Both the position numbers and the translations under genes were made by a program. From NCBI GenBank assembly GCA_977020255.1, contig CDROCS010002749.1, forward strand, positions 1 to 64,000: a DNA stretch of 64,000 nucleotides, written 5' to 3'. The notes beneath the pieces are model-generated. The model did no database searches. It was not told the origin of the DNA and saw only the letters and a program-made list of their open reading frames with translations. The DNA is from Obrimoposthia wandeli (taxonomy: Eukaryota). Positions within the stretch are counted from its first letter, which is position 1. The number at the start of each line of letters is the position of its first letter. Shown here in pieces: positions 1 through 64,000 of the stretch.

Positions 1-855
1 CTCGGTAGCCGCGTTCCAGTTACGTATTGCTGATTCAGAAATTTCTGCAGCTTGAATTATATCAGACCCAAACAGAATCATTGCAAAGCGCGTGCCTGCA
101 AAGCGAATCGCCATTGAAGGCGCTTTGCATTGTGTGTTTAATAAATTAGCAATAAATAAAATTATTTTGTCGCCCATTTGCTGGCCATAAACTTCATTAA
201 AATCTTGAAAATTATCGAGTTCAAAGATTGAAATGCTCGCTAAAGTCCCTTCTGGTAATTGCACTAGCTGTTCGACTTCAGTTTCAAATACTTGACGATT
301 AAATAATTGTGTAACGGGGTCTACTCGAGGATCATTACGAATACTATTTAATTCGCTTTTTAGTGCTTCTATTTGTGATTGTGCTGCGCTAATTTGCGCT
401 TGAAAAGCAATATTTGATAGGCTAATACTATCGGTATTGTCTGACAGCGTTTCAATAATTTGCTCTTTGGAAATGTGGCTTTTTTCATTCCGCAGTTCAA
501 TTAAGCTTTGATCAAGCACTTCTTGAAATTCAGAGGCACATTTGCTGGCTGTTCCCGCTTGCTTATGTAGGTCATTTACAAGCTCAACAACTTTGGATTG
601 AAAAAGATCAGAATCTTCAATTTCATCTTTAATGAAATGCTCACGAAACATTTCTTCGCAGATTAAAGTAGGGCAGGTGCCGTAGGTATCTAACGCTTTT
701 TCGAGTTCGATATTTAGCTTTGGAACTCGCTTGGAAACATAGGTATACCATAATGCATAATTTAATGGATTAGGGGGTATTTTATGCTTCACCATGAGCG
801 GAATGGCCTGGCGTAAGTACTCAGCAGATTGTGTCGGTTTCTCCGCAAATTTCAT
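1..855 (-). CDS. GGDEF-domain protein (VdcA-like N-terminus) with degenerate active site; truncated by the window edge
   Basis: Not in the ORF track. Hand translation from ATG at 855 is open to position 1: MKFAEKPTQSAEYLRQAIPLMVKHKIPPNPLNYALWYTYVS...DPVTQLFNRQVF...FELDNFQDFNEVYGQQMGDKII...AIRFAGTRF. Confidence 0.85.
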   Translation of the reverse strand, partial: MKFAEKPTQSAEYLRQAIPLMVKHKIPPNPLNYALWYTYVSKRVPKLNIELEKALDTYGTCPTLICEEMFREHFIKDEIEDSDLFQSKVVELVNDLHKQAGTASKCASEFQEVLDQSLIELRNEKSHISKEQIIETLSDNTDSISLSNIAFQAQISAAQSQIEALKSELNSIRNDPRVDPVTQLFNRQVFETEVEQLVQLPEGTLASISIFELDNFQDFNEVYGQQMGDKIILFIANLLNTQCKAPSMAIRFAGTRFAMILFGSDIIQAAEISESAIRNWNAATE

Positions 856-1465
856 GTTTAGCTAAGTTATCCTCATCCAGATCGTTTATTGGTTAAAATA
901 GAATGTGCTAAGCCTGTGTGATGACCTTAAAAGCTAGCGATCTATTACTATATGCTTAATAATAAATGGTTTATTCGAGTCATCTAAAAACGTTATTAAT
1001 AATTATATCGTCATTGAAACAGGAAACTTAAGAAAAAATCGTATAAAAGTGAGTTTTTTTTAAAATCCGGAAAATTATAAATAAAATGTATCTAAAAAGA
1101 CACATAAATATTTGAACTGCGTGTAATATTAAGCAAAATGATGGGTAAATACGAGTTTGTTGGTTTATCATACATACAGGTGAGCTAAGTGTTATCAATC
1201 TCCGTACAGTTTAAAGTGGCTACTGGAGCTTTATTGAATAAGCATTTAGCTTTGAGTAAAGGAGGGCGTGACCACTCTTTGTATGGAAGAATCAATTTTA
1301 ATCCTGACCAAAAACAATCAAAAAACGTTACATATATAGGGATAAAATGAGTGCTATAAATGCTCGTTTTTTGAGCGTTAGCGCAAATTGAATATTGAAA
1401 AATGCGGAGAGGGTATTGCTACTTTGTTATATTGACCAGAGTTTAATAAAGCAAGGTTTCTTCGG

Positions 1466-1493
1466 TCTACCTCGTTAAATACAACGAGGTAGA
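1466..1493. terminator. 11-bp perfect hairpin just downstream of the DMT gene
   Basis: TCTACCTCGTT-aaatac-AACGAGGTAGA. There is no clear U-tract, so terminator function is uncertain. Confidence 0.45.
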
Positions 1494-1506
1494 TTGAACT
1501 TGATTG

Positions 1507-2382
1507 TTAATGAAGAGCCTGTTTTAAGCGTTTACGTTGGGCAATTTTAACACGTAACAGCGCATGGCATATCAAAGTGATGACAACCACGCTGCCCCCT
1601 TGAAGCGCTGCTGTGTTTGGCGCCACGTGTAAAAAAATCCAAATCCATATAGGGCCAATCACCGTTTCAAGTAACATCAGCATACCAACTTCGGCCGCTG
1701 GGATGCGCTTAGGCCCTAAAGTGATCAAAATAAATGCTAAGGGAACGATGAAGAAGCACAGCGCAGTGGTCCAAAACCATTGATTGCCGCTCAGCATAAT
1801 TGACTGTGTGGTGAATAAAGCAAAGCCAGACATGATAAACCCGCCGCCAATTAGGCTTGGCACCATAGAAAGTTTCTTTTCTGATCTATCGTTGACAAAT
1901 TTGCATGACAAAGCTAATCCGCATGCTAGCGCAAATAAATCTCCTTTTAAGTTAGGACTTTGCCATGAGTCGAGCATTACCCAAGTGATACCTAAGAGGC
2001 AAAATAGAATAGCAATCCAAGTAATGGGTGGTGATTTTTCTTTGAGAAAAACACGGGATAACAGTGCAGCAAATAAAGGTTGAACGCTAATGATGACTAA
2101 TGCATTGGCGACAGATGTTAGATTAATTGCCATCACAAAACAGATTGAGCTAACTCCAAAAAGGAGTGTAGATCGCAAATAGCACCAATCACTTCGAAAC
2201 AGTGCTTGCCCTGGATACTTGATTTTACAATAGATGGCGATAAACAGACTGAGCAAAATACCACGCCAAAATAGGATGACTGAGCTATCAGCATCTATTA
2301 AACGAATAAATAAAGCGTCAAAGCTGAGAATAATGGTGCCTAAGGCTGTTAAGAGAAAGCCTTTTAGATAATCATTTGTCAA
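1507..2382 (-). CDS. DMT/EamA family transporter
   Basis: 291 aa, about 10 hydrophobic segments, two EamA-like halves (LTSVANALVIISVQPLFAALLSRVFLKEK; IPAAEVGMLMLLETVIGPIW). Confidence 0.88.
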   Translation of the reverse strand: MTNDYLKGFLLTALGTIILSFDALFIRLIDADSSVILFWRGILLSLFIAIYCKIKYPGQALFRSDWCYLRSTLLFGVSSICFVMAINLTSVANALVIISVQPLFAALLSRVFLKEKSPPITWIAILFCLLGITWVMLDSWQSPNLKGDLFALACGLALSCKFVNDRSEKKLSMVPSLIGGGFIMSGFALFTTQSIMLSGNQWFWTTALCFFIVPLAFILITLGPKRIPAAEVGMLMLLETVIGPIWIWIFLHVAPNTAALQGGSVVVITLICHALLRVKIAQRKRLKQALH

Positions 2383-2729
2383 TGGGGTCCCCTGCTACAT
2401 TATTAATGGTTCTTTATATGTTAACAATTATGCTATTCAAGCTAAATCAGTCTGCTTTTTTAGTTATGTATTATTGCTTCAAAAAGCAGTGGCGATAGCT
2501 GGTTTTTATTAGTATTTGAAAACCAACAAAGCATTACCTACACCGTTTAATAGCAGCTAATCATAGCGTAATTTTAGAAATGAAATTTAGAGGTTCGTTT
2601 ATTATAATGCAATAATTATTTATTTGAATAGCCCTATAGACTGCAAAAAGACTCTTTATATTTTAATGTCGAGCAAACCAACATGATGTTGAATAATGAT
2701 AAAAATTCGCTAAACTTTTGAGCTATAAA

Positions 2730-2810
2730 CCAGAAATACCTATAGGATAGGTCCAGCCCGTAAGCCACGTACTTTGTACTGGTATCAATATAGATAAAGA
2801 TCTGGTTCTA
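2730..2810. promoter_or_regulatory. Symmetric array of four CTGG-core repeats; putative TauR operator for the divergent DMT/tpa promoters
   Basis: CCAG at 2730 and 2753 (minus-strand reads TCTGGTTTA and CTGGACCTA); CTGG at 2779 and 2802 (CTGGTATCA, TCTGGTTCTA). Each pair is 23 bp apart. Resembles the CTGGAC(T/C)TAA direct repeats I recall for Rhodobacter TauR. Confidence 0.6.
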
Positions 2811-2974
2811 ACTGCTGTTTTAGGTTCCGCTATAGCTTTAGGTAAATCAACAAAGTGATGGCGTGTTATTTTTAAAGCACTCATTATCTTTGCAACAAAT
2901 TAATAATGAGTGTGGGCGCTTTAAATCTGTTGTTGAAAGTGAACAAACTCACAAAGTAAAGCTTGGAGATAAAA

Positions 2975-4366
2975 ATGACAATAAACATAAATGAATATGA
3001 TGCAAAAGAAGTAGTCGCCAATGACCGTAAATACGTATGGCATCATTTATCTCAGCATAAGCCTTATGAAGAAGCAGATCCGATGGTTATCGTTAAAGGC
3101 AGTGGTATGCGCGTTTGGGATGCTAAAGGCAACGAATATCTAGATGCTGTTTCTGGTGCGGTATGGACAGTAAACGTCGGCTATGGCAGGACTGAAATTG
3201 CAGATGCAGTACGCGATCAGTTAGTAACAATGAATTATTTTGCACAGACAGCGGGAAATATTCCAGCGGCGCAGTTTGCAGAAAAGTTGATTGATAAGAT
3301 GCCGGGAATGAGCCGTGTTTATTATTCAAACTCTGGCTCTGAAGCGAACGAAAAAGTATTCAAAATGGTGCGCCAAATTGCTGCACGTAAAAATGGCGGT
3401 GTTAAGCATAAAATTTTATACCGTGAGCGTGATTACCATGGCACAACAATTACAGCATTGAGTGCGACTGGTCAGTTTGAGCGTAAAAATCAATATGGTC
3501 CCTTCACGCCAGGCTTTGTAGAAGTTCCTCATTGTTCAGAGTATCGCGCTCAAGAAGGTGCTGATTTAGAGAACTATGGCGTATGGGCTGCAAACCAAAT
3601 TGAAAAAGTAATTTTAGAAGAAGGACCAGAAACGGTAGGTGCATTGTGCCTAGAGCCAATCACAGCAGGGGGTGGTGTGATTGAGCCGCCTGCCGGCTAT
3701 TGGGATCGCGTACAAGAAATTTGTAAGCAATACGATATTCTTTTACACATCGATGAAGTTGTGTGTGGTTTAGGCCGTACCGGTACTTGGTTCGGTTACC
3801 AGCATTACGGCATCAAGCCTGATATGGTAACAATGGCTAAAGGTGTTGCTTCAGGTTATGCCGCTATCTCTTGTACAGTAACCACAGAAGCTGTATTTGA
3901 CATGTTCAAAGATCCAGAAGATGGCCGCATGGATTACTTCCGCGATATTTCAACCTTTGGCGGTTGTACAGCAGGCCCAGCGGCAGCATTGGCTAATATG
4001 AAAATCATCGAAGATGAAAATTTGTTAGAAAATGTGCAAGTACAAGGCGAGCATTTGATGAATCGTTTAAATGGCCTTAAAGACAAGTATGAAATTATCG
4101 GTGATGTACGTGGTAAAGGATTATTTGTCGGTTTCGAAATGGTTAAAGATCGCGTTAGCAAAGAGCCAGTAGAAGAAGGTATTGCGATGGCAATTGGTGC
4201 TCATTGCATGAAAAATGGCGTGATTATTGGGCGTACAAATCGCTCGTTCAGAGATCTAAACAACACGGTTTGTTTAAGCCCTGCATTGATCGCGACACAA
4301 GCAGATATTGATGCAATTGTTGATGCGATTGATAATGCAATGGCCGAAATTGTACCAAATAAATAA
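2975..4366 (+). CDS. tpa: Taurine:pyruvate aminotransferase (class III PLP aminotransferase)
   Basis: DRKYVWHHLSQHK N-terminus, LLHIDEVVCGLGRTG, PDMVTMAKG (PLP Lys). Clustered with tauR, xsc and pta. Start moved to ATG 2975 behind GGAG (2965-2968). Confidence 0.9.
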   Translation: MTININEYDAKEVVANDRKYVWHHLSQHKPYEEADPMVIVKGSGMRVWDAKGNEYLDAVSGAVWTVNVGYGRTEIADAVRDQLVTMNYFAQTAGNIPAAQFAEKLIDKMPGMSRVYYSNSGSEANEKVFKMVRQIAARKNGGVKHKILYRERDYHGTTITALSATGQFERKNQYGPFTPGFVEVPHCSEYRAQEGADLENYGVWAANQIEKVILEEGPETVGALCLEPITAGGGVIEPPAGYWDRVQEICKQYDILLHIDEVVCGLGRTGTWFGYQHYGIKPDMVTMAKGVASGYAAISCTVTTEAVFDMFKDPEDGRMDYFRDISTFGGCTAGPAAALANMKIIEDENLLENVQVQGEHLMNRLNGLKDKYEIIGDVRGKGLFVGFEMVKDRVSKEPVEEGIAMAIGAHCMKNGVIIGRTNRSFRDLNNTVCLSPALIATQADIDAIVDAIDNAMAEIVPNK

Positions 4367-4457
4367 CTCGTCGAGTTAATAGGCTTATTGTGAATAAATG
4401 TTAATAAACAAGTATTTGCTACAGTTGATTATACTTAATTAAGTTGAATGTCTGTTT

Positions 4458-4491
4458 AAAGCCAAATCTAGTCAAGCTAGGTTTGGCTTTT
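4458..4491 (+). terminator. Rho-independent terminator after tpa
   Basis: AAAGCCAAATCTAG-tcaag-CTAGGTTTGGCTTTT. Confidence 0.7.
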
Positions 4492-4852
4492 GTCGTTTTG
4501 AAAGGGCTAATTTGGTTGCAATAGTATCAGGTTTCCAAATTTGAACGGCCTAATCTAGATATTACTTATACTACAACGATGCAAGCTACGAAAATGATAG
4601 CAATTAAAATACGCTAAAGGGATAATTTTACCGAAAAAGATGCAGGCTATGGATGGCGTTCTTAGGTATAGTATACAACAGCACAAAAGCACGATTAAGT
4701 TGTAAAAGATTAAAAACAAATAAGAACTTATCAATAAATAACAAATGATAGTAAGGTTAGAAACATTTTTAACCTCCTGTCTAGAAGTGTGGTACGTGGC
4801 CTAAAGGTTGCGTATTAAGCAGCTTCGACCTATATCTATAAAGGCTATCTAA

Positions 4853-6328
4853 ATGTTTCAATTGTTTCATTTGACCCAAGGCAGTGGGGCTAGTTTACAG
4901 CAGCAATTGCGTGAACAAATCGCCGGGGCAATTTTAAATGGAAACGTTCCTTTAAATAAGGCATTACCTTCAAGTCGAAAATTATCCCAACAGTTAAAAG
5001 TGGCACGTAACACAGTCGTTATCGCTTATGAACATCTATTAGATGATGGTTATATAGTGGCAAAAGAACGCTGTGGTTATTTTGTTAATCCCGATATTCT
5101 CAGTGGCAAAGTTAAGTTAGATATTCCGGACCCTAACGATAACTCAGACGTGGAGGGAACATTACCTAACTGGCAGCAGCGTTTTAAACTAAAGCCAAGT
5201 GATCAATGTAACGTTATTAAACCAAGAGATTGGCAAACGTATGATTACCCATTTATTTATGGCCAGTTTGACAGCAGTATGTTTCCGATTGTTAATTGGC
5301 GAGAATGTTGTAAAGATGCTGTCAGTGCGCCCGCTATTAATAAATGGGCTGCGGATCGTTTTGATAAAGATGATTCACTACTAATAGAACAAATCCGCAC
5401 CCGCTTATTACCGCGTCGTGGTGTGTGGGCCAGCGCAGATGAAATTTTAGTAACAGTGGGAGCCCAGCAAGCGTTGTACATGCTGGTAAAATTGCTGATG
5501 GATAAAAACAGCACTATCGGATTAGAAGAGCCTGGTTATGTCGATATTCGCAATATTGCCAGTTTAAATCCGGCAAAAATAAAATCGATCCCTGTCGATA
5601 GTGATGGCATGTTGGTGGGTGAGCCGCTACAAGGTTGCGATCTAGTTTATACAACGCCTTCACACCAATGCCCTTCTACTGTGACGATGCCTTTAGCGAG
5701 ACGTTATGAGTTGTTAAAACAGGCAAGTGATGAAGATTTTATAATTGTTGAAGATGATTATGAAAGTGAAACTAATTTTAACGCTAATCCAACACCTGCG
5801 TTAAAGAGTTTAGATAAAAATGGTCGCGTGATCTATGTCGGTAGCTTATCTAAAACACTCGCGCCGGGACTACGCTTAGGGTACATTGTCGGCCCAGCAG
5901 AATTTATTAAAGAAGCACGTGCACTGCGTCGCCTTATGTTGCGCCACCCTGCTGCAAATAATCAGCGCTCTGTTGCGTTGTTTTTAGAACGTGGCTATCA
6001 CGATTCTTTAATTATGAACATCATGCGTAATTATCAAACCCGCTGGCGCGCAATGGATGAAGCATTGACTAAGTATTTGCCCGAATCTCATAACCAGCCG
6101 ACCTTTGGTGGTTCTTGCTATTGGGTAAAAGGGCCGGAGGGTTTAAATGCTAAAGAGCTACAAGAAATTGCCATTACAAAAAGCATTTTAATTGAAGCAG
6201 GCGAGATACACTTTCATCAAAAGCCGGCACCACAAAATTACTTTCGTTTAGGTTTTTCTTCAATATCTACTGATAAAATTGAGCCTGGCATTAAAGCTTT
6301 AGCAGAGCTTATCCGCGAGATAGCTTGA
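4853..6328 (+). CDS. tauR: GntR/MocR family PLP-dependent regulator (taurine regulator)
   Basis: N-terminal wHTH (LPSSRKLSQQLKVARNTVVIAYEHLLDDGY) plus aminotransferase-like domain (IVEDDYESE, SLSKTLAPGLRLGY). Lies between tpa and xsc. Confidence 0.88.
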   Translation: MFQLFHLTQGSGASLQQQLREQIAGAILNGNVPLNKALPSSRKLSQQLKVARNTVVIAYEHLLDDGYIVAKERCGYFVNPDILSGKVKLDIPDPNDNSDVEGTLPNWQQRFKLKPSDQCNVIKPRDWQTYDYPFIYGQFDSSMFPIVNWRECCKDAVSAPAINKWAADRFDKDDSLLIEQIRTRLLPRRGVWASADEILVTVGAQQALYMLVKLLMDKNSTIGLEEPGYVDIRNIASLNPAKIKSIPVDSDGMLVGEPLQGCDLVYTTPSHQCPSTVTMPLARRYELLKQASDEDFIIVEDDYESETNFNANPTPALKSLDKNGRVIYVGSLSKTLAPGLRLGYIVGPAEFIKEARALRRLMLRHPAANNQRSVALFLERGYHDSLIMNIMRNYQTRWRAMDEALTKYLPESHNQPTFGGSCYWVKGPEGLNAKELQEIAITKSILIEAGEIHFHQKPAPQNYFRLGFSSISTDKIEPGIKALAELIREIA

Positions 6329-6410
6329 TTTGGCGCCTCTTTTAGAAAAGTAGCTTGCTTGTATGAAGTTAGCTTCTAACACTGAAGAGCTTTTTTTCTT
6401 TAAATGGGAT

Positions 6411-6560
6411 CATTAATGTCCGGTTTGATTTTTGTTGTTCTTTAACTCATTGATTTCAGGTTAATCTCAAGTGCTATTTGACTATAAAAGTTCAATTATC
6501 TTTGCTAGAGAACCACAAATCAATGAGTAAAGAGCTTACACTTTTAACCGGACAGCAATG
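6411..6560. mobile_element. 150-bp MITE with IS4-type terminal inverted repeats
   Basis: Left end CATTAATGTCCGGTT and right end AACCGGACAGCAATG (13/15 match). Internal stem TAACTCATTGATTT...AAATCAATGAGTA. A diverged copy lies at 34019-34151, and the same IR ends the IS4 remnant at 19635. Confidence 0.75.
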
Positions 6561-6594
6561 AAATGTGGGAAAATAATTATCTTTTATAACGACT

Positions 6595-6635
6595 AAAAAA
6601 GCCTGTGTTGAGAGTCATCTCAGACAGGCTTTTTT
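6595..6635. terminator. Bidirectional rho-independent terminator after tauR
   Basis: AAAAAAGCCTGT-gtTGAGAgtcaTCTCAg-ACAGGCTTTTTT. Confidence 0.7.
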
Positions 6636-6758
6636 ATTGCTTATCTATTTGCTATTTAATATTACAATTCGACAGCGCCAGTTGTTAGCTAGCCACACCT
6701 TCGATATAGATCTAAAATGACAATGTGCAATTTTCTATAAATATCGATGCTAAGATAG

Positions 6759-6790
6759 CTGGCTTATCGAATACCCTAAATCTGGTTCTA
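6759..6790 (+). promoter_or_regulatory. Putative TauR direct-repeat site upstream of xsc
   Basis: CTGG at 6759 and 6782, 23 bp apart. The second copy, ATCTGGTTCTA, is identical to the copy upstream of tpa. Confidence 0.6.
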
Positions 6791-6928
6791 TGGTATTTTT
6801 TGACTAACCACTACTATCTTACTCAAGATGACGGATAGTTCAGTGAATCAAGCTTATTAACATCACTGACTATTCACTTAGTAATAAATCTGGCATAAGG
6901 CTCAGAAATAGAATAAGGAATGCTAATT

Positions 6929-8692
6929 ATGGCACGTATGACCCCGAGTGAAGCGTTTGTAGAAACGTTAGTTGCGAATAATGTAACAGATTGTTTTGGT
7001 ATAATGGGTTCTGCATTTATGGATGCAATGGACATTTTTACCCCAGCAGGCATTCGTCTGATCCCTGTTGTGCACGAGCAAGGCGCTGGTCACATGGCCG
7101 ATGGTTACGCTAGAGTTTCTGGCCGTCACGGTGTATGTATTGCACAAAACGGTCCTGGTATCACTAACTTCGTAACATCAATTGCTGCTGCATACTGGGC
7201 TCACTCTCCAGTTGTTTGTATTACGCCTGAAACGGGTACTAACAGCCAAGGCCTTGGTGGTTTCCAAGAAGCTGAGCAACTTCCGTTCTTCGAAACAATC
7301 ACTAAGTATCAAGTAAGTGTTGTAAACAATGCACGTATGGCTGAACTTACAGCGCGTTGTTTTGACCGTGCGATGCTAGAAAATGGTCCTACACAGCTTA
7401 ACATCCCACGTGATAACTTCTACGGCGATATCGATTGCGAAATCCCACAGCCTATCGTTATTGAACGTTCTGCTGGTGGCCCTAACGCGCTTAAAGAAGC
7501 CGCTGAAATGCTAGCTAACGCTGAGTTCCCAGTAATGGTTTCTGGTGGTGGTGTTGTAATGGGTGATGCTTTTGAACAAGCTATTGCTATTGCTGAACAG
7601 CTAGAAATGCCAGTTGTATGTAGTTACCTACACAATGACTCATTCCCAGCATCTCACCGTTTAGGTACGGGTTCTTTAGGTTATCAAGGTTCTAAAGCTT
7701 CAATGCGTGTTATCGCTAAAGCTGACGTAATCTTAGCACTAGGCACACGTCTTGGGCCTTTCGGTACTCTTCCACAGCACGGCATGGATTACTGGCCGAA
7801 AGACGCTAAAATCATCCAAGTTGATTGCGATGCTAAGATGCTAGGTCTTGTTAAAAAGATCTCTGTTGGTATCCACGGCGATGCAAAAGCAACGGCTGAA
7901 GCACTAATGGCATTGCTAGCTGACAAGTCACCTAAGTGTCTTGACAACAAAGCAGAGCGTTTAGCAATAGTTGCAGAAGAAAAGACAGCTTGGGAAACTG
8001 AGCTAACAGAGTGGATCCACGAGAAAGATGATTACTCTCTAGACATGATTGCAGAGCAAGCTGGCGAAGAAGGTAGTTACATGCACCCTCGTCAAGTGTT
8101 ACGTGCACTTGAAGAAGCAATGCCTGCTGATGTAATGGTTTCTACTGATATTGGTAACATCAACTCTGTTGCGAACAGCTACTTGCGTTTTGAGCGTCCT
8201 CGTTCATTCTTCGCACCTATGTCTTTCGGTAACTGTGGTTATGCACTTCCTACCATCATGGGTGCTAAAGTTGCTGCGCCTGAGCGTCCTGCTATCGCTT
8301 ACGCGGGTGACGGTGCTTGGGGTATGTCTATGATGGAAACTATGACCTGTGTACGTGAAGATATCCCTGTAACAGCAGTTGTTTTCCACAACCGTCAATG
8401 GGGTGCTGAGAAGAAGAACCAAGTAGAATTCTACAACCGTCGCTTCGTAGCGGGTGAGTTAGAGAACCAAAGCTTCGCTGGCATTGCTAAGGCAATGGGT
8501 GCTGAAGGGGTTGTTGTTGATAAGTTGGAAGATGTTGGTCCTGCACTTAAAGAAGCTATTCGCAAGCAAATGGAAGAGCGCATCACCACAGTAATCGAAG
8601 TTATGTGTACTCGTGAACTAGGCGATCCGTTCCGCCGTGATGCACTAGCTAAGCCTACTCGTCACCTAGATAAGTATAAAGATTTCGTTTAA
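6929..8692 (+). CDS. xsc: Sulfoacetaldehyde acetyltransferase (ThDP enzyme)
   Basis: MTPSEAFVETL, PVVHEQGAGHMADGYARVSGRHGVCIAQNGPGITN, ThDP motif GDGAWGMS...NRQWGAEKKNQVEFYNRRF. Start at ATG 6929 fits the RBS AAGGA at 6915-6919. Confidence 0.95.
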   Translation: MARMTPSEAFVETLVANNVTDCFGIMGSAFMDAMDIFTPAGIRLIPVVHEQGAGHMADGYARVSGRHGVCIAQNGPGITNFVTSIAAAYWAHSPVVCITPETGTNSQGLGGFQEAEQLPFFETITKYQVSVVNNARMAELTARCFDRAMLENGPTQLNIPRDNFYGDIDCEIPQPIVIERSAGGPNALKEAAEMLANAEFPVMVSGGGVVMGDAFEQAIAIAEQLEMPVVCSYLHNDSFPASHRLGTGSLGYQGSKASMRVIAKADVILALGTRLGPFGTLPQHGMDYWPKDAKIIQVDCDAKMLGLVKKISVGIHGDAKATAEALMALLADKSPKCLDNKAERLAIVAEEKTAWETELTEWIHEKDDYSLDMIAEQAGEEGSYMHPRQVLRALEEAMPADVMVSTDIGNINSVANSYLRFERPRSFFAPMSFGNCGYALPTIMGAKVAAPERPAIAYAGDGAWGMSMMETMTCVREDIPVTAVVFHNRQWGAEKKNQVEFYNRRFVAGELENQSFAGIAKAMGAEGVVVDKLEDVGPALKEAIRKQMEERITTVIEVMCTRELGDPFRRDALAKPTRHLDKYKDFV

Positions 8693-8716
8693 TCGATAAG
8701 TCTTTGCGTTAAATAT

Positions 8717-8760
8717 AAAAGCTCAACTTGGAGAAATCTAAGTTGAGCTTTTTACTTTTT
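8717..8760 (+). terminator. Strong rho-independent terminator between xsc and pta
   Basis: AAAAGCTCAACTTGGA-GAAA-TCTAAGTTGAGCTTTT followed by T-rich sequence; GNRA tetraloop. Confidence 0.75.
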
Positions 8761-8905
8761 ACTCCAAAAAATATCAATAGTAATGAAATATATTTAAACT
8801 GTGTTTTTAGTAAATGTAGCTTAAATATATTTTAATAAAAGTGTAGGGCCTTGAGCTTGAGCTTTAATTTCACCTAATACGATTCAGTTTTAAGGAAAGC
8901 GTAAA

Positions 8906-9901
8906 ATGAAAGCTTTGAACAATATTTTTAAACGCGCCGGCGAAGCACCTAAACATATTGTGCTCGCAGAAGGCGAAGATCCACGTATCATTACTGCTGC
9001 TGTGCAAAGTGTGGCTAAAGGCATTGCGAAAATCACCCTGCTAGGGGGTGAAGAGCGCATTGCAAGAGAAGCAAAAAGGCTAAATGTAGCGTTAGATAAC
9101 ATTGCCATTATTGACCCTAAAACCGCTGACAACAAACAGCAATATGCACAAGCTTTGTATGAATTACGCAAAAAGAAAGGTTTAACTGAAGCGCAAGCTT
9201 TTGATTTTACTGATCATCCGCTGTATTACGCCCAATTAATGGTGCATTTAGGCGATGCCGATGGGTCTGTTGCAGGCGCTGTGTACACCACCGGCGATAC
9301 GGTACGTACAGCGCTACAAATTATTGGAAAAGCTGAAAACAGCGCGATTGTTTCAAGCTTCTTTTTAATGATGCTTTGTGAGCCATTTCACGATATGCAA
9401 GGCGGCGTTATTTTCTCGGACTGTGCACTAATTATTGATCCCGATGAAGAGCAGTTAGCAGAAATCGCTTTAAGTGCGGCTAACAGCGCCACCATGCTAT
9501 TACAAGAGCCTGCAAGAGTAGCTATGCTTTCATTCTCTACTAATGGCAGTGCTAAGCACCCAGCGGTAGATAAAGTGGTGAATGCCACAGCAATAGTGAG
9601 AGAGCGTAATCCATGTTTGATGGTGGATGGCGATGTGCAACTTGATGCGGCAATTGTGCCAAAAATTTCTGAGAGCAAAGTCAACCATTCACAAGTGAAC
9701 GGGCGCGCTAACGTATTGGTATTCCCGTCACTAGAAGCAGGTAACATCGGCTATAAATTAGCAGAACGTATTGGTAAAGCTGAAGCAATAGGGCCAATCT
9801 TACAAGGCTTAAAGAAGCCTGCAAATGATCTATCAAGAGGGTGCAGTGCGAGTGATGTGCTAAATGTTATTGCCATTACTGTAGTACAAGCGCAAGCATA
9901 A
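8906..9901 (+). CDS. pta: Phosphate acetyltransferase
   Basis: [68 protein letters not shown]. Confidence 0.93.
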
Positions 9902-10101
9902 ACGTTTTTAAAATCCCCACAAAAAGCAGCAAAGCGAATTTGTGCTCACTTTGTTGCTTTCTAGCCTTCTTTGTCACTGTTGTTGTTTTTCTATTTGGTC
10001 CCTCAGCTCTCAAACTCTAAAATTTATAGCTCAAAGTTATTCCTGTTATATCAATACAGACCCATACCTCAGTAAGTATAGATCGAATAACAATACTGTG
10101 T

Positions 10102-11031
10102 TTATAGCTGATAAAACTTCTTCAGTTTAGGCAGTAAGGCCGCGTCCGCAAATAACTGAATGAAGTGAAACAGTACACAAAATAGTACTGCATCGCCTAC
10201 ATTTTGATTAAAGCTGGCCAGTATGCTCACGGCTACCGGTAAGGTTTTTTGCGATGCAGTAAGCGCCATTGCTACTCTAGCGCCGTTATCTATGGGTAAA
10301 AATTTAGCCGCTAACATGGCGATTAACATCAAACCAAAGTGCACAATAATGGCAGCTAAGGCAATTTTCGCCAGTGCTAATAGGCTAATGTCGTAGAGTA
10401 TAGCTGCCGATGCAGAAAGTGATAACCATACGGCCATGATCACCATCGTGGATGGAAGGTAGGTTAAGAATGGATGTTTTGGAGAAAACATATCTAATTT
10501 TTTAAACAAGAAACCGGCAATAAATGGGCACAGCACTAATATCACTAATTTTTGCAGTAGCACAAATGGATCAATAGCAAAGTCTATATTTTCACTGGCC
10601 GTAATACCTAGCATGAAAGGAATAGAGAATACCCCTACAATGTTAATAATCACTGTCATCATCAAAGCCCAAGTGGCTCTGCCGCCCGCTAGATTGGTCA
10701 TAACGATGCAAGTAGATAGTGTAGAGGGCACTGCCGATTTAACTAACAAACCGAGCGTTAAACCTAAGCTCAATTGCAGTAAACTTGCGGTTAATAAGCC
10801 CAGCAGTGGTGATAATATTAAACAAATAAAACTGGTGGCAAGTAAGGTATAAACAAAAGAGCTATCTGTTGGCAGCTCTTTTAATTCTGTTTGGTAACCA
10901 TTCACAAAGAATATGATGATAACGCACCAAGGTATGAGCCCTAGCTCTTTAAGAAACACACCAGGCTCTGGAATTAGCAATGAGATCAGTAGACTTAGAA
11001 ATAGCCCAACAGGTAAAAAATATGTCTTCAT
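10102..11031 (-). CDS. Bile acid:sodium symporter (BASS/SBF-like) family transporter
   Basis: 309 aa polytopic protein with VPSTLSTCIVMTNLAGG and ASQKTLPVAVSIL motifs. Confidence 0.85.
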   Translation of the reverse strand: MKTYFLPVGLFLSLLISLLIPEPGVFLKELGLIPWCVIIIFFVNGYQTELKELPTDSSFVYTLLATSFICLILSPLLGLLTASLLQLSLGLTLGLLVKSAVPSTLSTCIVMTNLAGGRATWALMMTVIINIVGVFSIPFMLGITASENIDFAIDPFVLLQKLVILVLCPFIAGFLFKKLDMFSPKHPFLTYLPSTMVIMAVWLSLSASAAILYDISLLALAKIALAAIIVHFGLMLIAMLAAKFLPIDNGARVAMALTASQKTLPVAVSILASFNQNVGDAVLFCVLFHFIQLFADAALLPKLKKFYQL

Positions 11032-11326
11032 AGTAAGCTCTTAGTACATAAGTTATAAAAATTTACGCGAGTATAGCGAATAATGAACTGGCTTTGCTAT
11101 CAATCTACTGAAAAATTCTGATTTATTCGAAACTAAGCTATTGATTCTTTTAGATGATCATTAACATTGGCGAGCAGCAACTAAGACTAATTTTGAATAC
11201 TTAAAGCTAGGTGGCGCTTCAATCTTTTATAGATAAGTGAGGTTAGTAAGAAGGGTAGTTAGAGAGTTAGTGTGAAGGTAAAAAAAAAGGACTAATGCTG
11301 AATAAGCTGGTTTTTTAATATAAACA

Positions 11327-11465
11327 GAGACCTTTGCACAAAGTAGCGAGCGACAGTGAGACAAGGCAAAAACAAGCGAAAAACCGGAGTTTATGCCTAT
11401 AAATGAGGATTTTGAGCTTGTTTTTAACGCCGTATCACTGAGTGCAGTAATTGTGCAAAGGTCTC
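11327..11465. mobile_element. 139-bp MITE with perfect 15-bp terminal inverted repeats and 5-bp target duplication
   Basis: GAGACCTTTGCACAA (11327-11341) and TTGTGCAAAGGTCTC (11451-11465), flanked on both sides by AAACA (11322-11326, 11466-11470). Internal pairings CAGTGA/TCACTG and AAAAACAAGC/GCTTGTTTTT. Confidence 0.85.
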
Positions 11466-11566
11466 AAACAGCATTAATGATTTTGTTTACTGTTATATGT
11501 AACCTCAGCAATCAACAAATGGAGTTAGCCCTTATGTTGATTACTGAGGTTATTGGAGCCAGTTAG

Positions 11567-11828
11567 GGAAGTAGCGAACAAGTCCCAGACGCCCCTGGCG
11601 CAGAGGATTGTTTGTGATTGAGGCAATGATTACAGACGGGCTGGTTGCCCGGCGAAAATCATTAACAAAGAGCACGAATAATCCTGTACGCCCCGTAGGG
11701 TAGATCTCTAAGCGGTCGCTCCTTTGTCAGAACATTTGTAAAGGACTAGCCATTCACTTCACGTTCTTGCGCGCATTTAACCGCTTAGTCATCCACAGGG
11801 AATATCTGGGGACTTATTCGCTACTTCC
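11567..11828. mobile_element. 262-bp IS5-derived MITE
   Basis: Left end GGAAGTAGCGAACAAGTCCC and right end GGGACTTATTCGCTACTTCC, flanked by TTAG on both sides (YTAR target typical of IS5). No transposase ORF inside. Confidence 0.85.
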
Positions 11829-11887
11829 TTAGTCTTGATTGAGACTATTAAGCTTGGTAAAATTTAATCTAAATAGCGAAGAAACTA

Positions 11888-12856
11888 TTATTGAACGCTT
11901 TCATTTTCGCTAAATAAACCGTCACACAAAACGGTTGATAAATAGCGCTCGCCTGAATCGGGCAGTATCACAACAATCACTTTATCTTTGTTTTCAGCTT
12001 GTTCAGATACTCTTAAAGCTGCAGCGACAGCAGCGCCGCAAGAGATGCCCGCTAAAATGCCTTCTTTGGTCATCAGTTCTTTTGCAGTGTCTATGGCTAA
12101 TTGGTTATCGATAGTTTCCACTTGATCAACCAAATCTAGATTTAGATTGCCAGGGATAAAACCTGCACCAATTCCTTGAATTTTATGAGGAGATGGTTGC
12201 AGCGGTTCGCCTTTAAGGGTTTGGCTAATAATCGGAGAATCGGTAGGTTCTACGGCAACACTAGTGATTGCTTTACCTTTAATATTCTTAATATAGTGCG
12301 ATACCCCAGAAATAGTACCACCTGTGCCGACACCGGCGACAAAAATATCGACAGTTCCATCGGTATCATCCCAAATTTCAGGGCCAGTTGTTTCTACATG
12401 GATAGCGGGGTTAGCAGGGTTTTGAAATTGCTGCAACATTAAATGGGTTGCGCTATTTTCTGCAACGATTGATTCAGCCGCCGCGATAGCGCCTTTCATC
12501 CCCTTTGCAGGTTCTGTTAAAACAATTTCAGCGCCCAGCATTTTCATCAGCTTACGACGCTCTATACTCATAGAAGAGGGCATTGTTAGTGTGAGCGAAT
12601 AACCCCTTGCAGCGGCTACAAACGCAAGTGCAACCCCAGTATTACCACTAGTAGGCTCTACTAAAGTCATACCTTTTTTCAAAGTGCCTGCTTTTTCTGC
12701 CGCCCAAACCATGCTGGCGCCAATTCTACATTTAATAGAGCCTGCTGGATTACGCGATTCGATTTTGGCATACACATTTGCATTAGGGGCTAAATTCTTC
12801 AAGCGGACTAAAGGTGTTTTACCAATCGATTGTGAGTTGTCTTCAAATACATTCAT
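11888..12856 (-). CDS. cysK: Cysteine synthase A (O-acetylserine sulfhydrylase)
   Basis: [16 protein letters not shown] (PLP Lys), [28 protein letters not shown]. Start taken as ATG 12856. Confidence 0.95.
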
Positions 12857-13234
12857 TATTTTTATCCTATAAAGTTTAGGCACGATCACAAGTTGCGAGA
12901 TATGACTTACAGAACCTGACTTAAGTCTTTGCCCGTATAGTTAATCGGTTTTCAATAGACCATTGCTTTTGGAGTTTGATGTTTATAGCTTTAAATAATA
13001 TGTGACTATCTTGTTTAAGTAAGCTATCTAACTACTATTATTGAGGGTGTTTCGATATTTGCCAAGTATCAAAAACCAATTGTTTTGTTATATCGATATA
13101 GCTGATAGTTAAAAGAGATTCACCTAACAAGTGCAACATATCAGCAATTACCTACCTTAGCGCAATATGACTAATGTTTTATTTAGTAACAATTTATTAG
13201 ATAACGGCCACTATCAAAATCACTCATGTTGACA

Positions 13235-13247
13235 TGAAGGAGCTTCA
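13235..13247. promoter_or_regulatory. MetR box upstream of metH
   Basis: TGAAGGAGCTTCA; its reverse complement TGAAGCTCCTTCA matches the MetR consensus TGAANNTNNTTCA. It lies 95 bp upstream of the metH start. Confidence 0.65.
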
Positions 13248-13341
13248 AACTGGTCACGGGCAGAATCGATTATACTGCGTCTAAGTTATTGAATACTGCT
13301 TACAGATTCGATTGATCATATAAACATAGTTAGGAAGTATC

Positions 13342-16300
13342 GTGAAATCTTTTGCCCATATAGTCGATAAAACTCAAGAATTAAAAACATTGCTAGCCAA
13401 CAGAATCATCTTTTTAGATGGCGCAATGGGAACGATGATTCAAACCTATAAACTAGAAGAAGCCGATTATCGCGCAGAGCGTTTCAAAGACTGGCCGGTT
13501 GATGTGAAAGGCAATAATGATTTACTAACGCTTACCCAACCACAGATTATTCAAGAGATACACGAGCAGTATTTAGCCGCCGGTGCTGACGTCATTGAAA
13601 CGAACACTTTCAATGCGACTGTGATCGCGATGGCTGATTACGATATGCAAACACTGAGCTATGAAATCAATTACCAAGCGGCTCAAATTGCAAGAGCGGC
13701 GGCTGATAAATATGCAACACCCGCAAAGCCAAGGTATGTCGCGGGCGTTTTAGGGCCAACTAACCGTACGTTATCTATCTCACCAGATGTGAATGATCCA
13801 GGCTTTCGCAACGTCTCTTTTAAAGAACTGGTCAGCGCTTACGTTGAATCAATTGATGGCTTAGTCAGCGGCGGTAGCGATATCATTTTAGTTGAGACCA
13901 TCTTTGATACGCTCAATGCAAAAGCGGCAATTTATGCAATAGAGCAATTCTTTGATGAACATCATTGTCGTTTACCAGTAATTATCTCGGGCACGATAAC
14001 CGATGCATCGGGACGCACGTTATCAGGGCAAACTACCGAAGCTTTCTACAATTCAGTGCGTCATGCTAAGCCAATTATGATTGGTTTGAACTGTGCATTG
14101 GGCCCTAGGGAACTACGCCAATATGTAGCTGAACTTTCATCTATTGCCGATACTTTTGTCTCAGCACATCCCAATGCTGGATTACCCAATGCATTTGGCG
14201 AATACGATGAAACGGCAGAGCAAATGGCCAAAGAAATGGCTGAATGGGCACAATCAGGTTTCGTCAACATGATAGGTGGCTGCTGCGGTACTACTCCTGC
14301 ACACATGAATATCATTAAAGCACAAGTTGAGCAGCATGCACCGCGCAAAATTCCTACCCTCAAAACGCAGTGTCGTTTGTCAGGTTTAGAGCCGATGAAT
14401 ATCGCTGAAGATTCACTGTTCATCAATGTAGGTGAGCGCACCAACGTAACCGGTTCTGCGCGCTTTAAAAGGTTAATTAAAGAGCGCGATTATGAAACGG
14501 CCTTAGAAGTTGCGCGTGAGCAAGTAGTTAACGGAGCACAAATCATCGATATCAACATGGATGAAGGCATGCTTGATGCTAACTTTGCCATGGAGCGTTT
14601 CTTAAAGCTTATCGCCACTGAACCCGATATTTCAATCGTGCCTATTATGCTAGATTCGTCAAAATGGGAAGTGATGGAAATAGGCTTGCAGTGGATACAA
14701 GGCAAAGGCGTAGTCAATTCAATCTCACTTAAAGAAGGGCGCGCGAGCTTTATCGAAAAAGCCCAAATTATTCGCCGCTATGGCGCGGCGGTGATCGTAA
14801 TGGCTTTTGATGAAGATGGTCAAGCGGATACATATGAACGAAAAATTGAAATTTGCGAGCGCTCATATCGTGTATTAGTGGATGAAGTGGGCTTTCCTGC
14901 TGAAGATATTATTTTTGATCCCAATATCTTTGCTATCGCCACCGGCATTGAAGAGCACGATAACTATGCAGTCGACTTTATTCGCGCCTGCGCTTGGATT
15001 ACAAAAAACTTACCTTTCGCCAAAGTTTCTGGCGGTGTCTCTAATGTATCTTTCTCATTTAGAGGTAATAACCCTGTACGCGAAGCGATTCACTGCGTAT
15101 TTCTTTATCATGCAATCAAAAACGGCATGAGTATGGGTATTGTTAATGCAGGACAACTGGCCATTTATGATGATCTTCCACACGAGCTGCGCGAACACGT
15201 TGAAGATATCGTACTCAATCGTCGCGCTGATGCTACTGAGCGTATGCTCGACATTGCAGAAAAATACCGTGGCGATGGTAGTGTGCAAGAAGAAGAGCAA
15301 CAAGAATGGCGCTCTTGGGAAGTCAATAAGCGCTTATCGCATGCACTAGTGAAAGGTATTGCTGATTTTATCGACGAAGATGTAGAAGAGTGTAGGCACT
15401 TATATAACAAGCCTTTAGAAGTGATTGAAGGGCCGTTAATGAACGGTATGAGTATCGTGGGTGATTTATTTGGCTCAGGTAAAATGTTCTTGCCACAAGT
15501 GGTGAAATCAGCACGTGTGATGAAAAAAGCAGTCGCATATCTGATGCCTTTTATCGATGCACTAAAAGAACAGGGCGAAAGCAGCAGTGCTGGTAAAATA
15601 GTGATGGCGACAGTGAAGGGTGATGTACACGATATTGGCAAAAATATTGTGGGGGTAGTGTTGCAGTGTAATAACTATGAAATTATCGATTTAGGAGTCA
15701 TGGTTTCAGCGCAAAAAATTCTAGAAACCGCCAAAGAACACAATGCTGACATGATCGGGCTATCAGGGTTAATAACGCCGTCACTGGATGAAATGGTGCA
15801 TGTGGCAAAAGAAATGCAACGCCAAGATTATCATATTCCGTTATTAATCGGCGGTGCAACCACTTCAAAAGCGCATACCGCGGTCAAAATCGATTTAGGT
15901 TATAAAAATGATCAAGTGGTTTATATTTCCAACGCATCAAGAGCGGTAGGCGTAGTAGGCACTTTATTATCCAAAGAGCGCAAGCCTGCTTTAGTGCGCG
16001 AAACACAACAAGAATATCAAGAAATTCGAGAGCGTTTTGCTGCGCGCGCTAATGATCAACGCCGCGTAACCATAGAGGCGGCCAGAGAGAACAAGCAAAA
16101 AATAGTTTGGGATAACTATGTGCCTCCAGTACCTAAAAAGCTGGGCGTACAAGTCGTAAAAGATTTTGATATGCAAGAACTAGTCAGCTACATAGATTGG
16201 AGCCCGTTTTTCCATACCTGGGAACTAGCAGGTAAGTATCCTAATATACTCTTAGATGAAGTAGTAGGAGAGCAAGCGACAATTTTATTTGGCGAAGCGC

Positions 16301-17046
16301 AGGCAATGCTAAAAGAGGTCGTCGATCAAAAACTATTCACCGCGCACGCAGTGGTTGGTTTATTCCCTGCATCCGCAATTGAAGATGATATAGAAATTTA
16401 CACGGATGATGAGCGCAGCCAAGTACTTTGTACACTAAACAACTTACGCCAACAAACTAGTAAAATAGCGGGAAAAGCCAACCACTGCTTAACCGATTAC
16501 ATCGCACCAAAATCAACGGGTTTAAAAGACTATATTGGTAGCTTTGCGGTAACCACTGGTTTCGGCGTAGAAGAGCTGGCTAAAAAATATGAAGCAGATT
16601 TTGATGATTACAATAGCATTATGGCCAAAGCAATCGCCGATAGATTAGCAGAAGCTTTTGCTGAATATATGCATGCCAAAGTGCGCCGTGACTATTGGGG
16701 ATATATCACAGATGAAGACTTGGATAACGAAAGTTTAATTAAAGAGAAATACCAAGGAATTCGTCCAGCACCGGGCTACCCTGCGTGTCCTGACCATACT
16801 GAAAAAGCTAAAATTTGGTCACTGCTTGATGTGGAGGATAGTATCGGCTTAAAACTCACTGAATCATTCGCAATGTTCCCTGTTGCGGCAGTAAGTGGTT
16901 GGTACTACTCACATCCACAATCGCAATATTTTGGTGTAGCTAAAATTAGTGAAGATCAAGTTGAAGAATATGCAACGAGAAAAGACATGTCACAACAAGA
17001 AGCTGAGCGCTGGTTAGCACCTAATTTGGGTTATGAGCCTGAGTGA
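13342..17046 (+). CDS. metH: Cobalamin-dependent methionine synthase
   Basis: [30 protein letters not shown]12-binding [13 protein letters not shown]-terminal [14 protein letters not shown]. Confidence 0.97.
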
Positions 17047-17781
17047 CCTTTAAGCTATTTACAGAGGTAACGCTTCTCGTTTTTAAATAATAAAAGAAAG
17101 GAAAAGCGCAGCCAATTTCGGAGTTATTGATTGAAGTTTGTGGGCAAACTTAATGAATGATTGTTTTTGGTACTCATTCTCTTAATTAAAGACTTCTGCG
17201 TTTGAAGCGTATTTCTGTATGCTACTTGGCTGCCGACTTTATGAGCATCCAGACCAATAAATACTATATTATTGTTTTACATGATTATTTCTCACCATAT
17301 GATATGTTTCAATTTACATTATGGCTTGGATTAGTCCGATCCGTGAGTTTGGGACTAAAAAATAAGAGGTAACCATTATGTCTATTAGTATTTGGAGTTC
17401 AGATGAACTTTTGAAAGGCAGTACAAGAGGATGCAATCGGGATTATTTAGTTAGTTTCCAACTTACCTGAAAAACATACCTTTGTCGCAAGTGCTATAAG
17501 TACTATCTTACCAATAGTAAGTTTTAGAGCAACGGTGCGAAAAATTTTTACCTAGAAAAGAGGTACTTGGTATTAAAATATTATAGACTGATAAGCGTTA
17601 GTCAGCTTACGTCGAATATAGAGTGGATAAGCAATGTAGGGAAGAGGCCTACTGCCGCAAATAGATTCTTCATCTATCTCATACTTAAAATAATTTACAA
17701 TAGACAATATTTTAATTCATATATCAGTTTTACAAGGCATGTCGGAAAAAAATAAATATATACCGGGAGGTATCGTACATA

Positions 17782-19341
17782 ATGAAAAAACTTATTATTA
17801 CTGTCGTTTGTCTGATGTTCGCTGTTGCGCTTGCTGCAAACATAGCAACAACCGCCGTTATCTCAAAAAGTGAAATGGAAAGAGTCATTCTCGAACAGTC
17901 GTATGATAAGGTTTCTTTACTTGCTGTGAATGCACAATATGTCTTAGAGAAATCAGAACAGCCGATTGCTGATATGACTGCATTGGTTAGAAAATTGAAA
18001 AATCGCCCTGACATTTCTTACGCAATTCTAATTGACAAAAATGTGCAAGCAGTTGCTCATAGTGACGAGAAAAAGCAAGATAAAGTGTATAGTGATAAAT
18101 ACACTCTTGCAGGGGCAAAAGAAGGTAAAAAGCAGCATTCTATGTGGTATGCCGAGGTACAAAAAACTTGGGTTTACGATGTGATGGTTCCAGTCTATGT
18201 TGATGGTGCTTTATATGGGACATTTGATGTTGGGGTTCCTGTACTTGAAGTAGAAAGTGTGACGATGTCTATTATTGTTAGTCAAATATTGGCCACACTC
18301 ATGGTTTATCTTATTTGTATTATTATATTACTTTTCCTAATCAACCGTTTTCTGAAACCGATTCATCAGATGCAGCGTGCATTGGAAGATATATCTAAAG
18401 GAGAGGGAGATTTAACGGCTCGATTGCCTGTTTCAGGTAAAGATGAGATTGCTGCCATATCAAATGCATTCAACGTTTTTGTTAGTAAAATACAGGGCAT
18501 AATTAAACAAGTCTCCATTACAGGTTCAGATTTGAATATTACTGCTACTAGCTTAAGAGATCAGTCGAAAATTGCGCTTGATCGAGGTCTAAACCAAAAC
18601 GAAGAAACCTTACTTGCAGTTAGCTCAATGCATGAAATGACAGCGACTGTGAATGAAATAGCTCAAAATGCAGCGACGGCAGCACAAAGTGCCGATAAAG
18701 CGAGTGGTGAGACTCGCTCGAGTGTAACAGTGCTCACTTCAGCTAATAATTCAATAAAATCTCTGGCAATAGAAATGGCTAATATGTCATCAGTCATTTC
18801 TGCGTTAGATGAGAAAACAGAATCAATAGGTTCTATCCTTGTTGTTATTAAGCAAATATCTGAGCAGACAAATTTACTCGCTTTGAATGCTGCTATTGAG
18901 GCTGCCCGCGCAGGGGATGCAGGTCGTGGTTTTGCTGTAGTCGCTGACGAAGTGAGGAATTTAGCAAGTAAAACAGCACTTTCGACAGAACAAATCCAAG
19001 AGATGATTGATGGTTTACAAAGTGAGGCAAAAAGAGCTGTAGCTTCAATGCATAGTAGTAAAGCCCTTACTGATGATGGTTCTAGTGCGACAGGTGAGGC
19101 GCAAACCAGTCTAGAAGAAATTTTTATTCAGATAAACCAAATATCAGATTCAAATACTCTAGTAGCAACGGCGACTGAAGAACAGTCAGCAGTTGCGGTG
19201 CAAATAAAAGCCAAAATGGAGTCGGTAAGTAGCTCTGTAAATGAAGGTTTAGAGGCAAGTAAAGAGCTTGAAAAGACGAGTAGTCAATTAGGGGATTTAT
19301 CAATAACTTTAGACAAGTTAGTAAGAGCCTTTAAAGTATAA
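17782..19341 (+). CDS. Methyl-accepting chemotaxis protein with single-Cache-like sensor domain
   Basis: Two TM segments, HAMP domain, signalling hairpin [34 protein letters not shown]. Confidence 0.92.
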
Positions 19342-19634
19342 TTTAAAATATGTACTAGTGTTATTACCAAGGAAAAGTATCGCGCAAAATATCCAACATT
19401 TTTTTGTAGCATATTATCAGGCTCTTGCTGACCTAGTAATACAACGGTGATAGTTAAGCTATTTTTTAGTAAGTATACTATTTCAAAGCTGATCAGACAG
19501 TTACCCGTTTTAACGTAATCTGTCTGTTTAGTTTTGAGCTAAACACTTCTCCGCTCTAATGATTTTACTATTAATCAGTTATGCTCATTGTTTTTCAAGA
19601 TAGTTGTCCTGCATAGGTTTTTATTATACAACCA

Positions 19635-20245
19635 CACTAGTGTCCGGTTAAGTATTTTAATAAATCATATTGCCTATGTTCCTCCTGTTCAGTTTAGAAG
19701 CTCCATTATGTCTCTACGTTCCATCAAATTTGCACCGAGACAGATCAGAGTGTTTGCTTACTTAAATGGGTTAACTTCAGCTTTTACTATTCTACCAAGA
19801 CCTGACATCACCCCGTTTCTATTTTGGCTGATATTTATCTTGAGGTTCTGTTTGATCCATTTAAAGAACAGCTCTTTTTCCCAACGCTGTTTATATAATG
19901 CAGCGATCTCAACCGCTGAACGCGATAAATCATTGGTGATAAATACGAACTCTTTGATCTTCTTGTGACACGGCGTAAATCAATTGGGCAATCCTTCTTT
20001 CCTTTGGCACTGCTTAGGCGGATAGCAACGTACCAATATTGTTGTGTTTGTCTTCATTCGATAGAGTTATCCTGATCCAGAGAATAAAACCAGCTGGCTC
20101 ATCAACAACATAGGTCGTATTTGACATCATCGGTAAATTATTCAATTCTTTAGTCGTTAGTTTTGGCTTCAGTTAAGGTATACAGGGACTGCTGCAGTAG
20201 GGTCATACACGGTATGCAGCTTTATCCCGGCCTTCTTTGAACGAA
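19635..20245 (-). pseudogene. IS4-family transposase remnant with right inverted repeat
   Basis: Minus-strand fragments in different frames: KKAGIKLHTVYDP, TEAKTND, TTYVVD, and FITNDLSRSAVEIAALYKQRWEKELFFKWIKQNLKI (YREK motif, 19851-19896). IR CACTAGTGTCCGGTTAAG at 19635-19652. Confidence 0.85.
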
Positions 20246-20480
20246 ACGTTAAAAATTAAGAAGTGGTCGAGTGAGGAAGTTTTGAACACTTTATTGAGCA
20301 AATAATAGAACGTTTCGGCAAAATAAAATTTCACAAGAAAAGTATGACGGGGAATAAATTTTAAGTTGATTGAAAATGCTGTTAGAATTTTCACGACAGG
20401 TTTGGAAAATAGCTGTAGTTAACTATTTTACAAAAAAACTGGTGGTCATCCTCAAGGTTAGCTCTGCTTACTCAATGAAG

Positions 20481-20590
20481 TTTGCTTTAGATACCAAAAA
20501 TCAATATGTGAAAATAAAACCTAGAACTTCAAAAAACTGTTTCTACCTTTTGCTTTAGACCAAAAAAGTGAAAATAAAACCTAGAACTTC
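20481..20590. repeat. Imperfect tandem duplication, about 60 bp period
   Basis: GTGAAAATAAAACCTAGAACTTC at 20508-20530 and 20568-20590; TTTGCTTTAGA at 20481 and 20549. Confidence 0.8.
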
Positions 20591-20800
20591 TGTTTGATGT
20601 TCATAAAGTGTCGCTATCAAGTTTGCCAAATCATGCGTGATTTTTCCGATTGCTGCGGGGTGTGGTTAGTATTACTCCCATACTAAATCGTAGCATATTG
20701 GTGCAGTTAGAATCAGTGACCAATATGCAAAAAGAGCAGATGTTACAACAAGAAGCTGCACACAGGTTTGCTAGTAATCAATATTTTGTAATTTATTAGA

Positions 20801-20829
20801 TTGACGTTTCTATATTTTATGAATATGGT
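20801..20829 (+). promoter_or_regulatory. Putative sigma70 promoter of the TetR operon
   Basis: TTGACG-17 bp-TATGGT. The -10 lies inside an imperfect palindrome, ATGAatatggtgTCAT (20819-20834), a possible TetR operator. Confidence 0.45.
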
Positions 20830-20867
20830 GTCATAATCATAAATAAAAAAATAGCGAAGCATAAACT

Positions 20868-21518
20868 ATGCAAACAATCTATAACTATGCACAAAGCATA
20901 GTTGCAACAAACGCAGATAAGAAAAAAAGAGATCGTACCAAAGCTGCTATTCAATTTGCGATGTGCCAATTATTGGAAGAAAAGCCGCTATCAACCATAA
21001 CTATTGCGGAGGTGTGCAGCGCTGCAAAAATCGCTCATGGCACTTTTTATATTTACTTCACTGATCGAGAAATGTTAGTTGCCCAGTTGTTGATTGGTTT
21101 TGTCGATTTTATTCAAAATACCATGCTGTTCCAATCGAGCGAAGAGCAAATAGATCCCGTGAAAAAAACCACGGCGGCCTATATAGAGCTGTTTGAGAAA
21201 AACACCGGTTTAATGAAATGCCTACTTAATCATCACGAGGATTTCACGGTACCGAGTGAGCAGTTCCATAAATTAAATGTTATTTGGGCAAAAATAGTGG
21301 TGAGTGCTGCAATTAAAGGAATATCAGAGAACCCTACTAATACAGATCCTGAGGAAGAAGAGCTGTTGCGTAGGGCGTTCGCGCTAGGGGGGATGGTAGA
21401 TCAATATTTAGCAACGGTTTATATCCATAAAGATCCGGTACTGAAAAATTTATCACAAGATAAACAAAAGGTGATTGAGACGCTCTCATTCATTTGGAAG
21501 CAGGGAATGGGTTTATGA
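20868..21518 (+). CDS. TetR/AcrR family transcriptional regulator
   Basis: HTH TITIAEVCSAAKIAHGTFYIYFTDRE. Confidence 0.9.
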   Translation: MQTIYNYAQSIVATNADKKKRDRTKAAIQFAMCQLLEEKPLSTITIAEVCSAAKIAHGTFYIYFTDREMLVAQLLIGFVDFIQNTMLFQSSEEQIDPVKKTTAAYIELFEKNTGLMKCLLNHHEDFTVPSEQFHKLNVIWAKIVVSAAIKGISENPTNTDPEEEELLRRAFALGGMVDQYLATVYIHKDPVLKNLSQDKQKVIETLSFIWKQGMGL

Positions 21519-22819
21519 CATTGCTTAAAAATACAATGCTATTATCGCAAGATGAAATTTCTATTAACCAGCAACTATCCTGGGAAAAGCAAAGCAAGTA
21601 TGTGCTAAATAATTCGCCTTTCTATCAAAATTTATGGAATGGCCTATTACCACCTAAAGATTTATGTGATTTGCCGAACTTGCCTTTATCTGATAAATCT
21701 CAATTACGTATTTCTCAAGAAAACTATCCCCCTTATGGTAATTATCTAGCTGCTCCACGATCCGCCGTGACACGCCATCACCGTACTTCTGGTACGACAG
21801 GACAGGCGATGAATTTGGCTTTATCTGCTCTGGATTGTGAAATAACCCAAGTTGTTGGCGGTCGTAGTCAGCAATCTGCAGGATTAACGCCAGATCACAC
21901 TGTTGTGCATTGTTTGAATTACCAAATGTGGATGGGCGGCGTAACAGATCATTTGACGCTAGAGCGGACAGGTGCAACGGTTGTGCCGTATGGCGTTGGG
22001 GGCACTGAAAAATTGATAGAAACAATTTTAGCCATTGGTATCAATGCAATATCCTGCACGCCATCTTACCCAGCAGTTTTAGAAAAAGTTCTTAAAGATA
22101 AATTTCCAAACCTATCGCCTAAAGATTTAGGCTTAAAGTTAGGGCTGTTTGGCGGCGAAGCCGGCCTTGATGATCCACTTTTGCGAGCAAAAATTCGTAA
22201 CACTTGGGGTATGGAACCGCGTAATGCTAATTATGGCGTATCTGATGTGCTTTCAAATTTCGCCGCTCAGTGTGAGCATGATACTAGCTTACATTTTCTA
22301 GCAGCCGATGTGTTGTATCCGGAATTAATTAATCCAGATAGCGGAGCACATGTAGCCATTAAGGCGGGTAATGAAGGTGAACTTGTGCTGACTCACCTAA
22401 AACGAGAGTGTCAGCCATTAGTGCGATTTAAATCAGGTGACATTATCACTATAGATGAAACAGATCCGTGTCAGTGTGGGCGCGGCGGATTTAGATTTAG
22501 GGTGGTTGGGCGCAGCGACGATATGATAGTTATTCGTGGCCTTAATATTTTTCCGACAATGGTCGCCGCTGTAATTAATGGGTTTGCTGATTTATCCGGA
22601 AACTACACAATTGTACTAGATAAACAGCCGCCATATGATTACTTGCCAGTACAGGTAGAGCTAGCACCCTTTAGCCAAGCTAGTACAAACTTAACTGCAA
22701 ACGTTGAGACAGCAATAAAAACCAAATTGGGTGCCAGTGCTAAAATTACTATTTTGCCCCCCAACAGTTTCCCTGTGACTGAGGGTAAAACCAAGCGAGT
22801 TGTGAGGACATATCAATGA
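21515..22819 (+). CDS. Phenylacetate-CoA ligase (PaaK)-like acyl-CoA ligase
   Basis: HHRTSGTTGQ AMP-binding loop, NYGVSD, PLVRFKSGD, GRSDDMIVIRGLNIFP. ATG 21515 overlaps the TetR stop (ATGA). Confidence 0.85.
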   Translation: MTLLKNTMLLSQDEISINQQLSWEKQSKYVLNNSPFYQNLWNGLLPPKDLCDLPNLPLSDKSQLRISQENYPPYGNYLAAPRSAVTRHHRTSGTTGQAMNLALSALDCEITQVVGGRSQQSAGLTPDHTVVHCLNYQMWMGGVTDHLTLERTGATVVPYGVGGTEKLIETILAIGINAISCTPSYPAVLEKVLKDKFPNLSPKDLGLKLGLFGGEAGLDDPLLRAKIRNTWGMEPRNANYGVSDVLSNFAAQCEHDTSLHFLAADVLYPELINPDSGAHVAIKAGNEGELVLTHLKRECQPLVRFKSGDIITIDETDPCQCGRGGFRFRVVGRSDDMIVIRGLNIFPTMVAAVINGFADLSGNYTIVLDKQPPYDYLPVQVELAPFSQASTNLTANVETAIKTKLGASAKITILPPNSFPVTEGKTKRVVRTYQ

Positions 22820-23580
22820 AAAATTTCACCTACGAATGCGTGCAATCTACTTTAAATGACAAGGGGGTGCGCACTATCGCTTTAAACCGTCCCGCTAGTT
22901 TGAATGCAATGAATCGGCAATTAATTGAAGATGTATCAACCGCTTTTGATGATGCGAATAAAGATCCGAAAACTTTAGTAATCATCTTTACGGGCGTAGG
23001 ACGAGCGTTTTGTGCCGGTGATGATCGTGAGCAGCATGTTCACCCAGAAAACGAAGCACAAGCACGCAGCTTAGTAGATGCAATCCAGCGGGCTACACAG
23101 GCAATTACGTTTGGTGCAAAGCCTGTTGTCGGCGCAATTAACGGGTGGGCAGTTGGCGGTGGGTTTGAATGGGCGATTAACTGTGATTTTCCAATCTGGG
23201 GAGAAAGCGCCAAGGCGTTTTTTCCAGAAGTCTCTTTGAATTTGTTTGTTACTGGTGGCGTCACATCCTTGCTACCGGCTTTAGTTGGATTGAATAAGGC
23301 GCGGGAAATGTTGATGCTTGGCGAAAGATATAACGCAAATGAGCTTTTAAAAGCAGGGGTTGCGTGGCGAGTTTCAACAGATGAGAAACTCTTGGAGGAT
23401 GCGAGAAACGTTGCACAAAAGCTCGCTTTACTCCCTCCTTTATCATTGCACGCCATGAAGCGTGTTCTAAATCAAACCGCATCAAGTAATATCAATGCAG
23501 CGATTTCGTTGGAGAGTGAAGCAACCATCAGCGGATTTATGGATCCAAAAACAACCCAGTTATTAACCGATTTTTCTTGA
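22816..23580 (+). CDS. Enoyl-CoA hydratase/isomerase (crotonase) family protein
   Basis: LNRPASLNAMN, RAFCAGDD, VGAINGWAVGGGFEWAINCD, FFPEVSL. ATGA overlap with the ligase stop. Confidence 0.88.
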   Translation: MKNFTYECVQSTLNDKGVRTIALNRPASLNAMNRQLIEDVSTAFDDANKDPKTLVIIFTGVGRAFCAGDDREQHVHPENEAQARSLVDAIQRATQAITFGAKPVVGAINGWAVGGGFEWAINCDFPIWGESAKAFFPEVSLNLFVTGGVTSLLPALVGLNKAREMLMLGERYNANELLKAGVAWRVSTDEKLLEDARNVAQKLALLPPLSLHAMKRVLNQTASSNINAAISLESEATISGFMDPKTTQLLTDFS

Positions 23581-23981
23581 AAAATAACAAGTTAAAATCT
23601 CGATGACTAAAGCATAGCTTGAGCTTTCAATAAAGCGACGTAAAAGATCGATTAAACTCCTCAAGCATTACAGAGCCGTATGATAAATGCTCCATATAAA
23701 CGGATTATTCAATTAATTTCGATAATGAACCATTAAGGTGATAGTCTCAAATTGAATTATGAATCGGATGCATTGAACGCTATATTTTCACGGTGACAGC
23801 TTTGAGTTCCCGTATCAGATTATCGTTAAGCTAAGATAAGCTCATGAAAAGTGTCCACCTGCTTAGATCAATTTTTATCTCGCTTTTTTTAGAATACATA
23901 TATAAATTAAAATATTGGAGGTATAATTAATTAAGATTGTATATAAATCGACCACCAACCAATAGTCATATGAAGGGACTA

Positions 23982-24536
23982 ATGATGTCTGCACAAGATA
24001 CAAAAATTGAAAAAAATACAGATGAGCAAGTGATTGAGCAAAAGGCCCCATCTGAACTCGATCAGTTAAGAAATATCGTTTTTGGTGCAGCCAAAGAAGA
24101 CTTAGAATCACAGCTCAGTGAATTACGAAGTGACGTGCAGCAACAATTCAAAGAGGCTGCACAGCTACAAGAACAGCAGATAGAGGCACTAAAAATCGCC
24201 CTAGATGAAAATGTAATTAAACTTGACCAGCGCATTACAGTAGTGGATACACAGCACGAAAATAGATCAGCTGAGTTATCCGAATACGCTGATCAGATTG
24301 CTGCTGAAGTAGAATCAAACGATACGAATAGCAGACAACAGGATGATGAAATTCGTAAAACCCTCGATTTTGAAGTAGATAGCTTGACCAAAAAATTTAC
24401 CAAGCAACATAATCAAACTATCGATTTACTTAATCAAGTTAAAAAGGATCTTAATAGCTCCAAGACTGATAGAAAAACACTGGCTAAACTTCTTGCTACC
24501 GTCGCAAGTAATCTTGAAACCGATGAAGACAACTAA
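23982..24536 (+). CDS. Hypothetical all-helical/coiled-coil protein; first gene of the small-GTPase operon
   Basis: Heptad-like Q/E/L-rich sequence with ELDQLRNIVFG and KTDRKTLAKLLATVA motifs. RBS AAGGGA precedes ATG 23982. Confidence 0.8.
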   Translation: MMSAQDTKIEKNTDEQVIEQKAPSELDQLRNIVFGAAKEDLESQLSELRSDVQQQFKEAAQLQEQQIEALKIALDENVIKLDQRITVVDTQHENRSAELSEYADQIAAEVESNDTNSRQQDDEIRKTLDFEVDSLTKKFTKQHNQTIDLLNQVKKDLNSSKTDRKTLAKLLATVASNLETDEDN

Positions 24537-24544
24537 TATTGCCA

Positions 24545-26518
24545 ATGGAAACTAATAATACTTCCACTAGTGATGACGCCTTAGCATTAGAATCTTTTAA
24601 GAAAATTATTCTAGGTAAGAATAGTCAGCATATTAGAGATGTCATAGAGGAAGATGCAAGAGAATTGGTTAGTAAGGTTTTAACGGAAGCTCTTCATGAT
24701 AGGGAGAAAGCTGATGGTACTGTAAGCCAAATTCTTACACCCGTAGTAGAAATGGCAGTAGAAAAGTCAGTCACCGATAATAAAGACTTGTTTATCGGTT
24801 ATTTATATCCTTTAGTCGGCGGCTTAGTTAGAAAATCTGTTAGTTCTTTTTTAGCAAGTTTAGTTGAACAAACTAACCAGTTGTTAGAAAGTAGTTTTAC
24901 AATAAAGGGAATCTATTGGCGGTTTAAAGCCTGGCAAGCAGGCCTTTCATATTCACAATATGTCATTAAACAGAATTTTTCCTTTAGAGTAGAGCAAATA
25001 CTGCTGATTCATACCGAAACAAGTATGTTGCTCAATACTGTGATCAAGGATAAAACACAAGCGACTGACGGCGATATGGTTTCTGCCATGTTAAGTGCTA
25101 TCAATGATTTTGTTGGTGACTCTTTCGAACAAGAAAATACAGATAAGCAAAGCTTAGATGAAATCAAAACAGACGATTTTACCTTGCTCATCAAGCAGGG
25201 ACCACAGGCGATGCTCGTCGCTGCTATTACGGGAAACCCACCCGCTGATATTGGGGAAAAACTACAACTAAATCTTGAAACCATTCATAAGATTTATGGC
25301 GCAGAACTCCATGATTTTGATGGGGATTCGCAGGCCTTTGCGAATACTGATCAACAATTGAATAAATGCTTAGTTGAGCGGCAAAAGCAATCAGAGGTTA
25401 CTGGTAAGAAACGACCTTGGTTAGCGATGATTTTACTGTTGGTTTTTGCTATCGTATGTGGCTATTTCTTTTCAAAGCAATGGCTACTGGATTCGAAAAT
25501 TCAGCAAATCAATGCGCTTGATTCAGTGCCTGGAATTGTTTTATTAGATACACATGCATGCTCAGAAAATATTTGTATTGAATTAATGCGCGACCCCTTG
25601 GCAGAACCCGCATTATCCTGGCTTAAAAAGGCAAACTTAACTGGCACTGGCATTGATATAATTGAACACACTTATCGTTCAGCAGATACTAAATTAATAG
25701 GAAATATTCAGCTTAGTAAGATAAAGTCTCTCACTAGCGCGCCGGGCATTATTTTACTTGATGCCTTCATATGTGAAGAAAAAATTTGTATTGAGTTATT
25801 GCGTGATCCCATTGCTGAATCTGCATTATTATGGTTAAAAAAAGCCAACTTAGCCGGTACTGAGTTAGTTGTTAGTGAACGTGCCTATCGATCTTTAGAT
25901 GAAAATTTAATCGATATGCGCCTTTACTTGTTGATTAAAGGCTACCCTGGATTATCGTATGCTAATGGAGTTTTTCAGGGCCAGCTAAAACAATCTGTAC
26001 TCACCAAGTTTAAACGAGTGGTGAGTGCATTACCTGATAAATTGGATTTAACCTTATTGTTCTCGAAGCTTGAAATAATCCCTAGGACATTATCATCAGA
26101 TTATAAAATTAATCGAGCCCTATTAGATCAGAGTATTACAAAATTACAAAACACTACTATAATCTTTGATGAAGGCGAAAGTCATTTGCGCCCTTTCTCT
26201 ATCAAGAAACTAAAACTTGTTAGTGAAAATATTACTGAAATACTCGATCTTGCTGAGCTACTGGATTACAACATTGAAATTATTGTGATGGGGGCGAGCA
26301 GTTCAACAGGTAATAAAGCTTTTAACGAGCAACTGAGCCGTAAACGAGCAGCCTCAGTCAGAAAGAACCTCATTAAGAACAAGTTAAATAAAGATATAGT
26401 GCAGGCGATTGGACTTGGAAGTATCAATGAAAAAGCTCGCCGTGTTATGTTCTCCGTGGTTAAACTTACTGCGCAAAACAGCGATTTGGATGTAGATATA
26501 ATGGCGCCGATAAGATGA
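24545..26518 (+). CDS. Membrane protein: helical N-terminus, putative longin/roadblock-like domain, single TM, duplicated periplasmic repeat, OmpA-like C-terminal domain
   Basis: TM WLAMILLLVFAIVCGYFF. OmpA-like motif IVMGASSSTGNKAFNEQLSRKRAASVRKNL...GLG...ARRVMF. Start is ATG 24545 or TTG 24539. Confidence 0.8.
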   Translation: METNNTSTSDDALALESFKKIILGKNSQHIRDVIEEDARELVSKVLTEALHDREKADGTVSQILTPVVEMAVEKSVTDNKDLFIGYLYPLVGGLVRKSVSSFLASLVEQTNQLLESSFTIKGIYWRFKAWQAGLSYSQYVIKQNFSFRVEQILLIHTETSMLLNTVIKDKTQATDGDMVSAMLSAINDFVGDSFEQENTDKQSLDEIKTDDFTLLIKQGPQAMLVAAITGNPPADIGEKLQLNLETIHKIYGAELHDFDGDSQAFANTDQQLNKCLVERQKQSEVTGKKRPWLAMILLLVFAIVCGYFFSKQWLLDSKIQQINALDSVPGIVLLDTHACSENICIELMRDPLAEPALSWLKKANLTGTGIDIIEHTYRSADTKLIGNIQLSKIKSLTSAPGIILLDAFICEEKICIELLRDPIAESALLWLKKANLAGTELVVSERAYRSLDENLIDMRLYLLIKGYPGLSYANGVFQGQLKQSVLTKFKRVVSALPDKLDLTLLFSKLEIIPRTLSSDYKINRALLDQSITKLQNTTIIFDEGESHLRPFSIKKLKLVSENITEILDLAELLDYNIEIIVMGASSSTGNKAFNEQLSRKRAASVRKNLIKNKLNKDIVQAIGLGSINEKARRVMFSVVKLTAQNSDLDVDIMAPIR

Positions 26519-27009
26519 TTAATAAGAAAATTTGTATGCTGGGCCCTTCTGCTGTTGGAAAAACAAGTTTAGTAAAGCGTTATGTGAATGGTATTTTTTC
26601 TGATAAATATCTAACTAGTATTGGGGTGAAAATAGATAAAAAGGCGATCTCATTAGACGGCGAAAATATTCAGCTTATGCTTTGGGACATTGAAGGTGTA
26701 GATCGCTACTGCGGATTTAACCCTAAGTTTATTAGAGGCGCTGCGGTTGCTATTATAGTCGTTGACCAATCTCGAATACAGTCCTTACAAGATGGTTTTG
26801 AAATTAGCCGTTTGGTTAAAGCTGAAAAGGATATTCCTATTATTTTGGTTATTAATAAAAGCGATCTAAAGCCTGCTGATGATTGGCACTGTCTATTAGA
26901 AAATGAAGATCAATCTCTATTCCAAGCGCAATATTTCACAAGTGCCAAATTGAACAGCGGTGTTGAAGAAATGTTTTTTGATGCGGCTAGAATATCAATT
27001 AATAAGTAA
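26515..27009 (+). CDS. Ras/Rab-like small GTPase (prokaryotic Rup-type)
   Basis: 164 aa with G1 GPSAVGKT, G2 region YLTSIG, G3 LWDIEG, G4 NKSD, G5 TSAK. ATGA overlap with the OmpA-protein stop. Confidence 0.92.
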   Translation: MINKKICMLGPSAVGKTSLVKRYVNGIFSDKYLTSIGVKIDKKAISLDGENIQLMLWDIEGVDRYCGFNPKFIRGAAVAIIVVDQSRIQSLQDGFEISRLVKAEKDIPIILVINKSDLKPADDWHCLLENEDQSLFQAQYFTSAKLNSGVEEMFFDAARISINK

Positions 27010-27032
27010 TTTTAAAGATAGAGATACCGATA

Positions 27033-29159
27033 ATGCAGGCTTCACTACTTCAGAAATTAGGGATACTCGATTGCGCCGTGTTAGAAAAGAAATCGGACGC
27101 TACATTTAGCCTAATTCATTCAAATAAAGCATGGCTAAGCGCTATTTTGCCAGACGGTTTTGATAGTGGAGTTATTCTTGAGAATGGTATTTCGGATTAT
27201 TTAAATGACTTCTTATACGATGCCATTCCGTTTTGGGATAGGAATATCGATGGAAAGATAAATTCAGGAATTTGGACTGAGCAGACCTCTAGCGGACTGT
27301 GGAGGTTAGAAGCCTCTGCGATAACAAATGATAATGCACATTATCTTGTTATTATTAATATCGCCAATGAGCACAATAGCCGCCAAAGATTGCTGCAGGT
27401 TGCTAGAGAATTATTGGTTTCAAATGATCAAATATTAGAGCAGCACCAATTAATGCATGCACGTATATCATCACTAACATATAGCCCTGATAGTGAATCT
27501 GCCCCACACACTGTGATAGAAGAGTTAATAAGACATACTGAATTTGGTATTGCTGTCGTAGATGTTAATATGCAACCGCTAGAGCAAAATCCGGCTCTGT
27601 TTCAGATGTTTGAGCTTAAAAGTGATACTAAAGCGCAACCAATTAGTATCATATTAGATCTTTGCCAGCGTCAATTTCCTGAATTTACAAGAATATTCTC
27701 AAGACAAGAGAAATGGACTGGTGAGTTGTATTGGGTCAAGCCTGATGCCATAAGTCGCTGGCTTCAACTGACTATTTGTCCAGTTAAGAGTGATACCAAT
27801 GAACTCTCAAATTGGCTGTTTTTGTTAACGGATATTAGCCGCGAAAAGTATCTTCAACAAAGTAATGAGAAGCTCATTTATTTCGATGTAATGACTGATT
27901 TACCCAATAGGAAATACTTTTGGCATAGCTTGGAAAGTGCCATAGATAAAAATTCTTCATTTTTTGTACTACGTATGAATATCAAGCATGTACAGCGTAT
28001 CAATGAAGCTTATGGTTACTCTATTGGTGACGAAGTTATTATAGAAGTTGTGTCACGGCTAAAATTATTTATTGACAATGGCTCCATTTTTGCTCGGCTT
28101 GGCGGTAATGAATTCGCGATGATTTTCTATTTGTCAGAGCAAAAAGAATGTGAACATGTTGCAAAACAGCTGATTGAAATAGCATGTAAGCCTATAAGGA
28201 TTTCCAGCCAATTACAGTTTCAAATTAAACTCGACATAGGTGTAGCACATTACCCAAATGATGAAGTTTGTGCAGAAGAACTCATTCGATATGCGGATTT
28301 AGCGGCTTTTTTTGGTAAGGAGAAAGAGAAAAATAGTATTCACTTTTACTCAGAAAATCTTAAAAATCAATCGATATTGCGTATTGAATTAGAAGCATCT
28401 TTGCGCAATGCTATAGAGCAGAAGCAATTTGAACTCTATTTACAGCCAATATATGATCTTAATACAGGCGTAGTCATCAAAGCGGAAGCACTGATTCGCT
28501 GGAACAAACCGGGTGTTGGATTAGTTGGACCTGATGAGTTTATCCATATAGCTGAAGAAACGGGTTTAATCGTCGCAATTGGGCAGTGGGTTATTGATGA
28601 GTCTATTCGGTTGCTTGAAATATTACACAATCAAAATAGACACATTACCTTAGCAATCAATTTATCTCCGGTACAAATTCAAGATCAACACTTATTAAGT
28701 ACTATCAAAAATAGTGTTTCCCACAGTAAAATTAATGTCGCCTCTTTTCTTCAATTAGAGTTAACGGAAGGCGTGTTAATCGAAGATTTTGACAAAATAC
28801 AAGTCTTCTTAAGCGAAGTGAGAAAACTTGGCATTACCACTGCTATCGATGATTTTGGTACGGGGTATAGTTCTCTATCATATTTACAGAAGCTACCAAT
28901 TGATCACTTAAAAATTGATCGCTCATTTATTCAAGCATTAAATATCGATAATAGCGAGAATGCAATTGTGCTTGCTATTATCGCGATGGCAGAAAGCTTA
29001 AAACTTGGAGTGATAGCAGAAGGCGTAGAAAATGAGATGCAACAAGAGTTTTTAAGAATTAATAATTGCCAGTCTGCACAGGGGTATTTATTTAGCCGGC
29101 CCCTACCATTTGCTCATTTCATTGAATCATCTAGCTTGTGGCCTCTAACGATTAGTTAG
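27033..29159 (+). CDS. PAS/GGDEF(degenerate)/EAL c-di-GMP phosphodiesterase with an unrecognised N-terminal input domain
   Basis: EAL motifs intact (KAEALIRW, NLS, ELTE, DDFGTGYSSLSYL, KIDRSF, EGVE, QGY). The GGDEF signature reads GGNEF (28101-28115). Confidence 0.9.
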   Translation: MQASLLQKLGILDCAVLEKKSDATFSLIHSNKAWLSAILPDGFDSGVILENGISDYLNDFLYDAIPFWDRNIDGKINSGIWTEQTSSGLWRLEASAITNDNAHYLVIINIANEHNSRQRLLQVARELLVSNDQILEQHQLMHARISSLTYSPDSESAPHTVIEELIRHTEFGIAVVDVNMQPLEQNPALFQMFELKSDTKAQPISIILDLCQRQFPEFTRIFSRQEKWTGELYWVKPDAISRWLQLTICPVKSDTNELSNWLFLLTDISREKYLQQSNEKLIYFDVMTDLPNRKYFWHSLESAIDKNSSFFVLRMNIKHVQRINEAYGYSIGDEVIIEVVSRLKLFIDNGSIFARLGGNEFAMIFYLSEQKECEHVAKQLIEIACKPIRISSQLQFQIKLDIGVAHYPNDEVCAEELIRYADLAAFFGKEKEKNSIHFYSENLKNQSILRIELEASLRNAIEQKQFELYLQPIYDLNTGVVIKAEALIRWNKPGVGLVGPDEFIHIAEETGLIVAIGQWVIDESIRLLEILHNQNRHITLAINLSPVQIQDQHLLSTIKNSVSHSKINVASFLQLELTEGVLIEDFDKIQVFLSEVRKLGITTAIDDFGTGYSSLSYLQKLPIDHLKIDRSFIQALNIDNSENAIVLAIIAMAESLKLGVIAEGVENEMQQEFLRINNCQSAQGYLFSRPLPFAHFIESSSLWPLTIS

Positions 29160-29417
29160 AATTTGCAACTGTAGTATAGTCATAACCCGTGATTATTAGT
29201 GATAATAGGGTATAGCGGGTATGGCCTTGTGTTTTTCTGGTAGGTTAAAAAATAAAATTGGATTCTGAATCCTTGTTTTATACGCAATTTTTCACCAACG
29301 GAAATAAACTCTATATTTAGTTTTCTGTTGCCCTATAAAGCTTACCTATAACAGCGTAGAATTGACGCCCTTTAGATGAAACTAGGTTTGCACTGCGGTG
29401 CACTAACATAAAAAATT

Positions 29418-30767
29418 ATGCAACTAACAGAAAAAGCATTACTAACTAACGCTTTACTTATTTCAATTTCTACCCCAGAGCTTAAAGGTGATGAGGCAAT
29501 TGAATCATTAGCTGAACTTGCCCGTTTAGTGACGACACTTGGGTTTAAAGTGGTTGGCTCCCAATCGCAAAAGCTGAGTTCAACTAAAAGAGTTAATGTG
29601 CTAGGTTTAGGAAAGCTTGCAGAGATTGCGCAGCTTACCGGTAACCAGGGGGTGCTAGAAGGTTCAGAAGAGTATGAAGACCTCACTAACGTAGATATTA
29701 CCGGAATACCTTCAACTATACCGTCTGATAATCTTTCGTTTGGCTGTGCTGATGTGGTTATATTTGATTGTGATTTAAGCCCATCTCAGCTACGCAATGT
29801 CGAGAATCAATTAGGCGTAGAGGTATTTGACCGTACTGGCGTTATTATTGAAATATTTAGTCGCCATGCCCGTACTAAAACAGCGAAGCTACAAGTTGAA
29901 ATAGCTCGCCTTAATTATGTAGCACCAAGGCTTCGTGAATCATCATGTGGTGATAAAGAACGCCAAATGGGTAAAGGGGCTGGTGAAACAACGCTAGAGC
30001 TAAACCGACGTAAAGTACGTGATCAATTAGCAGAACTTAGGCACGAATTAATTAGTGTTCAAGGTGAGATGAAAGGGCGACGTACACAGCGCTCTGAGCT
30101 TTTTTGTGTCGCTTTGGTGGGATATACCAATGCGGGCAAGTCATCAATGATGCGCGCGATTACCGGTAGTAATGTCGAAGGTGAAAACAAGCTTTTCGCG
30201 ACACTTGATACCACCGTTCGCGCGTTGTATCCCGAAACGCAACCGCGAGTGTTGGTCTCAGACACTGTCGGTTTTATTAAAAAATTACCGCACGATTTAG
30301 TTGCCTCATTTCATTCAACTTTAGCAGAAGCACACGATGCTTCATTGTTGTTATATGTGGTTGATGCCTCTGACCCTTCGTTTCGTGCACAATTAGATGT
30401 TGTGCACCAAGTATTAGGAGAAGTCGGGGTAGCGGATAGTAAAAAGTTATTGGTACTCAATAAATCAGACCTGCTTAGCACTGCGCAAAAACAAGCACTA
30501 ATGGAAGAGTTCCCAGATGCTATGCTGACATCTGCTAATGATCCTGATGATGTAAGTAAATTGCACCAATATATTGTTGGTGTTGCGCAGGACGAGATGA
30601 TTGAAGATGAAATCATTGTTCCTTATACAGCTAAAGGTATCATAGGTGAAATTCGTTCGAGTATGAGTGTTACTAAGGAAGAATATGAATACGATCATAT
30701 TAAGCTCACAGTGCGCTCAAACTCAATTAACTTAGCAAGGCTTAAAAAACGGATGCTGAATGTATAA
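29418..30767 (+). CDS. hflX: Ribosome-splitting GTPase HflX (stand-alone copy)
   Basis: DRTGVIIEIFSRHARTKTAKLQVEIARL, GAGETTLELNRR, ALVGYTNAGKSS, LFATLDTT, DTVGFI. Confidence 0.92.
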   Translation: MQLTEKALLTNALLISISTPELKGDEAIESLAELARLVTTLGFKVVGSQSQKLSSTKRVNVLGLGKLAEIAQLTGNQGVLEGSEEYEDLTNVDITGIPSTIPSDNLSFGCADVVIFDCDLSPSQLRNVENQLGVEVFDRTGVIIEIFSRHARTKTAKLQVEIARLNYVAPRLRESSCGDKERQMGKGAGETTLELNRRKVRDQLAELRHELISVQGEMKGRRTQRSELFCVALVGYTNAGKSSMMRAITGSNVEGENKLFATLDTTVRALYPETQPRVLVSDTVGFIKKLPHDLVASFHSTLAEAHDASLLLYVVDASDPSFRAQLDVVHQVLGEVGVADSKKLLVLNKSDLLSTAQKQALMEEFPDAMLTSANDPDDVSKLHQYIVGVAQDEMIEDEIIVPYTAKGIIGEIRSSMSVTKEEYEYDHIKLTVRSNSINLARLKKRMLNV

Positions 30768-31013
30768 TAGTAACAAAAGAAAGGCAGGAAGAAACCGCTG
30801 GTATTATTAGTGATCTTACCTCTGTGCCTCGCGGGCTGCAGTTTTAATAAACTGTAGCCCTTGAGTGTCACGCATTAAATTATTAGAAATAGCAGATGAA
30901 CACCCCCTATCTAATAATATAGTCAGGCTAACCCAAACCCGACTCCTGAAGTTTTCATCGTAAATCAACGAACCACGAGTTGATCACGCCAACAGTAAGA
31001 GCCTGAAGCAGCT

Positions 31014-32894
31014 TTAAACTTTAAACTGGTTCAACACTTCACTTTGTTTATTTGTAGAGCTAGTCATACTTCCACATAATTCAGATTGCTCTTGAGCATG
31101 TTGAGACACTGTTTGGCTAAGATTACGTATATTAGTGGTATTGCGGTTGATTTCTTCACTGGTACTACTTTGCTCTTGCGCTGAACTAGCTATGTGAATG
31201 GTGATGTCATTAATTTCAGAAATAGAGTTGCGGATGTTTGTCAATATATCTTCAGCTTTGGTTGCTTTATCATTGGTAGAACTAGCAAGGGTTCTACTTT
31301 GCTCAATTTTATTAACGGCTTCCTTAACGCCTTCTTGGAGTTGACCAATAATCAAGCTAGTTTCATTCGTGGATTGCTGAGTTCTACCTGCCAGTGCTCT
31401 TACTTCATCGGCCACAACGGCGAAGCCCCTGCCCATATCACCTGCTCTGGCAGCCTCTATAGCGGCATTTAAAGCGAGTAAGTTTGTTTGCTGGGCGATA
31501 CTTGTAATAGAAGTGAGGACTGATTCAATATCATCACTGTACTTTACTAATAAGTTAACTGTTGTAACCGTTTCATCCATGTCATCTACTAGTTGGGCTA
31601 TGGATTGGGAAGTTTCTTTGACAATGCTATTACCTTGCGAAGCCTCTGAGTCCGCCGATTGTGCCGCTGTCGCTGCCTTTTGGGCGTTTGATGCTACTTC
31701 TTTAGCAGAATATGACATCTCAGTCATTGCAGCGGCTAACATATCGAGTTCATTGAGTTGCTTTGTTAAATCAATGGCTGTTTTTGAGGCTGCTTCTGAG
31801 CTTTCAGAAGTCTTGTGGTTTATTTCTTCCGAAATAGACTTAACATCAATAATAATACTCTGTAAGTATTGAATAAACTGGTTGAAGTCAGTTGACACGT
31901 GGGCGAATTCATCTTTTGAAGAGATAACTAAGCGTTTTGTTAGGTCTCCTTCACCACTATTGATTTCAACTAGTGATTTTTGTAAATCATCTAGTGGCTT
32001 AAATAGTTTCCTAACGGTAAAAAACAGCGCTGTAGCGGTTAATAACACAATTAAAATAGTACCAACAATAGCAGCAAAACCAAAAGAGTTTGCTTCTTTC
32101 AGAACTTTGCTCTTATCCAGGATAACTCCGATATGCCAATCAACTCCCTTTAAGTTTTCAAGGGGTTGGAATGCACTAAATACTTTACTACCTGCAGCAA
32201 CACCCTCTTGTAAAATCGGTTTGATTTGCGGAGGGGAGCTTTCAAAAAGATCGCTGATTTGTTTTCCATTTAACTCGATATTCGGGTGGGATATGATTTT
32301 CCCTTTGGAATTGATTAAAAAGGCATACCCTGTATTGTTAAAATTAACTTGATTAATAGTATCTGCGATACTTTTAAGGCTTAAGTCTCCGCCAAAAGCA
32401 CCATTAAAAGTACTATTATCATTCAAATTAGCAACAGCAGATATTAAAATTTCTTTAGTTGAGGAATCTTCGTATGGTTCAGTTAATATAGCAACTTGGC
32501 TGTTTTTCGCTATATTATACCAAGGGCGCTTGCGAGCATCCCATCCTTCTGGCGCCCAGCTTGGATCATTTGTGATTGGTTTTCCATCTGCTTCTAAGCC
32601 TCCGAACATAAGGATGAAATTATCGTCTAATATGGGGTTGTTGAAGGCTTGTTGAATACTTTTTGCATTGAAATCTCCGTCGATAGTTTTTGCTACCATA
32701 TCGATTAATGCTAACTTTCCGTTTAACCAAGAAGTAATTTGCTCGGAAATAACCTTAGACGTCTCAGCCACATTTTTGGAAGCTCTGTCGTATAATGCAT
32801 CTTTTACTGTGTTGTATTGAAACCAAGAAAATAAAGAGAAGGTGATGATGACAATTACTGATGAGATCAGTACTACTTTATGGGATATCTTCAT
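31014..32894 (-). CDS. Methyl-accepting chemotaxis protein with dCache sensor (PctA-like)
   Basis: WDARKRPWY...[10 protein letters not shown] dCache motif, HAMP domain, [34 protein letters not shown]. Confidence 0.93.
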
Positions 32895-34018
32895 TATAAT
32901 AGCCTTTGAATGTTATTTGGGTAGCTGTAAAGAGTGTAACAGCCTACTAGTAAAAGCATGCTCAGCTTCTGTATTTTATTAAAATAATGCAAATATTGTG
33001 TTGTGTATTAAATCATTTCTTTAAGTGAATAGCTTACCATCTTGAATATACAAAGCAATTATTGTTATTTTCATTGTCAAATGTCAACTAAGGCGATGTC
33101 TTCAACTACCTTTACTATCCATAATTGCGTGTTTACTGCAATTGATTCACACTAAGTAAATCCTTCATTTTGTTTGCTCTCTCCTTAAATGGCGCGATGC
33201 TTATCCTCTATAAAGACAAGCCGATTATACCAATTCTATTAAAAGACTGGTCACACTTGCCGCTTTTCAAGCTTTTCTTGATGATATAGCATATTTCCTT
33301 ATCCTTTCAGTATAAAAGCCTACTCTACTTAAGCAATGCCCTTGAACCCAAAAATACTTTCCCCAGAGCAGTTGCTTTTATAGATGCGGAATCTGCTTTG
33401 GCATTCTAATCATTGCTTTCTCTTTTATGACTTCCATCAAACTGGGTATTGACTGTTTAGATGATTTTATACGATAGTTAAGAGCGAGTTAGTTTAGAGC
33501 GAGGAGATGAAGCATCGCTTTATGCAGGCACAATCTGTAGCTGTCAGGAAACGCGCGTTAAACTGAGAGTCTAAGCATTCGTCACCCAGTACAAAGAAAA
33601 TGTTATTTAAAACCGCCTGTGAGCTTGTGAAAGTAAGCAAGGCTAAAATAGCGGTCATGCGCGGTGATAGTGAGCTTTCTTTCGTTACTTACCAGAAACA
33701 TCGTAATTTGAGAGTAACAAGGCTCATGGGGCTAGCGAATAATATGGCTCTACTTGGTTCGGTGATGATGGCCGCTAAGATTAGTAAAGGAATCGCATTT
33801 TTAACGCTTTCTTGAAGCATTACTGCTAAATAGATAAATTAAATAGAGAGAGGGTGCTTATGCAGAGCTCTTTTTAATTAAGTGAACACTCGAAAAATTA
33901 GGTTTCAAATATCCTTGATGATTTCGGTGCTAGGCATTCATCGTTAAGGTATCTTAATAATTATGATATTAATGAACTCAACAAAAGTATTCGAAGTTCT
34001 CGGGTAGTTATTTTATTA

Positions 34019-34151
34019 ATTTTTGTTGTTCTCTAACTCATTGATTTGACGTTAACCACAAGTATTATTTGACTAAAAAATCCAATTCCCAGTGCTAGAA
34101 AACCACAAATCAATGGGTTAGAGAGCTTGCACTTTTTAACCGAAAGCAATG
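34019..34151. mobile_element. Second, diverged copy of the 150-bp IS4-type MITE (left IR eroded)
   Basis: Colinear with 6428-6560 (ATTTTTGTTGTTCT...AACTCATTGATTT...AACCACAAATCAATG...GAGCTT...TTTTAACCG...AGCAATG). Confidence 0.8.
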
Positions 34152-34170
34152 TCCAACTAATTCAAAGCGG

Positions 34171-35655
34171 CTAAACTTTGAATTGGCTGGTTAAGGTTTG
34201 TAAATTATTAACATGATCGTCTAGCTGATTGGCTTTAACTTTTATTTGATTGATAAGGCCATTGCTTTCTTGTCCGCTACTGACAATACCATTGATATTA
34301 ACGTCTAATGAAGAGGTCACACTGCTTTGTTCTTGCACACTGGTGGAAATTTGCAATGAAGTATCATTGATATCGTCACTGGCTGAAATTATCTTTTTAA
34401 TGAACTCAACTGAATGCTGCATCATTTCAGTCGTTTCTTCTCCTTTTGTTTTACTGTTTTGTACCACTAATACAGCTGAGCTCGTTCCTTGTTGTAACTC
34501 AGAAATCATTTGGCTAATTTCTTCGGTGCTTTGCTGAGTTCGGCTAGCTAAAGCTCTTACTTCATCGGCAACTACCGCAAAACCGCGCCCTTGATCTCCG
34601 GCTCGAGCCGCTTCAATGGCGGCATTAAGCGCAAGCAAATTAGTTTGCTCAGCAATAGCTTTAATCACATCGATAACACTAGCCATTTGATCAACCGTGG
34701 TGGCGAGTAAACTTATCACTTGGCTGGCATTGTCTAGGTCAGTAGAAAGTTCATTCACTGATGACATCGATTTATTGACCACAAGACCGACTTCATTGGC
34801 TTGTTCTTTTGCTTCAAATGCTGACTTGGATGATTGCTGAGATGTTTGTGAAATATCTTTTGTACTGGCTGCCATTTCGGTGATCGCTGCTGCGAGCATG
34901 TCTATTTCAATATATTGTTTTTCAAATAATGCGTTAGCATCGCTGACATCTGATTTGACTGCACTTGAGGTATCACTTATAACCTGAGTTGTGGTGATTA
35001 TGGTATTAATCATAGCTTGAGTTTTATTAAAAAAATGATTAATTTGCCCAGCTAATTCACCCATTTCATCTTGGGTGCTTATTTCTAATCTTTTTGTTAA
35101 GTCGCCATCACCATGTGCAATATCTGTAACAGCAAGAATAACTTTTTTTAACGGATTAGTGACAATGAGACGAGTAAGCATAAATAATATAAGCACGAGT
35201 AAAACGTCTACAAGTACCACCCCAATAATTATTTGTATTAATGCAGCATGAGTTTTAAGATTAATTGCTTGTTGATCTATGCTGATCACAATGTCACCAA
35301 CAGGACTTTCTTCCCCATATTCGCGATAAACAAGAGGGTGCTTCAACTCTAGTCCCTTTATTCCTTCATTATGTTGGGTATATTTGACTTCACCATCTAA
35401 TGTTTTTATTTCAATACCGTAAACATAGGGGGACTCTAATTCTGATGAGCCAATTTTGACTATTTGTTCAGATAAATCCATCCATATAGCCGCAGGCAAA
35501 TTCAGTTTTAACCTATCGGATGCTAAGGTAATACTTTTATTTGCCTCGACTAATAAAGATGACTTTACAACTTTATAGTCATAGCCCCCTTTAGCAATTA
35601 AAACGACACTGACCAAAATGGTCGACATTACGATTAATCTAAATTTAATACTCAA
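34171..35655 (-). CDS. Methyl-accepting chemotaxis protein with short periplasmic domain
   Basis: Two TM segments, HAMP domain, [38 protein letters not shown] start. Confidence 0.92.
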
Positions 35656-36622
35656 GTTAGAAAAAAGCTTGATAAGTTAATACTCCAAAGTTTAATTAAT
35701 GACAACGTTATAGGGGCAGCGATTACTTTACCTACAGCTTTTAATGGTTTAAGTACCAATACACCATTATTAGCAGATAGTTTCGTAACAGGCTTTATGT
35801 TTAGTCTATGTATTACTGGTTTTTCAATATCAATCTGGAAGTTCTCTACGTTATATGTCATTTGGTTTTGACGAATAAAAACGAGACCAATGATTGTGCT
35901 AGTAATATTTCATAAACCATGAATAGCAATATCATTCATATAGATTGAGCTAGTCTGTCTAACTAATACATTTGTGTATTCAATAAAAACATAACGCTTG
36001 GATGATCTAAATTTCAAACGATTTAATCCTCATATTCAACCTGAAACCATTTAAATAAAGGTAATAGCTCTCCTAAAATATATCTGAATTTAAGCGCTTT
36101 AATTGCTCTATCCCTTATCCTATATTTATATTTTATTATGACTTTTAACCTATATTATTTACAAAGTAGCGACTAAACTAACGACTAACAATCGATAATA
36201 AGTATTAGTCCTTTAGTGCTAATGTTTTCAGAATAGAAAATTTTATGGGGATTTACTCTATAAACCAATATCGACGGGCAAAACTGAATAGGTTTCGAAG
36301 AATGATGTTTCGCGAAAAATCAAGGTTATGTGTTTAATCAGTGAAACTCAGTAACGGCTATACTTGTGGATTATGTGAAATCAAAATGATGGTGTGAGGT
36401 TATGAGATAAATTAATTTTGTATAGCATTTTCTCGTTCCTGAAATATATCGAGATATTGGCAACTAAAGTCTTATGTACCTATCAAGCAATTTTTGATTC
36501 AACTCCATAACTGCAACACCTTACAAAGGACATGCTTATGATTGCTCGTGTGTTTTATGCAGACTGAAGATTATAGATCTTCAGTTGTCCTATTAGGTGC
36601 TTGTATGGATGGTATTTGTTAC

Positions 36623-37348
36623 TCATTTTAACGTTAAGGTTAACTTAGTTTTAATGATTTGAAATGAATAGAGTAAGTATAAATAATAAGTATTGTGTTC
36701 TCTAAACTCTGAAATATTACCATCTAACGAACCTTCAACAACACCAGAATCTGGATTGTTTAAACCATGAGCAATACGAGAGTAGACAATTGTCAGCAAA
36801 AAACCAATAATGAAAAAGCGATTAGGAATGAGGCATTTAATGATGGGTATTTTAATTTTGGCAGCGAATAAAGGTAGTATAATAAACCATAAAAAATTAG
36901 CAAAATCAATGGCTTGTTTGAAATAATGAACATTTTGCCTCTCGCCATCTGCTGATTCATTATGCCAATTTCTGGCAGAGCTATTTGTATGCTCACCAGT
37001 GAAAAATTCATACAAACTTATTCCATAATCAATTTCCTCCAAAAATAGGAATAGAAATAAAAGAGAGAGGGATAGGAAAAATAATTTCACACTAGCGCTT
37101 GTTCGCTTTACCGAAAAATAAAAAAACATTGCAAAAATAAATAGTAAATAGATATTTTGCAATTGCTCTAGGAGGCCGGCTTCTCTAGTTAAAAAGCCGT
37201 TATTAGGTGATATGATTTGTTGTAAACCATCGATACCAGAAAAATAAAATCCCATTAACAGTAAATTCAAAGCCACAGGGATAGCAATAAACAAATAAAT
37301 ATTTTTAACTCTAGTAATTTTATCTACTGTGTTCATTTTTTTACTCAA
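36623..37348 (-). CDS. Hypothetical polytopic membrane protein
   Basis: 241 aa, several hydrophobic segments, AT-rich; family not recognised. Confidence 0.7.
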   Translation of the reverse strand: MSKKMNTVDKITRVKNIYLFIAIPVALNLLLMGFYFSGIDGLQQIISPNNGFLTREAGLLEQLQNIYLLFIFAMFFYFSVKRTSASVKLFFLSLSLLFLFLFLEEIDYGISLYEFFTGEHTNSSARNWHNESADGERQNVHYFKQAIDFANFLWFIILPLFAAKIKIPIIKCLIPNRFFIIGFLLTIVYSRIAHGLNNPDSGVVEGSLDGNISEFREHNTYYLYLLYSFQIIKTKLTLTLK

Positions 37349-38515
37349 TTGGTCATTAATTAGAATAGAGGGTAGAGCAGTTACACTGCATATGTTTGTA
37401 TTAACTTTGATGGTTCTTGAATTAATTCGTAAACAAGCAACTCTTTATCGGTAGAACTTTGTGATATAAATGCTAATAGCTTTTTCAACTCAGGTTTCAT
37501 TACAGTGCAGCCTAGCTCTTAACGACAATGAAAAAATCGACCTAAAGTGTTAACGTTCCTATTTCTCTAATGAGCTAAGAGTAGCGCCTTGGCTTTCAAG
37601 ATCTAACTCTGGATTTTAAACACATCTAAGTGTTTGTATTGTGTTTAATAGAAAGCATCCGATTGTAAAATATCTGCATAAAAAACAGTAAAGATAATGA
37701 CTATGCATTAGCATCAAAATTATATGAAATAATCGTTGCCGATTCAAGAATGTATGTGTGCACACTGATAAGTTTTCAAAGATTAAGTAAAGTTATAATA
37801 TTATCGAATCGAAATCGTAATATTCTCTGAAAGTAGCTATGGGTTCTGCTAATTAAAAGGGGTATTTAGCAGTTTTAACAAGCGCAAGTATTTGCATGCT
37901 TCAGTAGCGTTTATTTGCGCTTAGCATATGTTAGTTTGTTTTAATCAATCAGTGGCTGGATATAAGACAGCTGTTCAGTAAGCGCTACACACTGACTGTG
38001 CTAATATGCATAACATCCTCTGCGAGCTAAAGCGATAGTATCCAATAACCAGGATATGTATGCTTGATCTGTTTTTTTATGTTCGTTCGAACGTGTTGCA
38101 GAGATTCCGTATTATTTAAAAATCTTAATGTAAAAGATTACCGCTTGCTAAGCAATCAATATAGCCGGCGCTTTAGGTAATAAGAAAATAGCCAAAGTAG
38201 TGCATTTAAGGAAAGAGTTAATGCCTGCTCGTTTGTTCATTGAAACTATGTTTCGATCAGAGCTTATCTCGAGCATTGAAGCATCTACTACACCAATACC
38301 AAGTGCATAAGTTAATGATAACCAGCTAGCTGGATTAATTATAATGTCAGGCTTAAGTGAAGTGGTGTTAGAGAGACACTATCAAATCAATTAATGATGG
38401 CATTAAATTCATCAAAAAAATCGCGAATTACTCATCTGTTTGCTTTTCTTATCTAGTGCTCGTAAACATAGGAGATGCAGATATAAAACGGGGTTATCTG
38501 GATGTTTTTCGCGTT

Positions 38516-39130
38516 CTAGCGGTCGGTAAATGCCAGCTTAGCGCCAAGTAATACGAAAGTTGCTGAAAAAAATTGCTGTACATACTTCATAGCTTTAGGT
38601 GAGTTCGTGATATATACGCTCAGCTTATTCGCAAGTAATCCATACAGCAGAAATACGAAAAAAGTCATAGCCATAAACACCAAGCCTAATACCAGCATGT
38701 TAATTATTGGAGTGGCCGCTTGAGGGGCTATAAATTGGGGGAGAAATGCTAGAAAAAATAGTGATAACTTTGGGTTTAGTATATTTATCATAAAGCCTTT
38801 AACAGCAATCTTCCACATACTTGATGAAGCTGATTTCTCTTCTAAAACCAATTTTCCTGATGCTTTGAACATCCCCCATGCCAAATACAATAAATAGATG
38901 ACGCCTACAAATTTAATACTTTGAAACGCAATAGCGCTAGTGTGAATTATCGCGGCCAAACCGAATATACAAGCGACCAAGGAGGGGATAATGCCAATGG
39001 TGCAGCCAAGAGCTGCAAAGATACTGGCACGCATGCCTTGTAAAAGGCCTGTTGAAAGGGTGTAGATTACACCTGTGCCTGGAATCAAAACAACCACTAA
39101 AGAGGTGATTAAAAACTGTGAACTGATCAT
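38516..39130 (-). CDS. LysE/RhtB family translocator
   Basis: LIPGTGVIYTLSTGL, GVIYLLYLAW, GFMINILNPKLSLFFLAFLPQF. Start at ATG 39130 behind GAAGG. Confidence 0.9.
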   Translation of the reverse strand: MISSQFLITSLVVVLIPGTGVIYTLSTGLLQGMRASIFAALGCTIGIIPSLVACIFGLAAIIHTSAIAFQSIKFVGVIYLLYLAWGMFKASGKLVLEEKSASSSMWKIAVKGFMINILNPKLSLFFLAFLPQFIAPQAATPIINMLVLGLVFMAMTFFVFLLYGLLANKLSVYITNSPKAMKYVQQFFSATFVLLGAKLAFTDR

Positions 39131-39202
39131 AATAATACCTTCATGCATTGAAAGGATATATCCAAGCCGTGCGTTTGGCTGGCGCAGTTACATATTAAAT
39201 AT

Positions 39203-39559
39203 TTACCATTCGCGCCAGGCTTGTGTGATATCTTCCCTGCATTTGTGTCCTGCATTTTCCACAACCAATTTAATAAGTGCACAGATATCTTCTCGTTGAT
39301 GAGTTTCGATCAACTGATGCTCGTGCTTTAAATTTAGCTGGTTAAGGTTTATCACTAAAGCCTCAACTTTTGCACAAACCCAGGAAAAGTCCGTACGTTG
39401 GCTGCTTTCATTGACTTCTTTAATAAAAGCAGAAGTTACTTGATCGAATTCTTCAACGTCTGATTTGAAATATGCAGGCTCATCATCACCTTCAATAAAA
39501 TCATACATCCAATGCAGTAGGTACTTTTTCTTTTCTTCAATTTGTAGAGTCATTTTCAT
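39203..39559 (-). CDS. Hypothetical 118-aa protein
   Basis: Clean ORF with natural composition and C-terminal IETHQREDIC...DITQAWREW. Confidence 0.7.
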   Translation of the reverse strand: MKMTLQIEEKKKYLLHWMYDFIEGDDEPAYFKSDVEEFDQVTSAFIKEVNESSQRTDFSWVCAKVEALVINLNQLNLKHEHQLIETHQREDICALIKLVVENAGHKCREDITQAWREW

Positions 39560-39934
39560 TATTCTCGGATGAGCTGCTTAATGTGTGCAGTGCACACTAG
39601 TAATTGCCAAAACAGGGCTTTGGTTAAGTGCTAAACACTTTCAGATCTCAGCATAACTAATTCAAAGTGCCTAATAACAGCGCTCAATAACACGTCGTTT
39701 AACAGTAGCTCAATACCTCATAAGCGGGCCTTGCTCAATTGTGTTAATTAGTTCGATCTAGTCTGTTCTAGTCAGTGCTAGATATACCGCACCTATGAGT
39801 GCGGTAATCTACTTCAAGTAGCTTAAAGGAATTAAGTAGTAATTAAAAGCATGGAGGGGTTAGCGCTATTGGAAACTCATGCAAGGTTAAAAAATAGCGA
39901 CTAACTCTGTGTTAATAAGCAAGCGGGAATGATC

Positions 39935-40186
39935 TTATTTGTCTGATAATGTGACGTTTAATTCCAAGATGTTTAACCCACCGTCATTATCTACTTCAAG
40001 CGTAATATCTTGCTCGGAAATTTTCACGTATTTAGAAACTACTTCCAGAATGTCTCGCTTTAGTTGCGGTAAGTAATCAGGAGTGTTTCTTCCTTTACGC
40101 TCATGGGCGACAATAATCTGTAAGCGCTCCTTTGCTAGCGAAGCAGTTTTCTTTTTATTACTTTTAAAATAATCAAAAATAGCCAT
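39935..40186 (-). CDS. minE: Cell division topological specificity factor
   Basis: ASLAKERLQIIVAHER...PDYLPQLKRDILEVVSKY...LELNVTL. Confidence 0.95.
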   Translation of the reverse strand: MAIFDYFKSNKKKTASLAKERLQIIVAHERKGRNTPDYLPQLKRDILEVVSKYVKISEQDITLEVDNDGGLNILELNVTLSDK

Positions 40187-40188
40187 TG

Positions 40189-40998
40189 TTAAGTTCCAAA
40201 TAAACGGTTGAACAAACCTTTTCTTTTTACATTCATAAACCTAAGTTCTACATCTTCCCCCAAAAGCCTATCTATGGCATCTGAGTACGCTTGGCCTGCA
40301 TCACTTTGTGTGTCATGAATTACAGGTGTACCTAAGTTTGATGCTTTTAATACCGCCGGTGATTCCGGAATAACACCTAGCAGTTTTAGTGCAAGAATAT
40401 CGTGAATGTCTTCGACGCTGAGCATCTCTCCTTCGTCAACTCTTGTTGGATTGTATCTTGTGATCAATAGATGTTCTTTAATTGGCTCTAGCCCTTCTTC
40501 GGCTCGTAAGGATTTGCTTTGCAAAATTCCTAGGATACGGTCTGAGTCGCGCACTGATGAAACTTCAGGGTTAGTGGTGACAATCGCTTCATCGGCGAAA
40601 TACAGTGCCATCATTGCACCGGCCTCAATGCCTGCTGGAGAGTCGCAGATGATGAATTCGAACTGTTCGCGAAGCTGTTCAATGACCTTGCCCACTCCTT
40701 CTTTGGTTAAGGCGTCTTTATCGCGTGTTTGCGATGCGGGTAATATATATAGTCCTTCAGTTTTTTTATCTTTGATCAAGGTTTGGCTGAGATTAGACTC
40801 GCCGTTAATTAAATTAACAAAATCGTAAACGACACGACGCTCACAACCCATGATTAAATCTAAGTTTCTAAGACCTATATCAAAATCTATAACGACTGTT
40901 TTGTGGCCCTTTAGTGCTAAGCCTGTAGCTATTGCCGCACTGGAGGTGGTTTTGCCCACACCTCCCTTTCCCGATGTGATAACGATTACTTTAGACAT
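40189..40998 (-). CDS. minD: Septum site-determining ATPase
   Basis: SGKGGVGKTT, DFDIGLRNLDLIMGCERRVVYD, C-terminal amphipathic KGLFNRLFG. Confidence 0.97.
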   Translation of the reverse strand: MSKVIVITSGKGGVGKTTSSAAIATGLALKGHKTVVIDFDIGLRNLDLIMGCERRVVYDFVNLINGESNLSQTLIKDKKTEGLYILPASQTRDKDALTKEGVGKVIEQLREQFEFIICDSPAGIEAGAMMALYFADEAIVTTNPEVSSVRDSDRILGILQSKSLRAEEGLEPIKEHLLITRYNPTRVDEGEMLSVEDIHDILALKLLGVIPESPAVLKASNLGTPVIHDTQSDAGQAYSDAIDRLLGEDVELRFMNVKRKGLFNRLFGT

Positions 40999-41006
40999 GT
41001 TTTTTC

Positions 41007-41804
41007 CTAATTCTTTTTTCCATTGAAGCCGATTGGCTGTGCTGATAGTTTGTCTGAATCAAAATTAAAGAGTGCTGACTGTTTCCATATATCTTCAGGT
41101 AGTTGATCGCTTAACCAGTAATTACCTGCAATAGAAACGAGTTCTGCTTCCATTGATTGGCAGTAAATGATGGATTGCGTAGCGCCTGAGGCGCCTGCTA
41201 GTGCACGACCTCTTAGATGACCGTAAATATGGATATTACCGTCAGCTATTACTTCAGCGCCGTTACCTACAGATCCAATTACAATCAGGTCGGTATCTTT
41301 TGCATAGATTTGTTGGCCTGAGCGCACGTTTTGCTTAACTACCTTCGGTGTTCTTTGTTTGAGTGCTGTTTGATCTTCAGGTTTTATTTCCTTGTTTGTT
41401 GTTTGGGTCTGTGCACTAGCAGTCTCCTTGCAAGGCAGTTCATTATTAGTTGGCTTTTTATTAAATGACTTTGCAGAGTCAGACTTCGGTTGCTTGAGAA
41501 TAGCCAACCCTGAGACCATTGCCGCTGTTGCCTGCTCAATTGTCGCATTACAAACGCCAACACAGATAAAGTGATGATCTTCTATTATTTGCTTTAACTG
41601 TTTGAAGTCGAAAAGAGCACCCTGTGTTTTTTCGATGTTAATTACGAGTGGAGCGCGATAAAAGAAGTCCTTGGCTTGTTGTCGTTTGTGCTCGAGTTGT
41701 GCAGCCAAAATAGACAGATCGGTTTTCTCTAGCTGCAATATAGAGAGTGGGAAAAGACTGCCTTTGATTTCAACGTCTTTAACTAAGGCATTGGGTTGTA
41801 CCAT
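41007..41804 (-). CDS. minC: Septum site-determining protein
   Basis: VRSGQQIYA, GAEVIADGNIHIYGHLRGRALAG, AELVSIAGNY. Confidence 0.95.
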   Translation of the reverse strand: MVQPNALVKDVEIKGSLFPLSILQLEKTDLSILAAQLEHKRQQAKDFFYRAPLVINIEKTQGALFDFKQLKQIIEDHHFICVGVCNATIEQATAAMVSGLAILKQPKSDSAKSFNKKPTNNELPCKETASAQTQTTNKEIKPEDQTALKQRTPKVVKQNVRSGQQIYAKDTDLIVIGSVGNGAEVIADGNIHIYGHLRGRALAGASGATQSIIYCQSMEAELVSIAGNYWLSDQLPEDIWKQSALFNFDSDKLSAQPIGFNGKKN

Positions 41805-42557
41805 TAATTGAATAACTCCAAACTAATATTACCATGAGATGTACGTGTATTACGTCACTTTGAAAGAGCGTGTTTAACGGATGCCCCTGAAAGAGAAAAG
41901 TAACTATTGAGTAGCAGTGGTTACTATTTTCGCTCAATAAAACTGGTTGTTTAACAAGCAGATAAATATAAAGTTGGCTTGCTGATGAATAGATCTAGTT
42001 AGTGGGGCGCAGTATAATCTACTCATTACATAAAGCAGATACTTTTTTACTGTTTAAGGGTTATTTTTGGCGCGTACTAACAGTGCTAGAAGTAGTTGTT
42101 TGCGTTTATATTGTTAAATACATTTCTAGCCTTGCCCGATTGTTGGGTAAGTATTGAGTTAAGCATTTTCAAATTGTATAAATATGCAGTGTAGAATTGT
42201 TTTATATAAATAAAAATTGATTAACTCCATGAGGCTAGTGCATGGGCGTAATATTGTTATGCCTAAAAATATATTCTTATATATCAAGTAAATATAGAGG
42301 CGCCCAAAGTGTTTGTTGATTGGGGGCTATCAGTGGTCAAATGTTAAATGCTCAAATCTGTATTTTAAAGTGCCATAAATTGCCCTTTAATACCCATAAA
42401 AGCTGTTTTAGTAGCTAATTGCAGTTAATAACTATGTTTTAGCCTAGCCTAATGCTGCTTATTCACGGATAATGTCGAATCTTTATTTTCTGCGATGTTT
42501 ATGGATGAGTTCCAAAACATAGCAGGTAACTTTTTCAACTAACAAAAGAGATTAATA

Positions 42558-43670
42558 ATGAAACGTGTAGGTTTTGTCGGTTGGCGCGGAATGGTTGGTT
42601 CTGTGTTAATGCAGCGCATGATAGAGGAAGGTGATTTCAATCATATTGATGAGCCTGTTTTCTTTACCACGTCACAAGTTGGGCAAGCAGGTCCGGATAT
42701 TGGTAAAACCATCCCCACCTTAAAAGACGCTGCTGATATTGAGACGCTGAAAACCATGGACGCCATTATTTCTTGTCAAGGCGGAGATTACACTAATCAA
42801 GTGTATGCTCCCCTGCGTGAGGCGGGTTGGAAAGGTTACTGGATTGATGCAGCCTCTAGTTTACGTATGAGTGATGACAGTATCATTGTATTAGACCCTG
42901 TGAATCGAAATCTTATCGATAAAGGTATCACTAAAGGCGTTAAAACCTTTGCCGGTGGTAACTGTACTGTATCGTTAATGTTGATGGCATTAGGCGGTCT
43001 GTTTAAAAGTGGTCATGTAGAATGGTTAACATCAATGACGTACCAAGCTGCATCGGGTGGTGGTGCTCGTCATATGCGTGAACTAGTCAGTCAAATGGGT
43101 GTGATCCACAATTCAGTGGCAGATCAATTAGACAGCGGATCAGCAATTTTAGCATTAGATAAAAAAGTGTCGCAAACACTGCTAAGTAAAGAGATGCCAG
43201 TTGATCAGTTTGGTGTTCCTTTGGCTGGTAGTTTGATTCCTTATATAGATGCACAGCTTGAGAATGGGCAATCAAAGGAAGAGTGGAAAGGTTTTGTTGA
43301 AACCAATAAAATCTTGGGGAAATTAGACACCCCAATTCCCATTGACGGTACTTGTGTGCGTATCGGGTCAATGCGCTGCCACTCGCAGGCTTTTACTATC
43401 AAGCTAAATAAAAATATCCCTATCAATGATATTGAAGATATTTTAGCCCAAGGTAATGATTGGGTGAGTGTTGTGCCTAATACCAAAGAGGCTAGTATGG
43501 CGGATTTAACGCCGGCAAAAGTAACCGGGACTTTGAATGTTCCTGTTGGTCGATTGCGTAAAATGAATATGGGTACTCACTACTTAAATGCTTTTAGTGT
43601 TGGTGATCAGTTATTGTGGGGAGCGGCAGAGCCATTACGTCGAACCTTGCGAATTTTACTAAAAGCCTAA
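42558..43670 (+). CDS. asd: Aspartate-semialdehyde dehydrogenase (E. coli type)
   Basis: [48 protein letters not shown]. Confidence 0.96.
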
Positions 43671-43689
43671 TAGTGTAGATGAGCGTGCC

Positions 43690-43718
43690 ACAGCCCGATT
43701 TATCGGGCTGTTTTGTTT
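43690..43718 (+). terminator. Rho-independent terminator after asd
   Basis: ACAGCCCGA-ttta-TCGGGCTGT-TTTGTTT. Confidence 0.7.
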
Positions 43719-43782
43719 GTGCTGAAATAAAAACGAGGCCTTTCTTAGAATAAAAGAAGGGTGCTAAAGATTATGGTGATAT

Positions 43783-44805
43783 ATGAATAAAACTTACGAT
43801 GTTGCAATAGTGGGTGCTACTGGGTTAGTTGGAGAAACAGTTTTATCTATTCTTGAAGAGCGCGAGTTTCCGGTTGGTTGCTTGTATTTGCTCGCGAGTG
43901 AGCGCTCAGCTGGCGTTAAAGTTCTTTTTAATGGCAAGAATATTAGAGTTGAAAGTTTAGGTGATTTTGACTTTTCTCAAGTGCAGATCGCTTTGTTTTG
44001 TGCTGGAGGTGCCGTTTCTGAAAAATACGCACCTATCGCCGCTGAAAGCGGTTGTGTGGTCATTGATAATTCTAGTTTCTTTCGAAACGACTATGATGTG
44101 CCATTGGTTATTCCTGAAGTTAACCCAGATAGTCTTGTTAATTATAGTGCTCGCAATATCATTGCCAATCCTAACTGCTCAACTATTCAAATGTTGCTCG
44201 CTTTAGCGCCTATTCAAAAAGAAGTGGGAATAGAGCGTATCAATGTATCTACTTATCAAGCGGTATCGGGTTCTGGTAAAGCAGGGCTTGAAGAGTTGGC
44301 AAAGCAAACCACATCACTACTCAATGCAAGGGAAGTGGAAGTAAACGTTTATTCACAACAGATTGCTTTTAATGTGTTGCCGCATATTGATGATTTTCAG
44401 GATAACGATTACACGCGCGAAGAAATGAAAATGCTGTGGGAAACACACAAAATCTTTCAAGACGAAAGTATTGCAGTCAACGCGACATGCGTTAGAGTGC
44501 CTGTTTTTCATGGTCACAGTGAATCAATACACATAAATACTAATAATTATATTAGTGCAGCTGAAGTGCGTGAGCTACTTAAAGAAGCTGCGGGGGTAGA
44601 GGTAGTTGATTCGCCTGAACACCAACATTACGCTTCACCGGTTAGTAACGCTAGTGGTAAAGATGCTGTGTTTGTTAGTCGTATTCGCGAAGATTTAGCA
44701 GATAATAATGGTATAAATATGTGGGTAGTTAGTGATAATGGACGCAAAGGGGCCGCACTCAATGCAGTGCAAATAGCTGAATTGTTAATTGAAATGTATT
44801 TATAG
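43783..44805 (+). CDS. usg: Second aspartate-semialdehyde dehydrogenase family protein (Usg/Asd2)
   Basis: VGATGLVG, IIANPNCSTIQM, YQAVSGSG, VRVPVFHGHSE, DNGRKGAALNAVQIAE. Confidence 0.88.
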   Translation: MNKTYDVAIVGATGLVGETVLSILEEREFPVGCLYLLASERSAGVKVLFNGKNIRVESLGDFDFSQVQIALFCAGGAVSEKYAPIAAESGCVVIDNSSFFRNDYDVPLVIPEVNPDSLVNYSARNIIANPNCSTIQMLLALAPIQKEVGIERINVSTYQAVSGSGKAGLEELAKQTTSLLNAREVEVNVYSQQIAFNVLPHIDDFQDNDYTREEMKMLWETHKIFQDESIAVNATCVRVPVFHGHSESIHINTNNYISAAEVRELLKEAAGVEVVDSPEHQHYASPVSNASGKDAVFVSRIREDLADNNGINMWVVSDNGRKGAALNAVQIAELLIEMYL

Positions 44806-45244
44806 TCGTCAATAATTTTGATTGTTGATTATAAAGTTTTTTATCTAAACTCAACTAGCTAAGGCGTCAGTGATCGCGGTTTTGAGCTTTAGCTGGTGGG
44901 TTTGTTTGCAGTTACTTGGCAATCCTATAGACCCATTGACGGCTAAAAATAAGCATTAGTGGTAGATAGGAACCTATTTAATTGACCTATTACAGTGAAA
45001 TAGGTATCTTCTTTAACTACATTTGTCGATAACTTATTGATTTCTTGGAGTTGCTACGATATATAGTAGTATTTTGGATTTTCTGTTTTATTTGCCATGC
45101 TATTTTTAAAAATAGATGTTTATTAATGTGTTTTGTTTGGCCGTTTTTACAATCAGTAAGTCAATTCTATTAATGTCAGCGTATTCAGTTTAATAGTTGT
45201 AGTAACCTGATTTAATACAGTGCTTTTAGGTAAAGGGATAATAA

Positions 45245-48094
45245 ATGCTTCGCAAACTTGGGTTAAGTATTGCCATAGCTAGCGTGTTTTTGGTGGCTAA
45301 AGTTCATGCGCTAGGCATGGGTGAAATTCGTGTTAAATCAGCGCTTAATGAGCCGTTACACGCCGAAATTGATTTATTTCAAGTTAAAAATTTAAGCCCC
45401 TTACAGATAAAATCTAGGATGGCTGACTTAAATGATTTTGCACTTTCAGGTTTGGCCACGCAACGAGCTTTATCGGATGTGCGTTTTCAAATCAGAGTAA
45501 GAGCAAATGGCACAGGCAGGATTATACTCACTTCCAAGCTGCCGGTCACAGAGCCTTTTATGAATTTTTTGGTGGAAGTTAACTGGCCCAGTGGGCGTTT
45601 GATCAGAGAATACACATTACTATTAGATCCGCCTTCTCATTTATCGATCCAAAATAATCAAAACTTTTCGCGAAACGATACGGCCGTTGTTAGCAAAGTT
45701 AAGATTCCTAAAATAGCTAGCGTTAAAAAGAGTGTTAGAAATACTGTTTCTAAAAAAGCGCCAAGCTCTATAAATTTGAAAAAAGGCCAGTACTATATAG
45801 GCCCTAAAGATACGCTTTGGGATATTGCATTGGCTACAAGGCCAAATAAAAAAATTACCCCTCAGCAGATGATGGTGTTAATACAGCGTAAAAATCCGCA
45901 AGCTTTCCCAAATTCAAACATCAATGTTATGACGGCAAAAAAAGTGATTGATTTGCCAACGCAATCAGAAATTGATGCGCTTAGTGTTAAAGAGGCACAA
46001 AATGAAGTAACCAAGCAAACTAAGCTATGGAAAAGTGGCAAATTACCCAAAGTTGTTGCGCAAGATACAACTGTGCAAGATAGTGCTAAACAAGTAGCAG
46101 ACAAAGACAAGCCCTCTAATAAAGCTGTAGCAGATGGCAAAGTATCTGATAAAGAAAAAATTGAGCAGGCCAAAGAAAAAGCGATGGCAGGTGAAGTAGC
46201 GGTAAAAGCTCAAAATCCAGTAGTGGTTGATGCGCAAGGAAACCCTGTTGCTGCGGAAAAGGGAATGTTAGATGTTGTCATTCAAGAAGAGGCAGATAAA
46301 AAGCGCGATCAACAAGTAAAAGCTGAAGCAATGGCGCTTGCCGCAAGTAAAGATTCTAAAAAAATTGCTGAGCTATTAAAAAATAACGCTGAATTAGATG
46401 TAAAACTTGCTTTGTCTCAAGAGTCTATTGATAAGTTAGAGCGCGATAATGTTGAGTTAAATAAAAAGCTAAACACTATCATTAAGCAGCTTGATGATAT
46501 AAATAGACTGGGCATGCTCAAAGACGAGCAGCTAGCAGCGTTGCAGGCTGAGCGTGAAGAAGCAGAAAAAGATCAGCTGCAGCAGGAGAAGCAAGAGAAT
46601 AACAAGAGCTGGTTAGATAAGTTGCTTGAGAACCCGCTAGCAATAGCAGCCGCTGGTGTCGGGTGGTTGCTGGCGATTATAGCAGGCATCTTCTTATTGC
46701 TCAGACGTAAGAAAAAATCACCAGAAGTAGAAGAGACGGGTTCCAAATCAGAGCCAACTATCAGTCTGCCTGATGATGTGATTACAGAAGATCTTAAAGC
46801 AGTAGATGAATTGAGTGAGCTGGATGAAACTGAAAAATTATCAAGTGATGATGTAGATGATTTAGATCTTGATTTGGATTTAGACATGGACATGGATATG
46901 GACATGGATTTAGATCTAGATGAGTCGTTGGATATAGGGCAAAACGATTCGATTGATGATGATGATTTGGCAGCAGAATTAGAAGCTCAGTTGAATACAC
47001 CTAGTGCCGATGAAGATGAAGATGAAGATGACGATGACGATGACTTAGAAATGCTTGAAGGTATTGACAGTCTAGAGTTTGACCTAAGCGAAGGGGATGA
47101 GTCTTTAGATGAATCAGCTGATGAGTTGGAGTTGGACGCGTCATTGGATGTAGATTTGGATCAAGCACCAGATATGGATGCAGAGGAGCTAGCTTTAGCT
47201 GAATTTGCGGCTGCTATGGAAGAAACGGACCCCGGTGTTCTCGAGGACGACGAAAGTGATGTTGAAATTGAGTTGACGCCTGAAGACGAAATGGACACAA
47301 GCGTTGAAGAAGATGAGCTTGATATCAGTGATATTGATCAAGTAACGTCTATAGATGAGCTAGAAGCGTTAGAGTTGGATGAGACATTCGAAATTGATTT
47401 AGATGAGTCAGCTGATGAGGATCAAGAGTTAAGTTTTGAATCGTTATCAGAAATAGATAGTGAAATAGATAGTGAAATAGATAGTCAATTAGATAGTGAA
47501 TTAGAGAGCGAGCTTGCTTTAGACAGTATTGATGATATTGATTTAGAGGATCTTGAAATTGAACTCGTCGACGGTGCTTTAGAAGTAGAAGATCCTTTAC
47601 AGGTTGAGAGTTTATTAGAGGTTGAAGATTCTTTAGAGGCCGAAGACGCTTTGGGTAATGAAGACCTTCTGGCGGTTGAGGATTACTTGGACAATGCCGC
47701 GACAGATATAGAAGAAGATGTCCAAGCTCCTATAGAAGATGCTTCAGATGGCTTACTGGATGCGAAATTGGGCGAAGAGCTAGATGAGCAGTTAGATGAG
47801 GAGTTAGATGAGTCAGAATCTCTTAATGAAGCGGTAGATGAGCTGCTTAGTAGTACAGATGATGAAATTGCTTTCGAAGAAGTTGCCCCTGTCTTTGACA
47901 CTGATAATGAAGATGATATTGATCTGCTCTCAGGGGAAGACGGATTGCGTATGAAACTAGATTTGGCGCGTGCCTATATTGAAATGGGTGATGATCAAGG
48001 CGCTGAAGATATTATCAGTGAGGTAATTAAAAGCGGTGACGAAGAGCAGCAGCGTGAAGCTCAGCAATTGCTTAGCAGTATGCAGTCTAAATAA
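45245..48094 (+). CDS. fimV: Polar landmark protein FimV/HubP
   Basis: ALGMGEIRVKSALNEPLHAEI, WPSGRLIREYTLLLDPP, LysM-like DTLWDIA, long acidic region, C-terminal KLDLARAYIEMGDDQGAEDII. Confidence 0.93.
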   Translation: MLRKLGLSIAIASVFLVAKVHALGMGEIRVKSALNEPLHAEIDLFQVKNLSPLQIKSRMADLNDFALSGLATQRALSDVRFQIRVRANGTGRIILTSKLPVTEPFMNFLVEVNWPSGRLIREYTLLLDPPSHLSIQNNQNFSRNDTAVVSKVKIPKIASVKKSVRNTVSKKAPSSINLKKGQYYIGPKDTLWDIALATRPNKKITPQQMMVLIQRKNPQAFPNSNINVMTAKKVIDLPTQSEIDALSVKEAQNEVTKQTKLWKSGKLPKVVAQDTTVQDSAKQVADKDKPSNKAVADGKVSDKEKIEQAKEKAMAGEVAVKAQNPVVVDAQGNPVAAEKGMLDVVIQEEADKKRDQQVKAEAMALAASKDSKKIAELLKNNAELDVKLALSQESIDKLERDNVELNKKLNTIIKQLDDINRLGMLKDEQLAALQAEREEAEKDQLQQEKQENNKSWLDKLLENPLAIAAAGVGWLLAIIAGIFLLLRRKKKSPEVEETGSKSEPTISLPDDVITEDLKAVDELSELDETEKLSSDDVDDLDLDLDLDMDMDMDMDLDLDESLDIGQNDSIDDDDLAAELEAQLNTPSADEDEDEDDDDDDLEMLEGIDSLEFDLSEGDESLDESADELELDASLDVDLDQAPDMDAEELALAEFAAAMEETDPGVLEDDESDVEIELTPEDEMDTSVEEDELDISDIDQVTSIDELEALELDETFEIDLDESADEDQELSFESLSEIDSEIDSEIDSQLDSELESELALDSIDDIDLEDLEIELVDGALEVEDPLQVESLLEVEDSLEAEDALGNEDLLAVEDYLDNAATDIEEDVQAPIEDASDGLLDAKLGEELDEQLDEELDESESLNEAVDELLSSTDDEIAFEEVAPVFDTDNEDDIDLLSGEDGLRMKLDLARAYIEMGDDQGAEDIISEVIKSGDEEQQREAQQLLSSMQSK
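47450..47509 (+). repeat. 12-bp in-frame tandem repeat in fimV
   Basis: GAAATAGATAGT x3 exact, then CAATTAGATAGT and GAATTAGAGAGC (EIDS-EIDS-EIDS-QLDS-ELES). Confidence 0.85.
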
Positions 48095-48108
48095 GAGGAG
48101 AAGGTTGT

Positions 48109-48954
48109 TTGGTTTCTAGTAAAGAAGACTCGGTAGAATTAGAGGCGACGCAAGTCGCCTCTAATCGTTTGGCTTTATGTGTAGAGTATGCAGGTGGAAA
48201 ATATAAAGGCTGGCAAAAGCAAAAGTTTGATAATTTACCAACGGTGCAAGAAGCGGTAGAAAAGGCGATTTCTAAAGTCGCTAATCACCCCGTAACAGTA
48301 GTTTGTGCGGGTCGCACTGACACAGGGGTGAATGGTGCATATCAAATTATACATTTCGACTCGGCTGCAGTGCGCAGCGAACGTGCTTGGGTAATGGGAA
48401 CTAACACTAATTTACCGCAAGATATCGCTATTCAGTGGGCAAGAGTGGTTGATGATCGTTTCCATGCTCGCTTCTCGGCGTTAAAACGCCGCTATCGTTA
48501 TATTATATATTCAAATCCTGTAATGCCAGCGGTGTTGGCAAAAGGGGTGACTTGGACACACAAGAAACTTGATATCAAATCTATGCAAGAAGCCGCCAGT
48601 TACTTACAAGGCAAGCATGATTTTACATCTTATCGCGCTGTTGCTTGTCAGGCTAATAGCCCGGTGCGTACCATTGAAAGTATAGATGTATACCAGCGCG
48701 GAGAGCTAATCGTGTTAGACGTGCAGGCCAATGCTTTTTTGCATCATATGATACGTAATATTGCGGGAGTGTTAATGGCTATTGGTGCTAAAGAGGCTCC
48801 ACCTATCTGGGCGCAGCAAGTGCTAGAGGCAAAAAACCGTCGTAAAGGAGGCGTGACTGCGCCGCCGCATGGCTTGTATTTTATAGATGTAAAATATCCA
48901 GATGAGTTTGAGTTACCTGCATCCAAGTTAGGTCCATTTTTTATAGGTGCTTAA
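48109..48954 (+). CDS. truA: tRNA pseudouridine(38-40) synthase
   Basis: CAGRTDTGV, FHARFSA..RRYRY, HDFTSYRA..CQA, ANAFLHHMIRNI. Confidence 0.95.
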   Translation: MVSSKEDSVELEATQVASNRLALCVEYAGGKYKGWQKQKFDNLPTVQEAVEKAISKVANHPVTVVCAGRTDTGVNGAYQIIHFDSAAVRSERAWVMGTNTNLPQDIAIQWARVVDDRFHARFSALKRRYRYIIYSNPVMPAVLAKGVTWTHKKLDIKSMQEAASYLQGKHDFTSYRAVACQANSPVRTIESIDVYQRGELIVLDVQANAFLHHMIRNIAGVLMAIGAKEAPPIWAQQVLEAKNRRKGGVTAPPHGLYFIDVKYPDEFELPASKLGPFFIGA

Positions 48955-49101
48955 GTTTTTATTGCAGTCTATGGAGTTGGTTGCGTGCAAGAGTCTAAGT
49001 GACAGCAGCTCTATTGTAAAAAGCGTTGAAAATTATAGTCCCTCAACGGGAATGCTGGTAGAATTCTGATCTGGAAAATTGGCTAAAGTGACTTAGAAAT
49101 A

Positions 49102-49731
49102 ATGATATCTCGAGTGAAGATTTGTGGCATAACTCAGTTACCAGATGCGCTAACAGCAATCGAGTTAGGGGTGTCGGCTTTAGGTTTTGTGTTTTATGCG
49201 CCTAGTCCGCGTTTTGTTGAAGTAACTCAAGCTGCGCAAATTATTTCCCAGCTACCTCCTTTTGTGACCACGACTGCTTTGTTTGTTAATGAGCAGGCTG
49301 GTGTCGTCAACAGTATTATTGATCAAGTTAAACCTGATTTATTGCAGTTTCATGGTGATGAAGATGAAACATACTGCGCTCAATTTAATCGGCCTTACAT
49401 TAAAGCTTTACGTGTGCGCCCTGATGCGGATTTGATTAGTATTGCTGGTCAATATTCTTCGGCAAGAGCTTTATTATTAGATGCTTATGTAAAAGGGCTG
49501 CCAGGTGGGACGGGTGAGGCGTTTAATTGGCAGTTAATTCCAGCGGCAATGCGCTCAAAAATTATTTTGGCAGGTGGCTTAGATTATACCAATGTTGCAT
49601 CGGCAATAAGACAGATTAAGCCTTATGCGGTTGATGTCAGTGGTGGTGTAGAGCTTGAAAAAGGGCGTAAGTGCCCAGTGAAAATACAGCGTTTTATGCA
49701 AGAAGTGGCCTCAGGAAATAATGAAATTTAA
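49102..49731 (+). CDS. trpF: Phosphoribosylanthranilate isomerase
   Basis: [39 protein letters not shown]. Confidence 0.95.
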
Positions 49732-50010
49732 GCGTGCATAACAATGGCGGCTAAGTGTTTGTGTTTTTTTAAAGCATCGGCTTTATAAATAGTAAAATAC
49801 TAGCGATTCACTGAAAGATAAACAGTCTAATTAATGTTATCTTATGCGCAAGCGATAGCTAGTGATATTAAAATGAATTTCCAAGTGAATTGTTAAGTGA
49901 ATTGTTAATAATTTATGATATGTAATTATTTAAGCAAAGCCTTGGTTATATAAGGCTGTTCAAGATTGATTCCATCTCAGTGATAGATGGTATAGAAACG
50001 GATTATAAAT

Positions 50011-51000
50011 ATGAGTAATTGGTTCGACAAAATAGTACCCTCCCTGGTTCGCTCTGAATCTAAGCGCGCTACGGTTCCTGAAGGGCTGTGGAAGAAATGT
50101 CCAAAGTGTGAGGCTGTGCTTTACTTGCCTGATTTAGAAAAAAACTTAAGTGTTTGCACCAAGTGTGACCATCATATGCGTATGGTCGCGCGCAAGCGTT
50201 TAGAGAGTTTTTTGGATGACGGTACTTATAATGAGATAGGGGCTGATATAGAGCCTGTCGATCACCTTAAGTTTAAAGACACCAAGAAATATAAAGATAG
50301 ATTGACTGCAGCACAAAAAGCAACCGGCGAAAAAGACGCATTAATTGCCATGCGTGGTGATATGAAAGGCATGCCAATCGTTGCTGTAGCATTTGATTTC
50401 CGCTTTATGGGCGGTTCTATGGGATCGGTTGTGGGTGAGCGCTTTGTGCAAGCGGCCAATATCTCAATCAAAGAGAAAATTCCGCTAATTTGTTTCTCTG
50501 CATCAGGTGGTGCGAGAATGCAGGAAGCGTTAATTTCTTTGTTCCAAATGGCAAAAACGTCAGCAGTGCTTGAGCGCATGCGTCTGTTGGGAATCCCTTA
50601 CATATCTGTGCTGACGGATCCTGTATATGGCGGAGTTTCAGCGAGCTTATCTATGCTTGGGGATCTCAATGTTGCTGAGCCTAACGCCTTAATTGGTTTT
50701 GCAGGACCTAGAGTTATTGAGCAAACAGTAAGAGAAAAGCTTCCTGAAGACTTTCAGCGCGCAGAGTTTTTGTTAGAGCATGGCCAAGTAGATATGATTA
50801 TCTCGCGCTTAGAATTGCGCGACAGACTGCATAATCTTTTAGCGATGATGGTCGAGCAATTTAAAGTACCTGAAGTGATCGCTGAACCTGTAGATGAAGA
50901 TGATATTGAAAAAGCTGAATCTGCTGTAACTATTGATAGTGAAGCGTTAGATGGCGATACGCAAAGCAGTGATGATTCAAGTGCTAGCCAAAAAGCTTAA
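50011..51000 (+). CDS. accD: Acetyl-CoA carboxylase carboxyltransferase beta subunit
   Basis: GLWKKCPKC Zn finger, [30 protein letters not shown]. Confidence 0.96.
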
Positions 51001-51056
51001 TAAGTATCGTTTTTATAATACCAGCCTTGTTTTAAGGTGTTTATGATGGTTGAGCA

Positions 51057-52379
51057 ATGAATCGCAGTGATTACAACTTAGCACAATGGTTGCAGTGGAT
51101 GGAAGATAACCATCCAACAGAGATAGATTTAGGCCTAGCTCGGGTAGGGCAAGTGTATCGACGTATGCAGTTGGATTTGTCGTCCACTAAGGTAGTCAGT
51201 ATTGCCGGTACCAATGGTAAAGGTTCTACAACAACCTTTTTAGAAGCTATTTATTTAGCTGCTGACTACACGACACTTGCTTACACTTCTCCACATATGT
51301 TGCTGTATAACGAAAGGGTTAGGCTAAATGGTGCAGATGTTAATGATGCGTTATTAATAGCTGCCTTTAGTGCAATAGACACAGCAATGGGTGTTGATGA
51401 GCAGCGTATCTCTTTAAGTTACTTTGAAATAGGTACCTTAGCGGCTATTTACCTGGTCAGCGAACAAAAGCCTGATATAGCGCTTTTAGAAGTTGGCTTA
51501 GGTGGGCGTTTGGATGCGGTTAATATTATTGATGCAGACGTAGCTGTGATAACCACGTTAGCGGTAGATCATGTCGATTGGTTGGGAGATGATATTGAGC
51601 AAATAGGTCGTGAAAAAGCCGGTATTGGCCGAGTAGGAAGTCCGCTTGTGTGTGGTGAAATTCAACCGCCAAAAAGCATTGCTCAGCTAGCTAGTGAGCA
51701 AGCATTTGAATTAATTCAGATTAATCAAGATTATCAGTATCAAGTGGCACAAGATCAAAATAATTGGAGTTTTACAGGTATTGATGGATTAGGCTGCAAA
51801 GTTGTATACCAGAATTTACCTATGCCGAAGCTTCCTTTGCAAAATGCGGCCACTGCCTTGCAAGTGATTGAACAATTGGCAATGCCTTGTTCTTATCAGG
51901 CGCGCGTTGACGGATTGTCTGCGGCTAAATCTCTTGGGCGTCAACAGCAAGTTCGTTATTTAGATCAGGATGTTTTATTAGATGTAGCACACAACCCCCA
52001 GTCAGCACGTTTATTAGCAAGCTCATTATTAAAGCGTGGTTTGCAGGGGAAAGTGCAATTTGTGCTAGGGGTGTTAATTGATAAAGATGCTGAGGGGTTG
52101 ATGTTGGCGCTTGAGTCTACAGCTGCACATTGGCACTTTGTGACGCTCGATGTCTATCGGGGTCAAAGTGCGCTTGCGTTAAAGCAAAAATCATTGGCTT
52201 TGAATATCGATCAGCACAATGTTAGTTGTTACCAAGATATGAGCAGCGCTTTAGAAGGTGCTTTGCAAAATGCCAGTGTTTATCAAGGAATTGATAAAAA
52301 ATGCGATGATCCTTTAGTGGTAGTAGCGGGATCATTCGTGACGGTCGCTCAAGTACTTGCGTTGCCAGGTGTTGAGTAA
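51057..52379 (+). CDS. folC: Folylpolyglutamate/dihydrofolate synthase
   Basis: IAGTNGKGST, YTSPH...YNERVR, EVGLGGRLDAVN, LDVAHNP. Confidence 0.95.
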   Translation: MNRSDYNLAQWLQWMEDNHPTEIDLGLARVGQVYRRMQLDLSSTKVVSIAGTNGKGSTTTFLEAIYLAADYTTLAYTSPHMLLYNERVRLNGADVNDALLIAAFSAIDTAMGVDEQRISLSYFEIGTLAAIYLVSEQKPDIALLEVGLGGRLDAVNIIDADVAVITTLAVDHVDWLGDDIEQIGREKAGIGRVGSPLVCGEIQPPKSIAQLASEQAFELIQINQDYQYQVAQDQNNWSFTGIDGLGCKVVYQNLPMPKLPLQNAATALQVIEQLAMPCSYQARVDGLSAAKSLGRQQQVRYLDQDVLLDVAHNPQSARLLASSLLKRGLQGKVQFVLGVLIDKDAEGLMLALESTAAHWHFVTLDVYRGQSALALKQKSLALNIDQHNVSCYQDMSSALEGALQNASVYQGIDKKCDDPLVVVAGSFVTVAQVLALPGVE

Positions 52380-52411
52380 AAGGCCGTATAGTCAATCAAA
52401 AGGGTGAATTA

Positions 52412-52930
52412 ATGGATTTAGTCGTTAAAAAACAGATAATCGGAGGGCTTGCGATTGTTTTTGTCGTGTTGGTCTTTTTTCCTTTGTTTTTTAGTGGCAA
52501 TGGTTACAAAGAGCGTCATTTACCCTCTATTATTCCAGAGCGTCCTGACGCAGAAACTTTTCAAAATATAGAGCCTTTATTAAAGCCTTTGGCAGAAACC
52601 AAGCAAGTGGCCGCTGAAAAAAAGCCCATATCACATTCGAAAGTGAGTAATAAATCAGCCGATACCTCCGCAGTTCCTAGCTTGGACCAGCAAGGCGTCC
52701 CTGTTGCTTGGACGCTTCAGTTAGCGAGTTTTAAAGATGCGGCGAATGCACGTGCATTACGTAAGCAATTGTTAAAGGCAGGGCATAAGGTTTACAGTCG
52801 TAAAAATGGCTCTTTAGTTAAAGTTTATGTAGGTCCAGAGCTAAATAAGCAGCGCTTAGAGGCATTGAAAAAAGGATTGAAAGAAGAGTTTGCATTGGAT
52901 GGTTTGCTAGTGAGATTTACCACACAATAA
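52412..52930 (+). CDS. dedD: SPOR-domain cell division protein
   Basis: N-terminal TM, C-terminal SPOR (WTLQLASFKDAANARAL...KVYVGP); position between folC and cvpA. Confidence 0.85.
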   Translation: MDLVVKKQIIGGLAIVFVVLVFFPLFFSGNGYKERHLPSIIPERPDAETFQNIEPLLKPLAETKQVAAEKKPISHSKVSNKSADTSAVPSLDQQGVPVAWTLQLASFKDAANARALRKQLLKAGHKVYSRKNGSLVKVYVGPELNKQRLEALKKGLKEEFALDGLLVRFTTQ

Positions 52931-52961
52931 TATCGTTTTAAGCGTGAGGAAAGAGATTTTG

Positions 52962-53474
52962 ATGAATTGGGCCGATTGGGTCATTATTGGTATTTTAGTT
53001 ATTTCGGCATTGTTTAGTTTACGCCGAGGCTTTGTAAAAGAGGCGTTATCCCTTGTTACTTGGGTTTCTGCTTTTATCGTGGCGAGATTGTTTTCAGGTG
53101 CTTTGGTTGTTGTGTTAGAGCCGTATATAGACACGCCGTCTATTCGTATAGCAACGGCATTTGCCTCTTTGTTCGTTCTTATGTTGATAGCAGGAGCTAT
53201 TATTGCAAACCTGTTTGAAATGTTGGTTAGTGCAACAGGCTTAAGTGCAACGGATAGAGTATTAGGAATGGGATTTGGTGTGGCGAGGGGTGGTTTAGTC
53301 GTCGTTGTCTTAATCGCTTTAGTAGGGCAAACACCTGCTGCAGAAGATGAGTGGTGGGGACAGTCTCAATTGATCCCGCACTTTGTCTTAATGGAATCGT
53401 GGACTAGGGATATCGCTTCCGATATAGGTCAAATAATATGGCAAGTTGGCAGTCCCGGAGCATCGGGATCTTAA
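52962..53474 (+). CDS. cvpA: Colicin V production protein
   Basis: MNWADWVIIGILVISALFSLRRGFVKEALSL, LSATDRVLGMGFGVARG. Confidence 0.93.
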   Translation: MNWADWVIIGILVISALFSLRRGFVKEALSLVTWVSAFIVARLFSGALVVVLEPYIDTPSIRIATAFASLFVLMLIAGAIIANLFEMLVSATGLSATDRVLGMGFGVARGGLVVVVLIALVGQTPAAEDEWWGQSQLIPHFVLMESWTRDIASDIGQIIWQVGSPGASGS

Positions 53475-53532
53475 AATATTTATACATTTTATGAATAATA
53501 ATCTTAATATCAAAAACCCTTGAGGTGCTTAA

Positions 53533-55053
53533 ATGTGCGGAATAGTTGGCTTGGTTTCCAGGTCATTAGTTAACCAGACAATCTTTGATGCTTTGACAGT
53601 GTTGCAGCATCGTGGTCAAGATGCTGCAGGTATGGTTACTTGTGAAGGCAATCAGTTTTTTCTACGTAAAGATAATGGTTTAGTAAATTCGGTTTTTCGT
53701 ACTCGGCATATGAAAAAGTTATTGGGTAACATAGGTATTGGCCATGTTAGATACCCAACGGCAGGTAGCTCATCAGCAGCTGAAGCTCAGCCATTTTATG
53801 TTAATGCGCCTTATGGTATTGCACTTGCGCACAACGGCAATTTGACCAATATAGCAGAGCTAGCAAAAGAAATGCGTGAAGTGGATTTGAGGCACATTAA
53901 TACCACTTCAGATTCTGAAATATTGGTTAATATATTGGCGCATGAATTACAATCTCAAGGAAAAATAGTTCCAACTCCAGATGATATCTTTAGCGCTGTA
54001 GAACGCGTACATGCTCGAATTAAAGGGGGTTATGCTGTTGTTGCGGTGATTACTGGGTTTGGCGTACTGGCTTTTCGCGACGCGCACGGTGTTCGCCCTT
54101 TAGTTTATGGTTTGCGTCAAACTGAGGCAGGGCAAGAGGCAATGGTTGCCTCTGAAAGTGTTGCTTTGGATATAGCAGGCTTTAAGCGCGAGCGTGACGT
54201 TGCCCCTGGTGAAGCTATTTTCATTGATTTAGATGGCAATGTGCATACTAAAAAATGTGTAAAAGGAGCTAAGCTTTCTCCTTGTTTGTTCGAGCAGGTG
54301 TATTTTGCTCGACCTGACTCGGTCATCGACGGCATTAATGTGCACAAAGCGCGTATGAGAATGGGTAAAAAACTCGCTGAGCGAGTAAAAACTGAACGCC
54401 CTGAGCACGATATAGACGTGGTTATTCCAATACCGGACACCAGTCGTACATCTGCTTTGGAGATGGCGGAGCAGTTAGGTGTGTTGTTTAGAGAAGGTTT
54501 CATCAAAAACCGCTATATTGGCCGTACTTTTATTATGCCAGGTCAAATTGAGCGCACTAAGTCTGTCAGACGAAAACTGAATCCAATTGAGTCTGAGTTT
54601 AAAGATAAAGTGGTTATGCTGGTAGATGACTCTATTGTACGTGGCACAACATCCCAGCAAATTGTACAAATGGTGAGAGAAGTCGGTGCAAAAAAAATCT
54701 ACTTTGCTTCAGCGGCGCCTCCAGTAAGATATCCAAATGTATACGGAATTGATATGCCGTCTCCTGCAGAATTTGTGGCTTATAATCGTAGTGAGCAGGA
54801 AATTGGTGAAGAAATTGGTGTGGATTGGATGATTTATCAAAACCTTGATGATTTAAAAGAAGCGGTTGCCGGTGATCAGCATTTTGATAGTTTCGAGACA
54901 TCAGTGTTTGACGGAAAGTATATTAGCGGTGATATTAGCGAGCAGTATTTGCTCGATATAGATGCTAGGCGCAACGATGCTTCGAAATCAAGCGATGAGG
55001 ATTTGCAGGAAGGTGAAAATGCTGCCGGAGATTTGCACGATAAAATTCACTGA
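53533..55053 (+). CDS. purF: Amidophosphoribosyltransferase
   Basis: MCGIVG, LQHRGQDAAG, GHVRYPTAG, LVDDSIVRGTT. Confidence 0.97.
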   Translation: MCGIVGLVSRSLVNQTIFDALTVLQHRGQDAAGMVTCEGNQFFLRKDNGLVNSVFRTRHMKKLLGNIGIGHVRYPTAGSSSAAEAQPFYVNAPYGIALAHNGNLTNIAELAKEMREVDLRHINTTSDSEILVNILAHELQSQGKIVPTPDDIFSAVERVHARIKGGYAVVAVITGFGVLAFRDAHGVRPLVYGLRQTEAGQEAMVASESVALDIAGFKRERDVAPGEAIFIDLDGNVHTKKCVKGAKLSPCLFEQVYFARPDSVIDGINVHKARMRMGKKLAERVKTERPEHDIDVVIPIPDTSRTSALEMAEQLGVLFREGFIKNRYIGRTFIMPGQIERTKSVRRKLNPIESEFKDKVVMLVDDSIVRGTTSQQIVQMVREVGAKKIYFASAAPPVRYPNVYGIDMPSPAEFVAYNRSEQEIGEEIGVDWMIYQNLDDLKEAVAGDQHFDSFETSVFDGKYISGDISEQYLLDIDARRNDASKSSDEDLQEGENAAGDLHDKIH

Positions 55054-55109
55054 TTTAGATGCGTTAGATCTCTACATGTATTGTTGAAGTTCAAGCGGCA
55101 AGTTTAATC

Positions 55110-55139
55110 AAAGCGCAACCTTAAGGTTAGCGCTTTTTT
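55110..55139 (+). terminator. Rho-independent terminator after purF
   Basis: AAAGCGC-AACC-ttaa-GGTT-a-GCGCTTT-TTT. Confidence 0.65.
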
Positions 55140-55198
55140 ATTGTGTTTAGTTTTATGGATGCGCTTTTTAGAGGCTGCATTGTATTTCAGGGTTTGAT

Positions 55199-56182
55199 AT
55201 GTCGAAAATAATGTTGGCACCTATGGAAGGCGTGGTAGATGCTAATATGCGCGATTTGCTGACAAGTGTGGGCGGTATCGACACTTGTGTAACCGAGTTT
55301 ATTCGCATTACTGAGCAACAACTCCCCGAGCGCGATTTGCTAAAAAAAGTGCCAGAGTTGCTCAATGGTGGTTGTACATCAAGCGGCGTGCCAGTAATCG
55401 TGCAATTCCTAGGTTGTAATCCGCAGATGCTGGCTTATCATAGCTTAATGGCTATAGATTTGGGAGCTAAGGGGGTAGATCTTAACTTTGGATGCCCTTC
55501 TAAAACAGTGAACAAGCATCGTGGTGGCGCTGTGTTACTGGATGAGCCAGAAACTATTTATAAAATTATTGAAGCCGTGCGCACCGCGTTGCCAGAAGAG
55601 GTGCCGGTTAGCGCAAAAATGCGTTTAGGCAATAAAGACAAATCGTTGGCGCTAGAAAATGCTCAAGCAATTGAAGCGGCAGGAGCGAGCTCTTTAGTGG
55701 TGCATGCAAGAACGAAGCTAGAAGGGTATCGGCCACCTGCTCACTGGCAATGGATCGCTAAAATAAAAGATTCTGTGGATATCCCTATTATTGCTAATGG
55801 CGATATATGGGATTGGCAAGATTTTCAACTGTGTCGTGCTGCCAGTTGTTGCGAGGATGTAATGATAGGCAGAGGGGTGTTGGCTAACCCGGCCTTAGCG
55901 CTCACCATAAAGCAGCGCCTAGCAGGAGGTGTTGTGAATGAGTTCAGTTGGTTTGATACGGTTGGGCTTCTAATGAAGTACTATCAAAATGTGCAAGGTC
56001 AATTGCCGCCTCCCTTTGTCCCTGGGCGAGTGAAGCAGTGGTTAAATATGATGCGTAAGCAGAACCCCAAGGCACAAGTTTTATTTGATAAAGCTAAGCA
56101 GGTGAATGAGCTGACACAATTGACCGACCTATTGAACCAAGAGTTGCATGTTGCTAGTTTAGCTACAAAGAGACTATCTTAA
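55199..56182 (+). CDS. dusC: tRNA dihydrouridine synthase (DusC type)
   Basis: MLAPMEGV, CVTEFIR, DLNFGCPSKTVN, VSAKMRLG, VHARTK, IANGDI. Confidence 0.9.
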   Translation: MSKIMLAPMEGVVDANMRDLLTSVGGIDTCVTEFIRITEQQLPERDLLKKVPELLNGGCTSSGVPVIVQFLGCNPQMLAYHSLMAIDLGAKGVDLNFGCPSKTVNKHRGGAVLLDEPETIYKIIEAVRTALPEEVPVSAKMRLGNKDKSLALENAQAIEAAGASSLVVHARTKLEGYRPPAHWQWIAKIKDSVDIPIIANGDIWDWQDFQLCRAASCCEDVMIGRGVLANPALALTIKQRLAGGVVNEFSWFDTVGLLMKYYQNVQGQLPPPFVPGRVKQWLNMMRKQNPKAQVLFDKAKQVNELTQLTDLLNQELHVASLATKRLS

Positions 56183-56755
56183 AGGTGAAATGCCTTTTTC
56201 ATTTAGCATGTGTAGTAAGCGAATTAAAGGTAAGCCAATTAAACTATTAAAATCATCGCCTTCTAGTTTTTCAAATAGACAAATGCCTAACCCTTCGACT
56301 TTGAAGCTACCTGCGCAATCTAATGGCTGCTCAAGGGCTACATAGCGATTAATTTCAGCTGCTGACAATTTTTTGAAATGAACTTTAAAGATCACTTCCT
56401 CAAGTTGATAGCTGTTATTTTTGCTGTCTAATAGGCATAAGCCTGTGTGAAAGCTAACCACCTTCGCAGAGCATTTGGCAAGTTGGCGTTCAGCGTTTTC
56501 AGTGGTATGTGGCTTGCCAAGGATATGGCCGTCGAGCAATGCGACTTGGTCAGAGCCAATAATTAGGCTATCAGGATGATTTTCAGCCACTTTTAGCGCT
56601 TTTTGGTAGGCTAGTCTGCGCACTAGCTTAGTCGCTGTTTCGTCTTTTAGTGGTTTTTCATCTATTTGTGGGCTAATAGAGTGGTAAGTAAGCGCGATTT
56701 TATCTAGAATAGCGCGCCGGTAGGGTGAGCTTGATGCCAATATTATATCTCTCAA
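56174..56755 (-). CDS. yceF: Maf-family nucleotide pyrophosphatase (YceF type)
   Basis: ILASSSPYRR, IGSDQVA, GKPHT, EQPLDCAGSFKVEGLGI; divergent from yceD. Confidence 0.9.
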   Translation of the reverse strand: MRDIILASSSPYRRAILDKIALTYHSISPQIDEKPLKDETATKLVRRLAYQKALKVAENHPDSLIIGSDQVALLDGHILGKPHTTENAERQLAKCSAKVVSFHTGLCLLDSKNNSYQLEEVIFKVHFKKLSAAEINRYVALEQPLDCAGSFKVEGLGICLFEKLEGDDFNSLIGLPLIRLLHMLNEKGISPLR

Positions 56756-56897
56756 GGATATAACCTCCGATGAAGTAGTTAAAAAATTAAATATCTTTTA
56801 GCTTTTGTTGAAAAGGCGTAGAATATACGCGATTTTTCACGACAAACATACGTTTCCCTTTGACAGAAGGGTTCAAGGTACATAGAATTGCGCGCTT

Positions 56898-57425
56898 ATG
56901 TTAAATGTTAAATTACCAAAATTTGTAGATCCTCGAAAGCTGGCTGACCGGGAAATAGAAATTTCGGGAGTTATTGCTGTTAAAGATATGGCAGAACTCT
57001 CTCCAATGTTAGTTCACTCTGATGTTGATGTCTTTGCGGAGCTTAAATTCTCAAGAGACCATTTAAGAATTAGAACCATTTTAGGAAGTGTGAAAGTCAC
57101 TGTGCAAGTAGAGTGTCAACGCTGTTTAGAACCGGTTGATGTTGAATTAAAAGCAGCATTAAACTTGGCTATCTCTTACAGCGAAGAAAAAGCGCAAACA
57201 CTCCCTAAGTATTATGATCCTCTCGTTGTAGAAGGTGATGATTTAGAGTTGCTGCCGTTAATCGAGCAAGAATTGATACTGAGCTTACCGATAGTGTCAT
57301 ATCATGCTGACTGCAGTATAAAAACCAGTTTTGGTGATGGAAGTACAGTTGCTATACAAGAAACTGAAAAGCCGAATCCATTTAGTGTGTTAGCCTCTTT
57401 AAAGGGCGGCACCAACAAGAAATAA
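56898..57425 (+). CDS. yceD: 23S rRNA accumulation protein YceD (DUF177)
   Basis: CQRCLEP, IEQELILSLP, KPNPFSVLASLK; upstream of rpmF. Confidence 0.93.
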   Translation: MLNVKLPKFVDPRKLADREIEISGVIAVKDMAELSPMLVHSDVDVFAELKFSRDHLRIRTILGSVKVTVQVECQRCLEPVDVELKAALNLAISYSEEKAQTLPKYYDPLVVEGDDLELLPLIEQELILSLPIVSYHADCSIKTSFGDGSTVAIQETEKPNPFSVLASLKGGTNKK

Positions 57426-57446
57426 GTTATTTAGGAGTTATATCAA

Positions 57447-57626
57447 ATGGCAGTACAGAAAAGTAAGAAGTCACGTTCACGCCGTGACATGCGTCGTTCA
57501 CACGATGCGTTAACAGGACCAACTTTAACAATTGATGAGACTACCGGTGAAACTCACCGTCGTCATCACATGACAGCTGACGGTATGTACCGTGGTCGTC
57601 AAATCACAGCGGCTGACAGCGAGTAA
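57447..57626 (+). CDS. rpmF: 50S ribosomal protein L32
   Basis: Not in the ORF track. Hand translation [59 protein letters not shown]; RBS AGGAG. Confidence 0.96.
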
Positions 57627-57629
57627 TCG

Positions 57630-58649
57630 TTGACTGATCGTGTTTTTATTGCGATCGATGTGATGGGTGGAGACTTAGGTCTCCACACTATCTTACCTGC
57701 TTGCGTTACCGCAATGGTTCGCTATCCCTCTTTATATTTAGTGTTGTGTGGTAAATCCACCGATATCTCTGCTTTTCTTTCCCCACTTAATCTTAACCCC
57801 AGCGTACATGATCGTTTTGAAATAATTGAAGCTGCTACCGTCGTAGCAATGTCCGAAACACCTAAATTTGCTGTGCGCCATCGCCGTGATTCATCTATGT
57901 ATCTAGCGTTATCACAGGTTGCACAAGGGCGTGCTCAGGCTTGCGTTAGTGCAGGTAATACTGGAGCGTTAATGGCAATGAGTTGTTTGCTCATTAAAAC
58001 GATTGAAGGTGTTTCAAGGCCCGCGATTGTCGCGAGTATGCCAACGGTGAAAGGGCAGTGTACGTTATTAGATTTAGGCGCTAATATAAATTGTAAAGCT
58101 GAAAATTTATTTCAGTTTGCAATAATGGGTTCTGCGTTAGTCAAAGGAATGTTCGGGTTGGTACAGCCAAAAATTGGTTTGCTAAATATCGGATCAGAGG
58201 CAAAAAAAGGATTAGCGCAAGTAATAGAAGCAGGAGAGATGCTGCAATCACGAAAAGATCTTAATTACACTGGATTTATAGAAGGGGATGATGTTTTCTC
58301 CGGTAAGGTAGATGTGGTCGTTTGTGATGGCTTTGCAGGTAATGTTCTACTCAAAACAAGTGAAGGGTTGGCGAAGTTTATTAACCTCAAGGTTGCTAGG
58401 GATTTGAAAAAAAGCATTTTCAGGCGGATTCTGACTTGGTTTGCTGCACCTGTTTTAAAAGAAATTCGGCAACAGTTAGATCCAGCCAGGCGTAATGGAG
58501 CTGTGTTGTTAGGATTGAGAGCTGTGGTAGTTAAATCGCATGGTTCAGCGAATCAGCAAGGATTTGGCTGTGCCATTGATCAAGCTGTTAAAGCAGTAGC
58601 ATGTGAATTGCCAAAAATGATCGAAAGGACGATGCATCCACTAAAATGA
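57630..58649 (+). CDS. plsX: Phosphate acyltransferase
   Basis: IAIDVMGGD, SAGNTGALM, LDLGAN, DVVVCDGFAGNVLLKTSEG, VKSHGSA. Confidence 0.95.
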   Translation: MTDRVFIAIDVMGGDLGLHTILPACVTAMVRYPSLYLVLCGKSTDISAFLSPLNLNPSVHDRFEIIEAATVVAMSETPKFAVRHRRDSSMYLALSQVAQGRAQACVSAGNTGALMAMSCLLIKTIEGVSRPAIVASMPTVKGQCTLLDLGANINCKAENLFQFAIMGSALVKGMFGLVQPKIGLLNIGSEAKKGLAQVIEAGEMLQSRKDLNYTGFIEGDDVFSGKVDVVVCDGFAGNVLLKTSEGLAKFINLKVARDLKKSIFRRILTWFAAPVLKEIRQQLDPARRNGAVLLGLRAVVVKSHGSANQQGFGCAIDQAVKAVACELPKMIERTMHPLK

Positions 58650-58872
58650 TTGTTTGAGATTTTTGTCACAACAGTGTTAAAGCAGTAGTTTTTTAGCTAT
58701 TAATTTGTGCGTTATATTGTAAGATGTGTTTAATATTAGTTTGCTTATTGAGCGTTTTTTACGCGCACGACGAGTAAAATGTATACCTTAAAAAATTCTT
58801 CATGGCTGAAATTTGCTAAATAAAAGCAGTGCCTTGGAAGATGTAAATGATAATAATGAAGTGGAGCCTTAA

Positions 58873-59805
58873 ATGTCGCAATTGAATGTATTTGTTTTTC
58901 CGGGACAAGGTTCTCAGCAAGTTGGAATGTTAGCAGAGCTTAGTGTTGAAAATCCTATCATTGAAGCGACTTTCGCAGAGGCTTCAGCAGTGTTAGGCTA
59001 CGATTTGTGGGCGCTAGTACAAAACGGGCCAGCAGAAGATCTGAATCAAACCGATCGCACTCAGCCTGCGTTATTATGTGCAGGTGTTGCACTGTGGCGT
59101 TTATGGTTAGAAAAAGGGGGTGAGCAGCCAGCTGTGATGGCAGGGCATAGCTTGGGAGAGTATACCGCTCTAGTATGTTCACAATCACTTGCCTTTACCG
59201 ATGCGATAGATCTAGTGAGATTGCGTGGTGAATATATGCAGCAGGCAGTGCCCGCTGGTACCGGGGCCATGGCGGCAATTTTGGGCTTGGCTGACGAGCT
59301 GGTAGAAGAAGCGTGTAAAGAAGCTGAGCAAGGCCAAGTAGTGGCAGCAGTGAATTATAATTGCCCAGGGCAGGTCGTTATTGCCGGCGAAAAAGACGGT
59401 GTCGCTAGAGCGATTGAAAAATGCAAAGAAAAAGGTGCAAAAAGAGCAATAGAATTACCGGTAAGTGTGCCATCTCATTGCGAATTAATGCGCTCGGCAT
59501 CGCAAAAACTTGCCATTAAATTACAAGCGATCAACTTGGTAATGCCAAGTATTGCGGTCGTGCAAAATGTCACGGCTGAACAACCGAAGTCTGTTGCAGA
59601 AATTAAAGATAACTTAATAGCGCAGCTTTATAGTCCTGTGTTATGGACAGCATCAATGCAAGGCATCTTAGAAACCGGCGTAGAAAGATCGATTGAATGC
59701 GGCCCGGGTAAAGTTTTGTCAGGTTTAAATAAGAAAATTCATAAAGCATTAGTGATTAATAATTTAACTGATGTGGCTGGTTGGGAGAAAGCGTTAGCTG
59801 AGTAA
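58873..59805 (+). CDS. fabD: Malonyl-CoA:ACP transacylase
   Basis: FPGQGSQ, TQPALL, GHSLGEY, VSVPSHCELM. Confidence 0.96.
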   Translation: MSQLNVFVFPGQGSQQVGMLAELSVENPIIEATFAEASAVLGYDLWALVQNGPAEDLNQTDRTQPALLCAGVALWRLWLEKGGEQPAVMAGHSLGEYTALVCSQSLAFTDAIDLVRLRGEYMQQAVPAGTGAMAAILGLADELVEEACKEAEQGQVVAAVNYNCPGQVVIAGEKDGVARAIEKCKEKGAKRAIELPVSVPSHCELMRSASQKLAIKLQAINLVMPSIAVVQNVTAEQPKSVAEIKDNLIAQLYSPVLWTASMQGILETGVERSIECGPGKVLSGLNKKIHKALVINNLTDVAGWEKALAE

Positions 59806-60089
59806 ATTATTTAACCCTGGTGCATTGCTGTCCGGTTAAAAAAGTAAGCTCTCTATCTTATTAATTTGTGGTTTTATAGCATAGGTAATTGGATAGTTTT
59901 AGCCAAATACCACTTGTGGTTAACGTAAAATCAATGAGTTAAAGAACAGTAAAAATTAAATCGGGCTTTAATGGCCCCGGTGAATGATTACGGCTGACGT
60001 CGTTCGGATTGAGCGAAAAATCGCTGGCTGAAAATGTGTGAAGTTGCAGAAACTGCGCTATAAATAATAAGAGAATGGGAATCATAAAA

Positions 60090-60833
60090 ATGAGCATAGA
60101 AGGAAAGATAGCCCTAGTAACAGGTGCAACACGTGGCATTGGTAAAGCAATAGCCCAAGAACTAGGCCGCCAAGGCGCTATCGTTATAGGTACCGCTACC
60201 AGCGATAACGGCGCAACATCTATCTCTGAATACTTAAACAGTGCGGGCATCAAAGGTGGTGGTGTTACCTTAGATGTTGGTAGTGATGATTCGGTTAATG
60301 CTGTTCTTAAGCAAATTGGAGCTGATTACGGTGTTATTGAAATTGTCGTGAATAACGCGGGTATTACTAAAGATAACCTAATGCTGCGCATGAAAGCAGA
60401 AGAGTGGGACAGTGTTATTAACACTAACCTATCTTCATTGTATCGTGTTACTAAAGCTTGCTTGCGTGGAATGAGTAAGAACCGTTGGGGTCGCATTATA
60501 AGTGTTAGCTCAGTTGTCGCTTCAATGGGTAATGCTGGGCAATCAAACTATGCTGCTTCAAAAGCGGGTATGGAAGGGTTTTCTCGTGCACTTGCAAGCG
60601 AAATAGGCTCAAGGAATATTACGGTAAATTGTGTTGCACCAGGTTTTATTGATACTGATATGACAAAAGATTTACCGCAAGAGCACAAAGAGCAACTACA
60701 ATCTAAAATACCGATGAGTCGATTAGGTCAGCCGCAAGAAGTAGCTTCTGTTGTTGGTTTTTTAGCCAGTGATGCCGCGTCATATGTGACCGGAGAAACA
60801 ATACAAGTCAACGGCGGAATGTATATGGCTTAA
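60090..60833 (+). CDS. fabG: 3-oxoacyl-ACP reductase
   Basis: VTGATRGIG, NNAGITKDNL, NYAASKAG, VAPGFIDTDMT. Confidence 0.96.
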   Translation: MSIEGKIALVTGATRGIGKAIAQELGRQGAIVIGTATSDNGATSISEYLNSAGIKGGGVTLDVGSDDSVNAVLKQIGADYGVIEIVVNNAGITKDNLMLRMKAEEWDSVINTNLSSLYRVTKACLRGMSKNRWGRIISVSSVVASMGNAGQSNYAASKAGMEGFSRALASEIGSRNITVNCVAPGFIDTDMTKDLPQEHKEQLQSKIPMSRLGQPQEVASVVGFLASDAASYVTGETIQVNGGMYMA

Positions 60834-61034
60834 TCAAATAAGCCGTACTGGAAGGTTAATCGTCAATGATATTAGAAAAAACCAACAAATGTGATTGATA
60901 TTTTCATAAATTTGTTGATAATTGCTTCATCCGAATCGATTGAAAATTATTATCCTAATCATTAGGCTAATAATGTTGGCACAATCAATGCCACACATGA
61001 GTGTGGTGTTATTTGATAAAAAATAGGAAAAGTT

Positions 61035-61268
61035 ATGAGTAATATTGAAGATCGCGTTAAGAAAATTGTTGCAGAACAGTTAGGTGTTAAAGTTGAGGAA
61101 GTGACTAACCCTGCTTCTTTTGTCGATGATCTAGGCGCGGACTCTCTAGATACCGTTGAGCTAGTTATGGCTTTGGAAGAAGAGTTTGAAACTGAAATTC
61201 CTGATGAAGAAGCAGAAAAAATTACCACAGTACAGTTGGCTATCGATTACGTTAATTCCAACCAGTAA
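61035..61268 (+). CDS. acpP: Acyl carrier protein
   Basis: [20 protein letters not shown]. Confidence 0.98.
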
Positions 61269-61301
61269 TCAAAACTAATTTTTACTAGTTTTGATCGATT
61301 T

Positions 61302-61338
61302 AAAGCCGTTACTATGAACTTAGAACGGCTTTTCTTTT
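61302..61338 (+). terminator. Rho-independent terminator after acpP
   Basis: AAAGCCGTT...AACGGCTTT-TCTTTT. Confidence 0.6.
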
Positions 61339-61552
61339 GCCTGCAAAATATAATTTAAATTCTAAACTTGCTAAAAGAACGTATCGCTAATAGCACAAGC
61401 TGATATGATAACTAAAGCAATAAATTTATAATGTTATGAATTTTAAATTGGTTATTAGTTTCTATTTTGCTATTCAGCAAAGAACATTATAATATTTTAT
61501 TTTAAGTGCATGTCGTTACCATGCAAATCAAGAGCATAATGGGAGAAGTACA

Positions 61553-62797
61553 ATGTCTCGAAGAAGAGTGGTCGTTACCGGATTAGGCGCATTAACACCG
61601 GTAGGAAACACCGTCGAGGATAGTTGGAAGTCAATATTAGCGGGACAAAGTGGTGCCGCTCCCATTACGCATTTTGATGCATCCAATTACACTACACAAT
61701 TTTCAGCATCAATCAAAAACTTCGATGTCAGTCCTTATATGAACCCTAAAGATGCTAGGCGTATGGATTTGTTTATTCAATATGGGCTGGTCGCTGCATT
61801 TCAAGCCGTGCAAGATAGTGGTATTGAAGTAACTCAAGCGAATGCACCGCGCATAGGTTGCGCTATTGGTTCTGGCATTGGTGGTCTTTCTATGATTGAA
61901 AGTACCTACGATTTAATTAGTAACAGTGGCCCGCGTAAAGTGTCACCTTTCTTTGTGCCAGGTAGTATCATTAATATGATAGCAGGGCATCTAGCCATCA
62001 AGTTTGGCTTTAAAGGGCCTAATATAGCGATAACGACGGCTTGTACTACAGGTACGCATAACATTGGTCAGGCGATGCGTATGATCCAATATGGGGATGC
62101 AGATATCATGATTGCAGGTGGTGCCGAAATGGCCACAACGCAATTAGGACTAGGTGGATTTGCTGCGGCTAGGGCGCTTTCTAAGCGCAATGATGATCCT
62201 CAGGCGGCTAGTCGTCCTTGGGATGCGGATCGAGACGGTTTTGTATTAGGTGATGGTGCGGGCATTTTAGTACTAGAAGAATACGAAAGTGCTAAAGCGC
62301 GTGGTGCGAAAATATATTGTGAACTAGCAGGATTTGGTATGAGCGACGATGCTCACCATATTACTGCGCCGCCGGCTACCGGTGAAGGGGCTGCTATGGC
62401 AATGGAAAACGCTTTAAAAGATGCGAATAAGCATGAGAGCGTGGCAACGGTAGATTATGTAAATGCTCATGGCACATCAACCCCGGCAGGAGACATTGCG
62501 GAAACACAAGCTCTGAAAAGATTGTTTGGTGAGCAAGCAAATTCAATGCGCATGAGTTCAACTAAATCAATGACAGGTCACCTGCTTGGTGCAGCGGGTG
62601 CTGTAGAAGCTATTTTCTGTGCACTGGCAATTAGAGATCAAGTAGCTCCACCAACTATTAATTTAGATAACCCTTCACAGGGGTGTGATCTCAATTATGT
62701 TGCGCATACCGCTCAAGATTGCAAAATAGAGACTGCTATATCTAACTCTTTTGGGTTTGGTGGTACTAACGGTAGTTTGTTGTTCCGTAAAATCTAA
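61553..62797 (+). CDS. fabF: Beta-ketoacyl-ACP synthase II
   Basis: [43 protein letters not shown]. Confidence 0.96.
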
Positions 62798-62808
62798 TCG
62801 ACAATCAG

Positions 62809-63693
62809 TTGATGTCTGCAAGTTTAGTCAATGGCCAAGCGACGCAAAAACTAGATCATGACGACCGTGGTTTAAGCTATGGCGATGGCCTTTTTGAAAC
62901 TATTCAAGTGCTTAATGGCAAGCCTCTTTTATGGAATGCGCACTTACAGCGAATGAAAGCTGGTGCTGCACGTTTAAAAATACCTTTCGACGATCAACTA
63001 AGCAGCAGTTTTGCGAGGGACTTTAAAGTTCTAGCAAGAGGGCAGCCAGTTGATGCGGTGTTAAAGCTAACGTTAACCCGTGGCAAAGGTGAACGGGGTT
63101 ACAAAGCACCTCTTGAACCAGTTGTTACTCGTATAAGCAGCTTAACAATTAAATCAAGTCCCGCCAAAAAAATTAGTATAATTTCAAAAGAGCTAACTCA
63201 ACAAGGCATAACTATTTGTATATGTGAAACTGCGTTAGCTAGGCAGCCTTTACTGGCGGGCATTAAGCATTTAAATCGCTTAGAGCAAGTGATAGCGCGC
63301 AGCGAATGGCATGAATCGCAATTTAGTGAAGGTTTAGTGTGTGATACTCAAGGCTATTTAGTTGAAGGCTGTATGAGTAACGTATTTTGGATAAAGGAGG
63401 GAGTGCTGTACACGCCGCAGCTATCGTTTGCGGGTGTTGAAGGAGTGATACGTAATGCCATCATTGAAATATGTACCCGAGATCATTTAATCAATGTTGA
63501 GCAAGGGTATTATAAAATAGAACAATTATTTGCAGCTGATGAAGTCTTCGTTTGTAACAGCGTTTTTGATATCAAAGCTGTTAGCAGAATCTGTATTGAG
63601 CAGGAAAGCTCTCATTACATTGAATTTAATATTGGATTAATGACAAAATTGCTGCAACAGAAATTGCAGCAGTATTATTTAAAGGAAACCTAG
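62809..63693 (+). CDS. pabC: Aminodeoxychorismate lyase
   Basis: DRGLSYGDGLFET, LAGIKHLNRLEQV, EGCMSNVF, GVEGVIR. Confidence 0.93.
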   Translation: MMSASLVNGQATQKLDHDDRGLSYGDGLFETIQVLNGKPLLWNAHLQRMKAGAARLKIPFDDQLSSSFARDFKVLARGQPVDAVLKLTLTRGKGERGYKAPLEPVVTRISSLTIKSSPAKKISIISKELTQQGITICICETALARQPLLAGIKHLNRLEQVIARSEWHESQFSEGLVCDTQGYLVEGCMSNVFWIKEGVLYTPQLSFAGVEGVIRNAIIEICTRDHLINVEQGYYKIEQLFAADEVFVCNSVFDIKAVSRICIEQESSHYIEFNIGLMTKLLQQKLQQYYLKET

Positions 63694-64000
63694 TGTTGAA
63701 AAGGTTTGTAACATCTGTATTTTTACTTGTATTGTGTGGCGCAGGACTTGGTTATTATCTGTGGCAAGATATTCATAAGGTTATGTCGCAAAGTGTTTAT
63801 ACTCAAGCAAATGACAAAACGTTTGTGATTAAGCGCGGTGTGGGATTTAAGCGTTTAACGGCGCAGCTCAAAGCTGAAAAATTAATTGCTAATGACATGT
63901 ATTTCAACTTGTACGCTAAATACTATCAGTATGGTCGCAAGATAAAAGCGGGTGAGTATTTGATAGCTTCAGGTTCATCGCCTGTCGATTTACTGAAGCT
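63693..64000 (+). CDS. mltG: Endolytic transglycosylase MltG (YceG); truncated by the window edge
   Basis: Not in the ORF track. The GTG at 63693 overlaps the pabC stop; VLKRFVTSVFLLVLCGAGLGYYLW...IKAGEYLI; canonical position after pabC. Confidence 0.9.
   Translation, partial: MLKRFVTSVFLLVLCGAGLGYYLWQDIHKVMSQSVYTQANDKTFVIKRGVGFKRLTAQLKAEKLIANDMYFNLYAKYYQYGRKIKAGEYLIASGSSPVDLLK

What the first reader, a model, noticed from the sequence alone, without database searches (positions are those of the whole stretch)
23982..29159. Four-gene operon built around a eukaryote-like Rab/Ras small GTPase: candidate envelope-to-c-di-GMP signalling system
Seen: four co-directional genes with gaps of 8 bp, -4 bp (ATGA overlap) and 23 bp. 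They encode a coiled-coil protein, a single-pass membrane protein ending in an OmpA-like domain, a 164-aa GTPase with all five Ras-superfamily G motifs in Rab-like wording, and an EAL phosphodiesterase. Established: OmpA-like domains bind peptidoglycan; Ras-family GTPases are rare in gammaproteobacteria; the characterised bacterial example is MglA with its roadblock GAP MglB. From memory, a second prokaryotic family (Rup) was defined bioinformatically and remains functionally uncharacterised. Inference: the membrane protein senses the cell wall or envelope, sets the nucleotide state of the GTPase, and the GTPase switches the PDE, giving a bacterial G-protein cascade that controls c-di-GMP (motility/biofilm). 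The neighbouring chemoreceptors fit a motility-related role.
Basis: partly seen in the sequence, partly recalled or inferred. Interest (0 to 1): 0.92.

Follow-up and report, generated by a model that had tools for sequence, protein, structure and literature searches.

The report
Known-type Rab-like GTPase signalling operon
The four genes are real and belong together, but they are a new example of the "Group 1 Rup" small-GTPase signalling system described by computer analysis in 2014 and never tested at the bench; here it most likely links the cell envelope to breakdown of the second messenger c-di-GMP.

Summary
Four co-directional genes lie at 23982-29159 with gaps of 8, -4 and 23 bp.

- Gene 1 is a helical protein with no database match.
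- Gene 2 is a single-pass membrane protein ending in an OmpA-like domain.
- Gene 3 is a 164-aa Rab-like GTPase with all five G motifs but no catalytic Gln.
- Gene 4 is a composite protein (N-domain, PAS, degenerate GGDEF, intact EAL), not a plain EAL enzyme.

This neighbourhood was already described as the "Group 1 Rup" system (Wuichet & Sogaard-Andersen 2014, PMC4316618). Their Table S2 lists the Marinomonas mediterranea locus, whose membrane protein matches gene 2 at E 1.4e-171. No experimental study turned up.

Synteny is very strong. At least 577 matching stretches were found in species genomes, and 77 of the 80 fetched loci have the GTPase directly downstream. Outputs are interchangeable: GGDEF-EAL, hybrid histidine kinase, HD-GYP type, PP2C and cyclase.

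New here:
- The cytoplasmic "unknown" domain of gene 2 models as a Roadblock/longin fold, the fold of MglB and of eukaryotic Rab GEFs.
- The N-domain shared by the outputs is PAS-like, followed by a signalling helix carrying a near-invariant Q..RE motif.
- Gene 1 looks like an apolipoprotein-type amphipathic helix protein rather than a heptad coiled coil.

The chemoreceptor neighbours are not conserved.

The parts
23581..23981 (+). Upstream intergenic region with a TATAAT at 23922-23927 and a Shine-Dalgarno-like AAGGGA at 23973-23978. It is the presumed promoter region of the operon.
   Evidence: Read directly from the sequence. The consensus scan found no + strand promoter here above its threshold, so the promoter is not established.
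23982..24536 (+). ORF1 (the 'DUFY' of the 2014 paper): a 184-aa cytoplasmic all-helical amphipathic protein. It has a conserved N-terminal motif LRxI[VL]FG and a C-terminal motif KTDRKxLAxLL.
   Evidence: no Pfam hit. (alignment A4: R30, G35, K161, D163 invariant). (hydrophobic period 3.62; power 103 against 2.4 at 3.50). (profile hits ApoA-IV at 1.4e-13 and ApoA-I at about 1e-9). (no transmembrane segment).
24545..24949 (+). ORF2 aa 1-135: an N-terminal LRxLxLG-type motif followed by a highly conserved helical region of unknown function.
   Evidence: invariant E48 A49 D52 R53 Y88 P89 L90 G92 R96 T110 N111 W125 R126. (predicted helices, low pLDDT). (the motif aligns with the ORF1 N-terminus, hhalign E 0.0026).
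24950..25324 (+). ORF2 aa 136-260: the Roadblock/longin-like alpha/beta core (the heart of 'DUFX'). It is the candidate platform, GEF or GAP, for the GTPase.
   Evidence: the AF2 model has the order a-b-b-a-b-b-b-a, with pLDDT 65-80 in this part; all 50 best Foldseek PDB hits are Roadblock/longin proteins, including TRAPP 3cue_A at 2.4e-4, Asgard Roadblock3 9jue (TMt 0.62), Mon1-Ccz1, LAMTOR and MglB 6hjm_E (TMt 0.64); the best sequence-profile PDB hit is 9jue_D, but only at E 0.18; no Pfam Robl_LC7 hit.
25415..25483 (+). ORF2 single transmembrane helix (about aa 291-313), with the N-terminus in the cytoplasm.
   Evidence: Kyte-Doolittle 19-residue maximum of 2.4 at aa 292, the only window above 1.6. 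KKR precedes the helix.
25523..25912 (+). ORF2 periplasmic module of about 60 aa, present as two tandem copies (aa 327-385 and 398-456). Most relatives have one copy.
   Evidence: 63% identity between the copies, E 1e-26; the alignment shows a single copy in roughly 587-aa relatives. No Pfam or BON similarity was found.
26165..26431 (+). ORF2 C-terminal OmpA-like (peptidoglycan-associating) domain, aa 541-629.
   Evidence: PF00691, 2.6e-09, 37.7 bits against a cut-off of 27.2. N594 L597 S598 R601 A602 are invariant, but the position that is Asp in most relatives is Ser here.
26515..27009 (+). ORF3: the Group 1 Rup small GTPase (164 aa). It is Rab-like, with G1-G5 complete and Val in place of the catalytic Gln after DxxG.
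   Evidence: Position 62 is I, E, N, V or T and never Q in 77 family members; 164 aa is the length listed for the Marinomonas Rup.
27033..27479 (+). ORF4 aa 1-149: the PAS-like N-domain shared by all detected output types, plus a long J-alpha-like helix. The helix carries near-invariant Q122, A124, R125 and E126 (codons 27396-27410).
   Evidence: an iterated HMM finds the domain in 67 ORFs; alignment A3. AF2 pLDDT 79.6; the top Foldseek hits are LOV/PAS-histidine kinases and short LOV proteins. Q in 44/45, A in 44/45, R in 41/45, E in 38/45.
27549..27839 (+). ORF4 second PAS domain (aa 173-269). The match is weak.
   Evidence: PAS_9 at 4.4e-05, 24.1 bits, below the cut-off of 27.
27879..28334 (+). 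ORF4 GGDEF domain with the degenerate signature GGNEF. It is predicted to have no cyclase activity.
   Evidence: 7.2e-28. GGNEF in the window; the motif reads GGDEF in only 21 of 51 aligned rows (those over 650 aa, which include a few non-GGDEF outputs).
28395..29102 (+). ORF4 EAL domain with all the usual catalytic motifs. It is the predicted c-di-GMP phosphodiesterase.
   Evidence: 2e-67. EAL, NLSP, ELTEG, DDFGTGYSS, KIDRSF, AEGVE and QGYLF are all present; the best NCBIfam matches are c-di-GMP phosphodiesterases, all below their equivalog cut-offs.

Best explanation
This is a chromosomal Group 1 Rup ('Rup1') signalling operon.

Shown:
- The four genes form a unit conserved across phyla.
- The GTPase is Rab-like, has an intact nucleotide-binding site and lacks its own catalytic Gln.
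- The last gene carries an intact EAL domain and a degenerate GGDEF.

Inferred mechanism:
1. ORF2 spans the inner membrane. Its OmpA-like end sits at the peptidoglycan. Its periplasmic module(s) and this tether report some envelope state.
2. ORF2's cytoplasmic Roadblock/longin-like domain, probably as a dimer, is the platform that sets the nucleotide state of Rup. A GEF role, as in the eukaryotic longin/roadblock Rab and Rag GEFs, is most likely.
3. ORF1, an amphipathic helical protein that shares an N-terminal motif with ORF2, is a membrane-proximal accessory of that platform.
4. Rup-GTP docks on the PAS-like N-domain of ORF4 and, through the long signalling helix, switches the EAL phosphodiesterase. 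This changes c-di-GMP.
5. The exposed Q122/R125 pair on that helix may supply the missing catalytic residue(s) in trans. The effector would then also terminate the signal.
For: Identity with the 2014 system:
- The text and Table S2 of PMC4316618 describe the order DUFY, OmpA:DUFX, Rup, plus an output with an N-terminal invariant Gln.
- The Marinomonas mediterranea MMB-1 protein P0013 matches ORF2 at 1.4e-171.

Synteny:
- At least 577 matching stretches in species genomes.
- 61 of 80 loci have all four parts. 14 more have ORF1, ORF2 and the GTPase. Two are cut by contig ends.
- 5248 clusters at 50% identity carry the ORF2 core domain.

Other support:
- Interchangeable outputs behind one shared N-domain.
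- GTPase motifs, with Gln absent in 77/77.
- Roadblock/longin fold of the ORF2 core.
- PAS-like fold plus helix for the output N-domain.
- Q122, A124, R125 and E126 near-invariant, lying at positions that flank the predicted hydrophobic seam of the helix.
- EAL intact, GGDEF degenerate.
- Single transmembrane helix with N-in topology.
- Tight or overlapping gene spacing, with only one weak terminator-like match inside the unit (in ORF2, 24929-24943; 5-bp stem) and fewer such matches than shuffled sequence gives.
Against: - No protein-protein contact, nucleotide dependence, GEF or GAP activity, or effect on c-di-GMP has been measured for any member.
- The ORF2 model is only moderately confident (mean pLDDT 57). 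The Roadblock assignment has no significant sequence support: Pfam Robl_LC7 is not hit and the best PDB profile hit has E 0.18.
- MglB-type Roadblock proteins act as GAPs, so the GEF assignment is a guess.
- The conserved Q and R could serve helix signalling rather than catalysis.
- The peptidoglycan-binding Asp is not conserved in this window's OmpA-like domain.
- 14 loci have downstream genes in which the N-domain is not detected. The profile comparison with them is inconclusive (E 0.021, probability 2%).
Confidence: 0.5

Rival explanations
1. Spatial landmark rather than sensor. ORF2 is a static, peptidoglycan-anchored platform at a defined site such as a pole or the septum. It recruits Rup, and through it the phosphodiesterase, so the system localises c-di-GMP turnover. 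This would parallel MglB/MglA polarity or Ragulator/Rag, with no envelope signal being transduced.
For: Roadblock/longin proteins characteristically act as localised platforms for small GTPases; the hit list includes MglB, LAMTOR and TRAPP. An OmpA-like domain is an anchor, not a known ligand sensor. ORF1 resembles scaffold or membrane-surface helical proteins.
Against: The periplasmic part is variable: the module is duplicated here and some relatives carry BON domains. That suggests adaptation of an input. The outputs are soluble enzymes of global second-messenger and phosphorelay pathways. No localisation data exist.
Confidence: 0.2
2. Reverse flow. The PAS-containing fourth protein is the sensor and regulator (GAP or GEF) of Rup. 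Rup-GTP then acts on ORF2 and ORF1 to change the inner membrane-peptidoglycan connection or envelope properties. This resembles the proposal that the GTPase is the output of the actinobacterial conservon.
For: The fourth proteins carry PAS sensor folds and a conserved exposed Q/R pair that would suit a GAP. In the conservon the histidine kinase is regarded as the input (PMC4316618 section 18; PMC13343842).
Against: What varies between lineages is the enzymatic end of the fourth protein: EAL, HD-GYP type, cyclase, PP2C, or histidine kinase with REC and Hpt. That is the pattern expected of outputs. ORF1 and ORF2 have no recognisable enzymatic effector domain.
Confidence: 0.15
3. Anti-phage defence module related to Zorya, that is, a MotA/MotB-like anchor plus effectors.
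For: PADLOC gives weak hits: ORF1 to the ZorA tail (4.9e-4 and 7.6e-4) and the ORF2 OmpA part to ZorB (1e-6).
Against: The ZorA hits cover only the helical tail. ORF1 has no MotA/ExbB membrane channel and no transmembrane segment. The ZorB hit is the generic OmpA/MotB domain. The GTPase and ORF4 have no PADLOC hit. Outputs are housekeeping-type signalling enzymes, not nucleases or toxins. Base composition matches the surroundings, and the neighbours are metabolic, chemotaxis and cell-division genes.
Confidence: 0.03

Closest known systems
Group 1 Rup system (Wuichet & Sogaard-Andersen 2014, PMC4316618)
   Same: Same four components in the same order: helical DUFY, DUFX-TM-OmpA, a roughly 164-aa Rup lacking the G3 Gln, and an output with an N-terminal domain bearing a conserved Gln. 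The system is directly orthologous to the listed Marinomonas mediterranea locus.
   Different: Nothing essential differs, so this is a new member. Local peculiarities are a duplicated periplasmic module, a GGNEF-type GGDEF, and Ser at the usual OmpA Asp. This analysis adds fold assignments (Roadblock/longin for DUFX, PAS-like for the output N-domain) and further output types (HD_5, PP2C, cyclase) that the paper does not mention.
MglA / MglB (with RomR-RomX) polarity module of Myxococcus xanthus
   Same: A bacterial Ras-superfamily GTPase is paired with a Roadblock-fold regulator. MglB is among the fold hits of ORF2 (6hjm_E TMt 0.64, 6h5b_B).
   Different: The GTPase here is Rab-like, with a canonical DxxG and no intrinsic Gln, and all 60 best PDB hits are Rab/Ypt, not MglA. 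The Roadblock-like domain is embedded in a membrane protein rather than being a separate MglB gene. The output is enzymatic signalling rather than motility-machine assembly.
Actinobacterial conservon / actinobacterial G protein system (CvnA-D; PMC13343842)
   Same: [quoted passage not shown] The 2014 paper proposed it as the analogue.
   Different: Its GTPase is MglA-type (Group 2 MglA). Its Roadblock protein (CvnB) is soluble. It has a DUF742 protein, no OmpA-like anchor and no shared PAS-like N-domain.
Eukaryotic Rab/Rag GTPases with longin/roadblock GEF platforms (TRAPP, Mon1-Ccz1, Ragulator)
   Same: A Rab-like G domain is encoded next to a protein whose predicted fold best matches TRAPP Bet5/Trs23, Mon1-Ccz1 and LAMTOR subunits.
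   Different: There is no detectable sequence homology to these GEFs. This is a single bacterial membrane protein, not a multi-subunit complex. GEF activity is untested.
YfiBNR and other envelope-to-c-di-GMP systems; GTP-activated EAL proteins with a degenerate GGDEF (Caulobacter PdeA/CC3396 type)
   Same: An OmpA-like envelope protein sits upstream of a c-di-GMP enzyme, as YfiB does. A composite degenerate GGDEF plus active EAL architecture is shared. The resemblance rests on my own knowledge of these systems.
   Different: YfiB is an outer-membrane lipoprotein that acts through periplasmic YfiR on a cyclase. No GTPase is involved there. Here the relay is cytoplasmic, through a small G protein.

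Membership tests
Group 1 Rup system | Single-domain Ras-superfamily GTPase under 240 aa with eukaryote-like G1-G5 motifs | tested here: met
   164 aa. Ras PF00071 at 7.9e-26. G1-G5 are invariant across 77 family members. The best PDB relatives are Rabs.
Group 1 Rup system | No catalytic Gln after DxxG in G3 | tested here: met
   WDIEGV in the window. Position 62 is I, E, N, V or T in the family and Q in 0 of 77.
Group 1 Rup system | Neighbourhood of DUFY (helical), then DUFX with TM and OmpA, then Rup | tested here: met
   ORF2 matches the Marinomonas mediterranea MMB-1 protein at 1.4e-171, and that locus is listed as Rup Group 1 'DUFY>OmpA:DUFX>Rup>'.
Group 1 Rup system | Fourth gene is a signalling output (GGDEF/EAL or histidine kinase) whose N-terminal region has an invariant Gln | tested here: met
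   ORF4 is GGDEF-EAL. Q122 is conserved in 44 of 45 N-domains and is the only column at 90% or more in the 76-protein alignment.
Group 1 Rup system | GTPase branches inside the Rup Group 1 clade in a tree with MglA, Rup2 and eukaryotic references | not tested
Placement rests on the orthologous neighbourhood and the motifs.
Group 1 Rup system | Not coupled to a stand-alone MglB gene | tested here: met
   Neither the operon nor the flanking genes give a Robl_LC7 Pfam hit. A Roadblock-like fold is nonetheless predicted inside ORF2.
MglA family | MglA-type G domain, usually next to mglB | tested here: not met
   The G3 motif is a canonical DxxG, the 60 best PDB hits are all Rab/Ypt, and there is no adjacent MglB gene.
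Roadblock/LC7-longin superfamily (ORF2 aa 136-260) | Alpha/beta sandwich with the order a-b-b-a-b-b-b(-a) | tested here: met
   The AF2 secondary-structure order matches. All 50 best Foldseek PDB hits belong to this superfamily, with E 2.4e-4 to 3e-3 and TMt up to 0.67. The model's confidence is moderate (core pLDDT 65-80).
Roadblock/LC7-longin superfamily (ORF2 aa 136-260) | Significant sequence-profile match to a Roadblock or longin family | tested here: not met
   No Robl_LC7 hit among 46 members; one member hits Intu_longin_3 at 0.049. The best PDB profile hit is Roadblock 9jue_D, at only E 0.18.
Roadblock/LC7-longin superfamily (ORF2 aa 136-260) | Binds and regulates a small GTPase (as GAP or GEF) | not testable with these tools
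   This needs biochemistry or multimer modelling. Only single-chain prediction was available.
OmpA-like peptidoglycan-binding domain | Pfam OmpA above the gathering score | tested here: met
   37.7 bits against a cut-off of 27.2.
OmpA-like peptidoglycan-binding domain | The conserved Asp and Arg that hold the diaminopimelate carboxylate (from my knowledge of Pal, OmpA and MotB structures) | tested here: inconclusive
   The NxxLSxxRA motif with R601 is invariant. The position that is Asp in most relatives (G-A-S-D) is Ser in the window and Thr in Marinomonas.
Active EAL c-di-GMP phosphodiesterase | EAL, N, ExxE, DDFGTGYSS (loop 6), K, E and Q catalytic or metal-binding motifs | tested here: met
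   All are present in the window, and most are present in most of the 47-51 aligned full-length relatives.
Active GGDEF diguanylate cyclase | GG[DE]EF active-site signature | tested here: not met
   The window reads GGNEF.
Zorya (ZorAB) defence | A ZorA MotA/ExbB-type membrane channel, ZorB, and effector genes | tested here: not met
   There are only weak hits to the ZorA tail and to the generic OmpA part of ZorB. ORF1 has no transmembrane segment. ORF3 and ORF4 have no PADLOC hit.

The most novel reading that the evidence does not exclude
The bacterial GTPases closest to eukaryotic Rab/Ras (Rup1) are regulated by a membrane-embedded Roadblock/longin platform (DUFX) acting as their GEF. Their effectors carry a PAS-like docking domain whose signalling helix supplies a Gln/Arg pair in trans as a built-in GAP. 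The Rab-type logic of 'longin/roadblock GEF plus trans-finger GAP' would then have existed in bacteria, wired to c-di-GMP, phosphorelay and cAMP outputs and to the cell envelope. This would revise the 2014 view that Rup proteins have no MglB-like partner.
Probability: 0.3. Interest if true: 0.8.

Novelty: new member of a known kind. Interest (0 to 1): 0.45.

Why it matters
Rup1 proteins are the bacterial GTPases that group with eukaryotic Rab/Ras/Rho/Ran in published trees, yet none has been studied experimentally.

This survey finds the system in at least 577 matching stretches of species genomes and in about 5,000 protein clusters, across many phyla, and always as the same module with swappable outputs. 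It is therefore a widespread, uncharacterised class of bacterial signal transduction.

The fold assignments made here turn a neighbourhood observation into specific, cheap experiments: a Roadblock/longin platform in the membrane protein, and a PAS-like docking domain with an exposed Q/R pair in the outputs. If they hold, they bear on how GTPase-regulator pairs of the eukaryotic type arose.

For this particular window the practical meaning is modest. It is one more typical member, predicted to lower c-di-GMP in response to an unknown envelope-related cue.

Tried and rejected
- **Chemoreceptor link.** The window has three MCP genes, but homologues of the flanking genes are essentially absent from the 80 related loci: MCP in 1, HflX-like in 6 and on the other strand. 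Rejected as evidence of function.
- **Defence system.** PADLOC gave only generic weak hits. Rejected.
- **Sequence-level proof of the Roadblock assignment.** Pfam scans of 46 core domains at E up to 5 and profile searches of PDB gave nothing significant. Only the fold search supports the assignment.
- **BON identity of the periplasmic module.** Longer relatives carry Pfam BON. The window-type module gives no Pfam hit and no hhalign similarity to those BON regions (E 0.25). Left unassigned.
- **Shared N-domain in the Pyrinomonadaceae 292-aa PAS proteins and the Mariprofundaceae cyclase.** hhalign gave E 0.021 at 2% probability, although a PFL motif and a conserved Gln line up. Inconclusive.
- **Exact look-up of the window's proteins.** Not in the collection, so the organism could not be named. 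The closest locus is a Nitrincolaceae/Oceanospirillaceae MAG at 72% identity.
- **RNA and transcription signals.** Rfam found no RNA family in the window. No intrinsic terminator was found after ORF4.
- **DNA-level repeat search in the duplicated module.** It found nothing. The duplication is visible only at the protein level.
- **Literature searches for experimental work on Rup systems.** They returned only the 2014 paper and phylogenetic mentions.

Full report
**1.

Four ORFs lie on the + strand at 23982-24536, 24545-26518, 26515-27009 and 27033-29159. The gaps are 8, -4 and 23 bp.

- ORF1 has no Pfam or NCBIfam match.
- ORF2 ends in an OmpA-like domain (aa 541-629, 37.7 bits against a cut-off of 27.2). 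It has one transmembrane helix at about aa 291-313, preceded by KKR, so the first 290 residues are cytoplasmic and the rest periplasmic.
- ORF3 is a 164-aa Ras-superfamily GTPase (Ras 7.9e-26, Roc 1.2e-23).
- ORF4 is not a bare EAL protein. It has an unassigned N-terminal 170 residues, a weak PAS, a GGDEF domain and an EAL domain.

The operon's GC content (0.36-0.39) matches most of the surrounding window. Only one weak terminator-like match (a 5-bp stem at 24929-24943, inside ORF2) falls within the unit, and such matches are no more frequent than in shuffled sequence. A TATAAT lies at 23922-23927 and a Shine-Dalgarno-like AAGGGA precedes the ORF1 ATG.

**2. The system is already described**

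Wuichet and Sogaard-Andersen (Genome Biol Evol 2014/2015, PMC4316618) defined the Rup family. They reported that Group 1 Rup genes sit in a four-gene neighbourhood:

- a predicted coiled-coil cytoplasmic protein;
- a protein with a conserved unknown domain, a membrane helix and a C-terminal OmpA domain;
- the Rup GTPase, which lacks the G3 glutamine;
[quoted passage not shown] They speculated that this residue is supplied in trans.

Their Table S2 lists 29 such loci. One is Marinomonas mediterranea MMB-1, written 'DUFY>OmpA:DUFX>Rup>' with a 164-aa Rup. The OmpA/MotB protein of that strain (P0013) matches ORF2 at E 1.4e-171.

The window meets every neighbourhood and motif criterion. Its G3 motif reads WDIEGV, and none of 77 family GTPases has Gln at that position. 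Q122 of ORF4 is the conserved glutamine: 44 of 45 in the N-domain alignment, and the only column at 90% or more across 76 output proteins.

I found no experimental work on any Rup1 system. Later papers use Rup1 only as a phylogenetic group clustering with eukaryotic Rab/Ras/Rho/Ran and Asgard RasL.

**3. Synteny and distribution**

Of these, 577 were confirmed by tblastn.

The 80 loci kept span several groups:

- Alteromonadales, Marinomonas, Hahella, Kangiellaceae and Cellvibrionaceae;
- Acidobacteriota and Gemmatimonadota;
- Binatia, Desulfomonile, Thermodesulfobacteriota and Mariprofundaceae.

HMMs built from the family gave these counts:

- 61 loci have all four parts in the same order.
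- 14 have ORF1-like, ORF2-like and GTPase genes followed by a gene in which the shared N-domain is not detected.
- 1 has the N-domain gene elsewhere.
- 1 lacks a detectable ORF1.
- 2 are cut by a contig end just after ORF2.
- 1 has no callable ORF2.

A profile of the ORF2 core finds 5248 clusters (50% identity) at E up to 1e-3, and 3738 at E up to 1e-10, among 1.84 billion representatives.

Among the 76 proteins scanned (the gene after the GTPase in 75 related loci, plus the window's own ORF4), Pfam finds:

- GGDEF+EAL in 48;
- histidine kinase in 8, of which 7 are hybrid with REC and Hpt;
- HD_5 (the HD-GYP type) in 4;
- PP2C in 2;
- a class III nucleotide cyclase in 1;
- short PAS-only proteins in about 6.

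By contrast the flanks are not conserved. An MCP homologue is nearby in only 1 of 80 loci. The three chemoreceptor genes of this window therefore say nothing about function.

**4. What the parts look like**

*GTPase.* G1 (GxxxVGKT), a switch I Thr/Ser, WDxxG, NKxD and TSAK are invariant or nearly so. The 60 best solved relatives are all Rab/Ypt proteins, with Rab21 at 1.1e-21. The residue equivalent to Ras Gly12 is Ser or Phe, as in Rabs. The protein can therefore bind and probably exchange nucleotide, but it should hydrolyse GTP poorly on its own.

*ORF2 cytoplasmic part.* This region is the most conserved of the protein (mean column identity 61% in 42 sequences).

- An AlphaFold2 model (mean pLDDT 57; 65-80 over aa 145-256) predicts long helices for aa 9-132. 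An alpha/beta unit follows with the order a-b-b-a-b-b-b-a.
- All 50 best Foldseek matches in the PDB are Roadblock/longin proteins: TRAPP subunits (3cue_A, 2.4e-4), Asgard Roadblock3 (9jue, TMt 0.62), Mon1-Ccz1, LAMTOR/Ragulator, sigma-adaptin/zeta-COP and MglB (6hjm_E, TMt 0.64).
- A sequence profile of this core against all PDB sequences returns only two matches. The best is again the Roadblock protein 9jue, but at a non-significant E of 0.18.
- Pfam's Robl_LC7 is not hit.

I therefore treat the assignment as a fold-level inference of moderate confidence. If correct, it qualifies the 2014 statement that Rup proteins are not linked to MglB-like partners. The partner would be fused into the membrane protein.

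*ORF2 periplasmic part.* A module of about 60 residues with an invariant G, RD and W occurs twice in tandem here (aa 327-385 and 398-456; 63% identity, E 1e-26). It also occurs twice in the closest locus, L001. Most relatives of about 587 aa have one copy. Its fold is unassigned. Longer relatives carry BON domains at this place, but no similarity to them could be shown. The OmpA-like domain keeps the NxxLSxxRA motif. It has Ser where most relatives have the Asp that, from what is known of Pal, OmpA and MotB, contacts the peptide stem.

*ORF1.* The family has a conserved N-terminal motif (LRxI[VL]FG) and a C-terminal motif (KTDRKxLAxLL).

- Its hydrophobic periodicity is 3.62 residues, with almost no power at the heptad value of 3.50.
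- Its profile hits exchangeable apolipoproteins: ApoA-IV at 1.4e-13, ApoA-I at about 1e-9, and apolipophorin III.
- It is better described as an amphipathic-helix repeat protein, possibly one that binds a membrane surface, than as a classical coiled coil. Compositional similarity may inflate those E-values.
- The N-terminal motif recurs at the N-terminus of ORF2 (hhalign E 0.0026 over 31 columns).

*ORF4.* Residues 1-149 form the domain that is common to GGDEF-EAL, histidine-kinase and HD_5 outputs. An iterated HMM finds it in 67 ORFs.

- The model (pLDDT 79.6) is a PAS-like five-stranded fold followed by a helix of about 40 residues.
- Its best structural matches are LOV/PAS-histidine kinases and short LOV proteins with their J-alpha helices.
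- The most conserved stretch of the whole domain lies on that helix: L121, Q122, A124, R125, E126.
- Reading 121, 124 and 128 as the hydrophobic seam puts Q122 and R125 on the exposed flank. They would then be free to contact a partner.
- The GGDEF signature is GGNEF, so no cyclase activity is expected. All the EAL motifs are intact. The best NCBIfam matches are c-di-GMP phosphodiesterases, below equivalog cut-offs.

**5. Most likely mechanism**

The following are shown: the module, its conservation, its swappable outputs, the state of the catalytic motifs, and the topology.

The flow of information is inferred:

1. ORF2, tethered to or near the peptidoglycan, reports an envelope state through its membrane helix to a cytoplasmic Roadblock/longin platform.
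2. The platform, perhaps with ORF1, sets the GTP/GDP state of Rup. I favour exchange-factor activity. The eukaryotic longin/roadblock partners of Rab and Rag are mostly GEFs. An MglB-style GAP relies on catalytic residues of the GTPase itself, and Rup lacks them.
3. Rup-GTP binds the PAS-like N-domain of ORF4 and toggles the EAL domain through the signalling helix.
4. The conserved Q/R pair may complete the GTPase active site, as the 2014 authors suggested for the Gln. The effector would then also be the off-switch.

I give the whole chain about 0.5. That this is a Rup1 signalling module is close to certain.

Three rival readings remain:

- A landmark or localisation role rather than sensing (0.2).
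- Reversed flow, with the PAS protein as the input (0.15).
- A Zorya-like defence system (0.03), supported only by generic weak PADLOC hits.

**6. Verdict**

The cascade was proposed in 2014 for exactly this gene set, so the window holds a new member of a known, experimentally untouched kind.

The added value of this analysis is threefold: the size and breadth of the family, three further output classes, and two fold assignments that give direct biochemical tests.

Noticed in passing
window 23982-24536 (ORF1) and alignment A4: The 'coiled-coil' protein has a hydrophobic period of 3.62 rather than 3.5. Its family profile hits exchangeable apolipoproteins (ApoA-IV at 1.4e-13). It may be a membrane-surface amphipathic-helix protein.
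   Followed up: partly
window 24040-24090 (ORF1 N-terminus) and 24590-24625 (ORF2 N-terminus): ORF1 and ORF2 share a short N-terminal motif, L-x-x-[LI]-R-x-[IL]-[ILV]-[FL]-G (hhalign E 0.0026 over 31 columns). It could be a common docking peptide.
   Followed up: partly
window 25523-25912: There is a tandem duplication of a periplasmic module of about 60 aa in ORF2 (63% identity at protein level, no DNA repeat left). It is shared with locus L001. Marinomonas relatives carry a second copy at a different place, and longer relatives have BON domains here.
   Followed up: partly
window 26290-26310 (ORF2 aa ~583-589): The OmpA-like domain has Ser (G-A-S-S) where most relatives have the Asp of G-A-S-D. 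The NxxLSxxRA motif is intact. Peptidoglycan binding may be altered.
   Followed up: no
protein P0128: This 2171-aa protein has three copies of the Roadblock-like core plus CARDB and DUF5915 matches. It is either an unusual multi-copy relative or a mis-called gene.
   Followed up: partly
window 17782-19341 (+), 31014-32894 (-), 34171-35655 (-): Three methyl-accepting chemotaxis protein genes (sCache, dCache and sensor-less types) lie within 20 kb. They are not conserved next to the operon in relatives.
   Followed up: yes
window 20868-23580: A TetR-family regulator, a PaaK-like AMP-forming ligase and an enoyl-CoA hydratase have overlapping ends and look like a separate small catabolic operon just upstream.
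   Followed up: no
window 29418-30767: A stand-alone HflX-like GTPase gene lies 259 bp downstream of ORF4. An HflX-like gene also lies 2-4 kb downstream, on the opposite strand, in 6 of 80 related loci.
   Followed up: partly
window 13342-17046; 40189-41804: The window also holds metH (B12-dependent methionine synthase) and minC-minD. The context is ordinary chromosomal sequence. No Rfam family reaches threshold anywhere in the window.
   Followed up: no
loci L044, L053, L060, L069, L071, L080 (about 10.2-11.1 kb in each): In Pyrinomonadaceae the gene after the GTPase is a 292-aa protein with a PAS domain and an N-terminal region that has a PFL motif and an invariant Gln. It is not detectably the same N-domain (hhalign probability 2%).
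   Followed up: partly

What the first reader, a model, noticed from the sequence alone, without database searches (positions are those of the whole stretch)
24986..25372. Cytoplasmic domain of the OmpA-family protein looks like a longin/roadblock (profilin-like) GTPase-regulator fold
Seen: before the TM helix the sequence reads RVEQILLIHTETSMLL...DGDMVSAMLSAINDFVGDSF...LDEIKTDDFTLLIKQGPQAMLVAAITGNPP...LQLNLETIHKIY, a pattern of beta-beta-alpha-beta-beta-beta-alpha. Established: that topology is the longin fold, and longin/roadblock domains act as GEFs or GAPs for small GTPases (Mon1-Ccz1, TRAPP, MglB). Inference: this is the cognate GEF/GAP of the GTPase encoded immediately downstream, tethered to peptidoglycan through the TM and OmpA-like domains, so it would work as a receptor-like GTPase regulator in a bacterium.
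Basis: inference. Interest (0 to 1): 0.78.

Follow-up and report, generated by a model that had tools for sequence, protein, structure and literature searches.

The report
Bacterial membrane-anchored longin domain beside Rab-like GTPase
The cytoplasmic part of this cell-wall-anchored membrane protein is confidently predicted to fold like the eukaryotic "longin" domains that switch Rab GTPases on or off. It sits in a known but untested bacterial GTPase operon, so it is the obvious candidate regulator of the GTPase encoded next door.

Summary
[quoted passage not shown] In a Foldseek search and an exhaustive aligner search of 48,161 PDB chains, every top-50 hit is a longin or roadblock domain. 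The best are Sec22b and VAMP7 (Z about 13, rmsd 2.5 A, 121 of 128 residues). The fit is to the longin topology, not the MglB-type roadblock.

The protein runs: helical region, longin domain, one transmembrane helix, two periplasmic repeats, OmpA-like peptidoglycan-binding domain. Its stop codon overlaps the start of a Rab-like GTPase that lacks the catalytic Gln.

The four-gene set (coiled-coil protein, this protein, GTPase, output enzyme) is conserved across many phyla. It is the "Group 1 Rup" neighbourhood described in 2014, where this domain was left as unknown. The scan had already reached that verdict for a second, paralogous module elsewhere in this genome (note s1-224211).

New here:
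- the longin assignment itself;
- conservation concentrated on helix alpha1, the usual GTPase-docking face;
- a PAS-like fold for the output protein's N-terminal domain.

GEF or GAP activity is inference only; no tool available here could test it. No Pfam, NCBIfam or PDB sequence match supports family membership.

The parts
23937..24536 (+). Coiled-coil partner protein (199-aa ORF; likely true start is the ATG at 23982, residue M16). It has two conserved end motifs, ELDQLRxILFG and KTDRKTLAKLL, around a variable middle.
   Evidence: No Pfam or NCBIfam hit. A homolog lies directly upstream in 66 loci. Conservation profile. Called a predicted coiled-coil cytoplasmic protein in PMC4316618.
24539..24976 (+). 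Cytoplasmic helical region of the membrane protein (residues 1-146). Invariant P91, R98 and R128; near-invariant G94, K99, N113 and W127. Start codon is TTG at 24539 or ATG at 24545.
   Evidence: AF2 helices 9-146, with lower pLDDT (62-76) around residues 100-120. Invariant columns from the 101-sequence alignment A2. Always co-aligned with the longin part in the representative search. Start context.
24977..25384 (+). Longin-type domain (residues 147-282): beta1 147-158, beta2 164-169, alpha1 178-196, beta3-5 208-232, alpha2 236-258, alpha3 265-275.
   Evidence: AF2 model m4a32027af8df. Foldseek top 50 are all longin/roadblock. VIA-align gives Z 13.5, rmsd 2.5 A, 121/128 residues to Sec22b longin. 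The exhaustive search of 48,161 chains gives only longin/roadblock in its top 50. Alpha1 and beta1 are the most conserved elements.
25415..25483 (+). Single transmembrane helix (about residues 293-315), preceded by the basic stretch KKR.
   Evidence: It is the only Kyte-Doolittle peak of 1.6 or more. It falls at the same position (about residue 292) in 120 homologs.
25496..25900 (+). Two tandem periplasmic repeats of about 64 aa (about residues 320-383 and 391-454). No family assignment.
   Evidence: BLASTP of one against the other: 58% identity over 64 aa, E 7e-28. No Pfam hit. Most homologs are about 587 aa, about 72 residues shorter, which suggests a single copy; repeat number in them was not checked.
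26165..26431 (+). OmpA-like peptidoglycan-binding domain (residues 543-631).
   Evidence: PF00691, E 2.6e-9, 37.7 bits against a cut-off of 27.2. Sub-threshold matches to several NCBIfam OmpA-type lipoprotein models.
26515..27009 (+). Group 1 Rup small GTPase (164 aa). It is Rab/Ras-like: G1 GPSAVGKT, switch I YLTSIGVKIDKK, G3 WDIEGV (no catalytic Gln), NKSD, TSAK.
   Evidence: Pfam Ras E 8e-26 and Roc E 1e-23. Motif conservation in 76 orthologs. Its ATG overlaps the upstream stop codon as ATGA.
27033..27527 (+). N-terminal PAS-like domain plus long signalling helix of the output protein (residues 1-165). Holds the near-invariant Q122 and R125.
   Evidence: Alignment A3 of 53 sequences. AF2 pLDDT 75. 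Only PAS/LOV matches: Foldseek E 6e-4, best VIA Z 8.1. The same domain is attached to different outputs in 57 loci.
27528..29159 (+). Remainder of the output protein: PAS_9, a GGDEF domain with a degenerate GGNEF motif, and an EAL domain with intact motifs. Likely a c-di-GMP phosphodiesterase.
   Evidence: Pfam EAL E 2e-67, GGDEF E 7e-28, PAS_9 E 4e-5. Motifs read from the translation.

Best explanation
This is the membrane input component of a Group 1 Rup small-GTPase signalling module.

The N-terminal 292 residues are cytoplasmic: a conserved helical region followed by a longin-type domain that is joined to the transmembrane helix by only about 10 residues. The periplasmic part (two repeats plus an OmpA-like domain) holds the protein on peptidoglycan.

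Inferred steps:
1. The longin domain, probably dimerised through beta3 and alpha1, offers its strongly conserved alpha1 face as the docking platform for the Rab-like GTPase encoded immediately downstream.
2. Together with the helical region and/or the upstream coiled-coil protein, it sets the GTPase's nucleotide state in response to the state of the envelope. Exchange factor (GEF) is more likely than GAP.
3. GTP-bound Rup then acts on the PAS-like N-terminal domain of the GGDEF(degenerate)-EAL enzyme and changes c-di-GMP turnover.

Shown here: the fold, the topology elements, the gene coupling and the conservation pattern. Inferred: binding, dimerisation, direction of signalling, and GEF versus GAP.
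For: - Fold: AF2 pLDDT 79-98 across residues 141-290. All top-50 Foldseek hits are longin/roadblock GTPase-platform proteins, including TRAPP, Mon1-Ccz1, Fuzzy, Ragulator and MglB. VIA-align gives Z 13.5, rmsd 2.5 A, 121/128 residues to Sec22b, and Z 13.0-13.1 to Fuzzy, a subunit of the Rab23 exchange factor. The search of 48,161 chains that does not use Foldseek gives the same families.
- Specificity control: the same pipeline classifies the neighbouring output N-domain as PAS/LOV, not longin.
- Genetic coupling: ATGA stop/start overlap. The order coiled-coil, this protein, GTPase, output is kept in Gammaproteobacteria, Acidobacteriota, Gemmatimonadota, Cyanobacteria, Bacteroidales and others. 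The GTPase is present in 77 of the 82 loci with a called ORF for this protein.
- Conservation: alpha1 (mean 0.78) and beta1 (0.75) are the most conserved elements, against 0.42 and 0.40 for the bottom helices alpha2 and alpha3. Alpha1 is the dimer and GTPase-binding face of longin/roadblock platforms (PMC3747258).
- The GTPase lacks the G3 Gln in the orthologs, so it needs partner proteins for its cycle (PMC4316618).
Against: - There is no direct evidence of binding, exchange or GAP activity, and no complex prediction was possible with these tools.
- No sequence-level membership: Pfam, NCBIfam and a PDB profile search are all negative.
- No invariant Arg lies inside the longin domain, as longin GAPs would have.
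- Two loci (L052, L077) keep this protein and the output protein but have no GTPase nearby.
- Some longin domains (SNAREs, adaptor sigma/mu subunits) do not regulate GTPases at all, and these are among the best structural matches.
- The 2014 paper assigns the GAP role to the output protein, not this one.
Confidence: 0.55

Rival explanations
1. The longin module is the GAP or co-GAP, not the exchange factor. It would position the GTPase's own residues as MglB does, or work with a residue supplied in trans: the invariant R98 or R128 of its helical region, or Q122 of the output protein. The membrane protein would then switch the GTPase off.
For: Longin/roadblock GAPs exist (MglB, GATOR1, FLCN-FNIP, C9orf72-SMCR8; PMC3747258, PMC12290439). 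The GTPase lacks the catalytic Gln. Invariant Arg residues lie just upstream of the longin domain.
Against: No invariant Arg lies within the longin domain itself. The P-loop position equivalent to Ras G12 is Phe in 43 of 76 orthologs, which by analogy with Ras would hinder a classical arginine finger (inference). A receptor-proximal component is more often an activator.
Confidence: 0.2
2. The longin domain is only an anchor, scaffold or effector site. It would bind Rup (or the output enzyme) to localise the module at the inner membrane under the cell wall without changing the nucleotide state, as the SRX longin domain binds SR-beta-GTP. Alternatively the GTPase regulates the membrane protein rather than the reverse.
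For: PMC3747258 stresses that longin/roadblock domains are platforms rather than catalysts, and that SRX-type and Rag-type cases show no regulation. L052 and L077 pair this protein directly with the output protein, with no GTPase gene present.
Against: The extreme conservation of alpha1 and of the helical motifs (P91, R98, R128) across phyla suggests more than tethering. The GTPase needs some GEF and GAP, and the conserved operon holds few other candidates.
Confidence: 0.17
3. The resemblance is only at fold level. The domain would be a small-ligand sensor or dimerisation module of the broader profilin/PAS/GAF-like alpha/beta sandwich class, with no direct contact to the GTPase.
For: No sequence-profile link to any longin or roadblock family. 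The best matches by Z are SNARE longin domains, which are not GTPase regulators.
Against: No PAS, GAF or profilin chain appears in the top 50 of 48,161 chains, whereas a true PAS-like neighbour is recognised as such. Synteny with a Ras-superfamily GTPase is tight.
Confidence: 0.08

Closest known systems
Group 1 Rup GTPase neighbourhood (Wuichet and Sogaard-Andersen 2014, PMC4316618)
   Same: It is the same four genes: a coiled-coil protein; a protein with an unknown conserved domain, one inner-membrane helix and a C-terminal OmpA domain; a Rup GTPase without the G3 Gln; and a c-di-GMP enzyme or kinase output whose N-terminal region carries a conserved Gln. All four features were found here.
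   Different: The paper left the domain as 'Unc' (no Pfam match) and proposed the output protein as the GAP. Here the domain is assigned a longin-type fold and the output N-domain a PAS-like fold. The family proved far larger (3402 cluster representatives, at least 574 species loci) than the 71 Rup sequences known then.
Eukaryotic longin-domain Rab exchange factors (TRAPP Bet5/Trs23, Mon1-Ccz1, Fuzzy-Inturned/CPLANE, BLOC-3)
   Same: [quoted passage not shown] Three family members give weak Pfam hits to Fuz_longin_1 (best E 0.014).
   Different: Sequence identity is only 8-14% and there is no significant profile match. Here there is a single longin domain rather than a hetero-dimer or tri-longin array. 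It is fused to a helical region, a TM helix and a periplasmic peptidoglycan anchor. The GTPase has no lipid anchor, and activity is untested.
MglB/MglA and the actinobacterial conservon (CvnA-D / Mfp) roadblock-GTPase systems
   Same: These are also bacterial, with a regulator of the same superfamily encoded beside a small Ras-like GTPase. The conservon likewise has a membrane sensor and was the analogy drawn in PMC4316618. Structural match Z 10.3-11.0.
   Different: Those are free-standing roadblock domains with an N-terminal helix, and they pair with MglA-family GTPases. Here the alignments skip the roadblock N-terminal helix and stop near residue 259. The topology is longin, the domain is part of the membrane protein, and the GTPase is of the Rup (Rab/Ras-like) family, for which the 2014 survey found no MglB coupling (0 of 121).
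MotB/Pal-type OmpA-like peptidoglycan anchors
   Same: A C-terminal PF00691 domain sits in the periplasm behind a single inner-membrane helix.
   Different: There is a large conserved cytoplasmic signalling module in place of a short N-terminus, and the domain scores are far below every NCBIfam equivalog cut-off.

Membership tests
Longin domain (fold level) | [quoted passage not shown] | tested here: met
   The DSSP element order in the AF2 model matches. Longin chains align over model residues 149-282 from their first to last residue, e.g. Sec22b 121/128 residues, Z 13.5, rmsd 2.5 A.
Longin domain (sequence families in Pfam, e.g. Longin, Fuz_longin_1, Sedlin/Sybindin) | A significant match to a curated profile. 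| tested here: not met
   No hit for the window protein at E up to 10. Of 101 family members, only 3 give sub-threshold hits to PF19036 Fuz_longin_1 (best E 0.014). The PDB profile search found nothing below E 0.19.
Longin/roadblock GTPase platform | Dimerisation through beta3 and alpha1, with the GTPase bound on the alpha1 face. | not testable with these tools
   Only single-chain prediction was available. Indirect support: alpha1 is the most conserved element (0.78) and the bottom helices the least (0.40-0.42).
Roadblock/LC7 (MglB-like) | [quoted passage not shown] | tested here: not met
   Roadblock chains align only from their residue 16-27 onward and only to model residues 148-259, at lower Z (10.3-11.1) than longins. 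There is no PF03259 hit.
Longin-type GAPs (FLCN, Nprl2, SMCR8) | A conserved catalytic arginine finger within the longin domain. | tested here: not met
   No invariant or near-invariant Arg lies in residues 147-282 of the 101-sequence alignment. The invariant Arg residues are R98 and R128, in the preceding helices.
Group 1 Rup system | A conserved neighbourhood: coiled-coil protein, unknown-domain/TM/OmpA protein, Rup GTPase, and a signalling output. | tested here: met
   This gene order is in the window and across the 84 fetched loci: GTPase in 77 loci, coiled-coil in 66, output N-domain in 57.
Group 1 Rup system | The GTPase has Ras-like G1-G5 motifs but lacks the G3 glutamine, and the output N-terminal region carries a conserved Gln. 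| tested here: met
   G3 is WDIEGV in the window. In 76 orthologs the commonest residues there are E, I and V, and G1, G4 and G5 are invariant. Q122 is near-invariant in 53 output N-domains.
OmpA-like peptidoglycan-binding domain | A match to PF00691 above the gathering score, located outside the cytoplasm. | tested here: met
   37.7 bits against a cut-off of 27.2, residues 543-631, C-terminal to the only TM helix. Peptidoglycan binding itself was not tested.
Guanine nucleotide exchange factor / GAP (function) | Acceleration of GDP release or of GTP hydrolysis on the cognate GTPase. | not testable with these tools
   This needs biochemistry. It is inferred only from fold and synteny.

The most novel reading that the evidence does not exclude
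The pairing of a Rab/Ras-like GTPase with a longin-domain regulator may not be a eukaryotic or Asgard invention. On this reading it exists, homologously, as a widespread bacterial receptor, longin-GEF, GTPase and effector cascade wired to the cell wall and to c-di-GMP, cAMP or kinase outputs. The Rab-longin exchange-factor partnership would then predate eukaryotes or have a bacterial source, and bacteria would possess a GPCR-like, envelope-sensing small-GTPase pathway.
Probability: 0.15. Interest if true: 0.85.

Novelty: new variant of a known kind. Interest (0 to 1): 0.6.

Why it matters
Rup1 GTPases are the bacterial group that clusters with eukaryotic Rab/Ras/Rho/Ran (PMC4316618; bioRxiv 10.1101/2024.02.28.582541). 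Their partners have had no assigned fold and no experiment.

A 2013 review states that prokaryotes have no longin domains (PMC3747258). A 2024 paper says the roadblock/longin families are thought to be of archaeal origin, with roadblock proteins only sporadic in bacteria (PMC10933270). A large bacterial family (thousands of sequence clusters, many phyla) with longin topology, hard-wired to a Rab-like GTPase, bears on that view.

It also gives the Rup system a concrete hypothesis with named residues and a named surface to mutate. If correct, it defines a new type of envelope-to-second-messenger signalling in bacteria. If the domain turns out to be only a scaffold, the result is still a useful annotation for an unnamed domain family.

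Tried and rejected
- Sequence-family assignment of residues 1-300 and 138-287: Pfam and NCBIfam gave nothing. Scanning all 101 family members gave only noise, plus 3 weak Fuz_longin_1 hits.
- A profile search of PDB sequences with alignment A2 found nothing below E 0.19.
- I tested whether the output protein's N-terminal domain is a second longin/roadblock that could form a heterodimeric platform. Rejected: its model matches only PAS/LOV domains.
- I tested whether the coiled-coil protein is a paralog of the helical region. There is no BLASTP alignment. A shared short LRxhhhG-like N-terminal motif seen by eye is not significant.
- I looked for a degraded GTPase gene in L052 and L077. None was found.
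- Periplasmic repeats against Pfam (BON or other): no hit.
- Profile-profile comparison against roadblock or longin alignments was not done, because no tool-derived reference alignment of those families was available and I did not type sequences from memory.
- A complex (multimer) prediction was not possible, because only single natural chains can be submitted.
- Literature searches for a longin assignment of the Rup partner, or for any experiment on Rup systems, found only the 2014 paper. The library omits most subscription journals.
Full report
**What is there.** The finding lies in ORF 24539-26518 (+), 659 aa.
- Pfam finds one domain, OmpA (PF00691, residues 543-631, E 2.6e-9), and nothing in the first 300 residues. 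NCBIfam likewise.
- The next gene (26515-27009) is a 164-aa Ras/Roc-type GTPase (E 8e-26). Its ATG overlaps the stop codon of the membrane protein as ATGA.
- Upstream is a 199-aa protein with no family (23937-24536). Downstream is a 708-aa PAS-GGDEF-EAL protein (27033-29159).

**Family and context.** The N-terminal 292 residues have 285 word-search relatives. All of the 120 listed carry a TM helix near residue 292, and nearly all a C-terminal OmpA domain.
- An exhaustive search finds 3402 cluster representatives at E up to 1e-3 and 1000 at 1e-30. In the 150 listed, nearly all matches span about residues 17-285, so the helices and the alpha/beta part are one evolutionary unit.
They come from Gammaproteobacteria, Acidobacteriota, Gemmatimonadota, Cyanobacteria, Desulfomonile, Bacteroidales, Binatia and a Heliobacteriaceae MAG.
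- I called ORFs in 84 fetched loci and searched them with the four window proteins. 82 loci had a called ORF for this protein. 77 loci have the GTPase next to it, nearly always directly downstream on the same strand. 66 have the coiled-coil gene upstream. 57 have a homolog of the output protein's N-terminal 165 residues, attached to different outputs. Precomputed Pfam for three other homolog loci shows PAS-GGDEF-EAL, class III cyclase and histidine kinase outputs.
- Of the five loci with this protein's ORF but no GTPase ORF, three end at a contig edge. Two (L052, L077) truly lack it.

**Already described.** This gene set is the "Group 1 Rup" neighbourhood of Wuichet and Sogaard-Andersen 2014 (PMC4316618).
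- I confirmed the diagnostic features. G3 is WDIEGV in the window, and the commonest residues at that position in 76 orthologs are E, I and V. G1, NKxD and TSAK are invariant. Q122 is near-invariant in 53 output N-domains.
- The scan's own notes say a second, paralogous module exists elsewhere in this genome and was judged the same way. I had reached the 2014 paper independently before seeing that note.

**The fold.** AlphaFold2 on a 101-sequence alignment (32-72% identity to the query; A2) gave mean pLDDT 86.5, with 79-98 per 10-residue block across residues 141-290. The elements are helices 9-146, then E147-158, E164-169, H178-196, E208-210, E215-220, E224-232, H236-258 and H265-275.
- Foldseek against the PDB: all top-50 hits are longin or roadblock proteins (TRAPP Trs23/Bet5, Mon1-Ccz1, AP sigma, COPI zeta, Asgard Roadblock, Ragulator, MglB, GATOR1, Fuzzy). 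E is 1e-4 to 3e-3 and probability 1.0.
- VIA-align re-scoring: Sec22b longin Z 13.5, rmsd 2.5 A, 121 of 128 residues. VAMP7, Fuzzy, Trs23 and Ykt6 give Z 12.6-13.3 over model residues 147-283.
- An exhaustive alignment to 48,161 chains that does not rely on Foldseek: again only this superfamily in the top 50, and no PAS, GAF or profilin chain.
- These Z values exceed the tool's stated background for non-helical models (about 7-8), and the matches cover the whole domain.

- Longin chains align from their first residue through both C-terminal helices (model residues 149-282).
- MglB, LAMTOR and Asgard roadblock chains align only from their residue 16-27 onward and stop at model residue 251-259, with lower Z of 10.3-11.1.
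- The model therefore has the longin arrangement.

**Internal control.** I modelled the N-terminal 165 residues of the output protein from 53 orthologs (A3; pLDDT 75) to see whether it could be a partner longin domain. It is not.
- Foldseek and the exhaustive search return only PAS/LOV domains: short LOV proteins at E 6e-4, and best Z 8.1 to a PYP domain.
- Q122 and R125 sit in the long C-terminal helix (residues 111-149).
- So the pipeline separates the two related sandwich folds, and the output protein looks like a PAS-plus-signalling-helix input to its enzyme domains. The Z values here are only middling, so this assignment is less secure than the longin one.

**Where conservation lies.** In alignment A2, the most conserved elements are helix alpha1 (residues 178-196, consensus D-x-D-L-V-S-x-M-L-T-A-I-x-D-F-V-x-D-S-F; mean 0.78) and beta1 (0.75). 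The two bottom-face helices are the least conserved (0.42 and 0.40).
- In longin/roadblock platforms, beta3 and alpha1 form the dimer interface, and the alpha1 face binds the GTPase (PMC3747258).
- The pattern is therefore what a platform role predicts. This is inference, not proof.
- There is no invariant Arg inside the longin domain. The invariant R98 (in a conserved L-Y-P-x-x-G-x-x-x-R-K-S-V motif) and R128 lie in the preceding helices. Their role is unexplained.

**Most likely mechanism.**
- Shown: a protein with one predicted TM helix and an OmpA-like domain C-terminal to it, so an N-in, peptidoglycan-tethered topology is inferred. Its longin-type domain ends about 10 residues before the membrane. 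It is co-translated with a Rab-like GTPase that cannot hydrolyse GTP with a Gln of its own. The operon's output is an EAL-type c-di-GMP enzyme with a degenerate GGDEF motif (GGNEF, read).
- Inferred: the longin domain dimerises. It docks the GTPase on alpha1 and, with the helical region and/or the coiled-coil protein, controls its nucleotide state according to a periplasmic or cell-wall cue. GTP-bound Rup then acts on the PAS-like domain of the output enzyme.
- My estimates: direct regulator or platform of the GTPase about 0.55-0.6, within which GEF is likelier than GAP; GAP or co-GAP 0.2; pure anchor or effector site 0.17; unrelated sensor or dimerisation module 0.08.

**Novelty and limits.** The operon is known. 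The fold assignment for its "unknown" domain appears new within the searchable literature, but that library lacks most subscription journals.
- Membership in any longin or roadblock sequence family is not supported. The claim is at fold level and rests on a predicted structure.
- GEF or GAP function is untested.

Noticed in passing
window 25496-25900: The periplasmic region holds a tandem duplication of a 64-aa unit (58% identity, E 7e-28) with no Pfam match. Most homologs are about 587 aa, about 72 residues shorter than this protein, which suggests a single copy; the Marinomonas proteins are 723 aa. A distant homolog (P0218) carries a faint BON hit in this region.
   Followed up: partly
window 27033-29159: The output enzyme has a degenerate GGDEF motif (RLGGNEF) but intact EAL motifs (EALIR, DDFGTGYSS, EGVE). 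It is therefore probably a c-di-GMP phosphodiesterase rather than a cyclase. This was read from the translation only.
   Followed up: no
L058:4735-5175 and L081:4611-5087: In two Acidobacteriota loci the PAS-like output N-domain occurs as a free-standing 146-158-aa protein upstream of the coiled-coil gene. This shows it is a separable module.
   Followed up: no
L052:5944-9627 and L077:5404-9085: Two gammaproteobacterial loci have the longin-OmpA protein followed directly by a 617-aa output protein, with no GTPase gene or remnant. Either the GTPase is encoded elsewhere or the two proteins can work without it.
   Followed up: partly
L002:2786-4544: In one MAG the protein is split into a 323-aa gene (helices, longin domain, TM helix) and a separate 282-aa OmpA gene that overlaps it slightly. 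This could be a frameshift or a real split.
   Followed up: no
window 24803-24841 (residues 89-101): The motif L-Y-P-x-x-G-x-x-x-R-K-S-V (P91 and R98 invariant; G94 and K99 near-invariant) sits in a moderately hydrophobic stretch that is modelled as a helix at lower confidence. Its role is unexplained; it could be a membrane-associated or catalytic element.
   Followed up: no
window 23937-24536: The coiled-coil protein has two conserved end motifs, ELDQLRxILFG (R45, F49, G50) and KTDRKTLAKLL (K176, D178, R179), around a variable middle. The conserved Met at residue 16 suggests the true start is 23982. The membrane protein's own N-terminus has a similar-looking LRxLLLG motif, but BLASTP finds no alignment.
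   Followed up: partly
window 26515-27009: The P-loop position equivalent to Ras Gly12 is Ser in the window and Phe in 43 of 76 orthologs. Arg87 (in D-x-T-R) is invariant. Both may bear on how hydrolysis is activated.
   Followed up: no
window 20868-23580 and 29418-30767: By eye from the translations, the flanking genes look like a TetR-type regulator, a phenylacetate-CoA-ligase-like enzyme and an enoyl-CoA hydratase upstream, and an HflX-type GTPase downstream. They appear unrelated to the module.
   Followed up: no
another piece of the same genome (note s1-224211): The scan's notes report a second, paralogous four-gene Rup module in this genome. Whether its membrane protein has the same longin domain was not checked here.
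   Followed up: no
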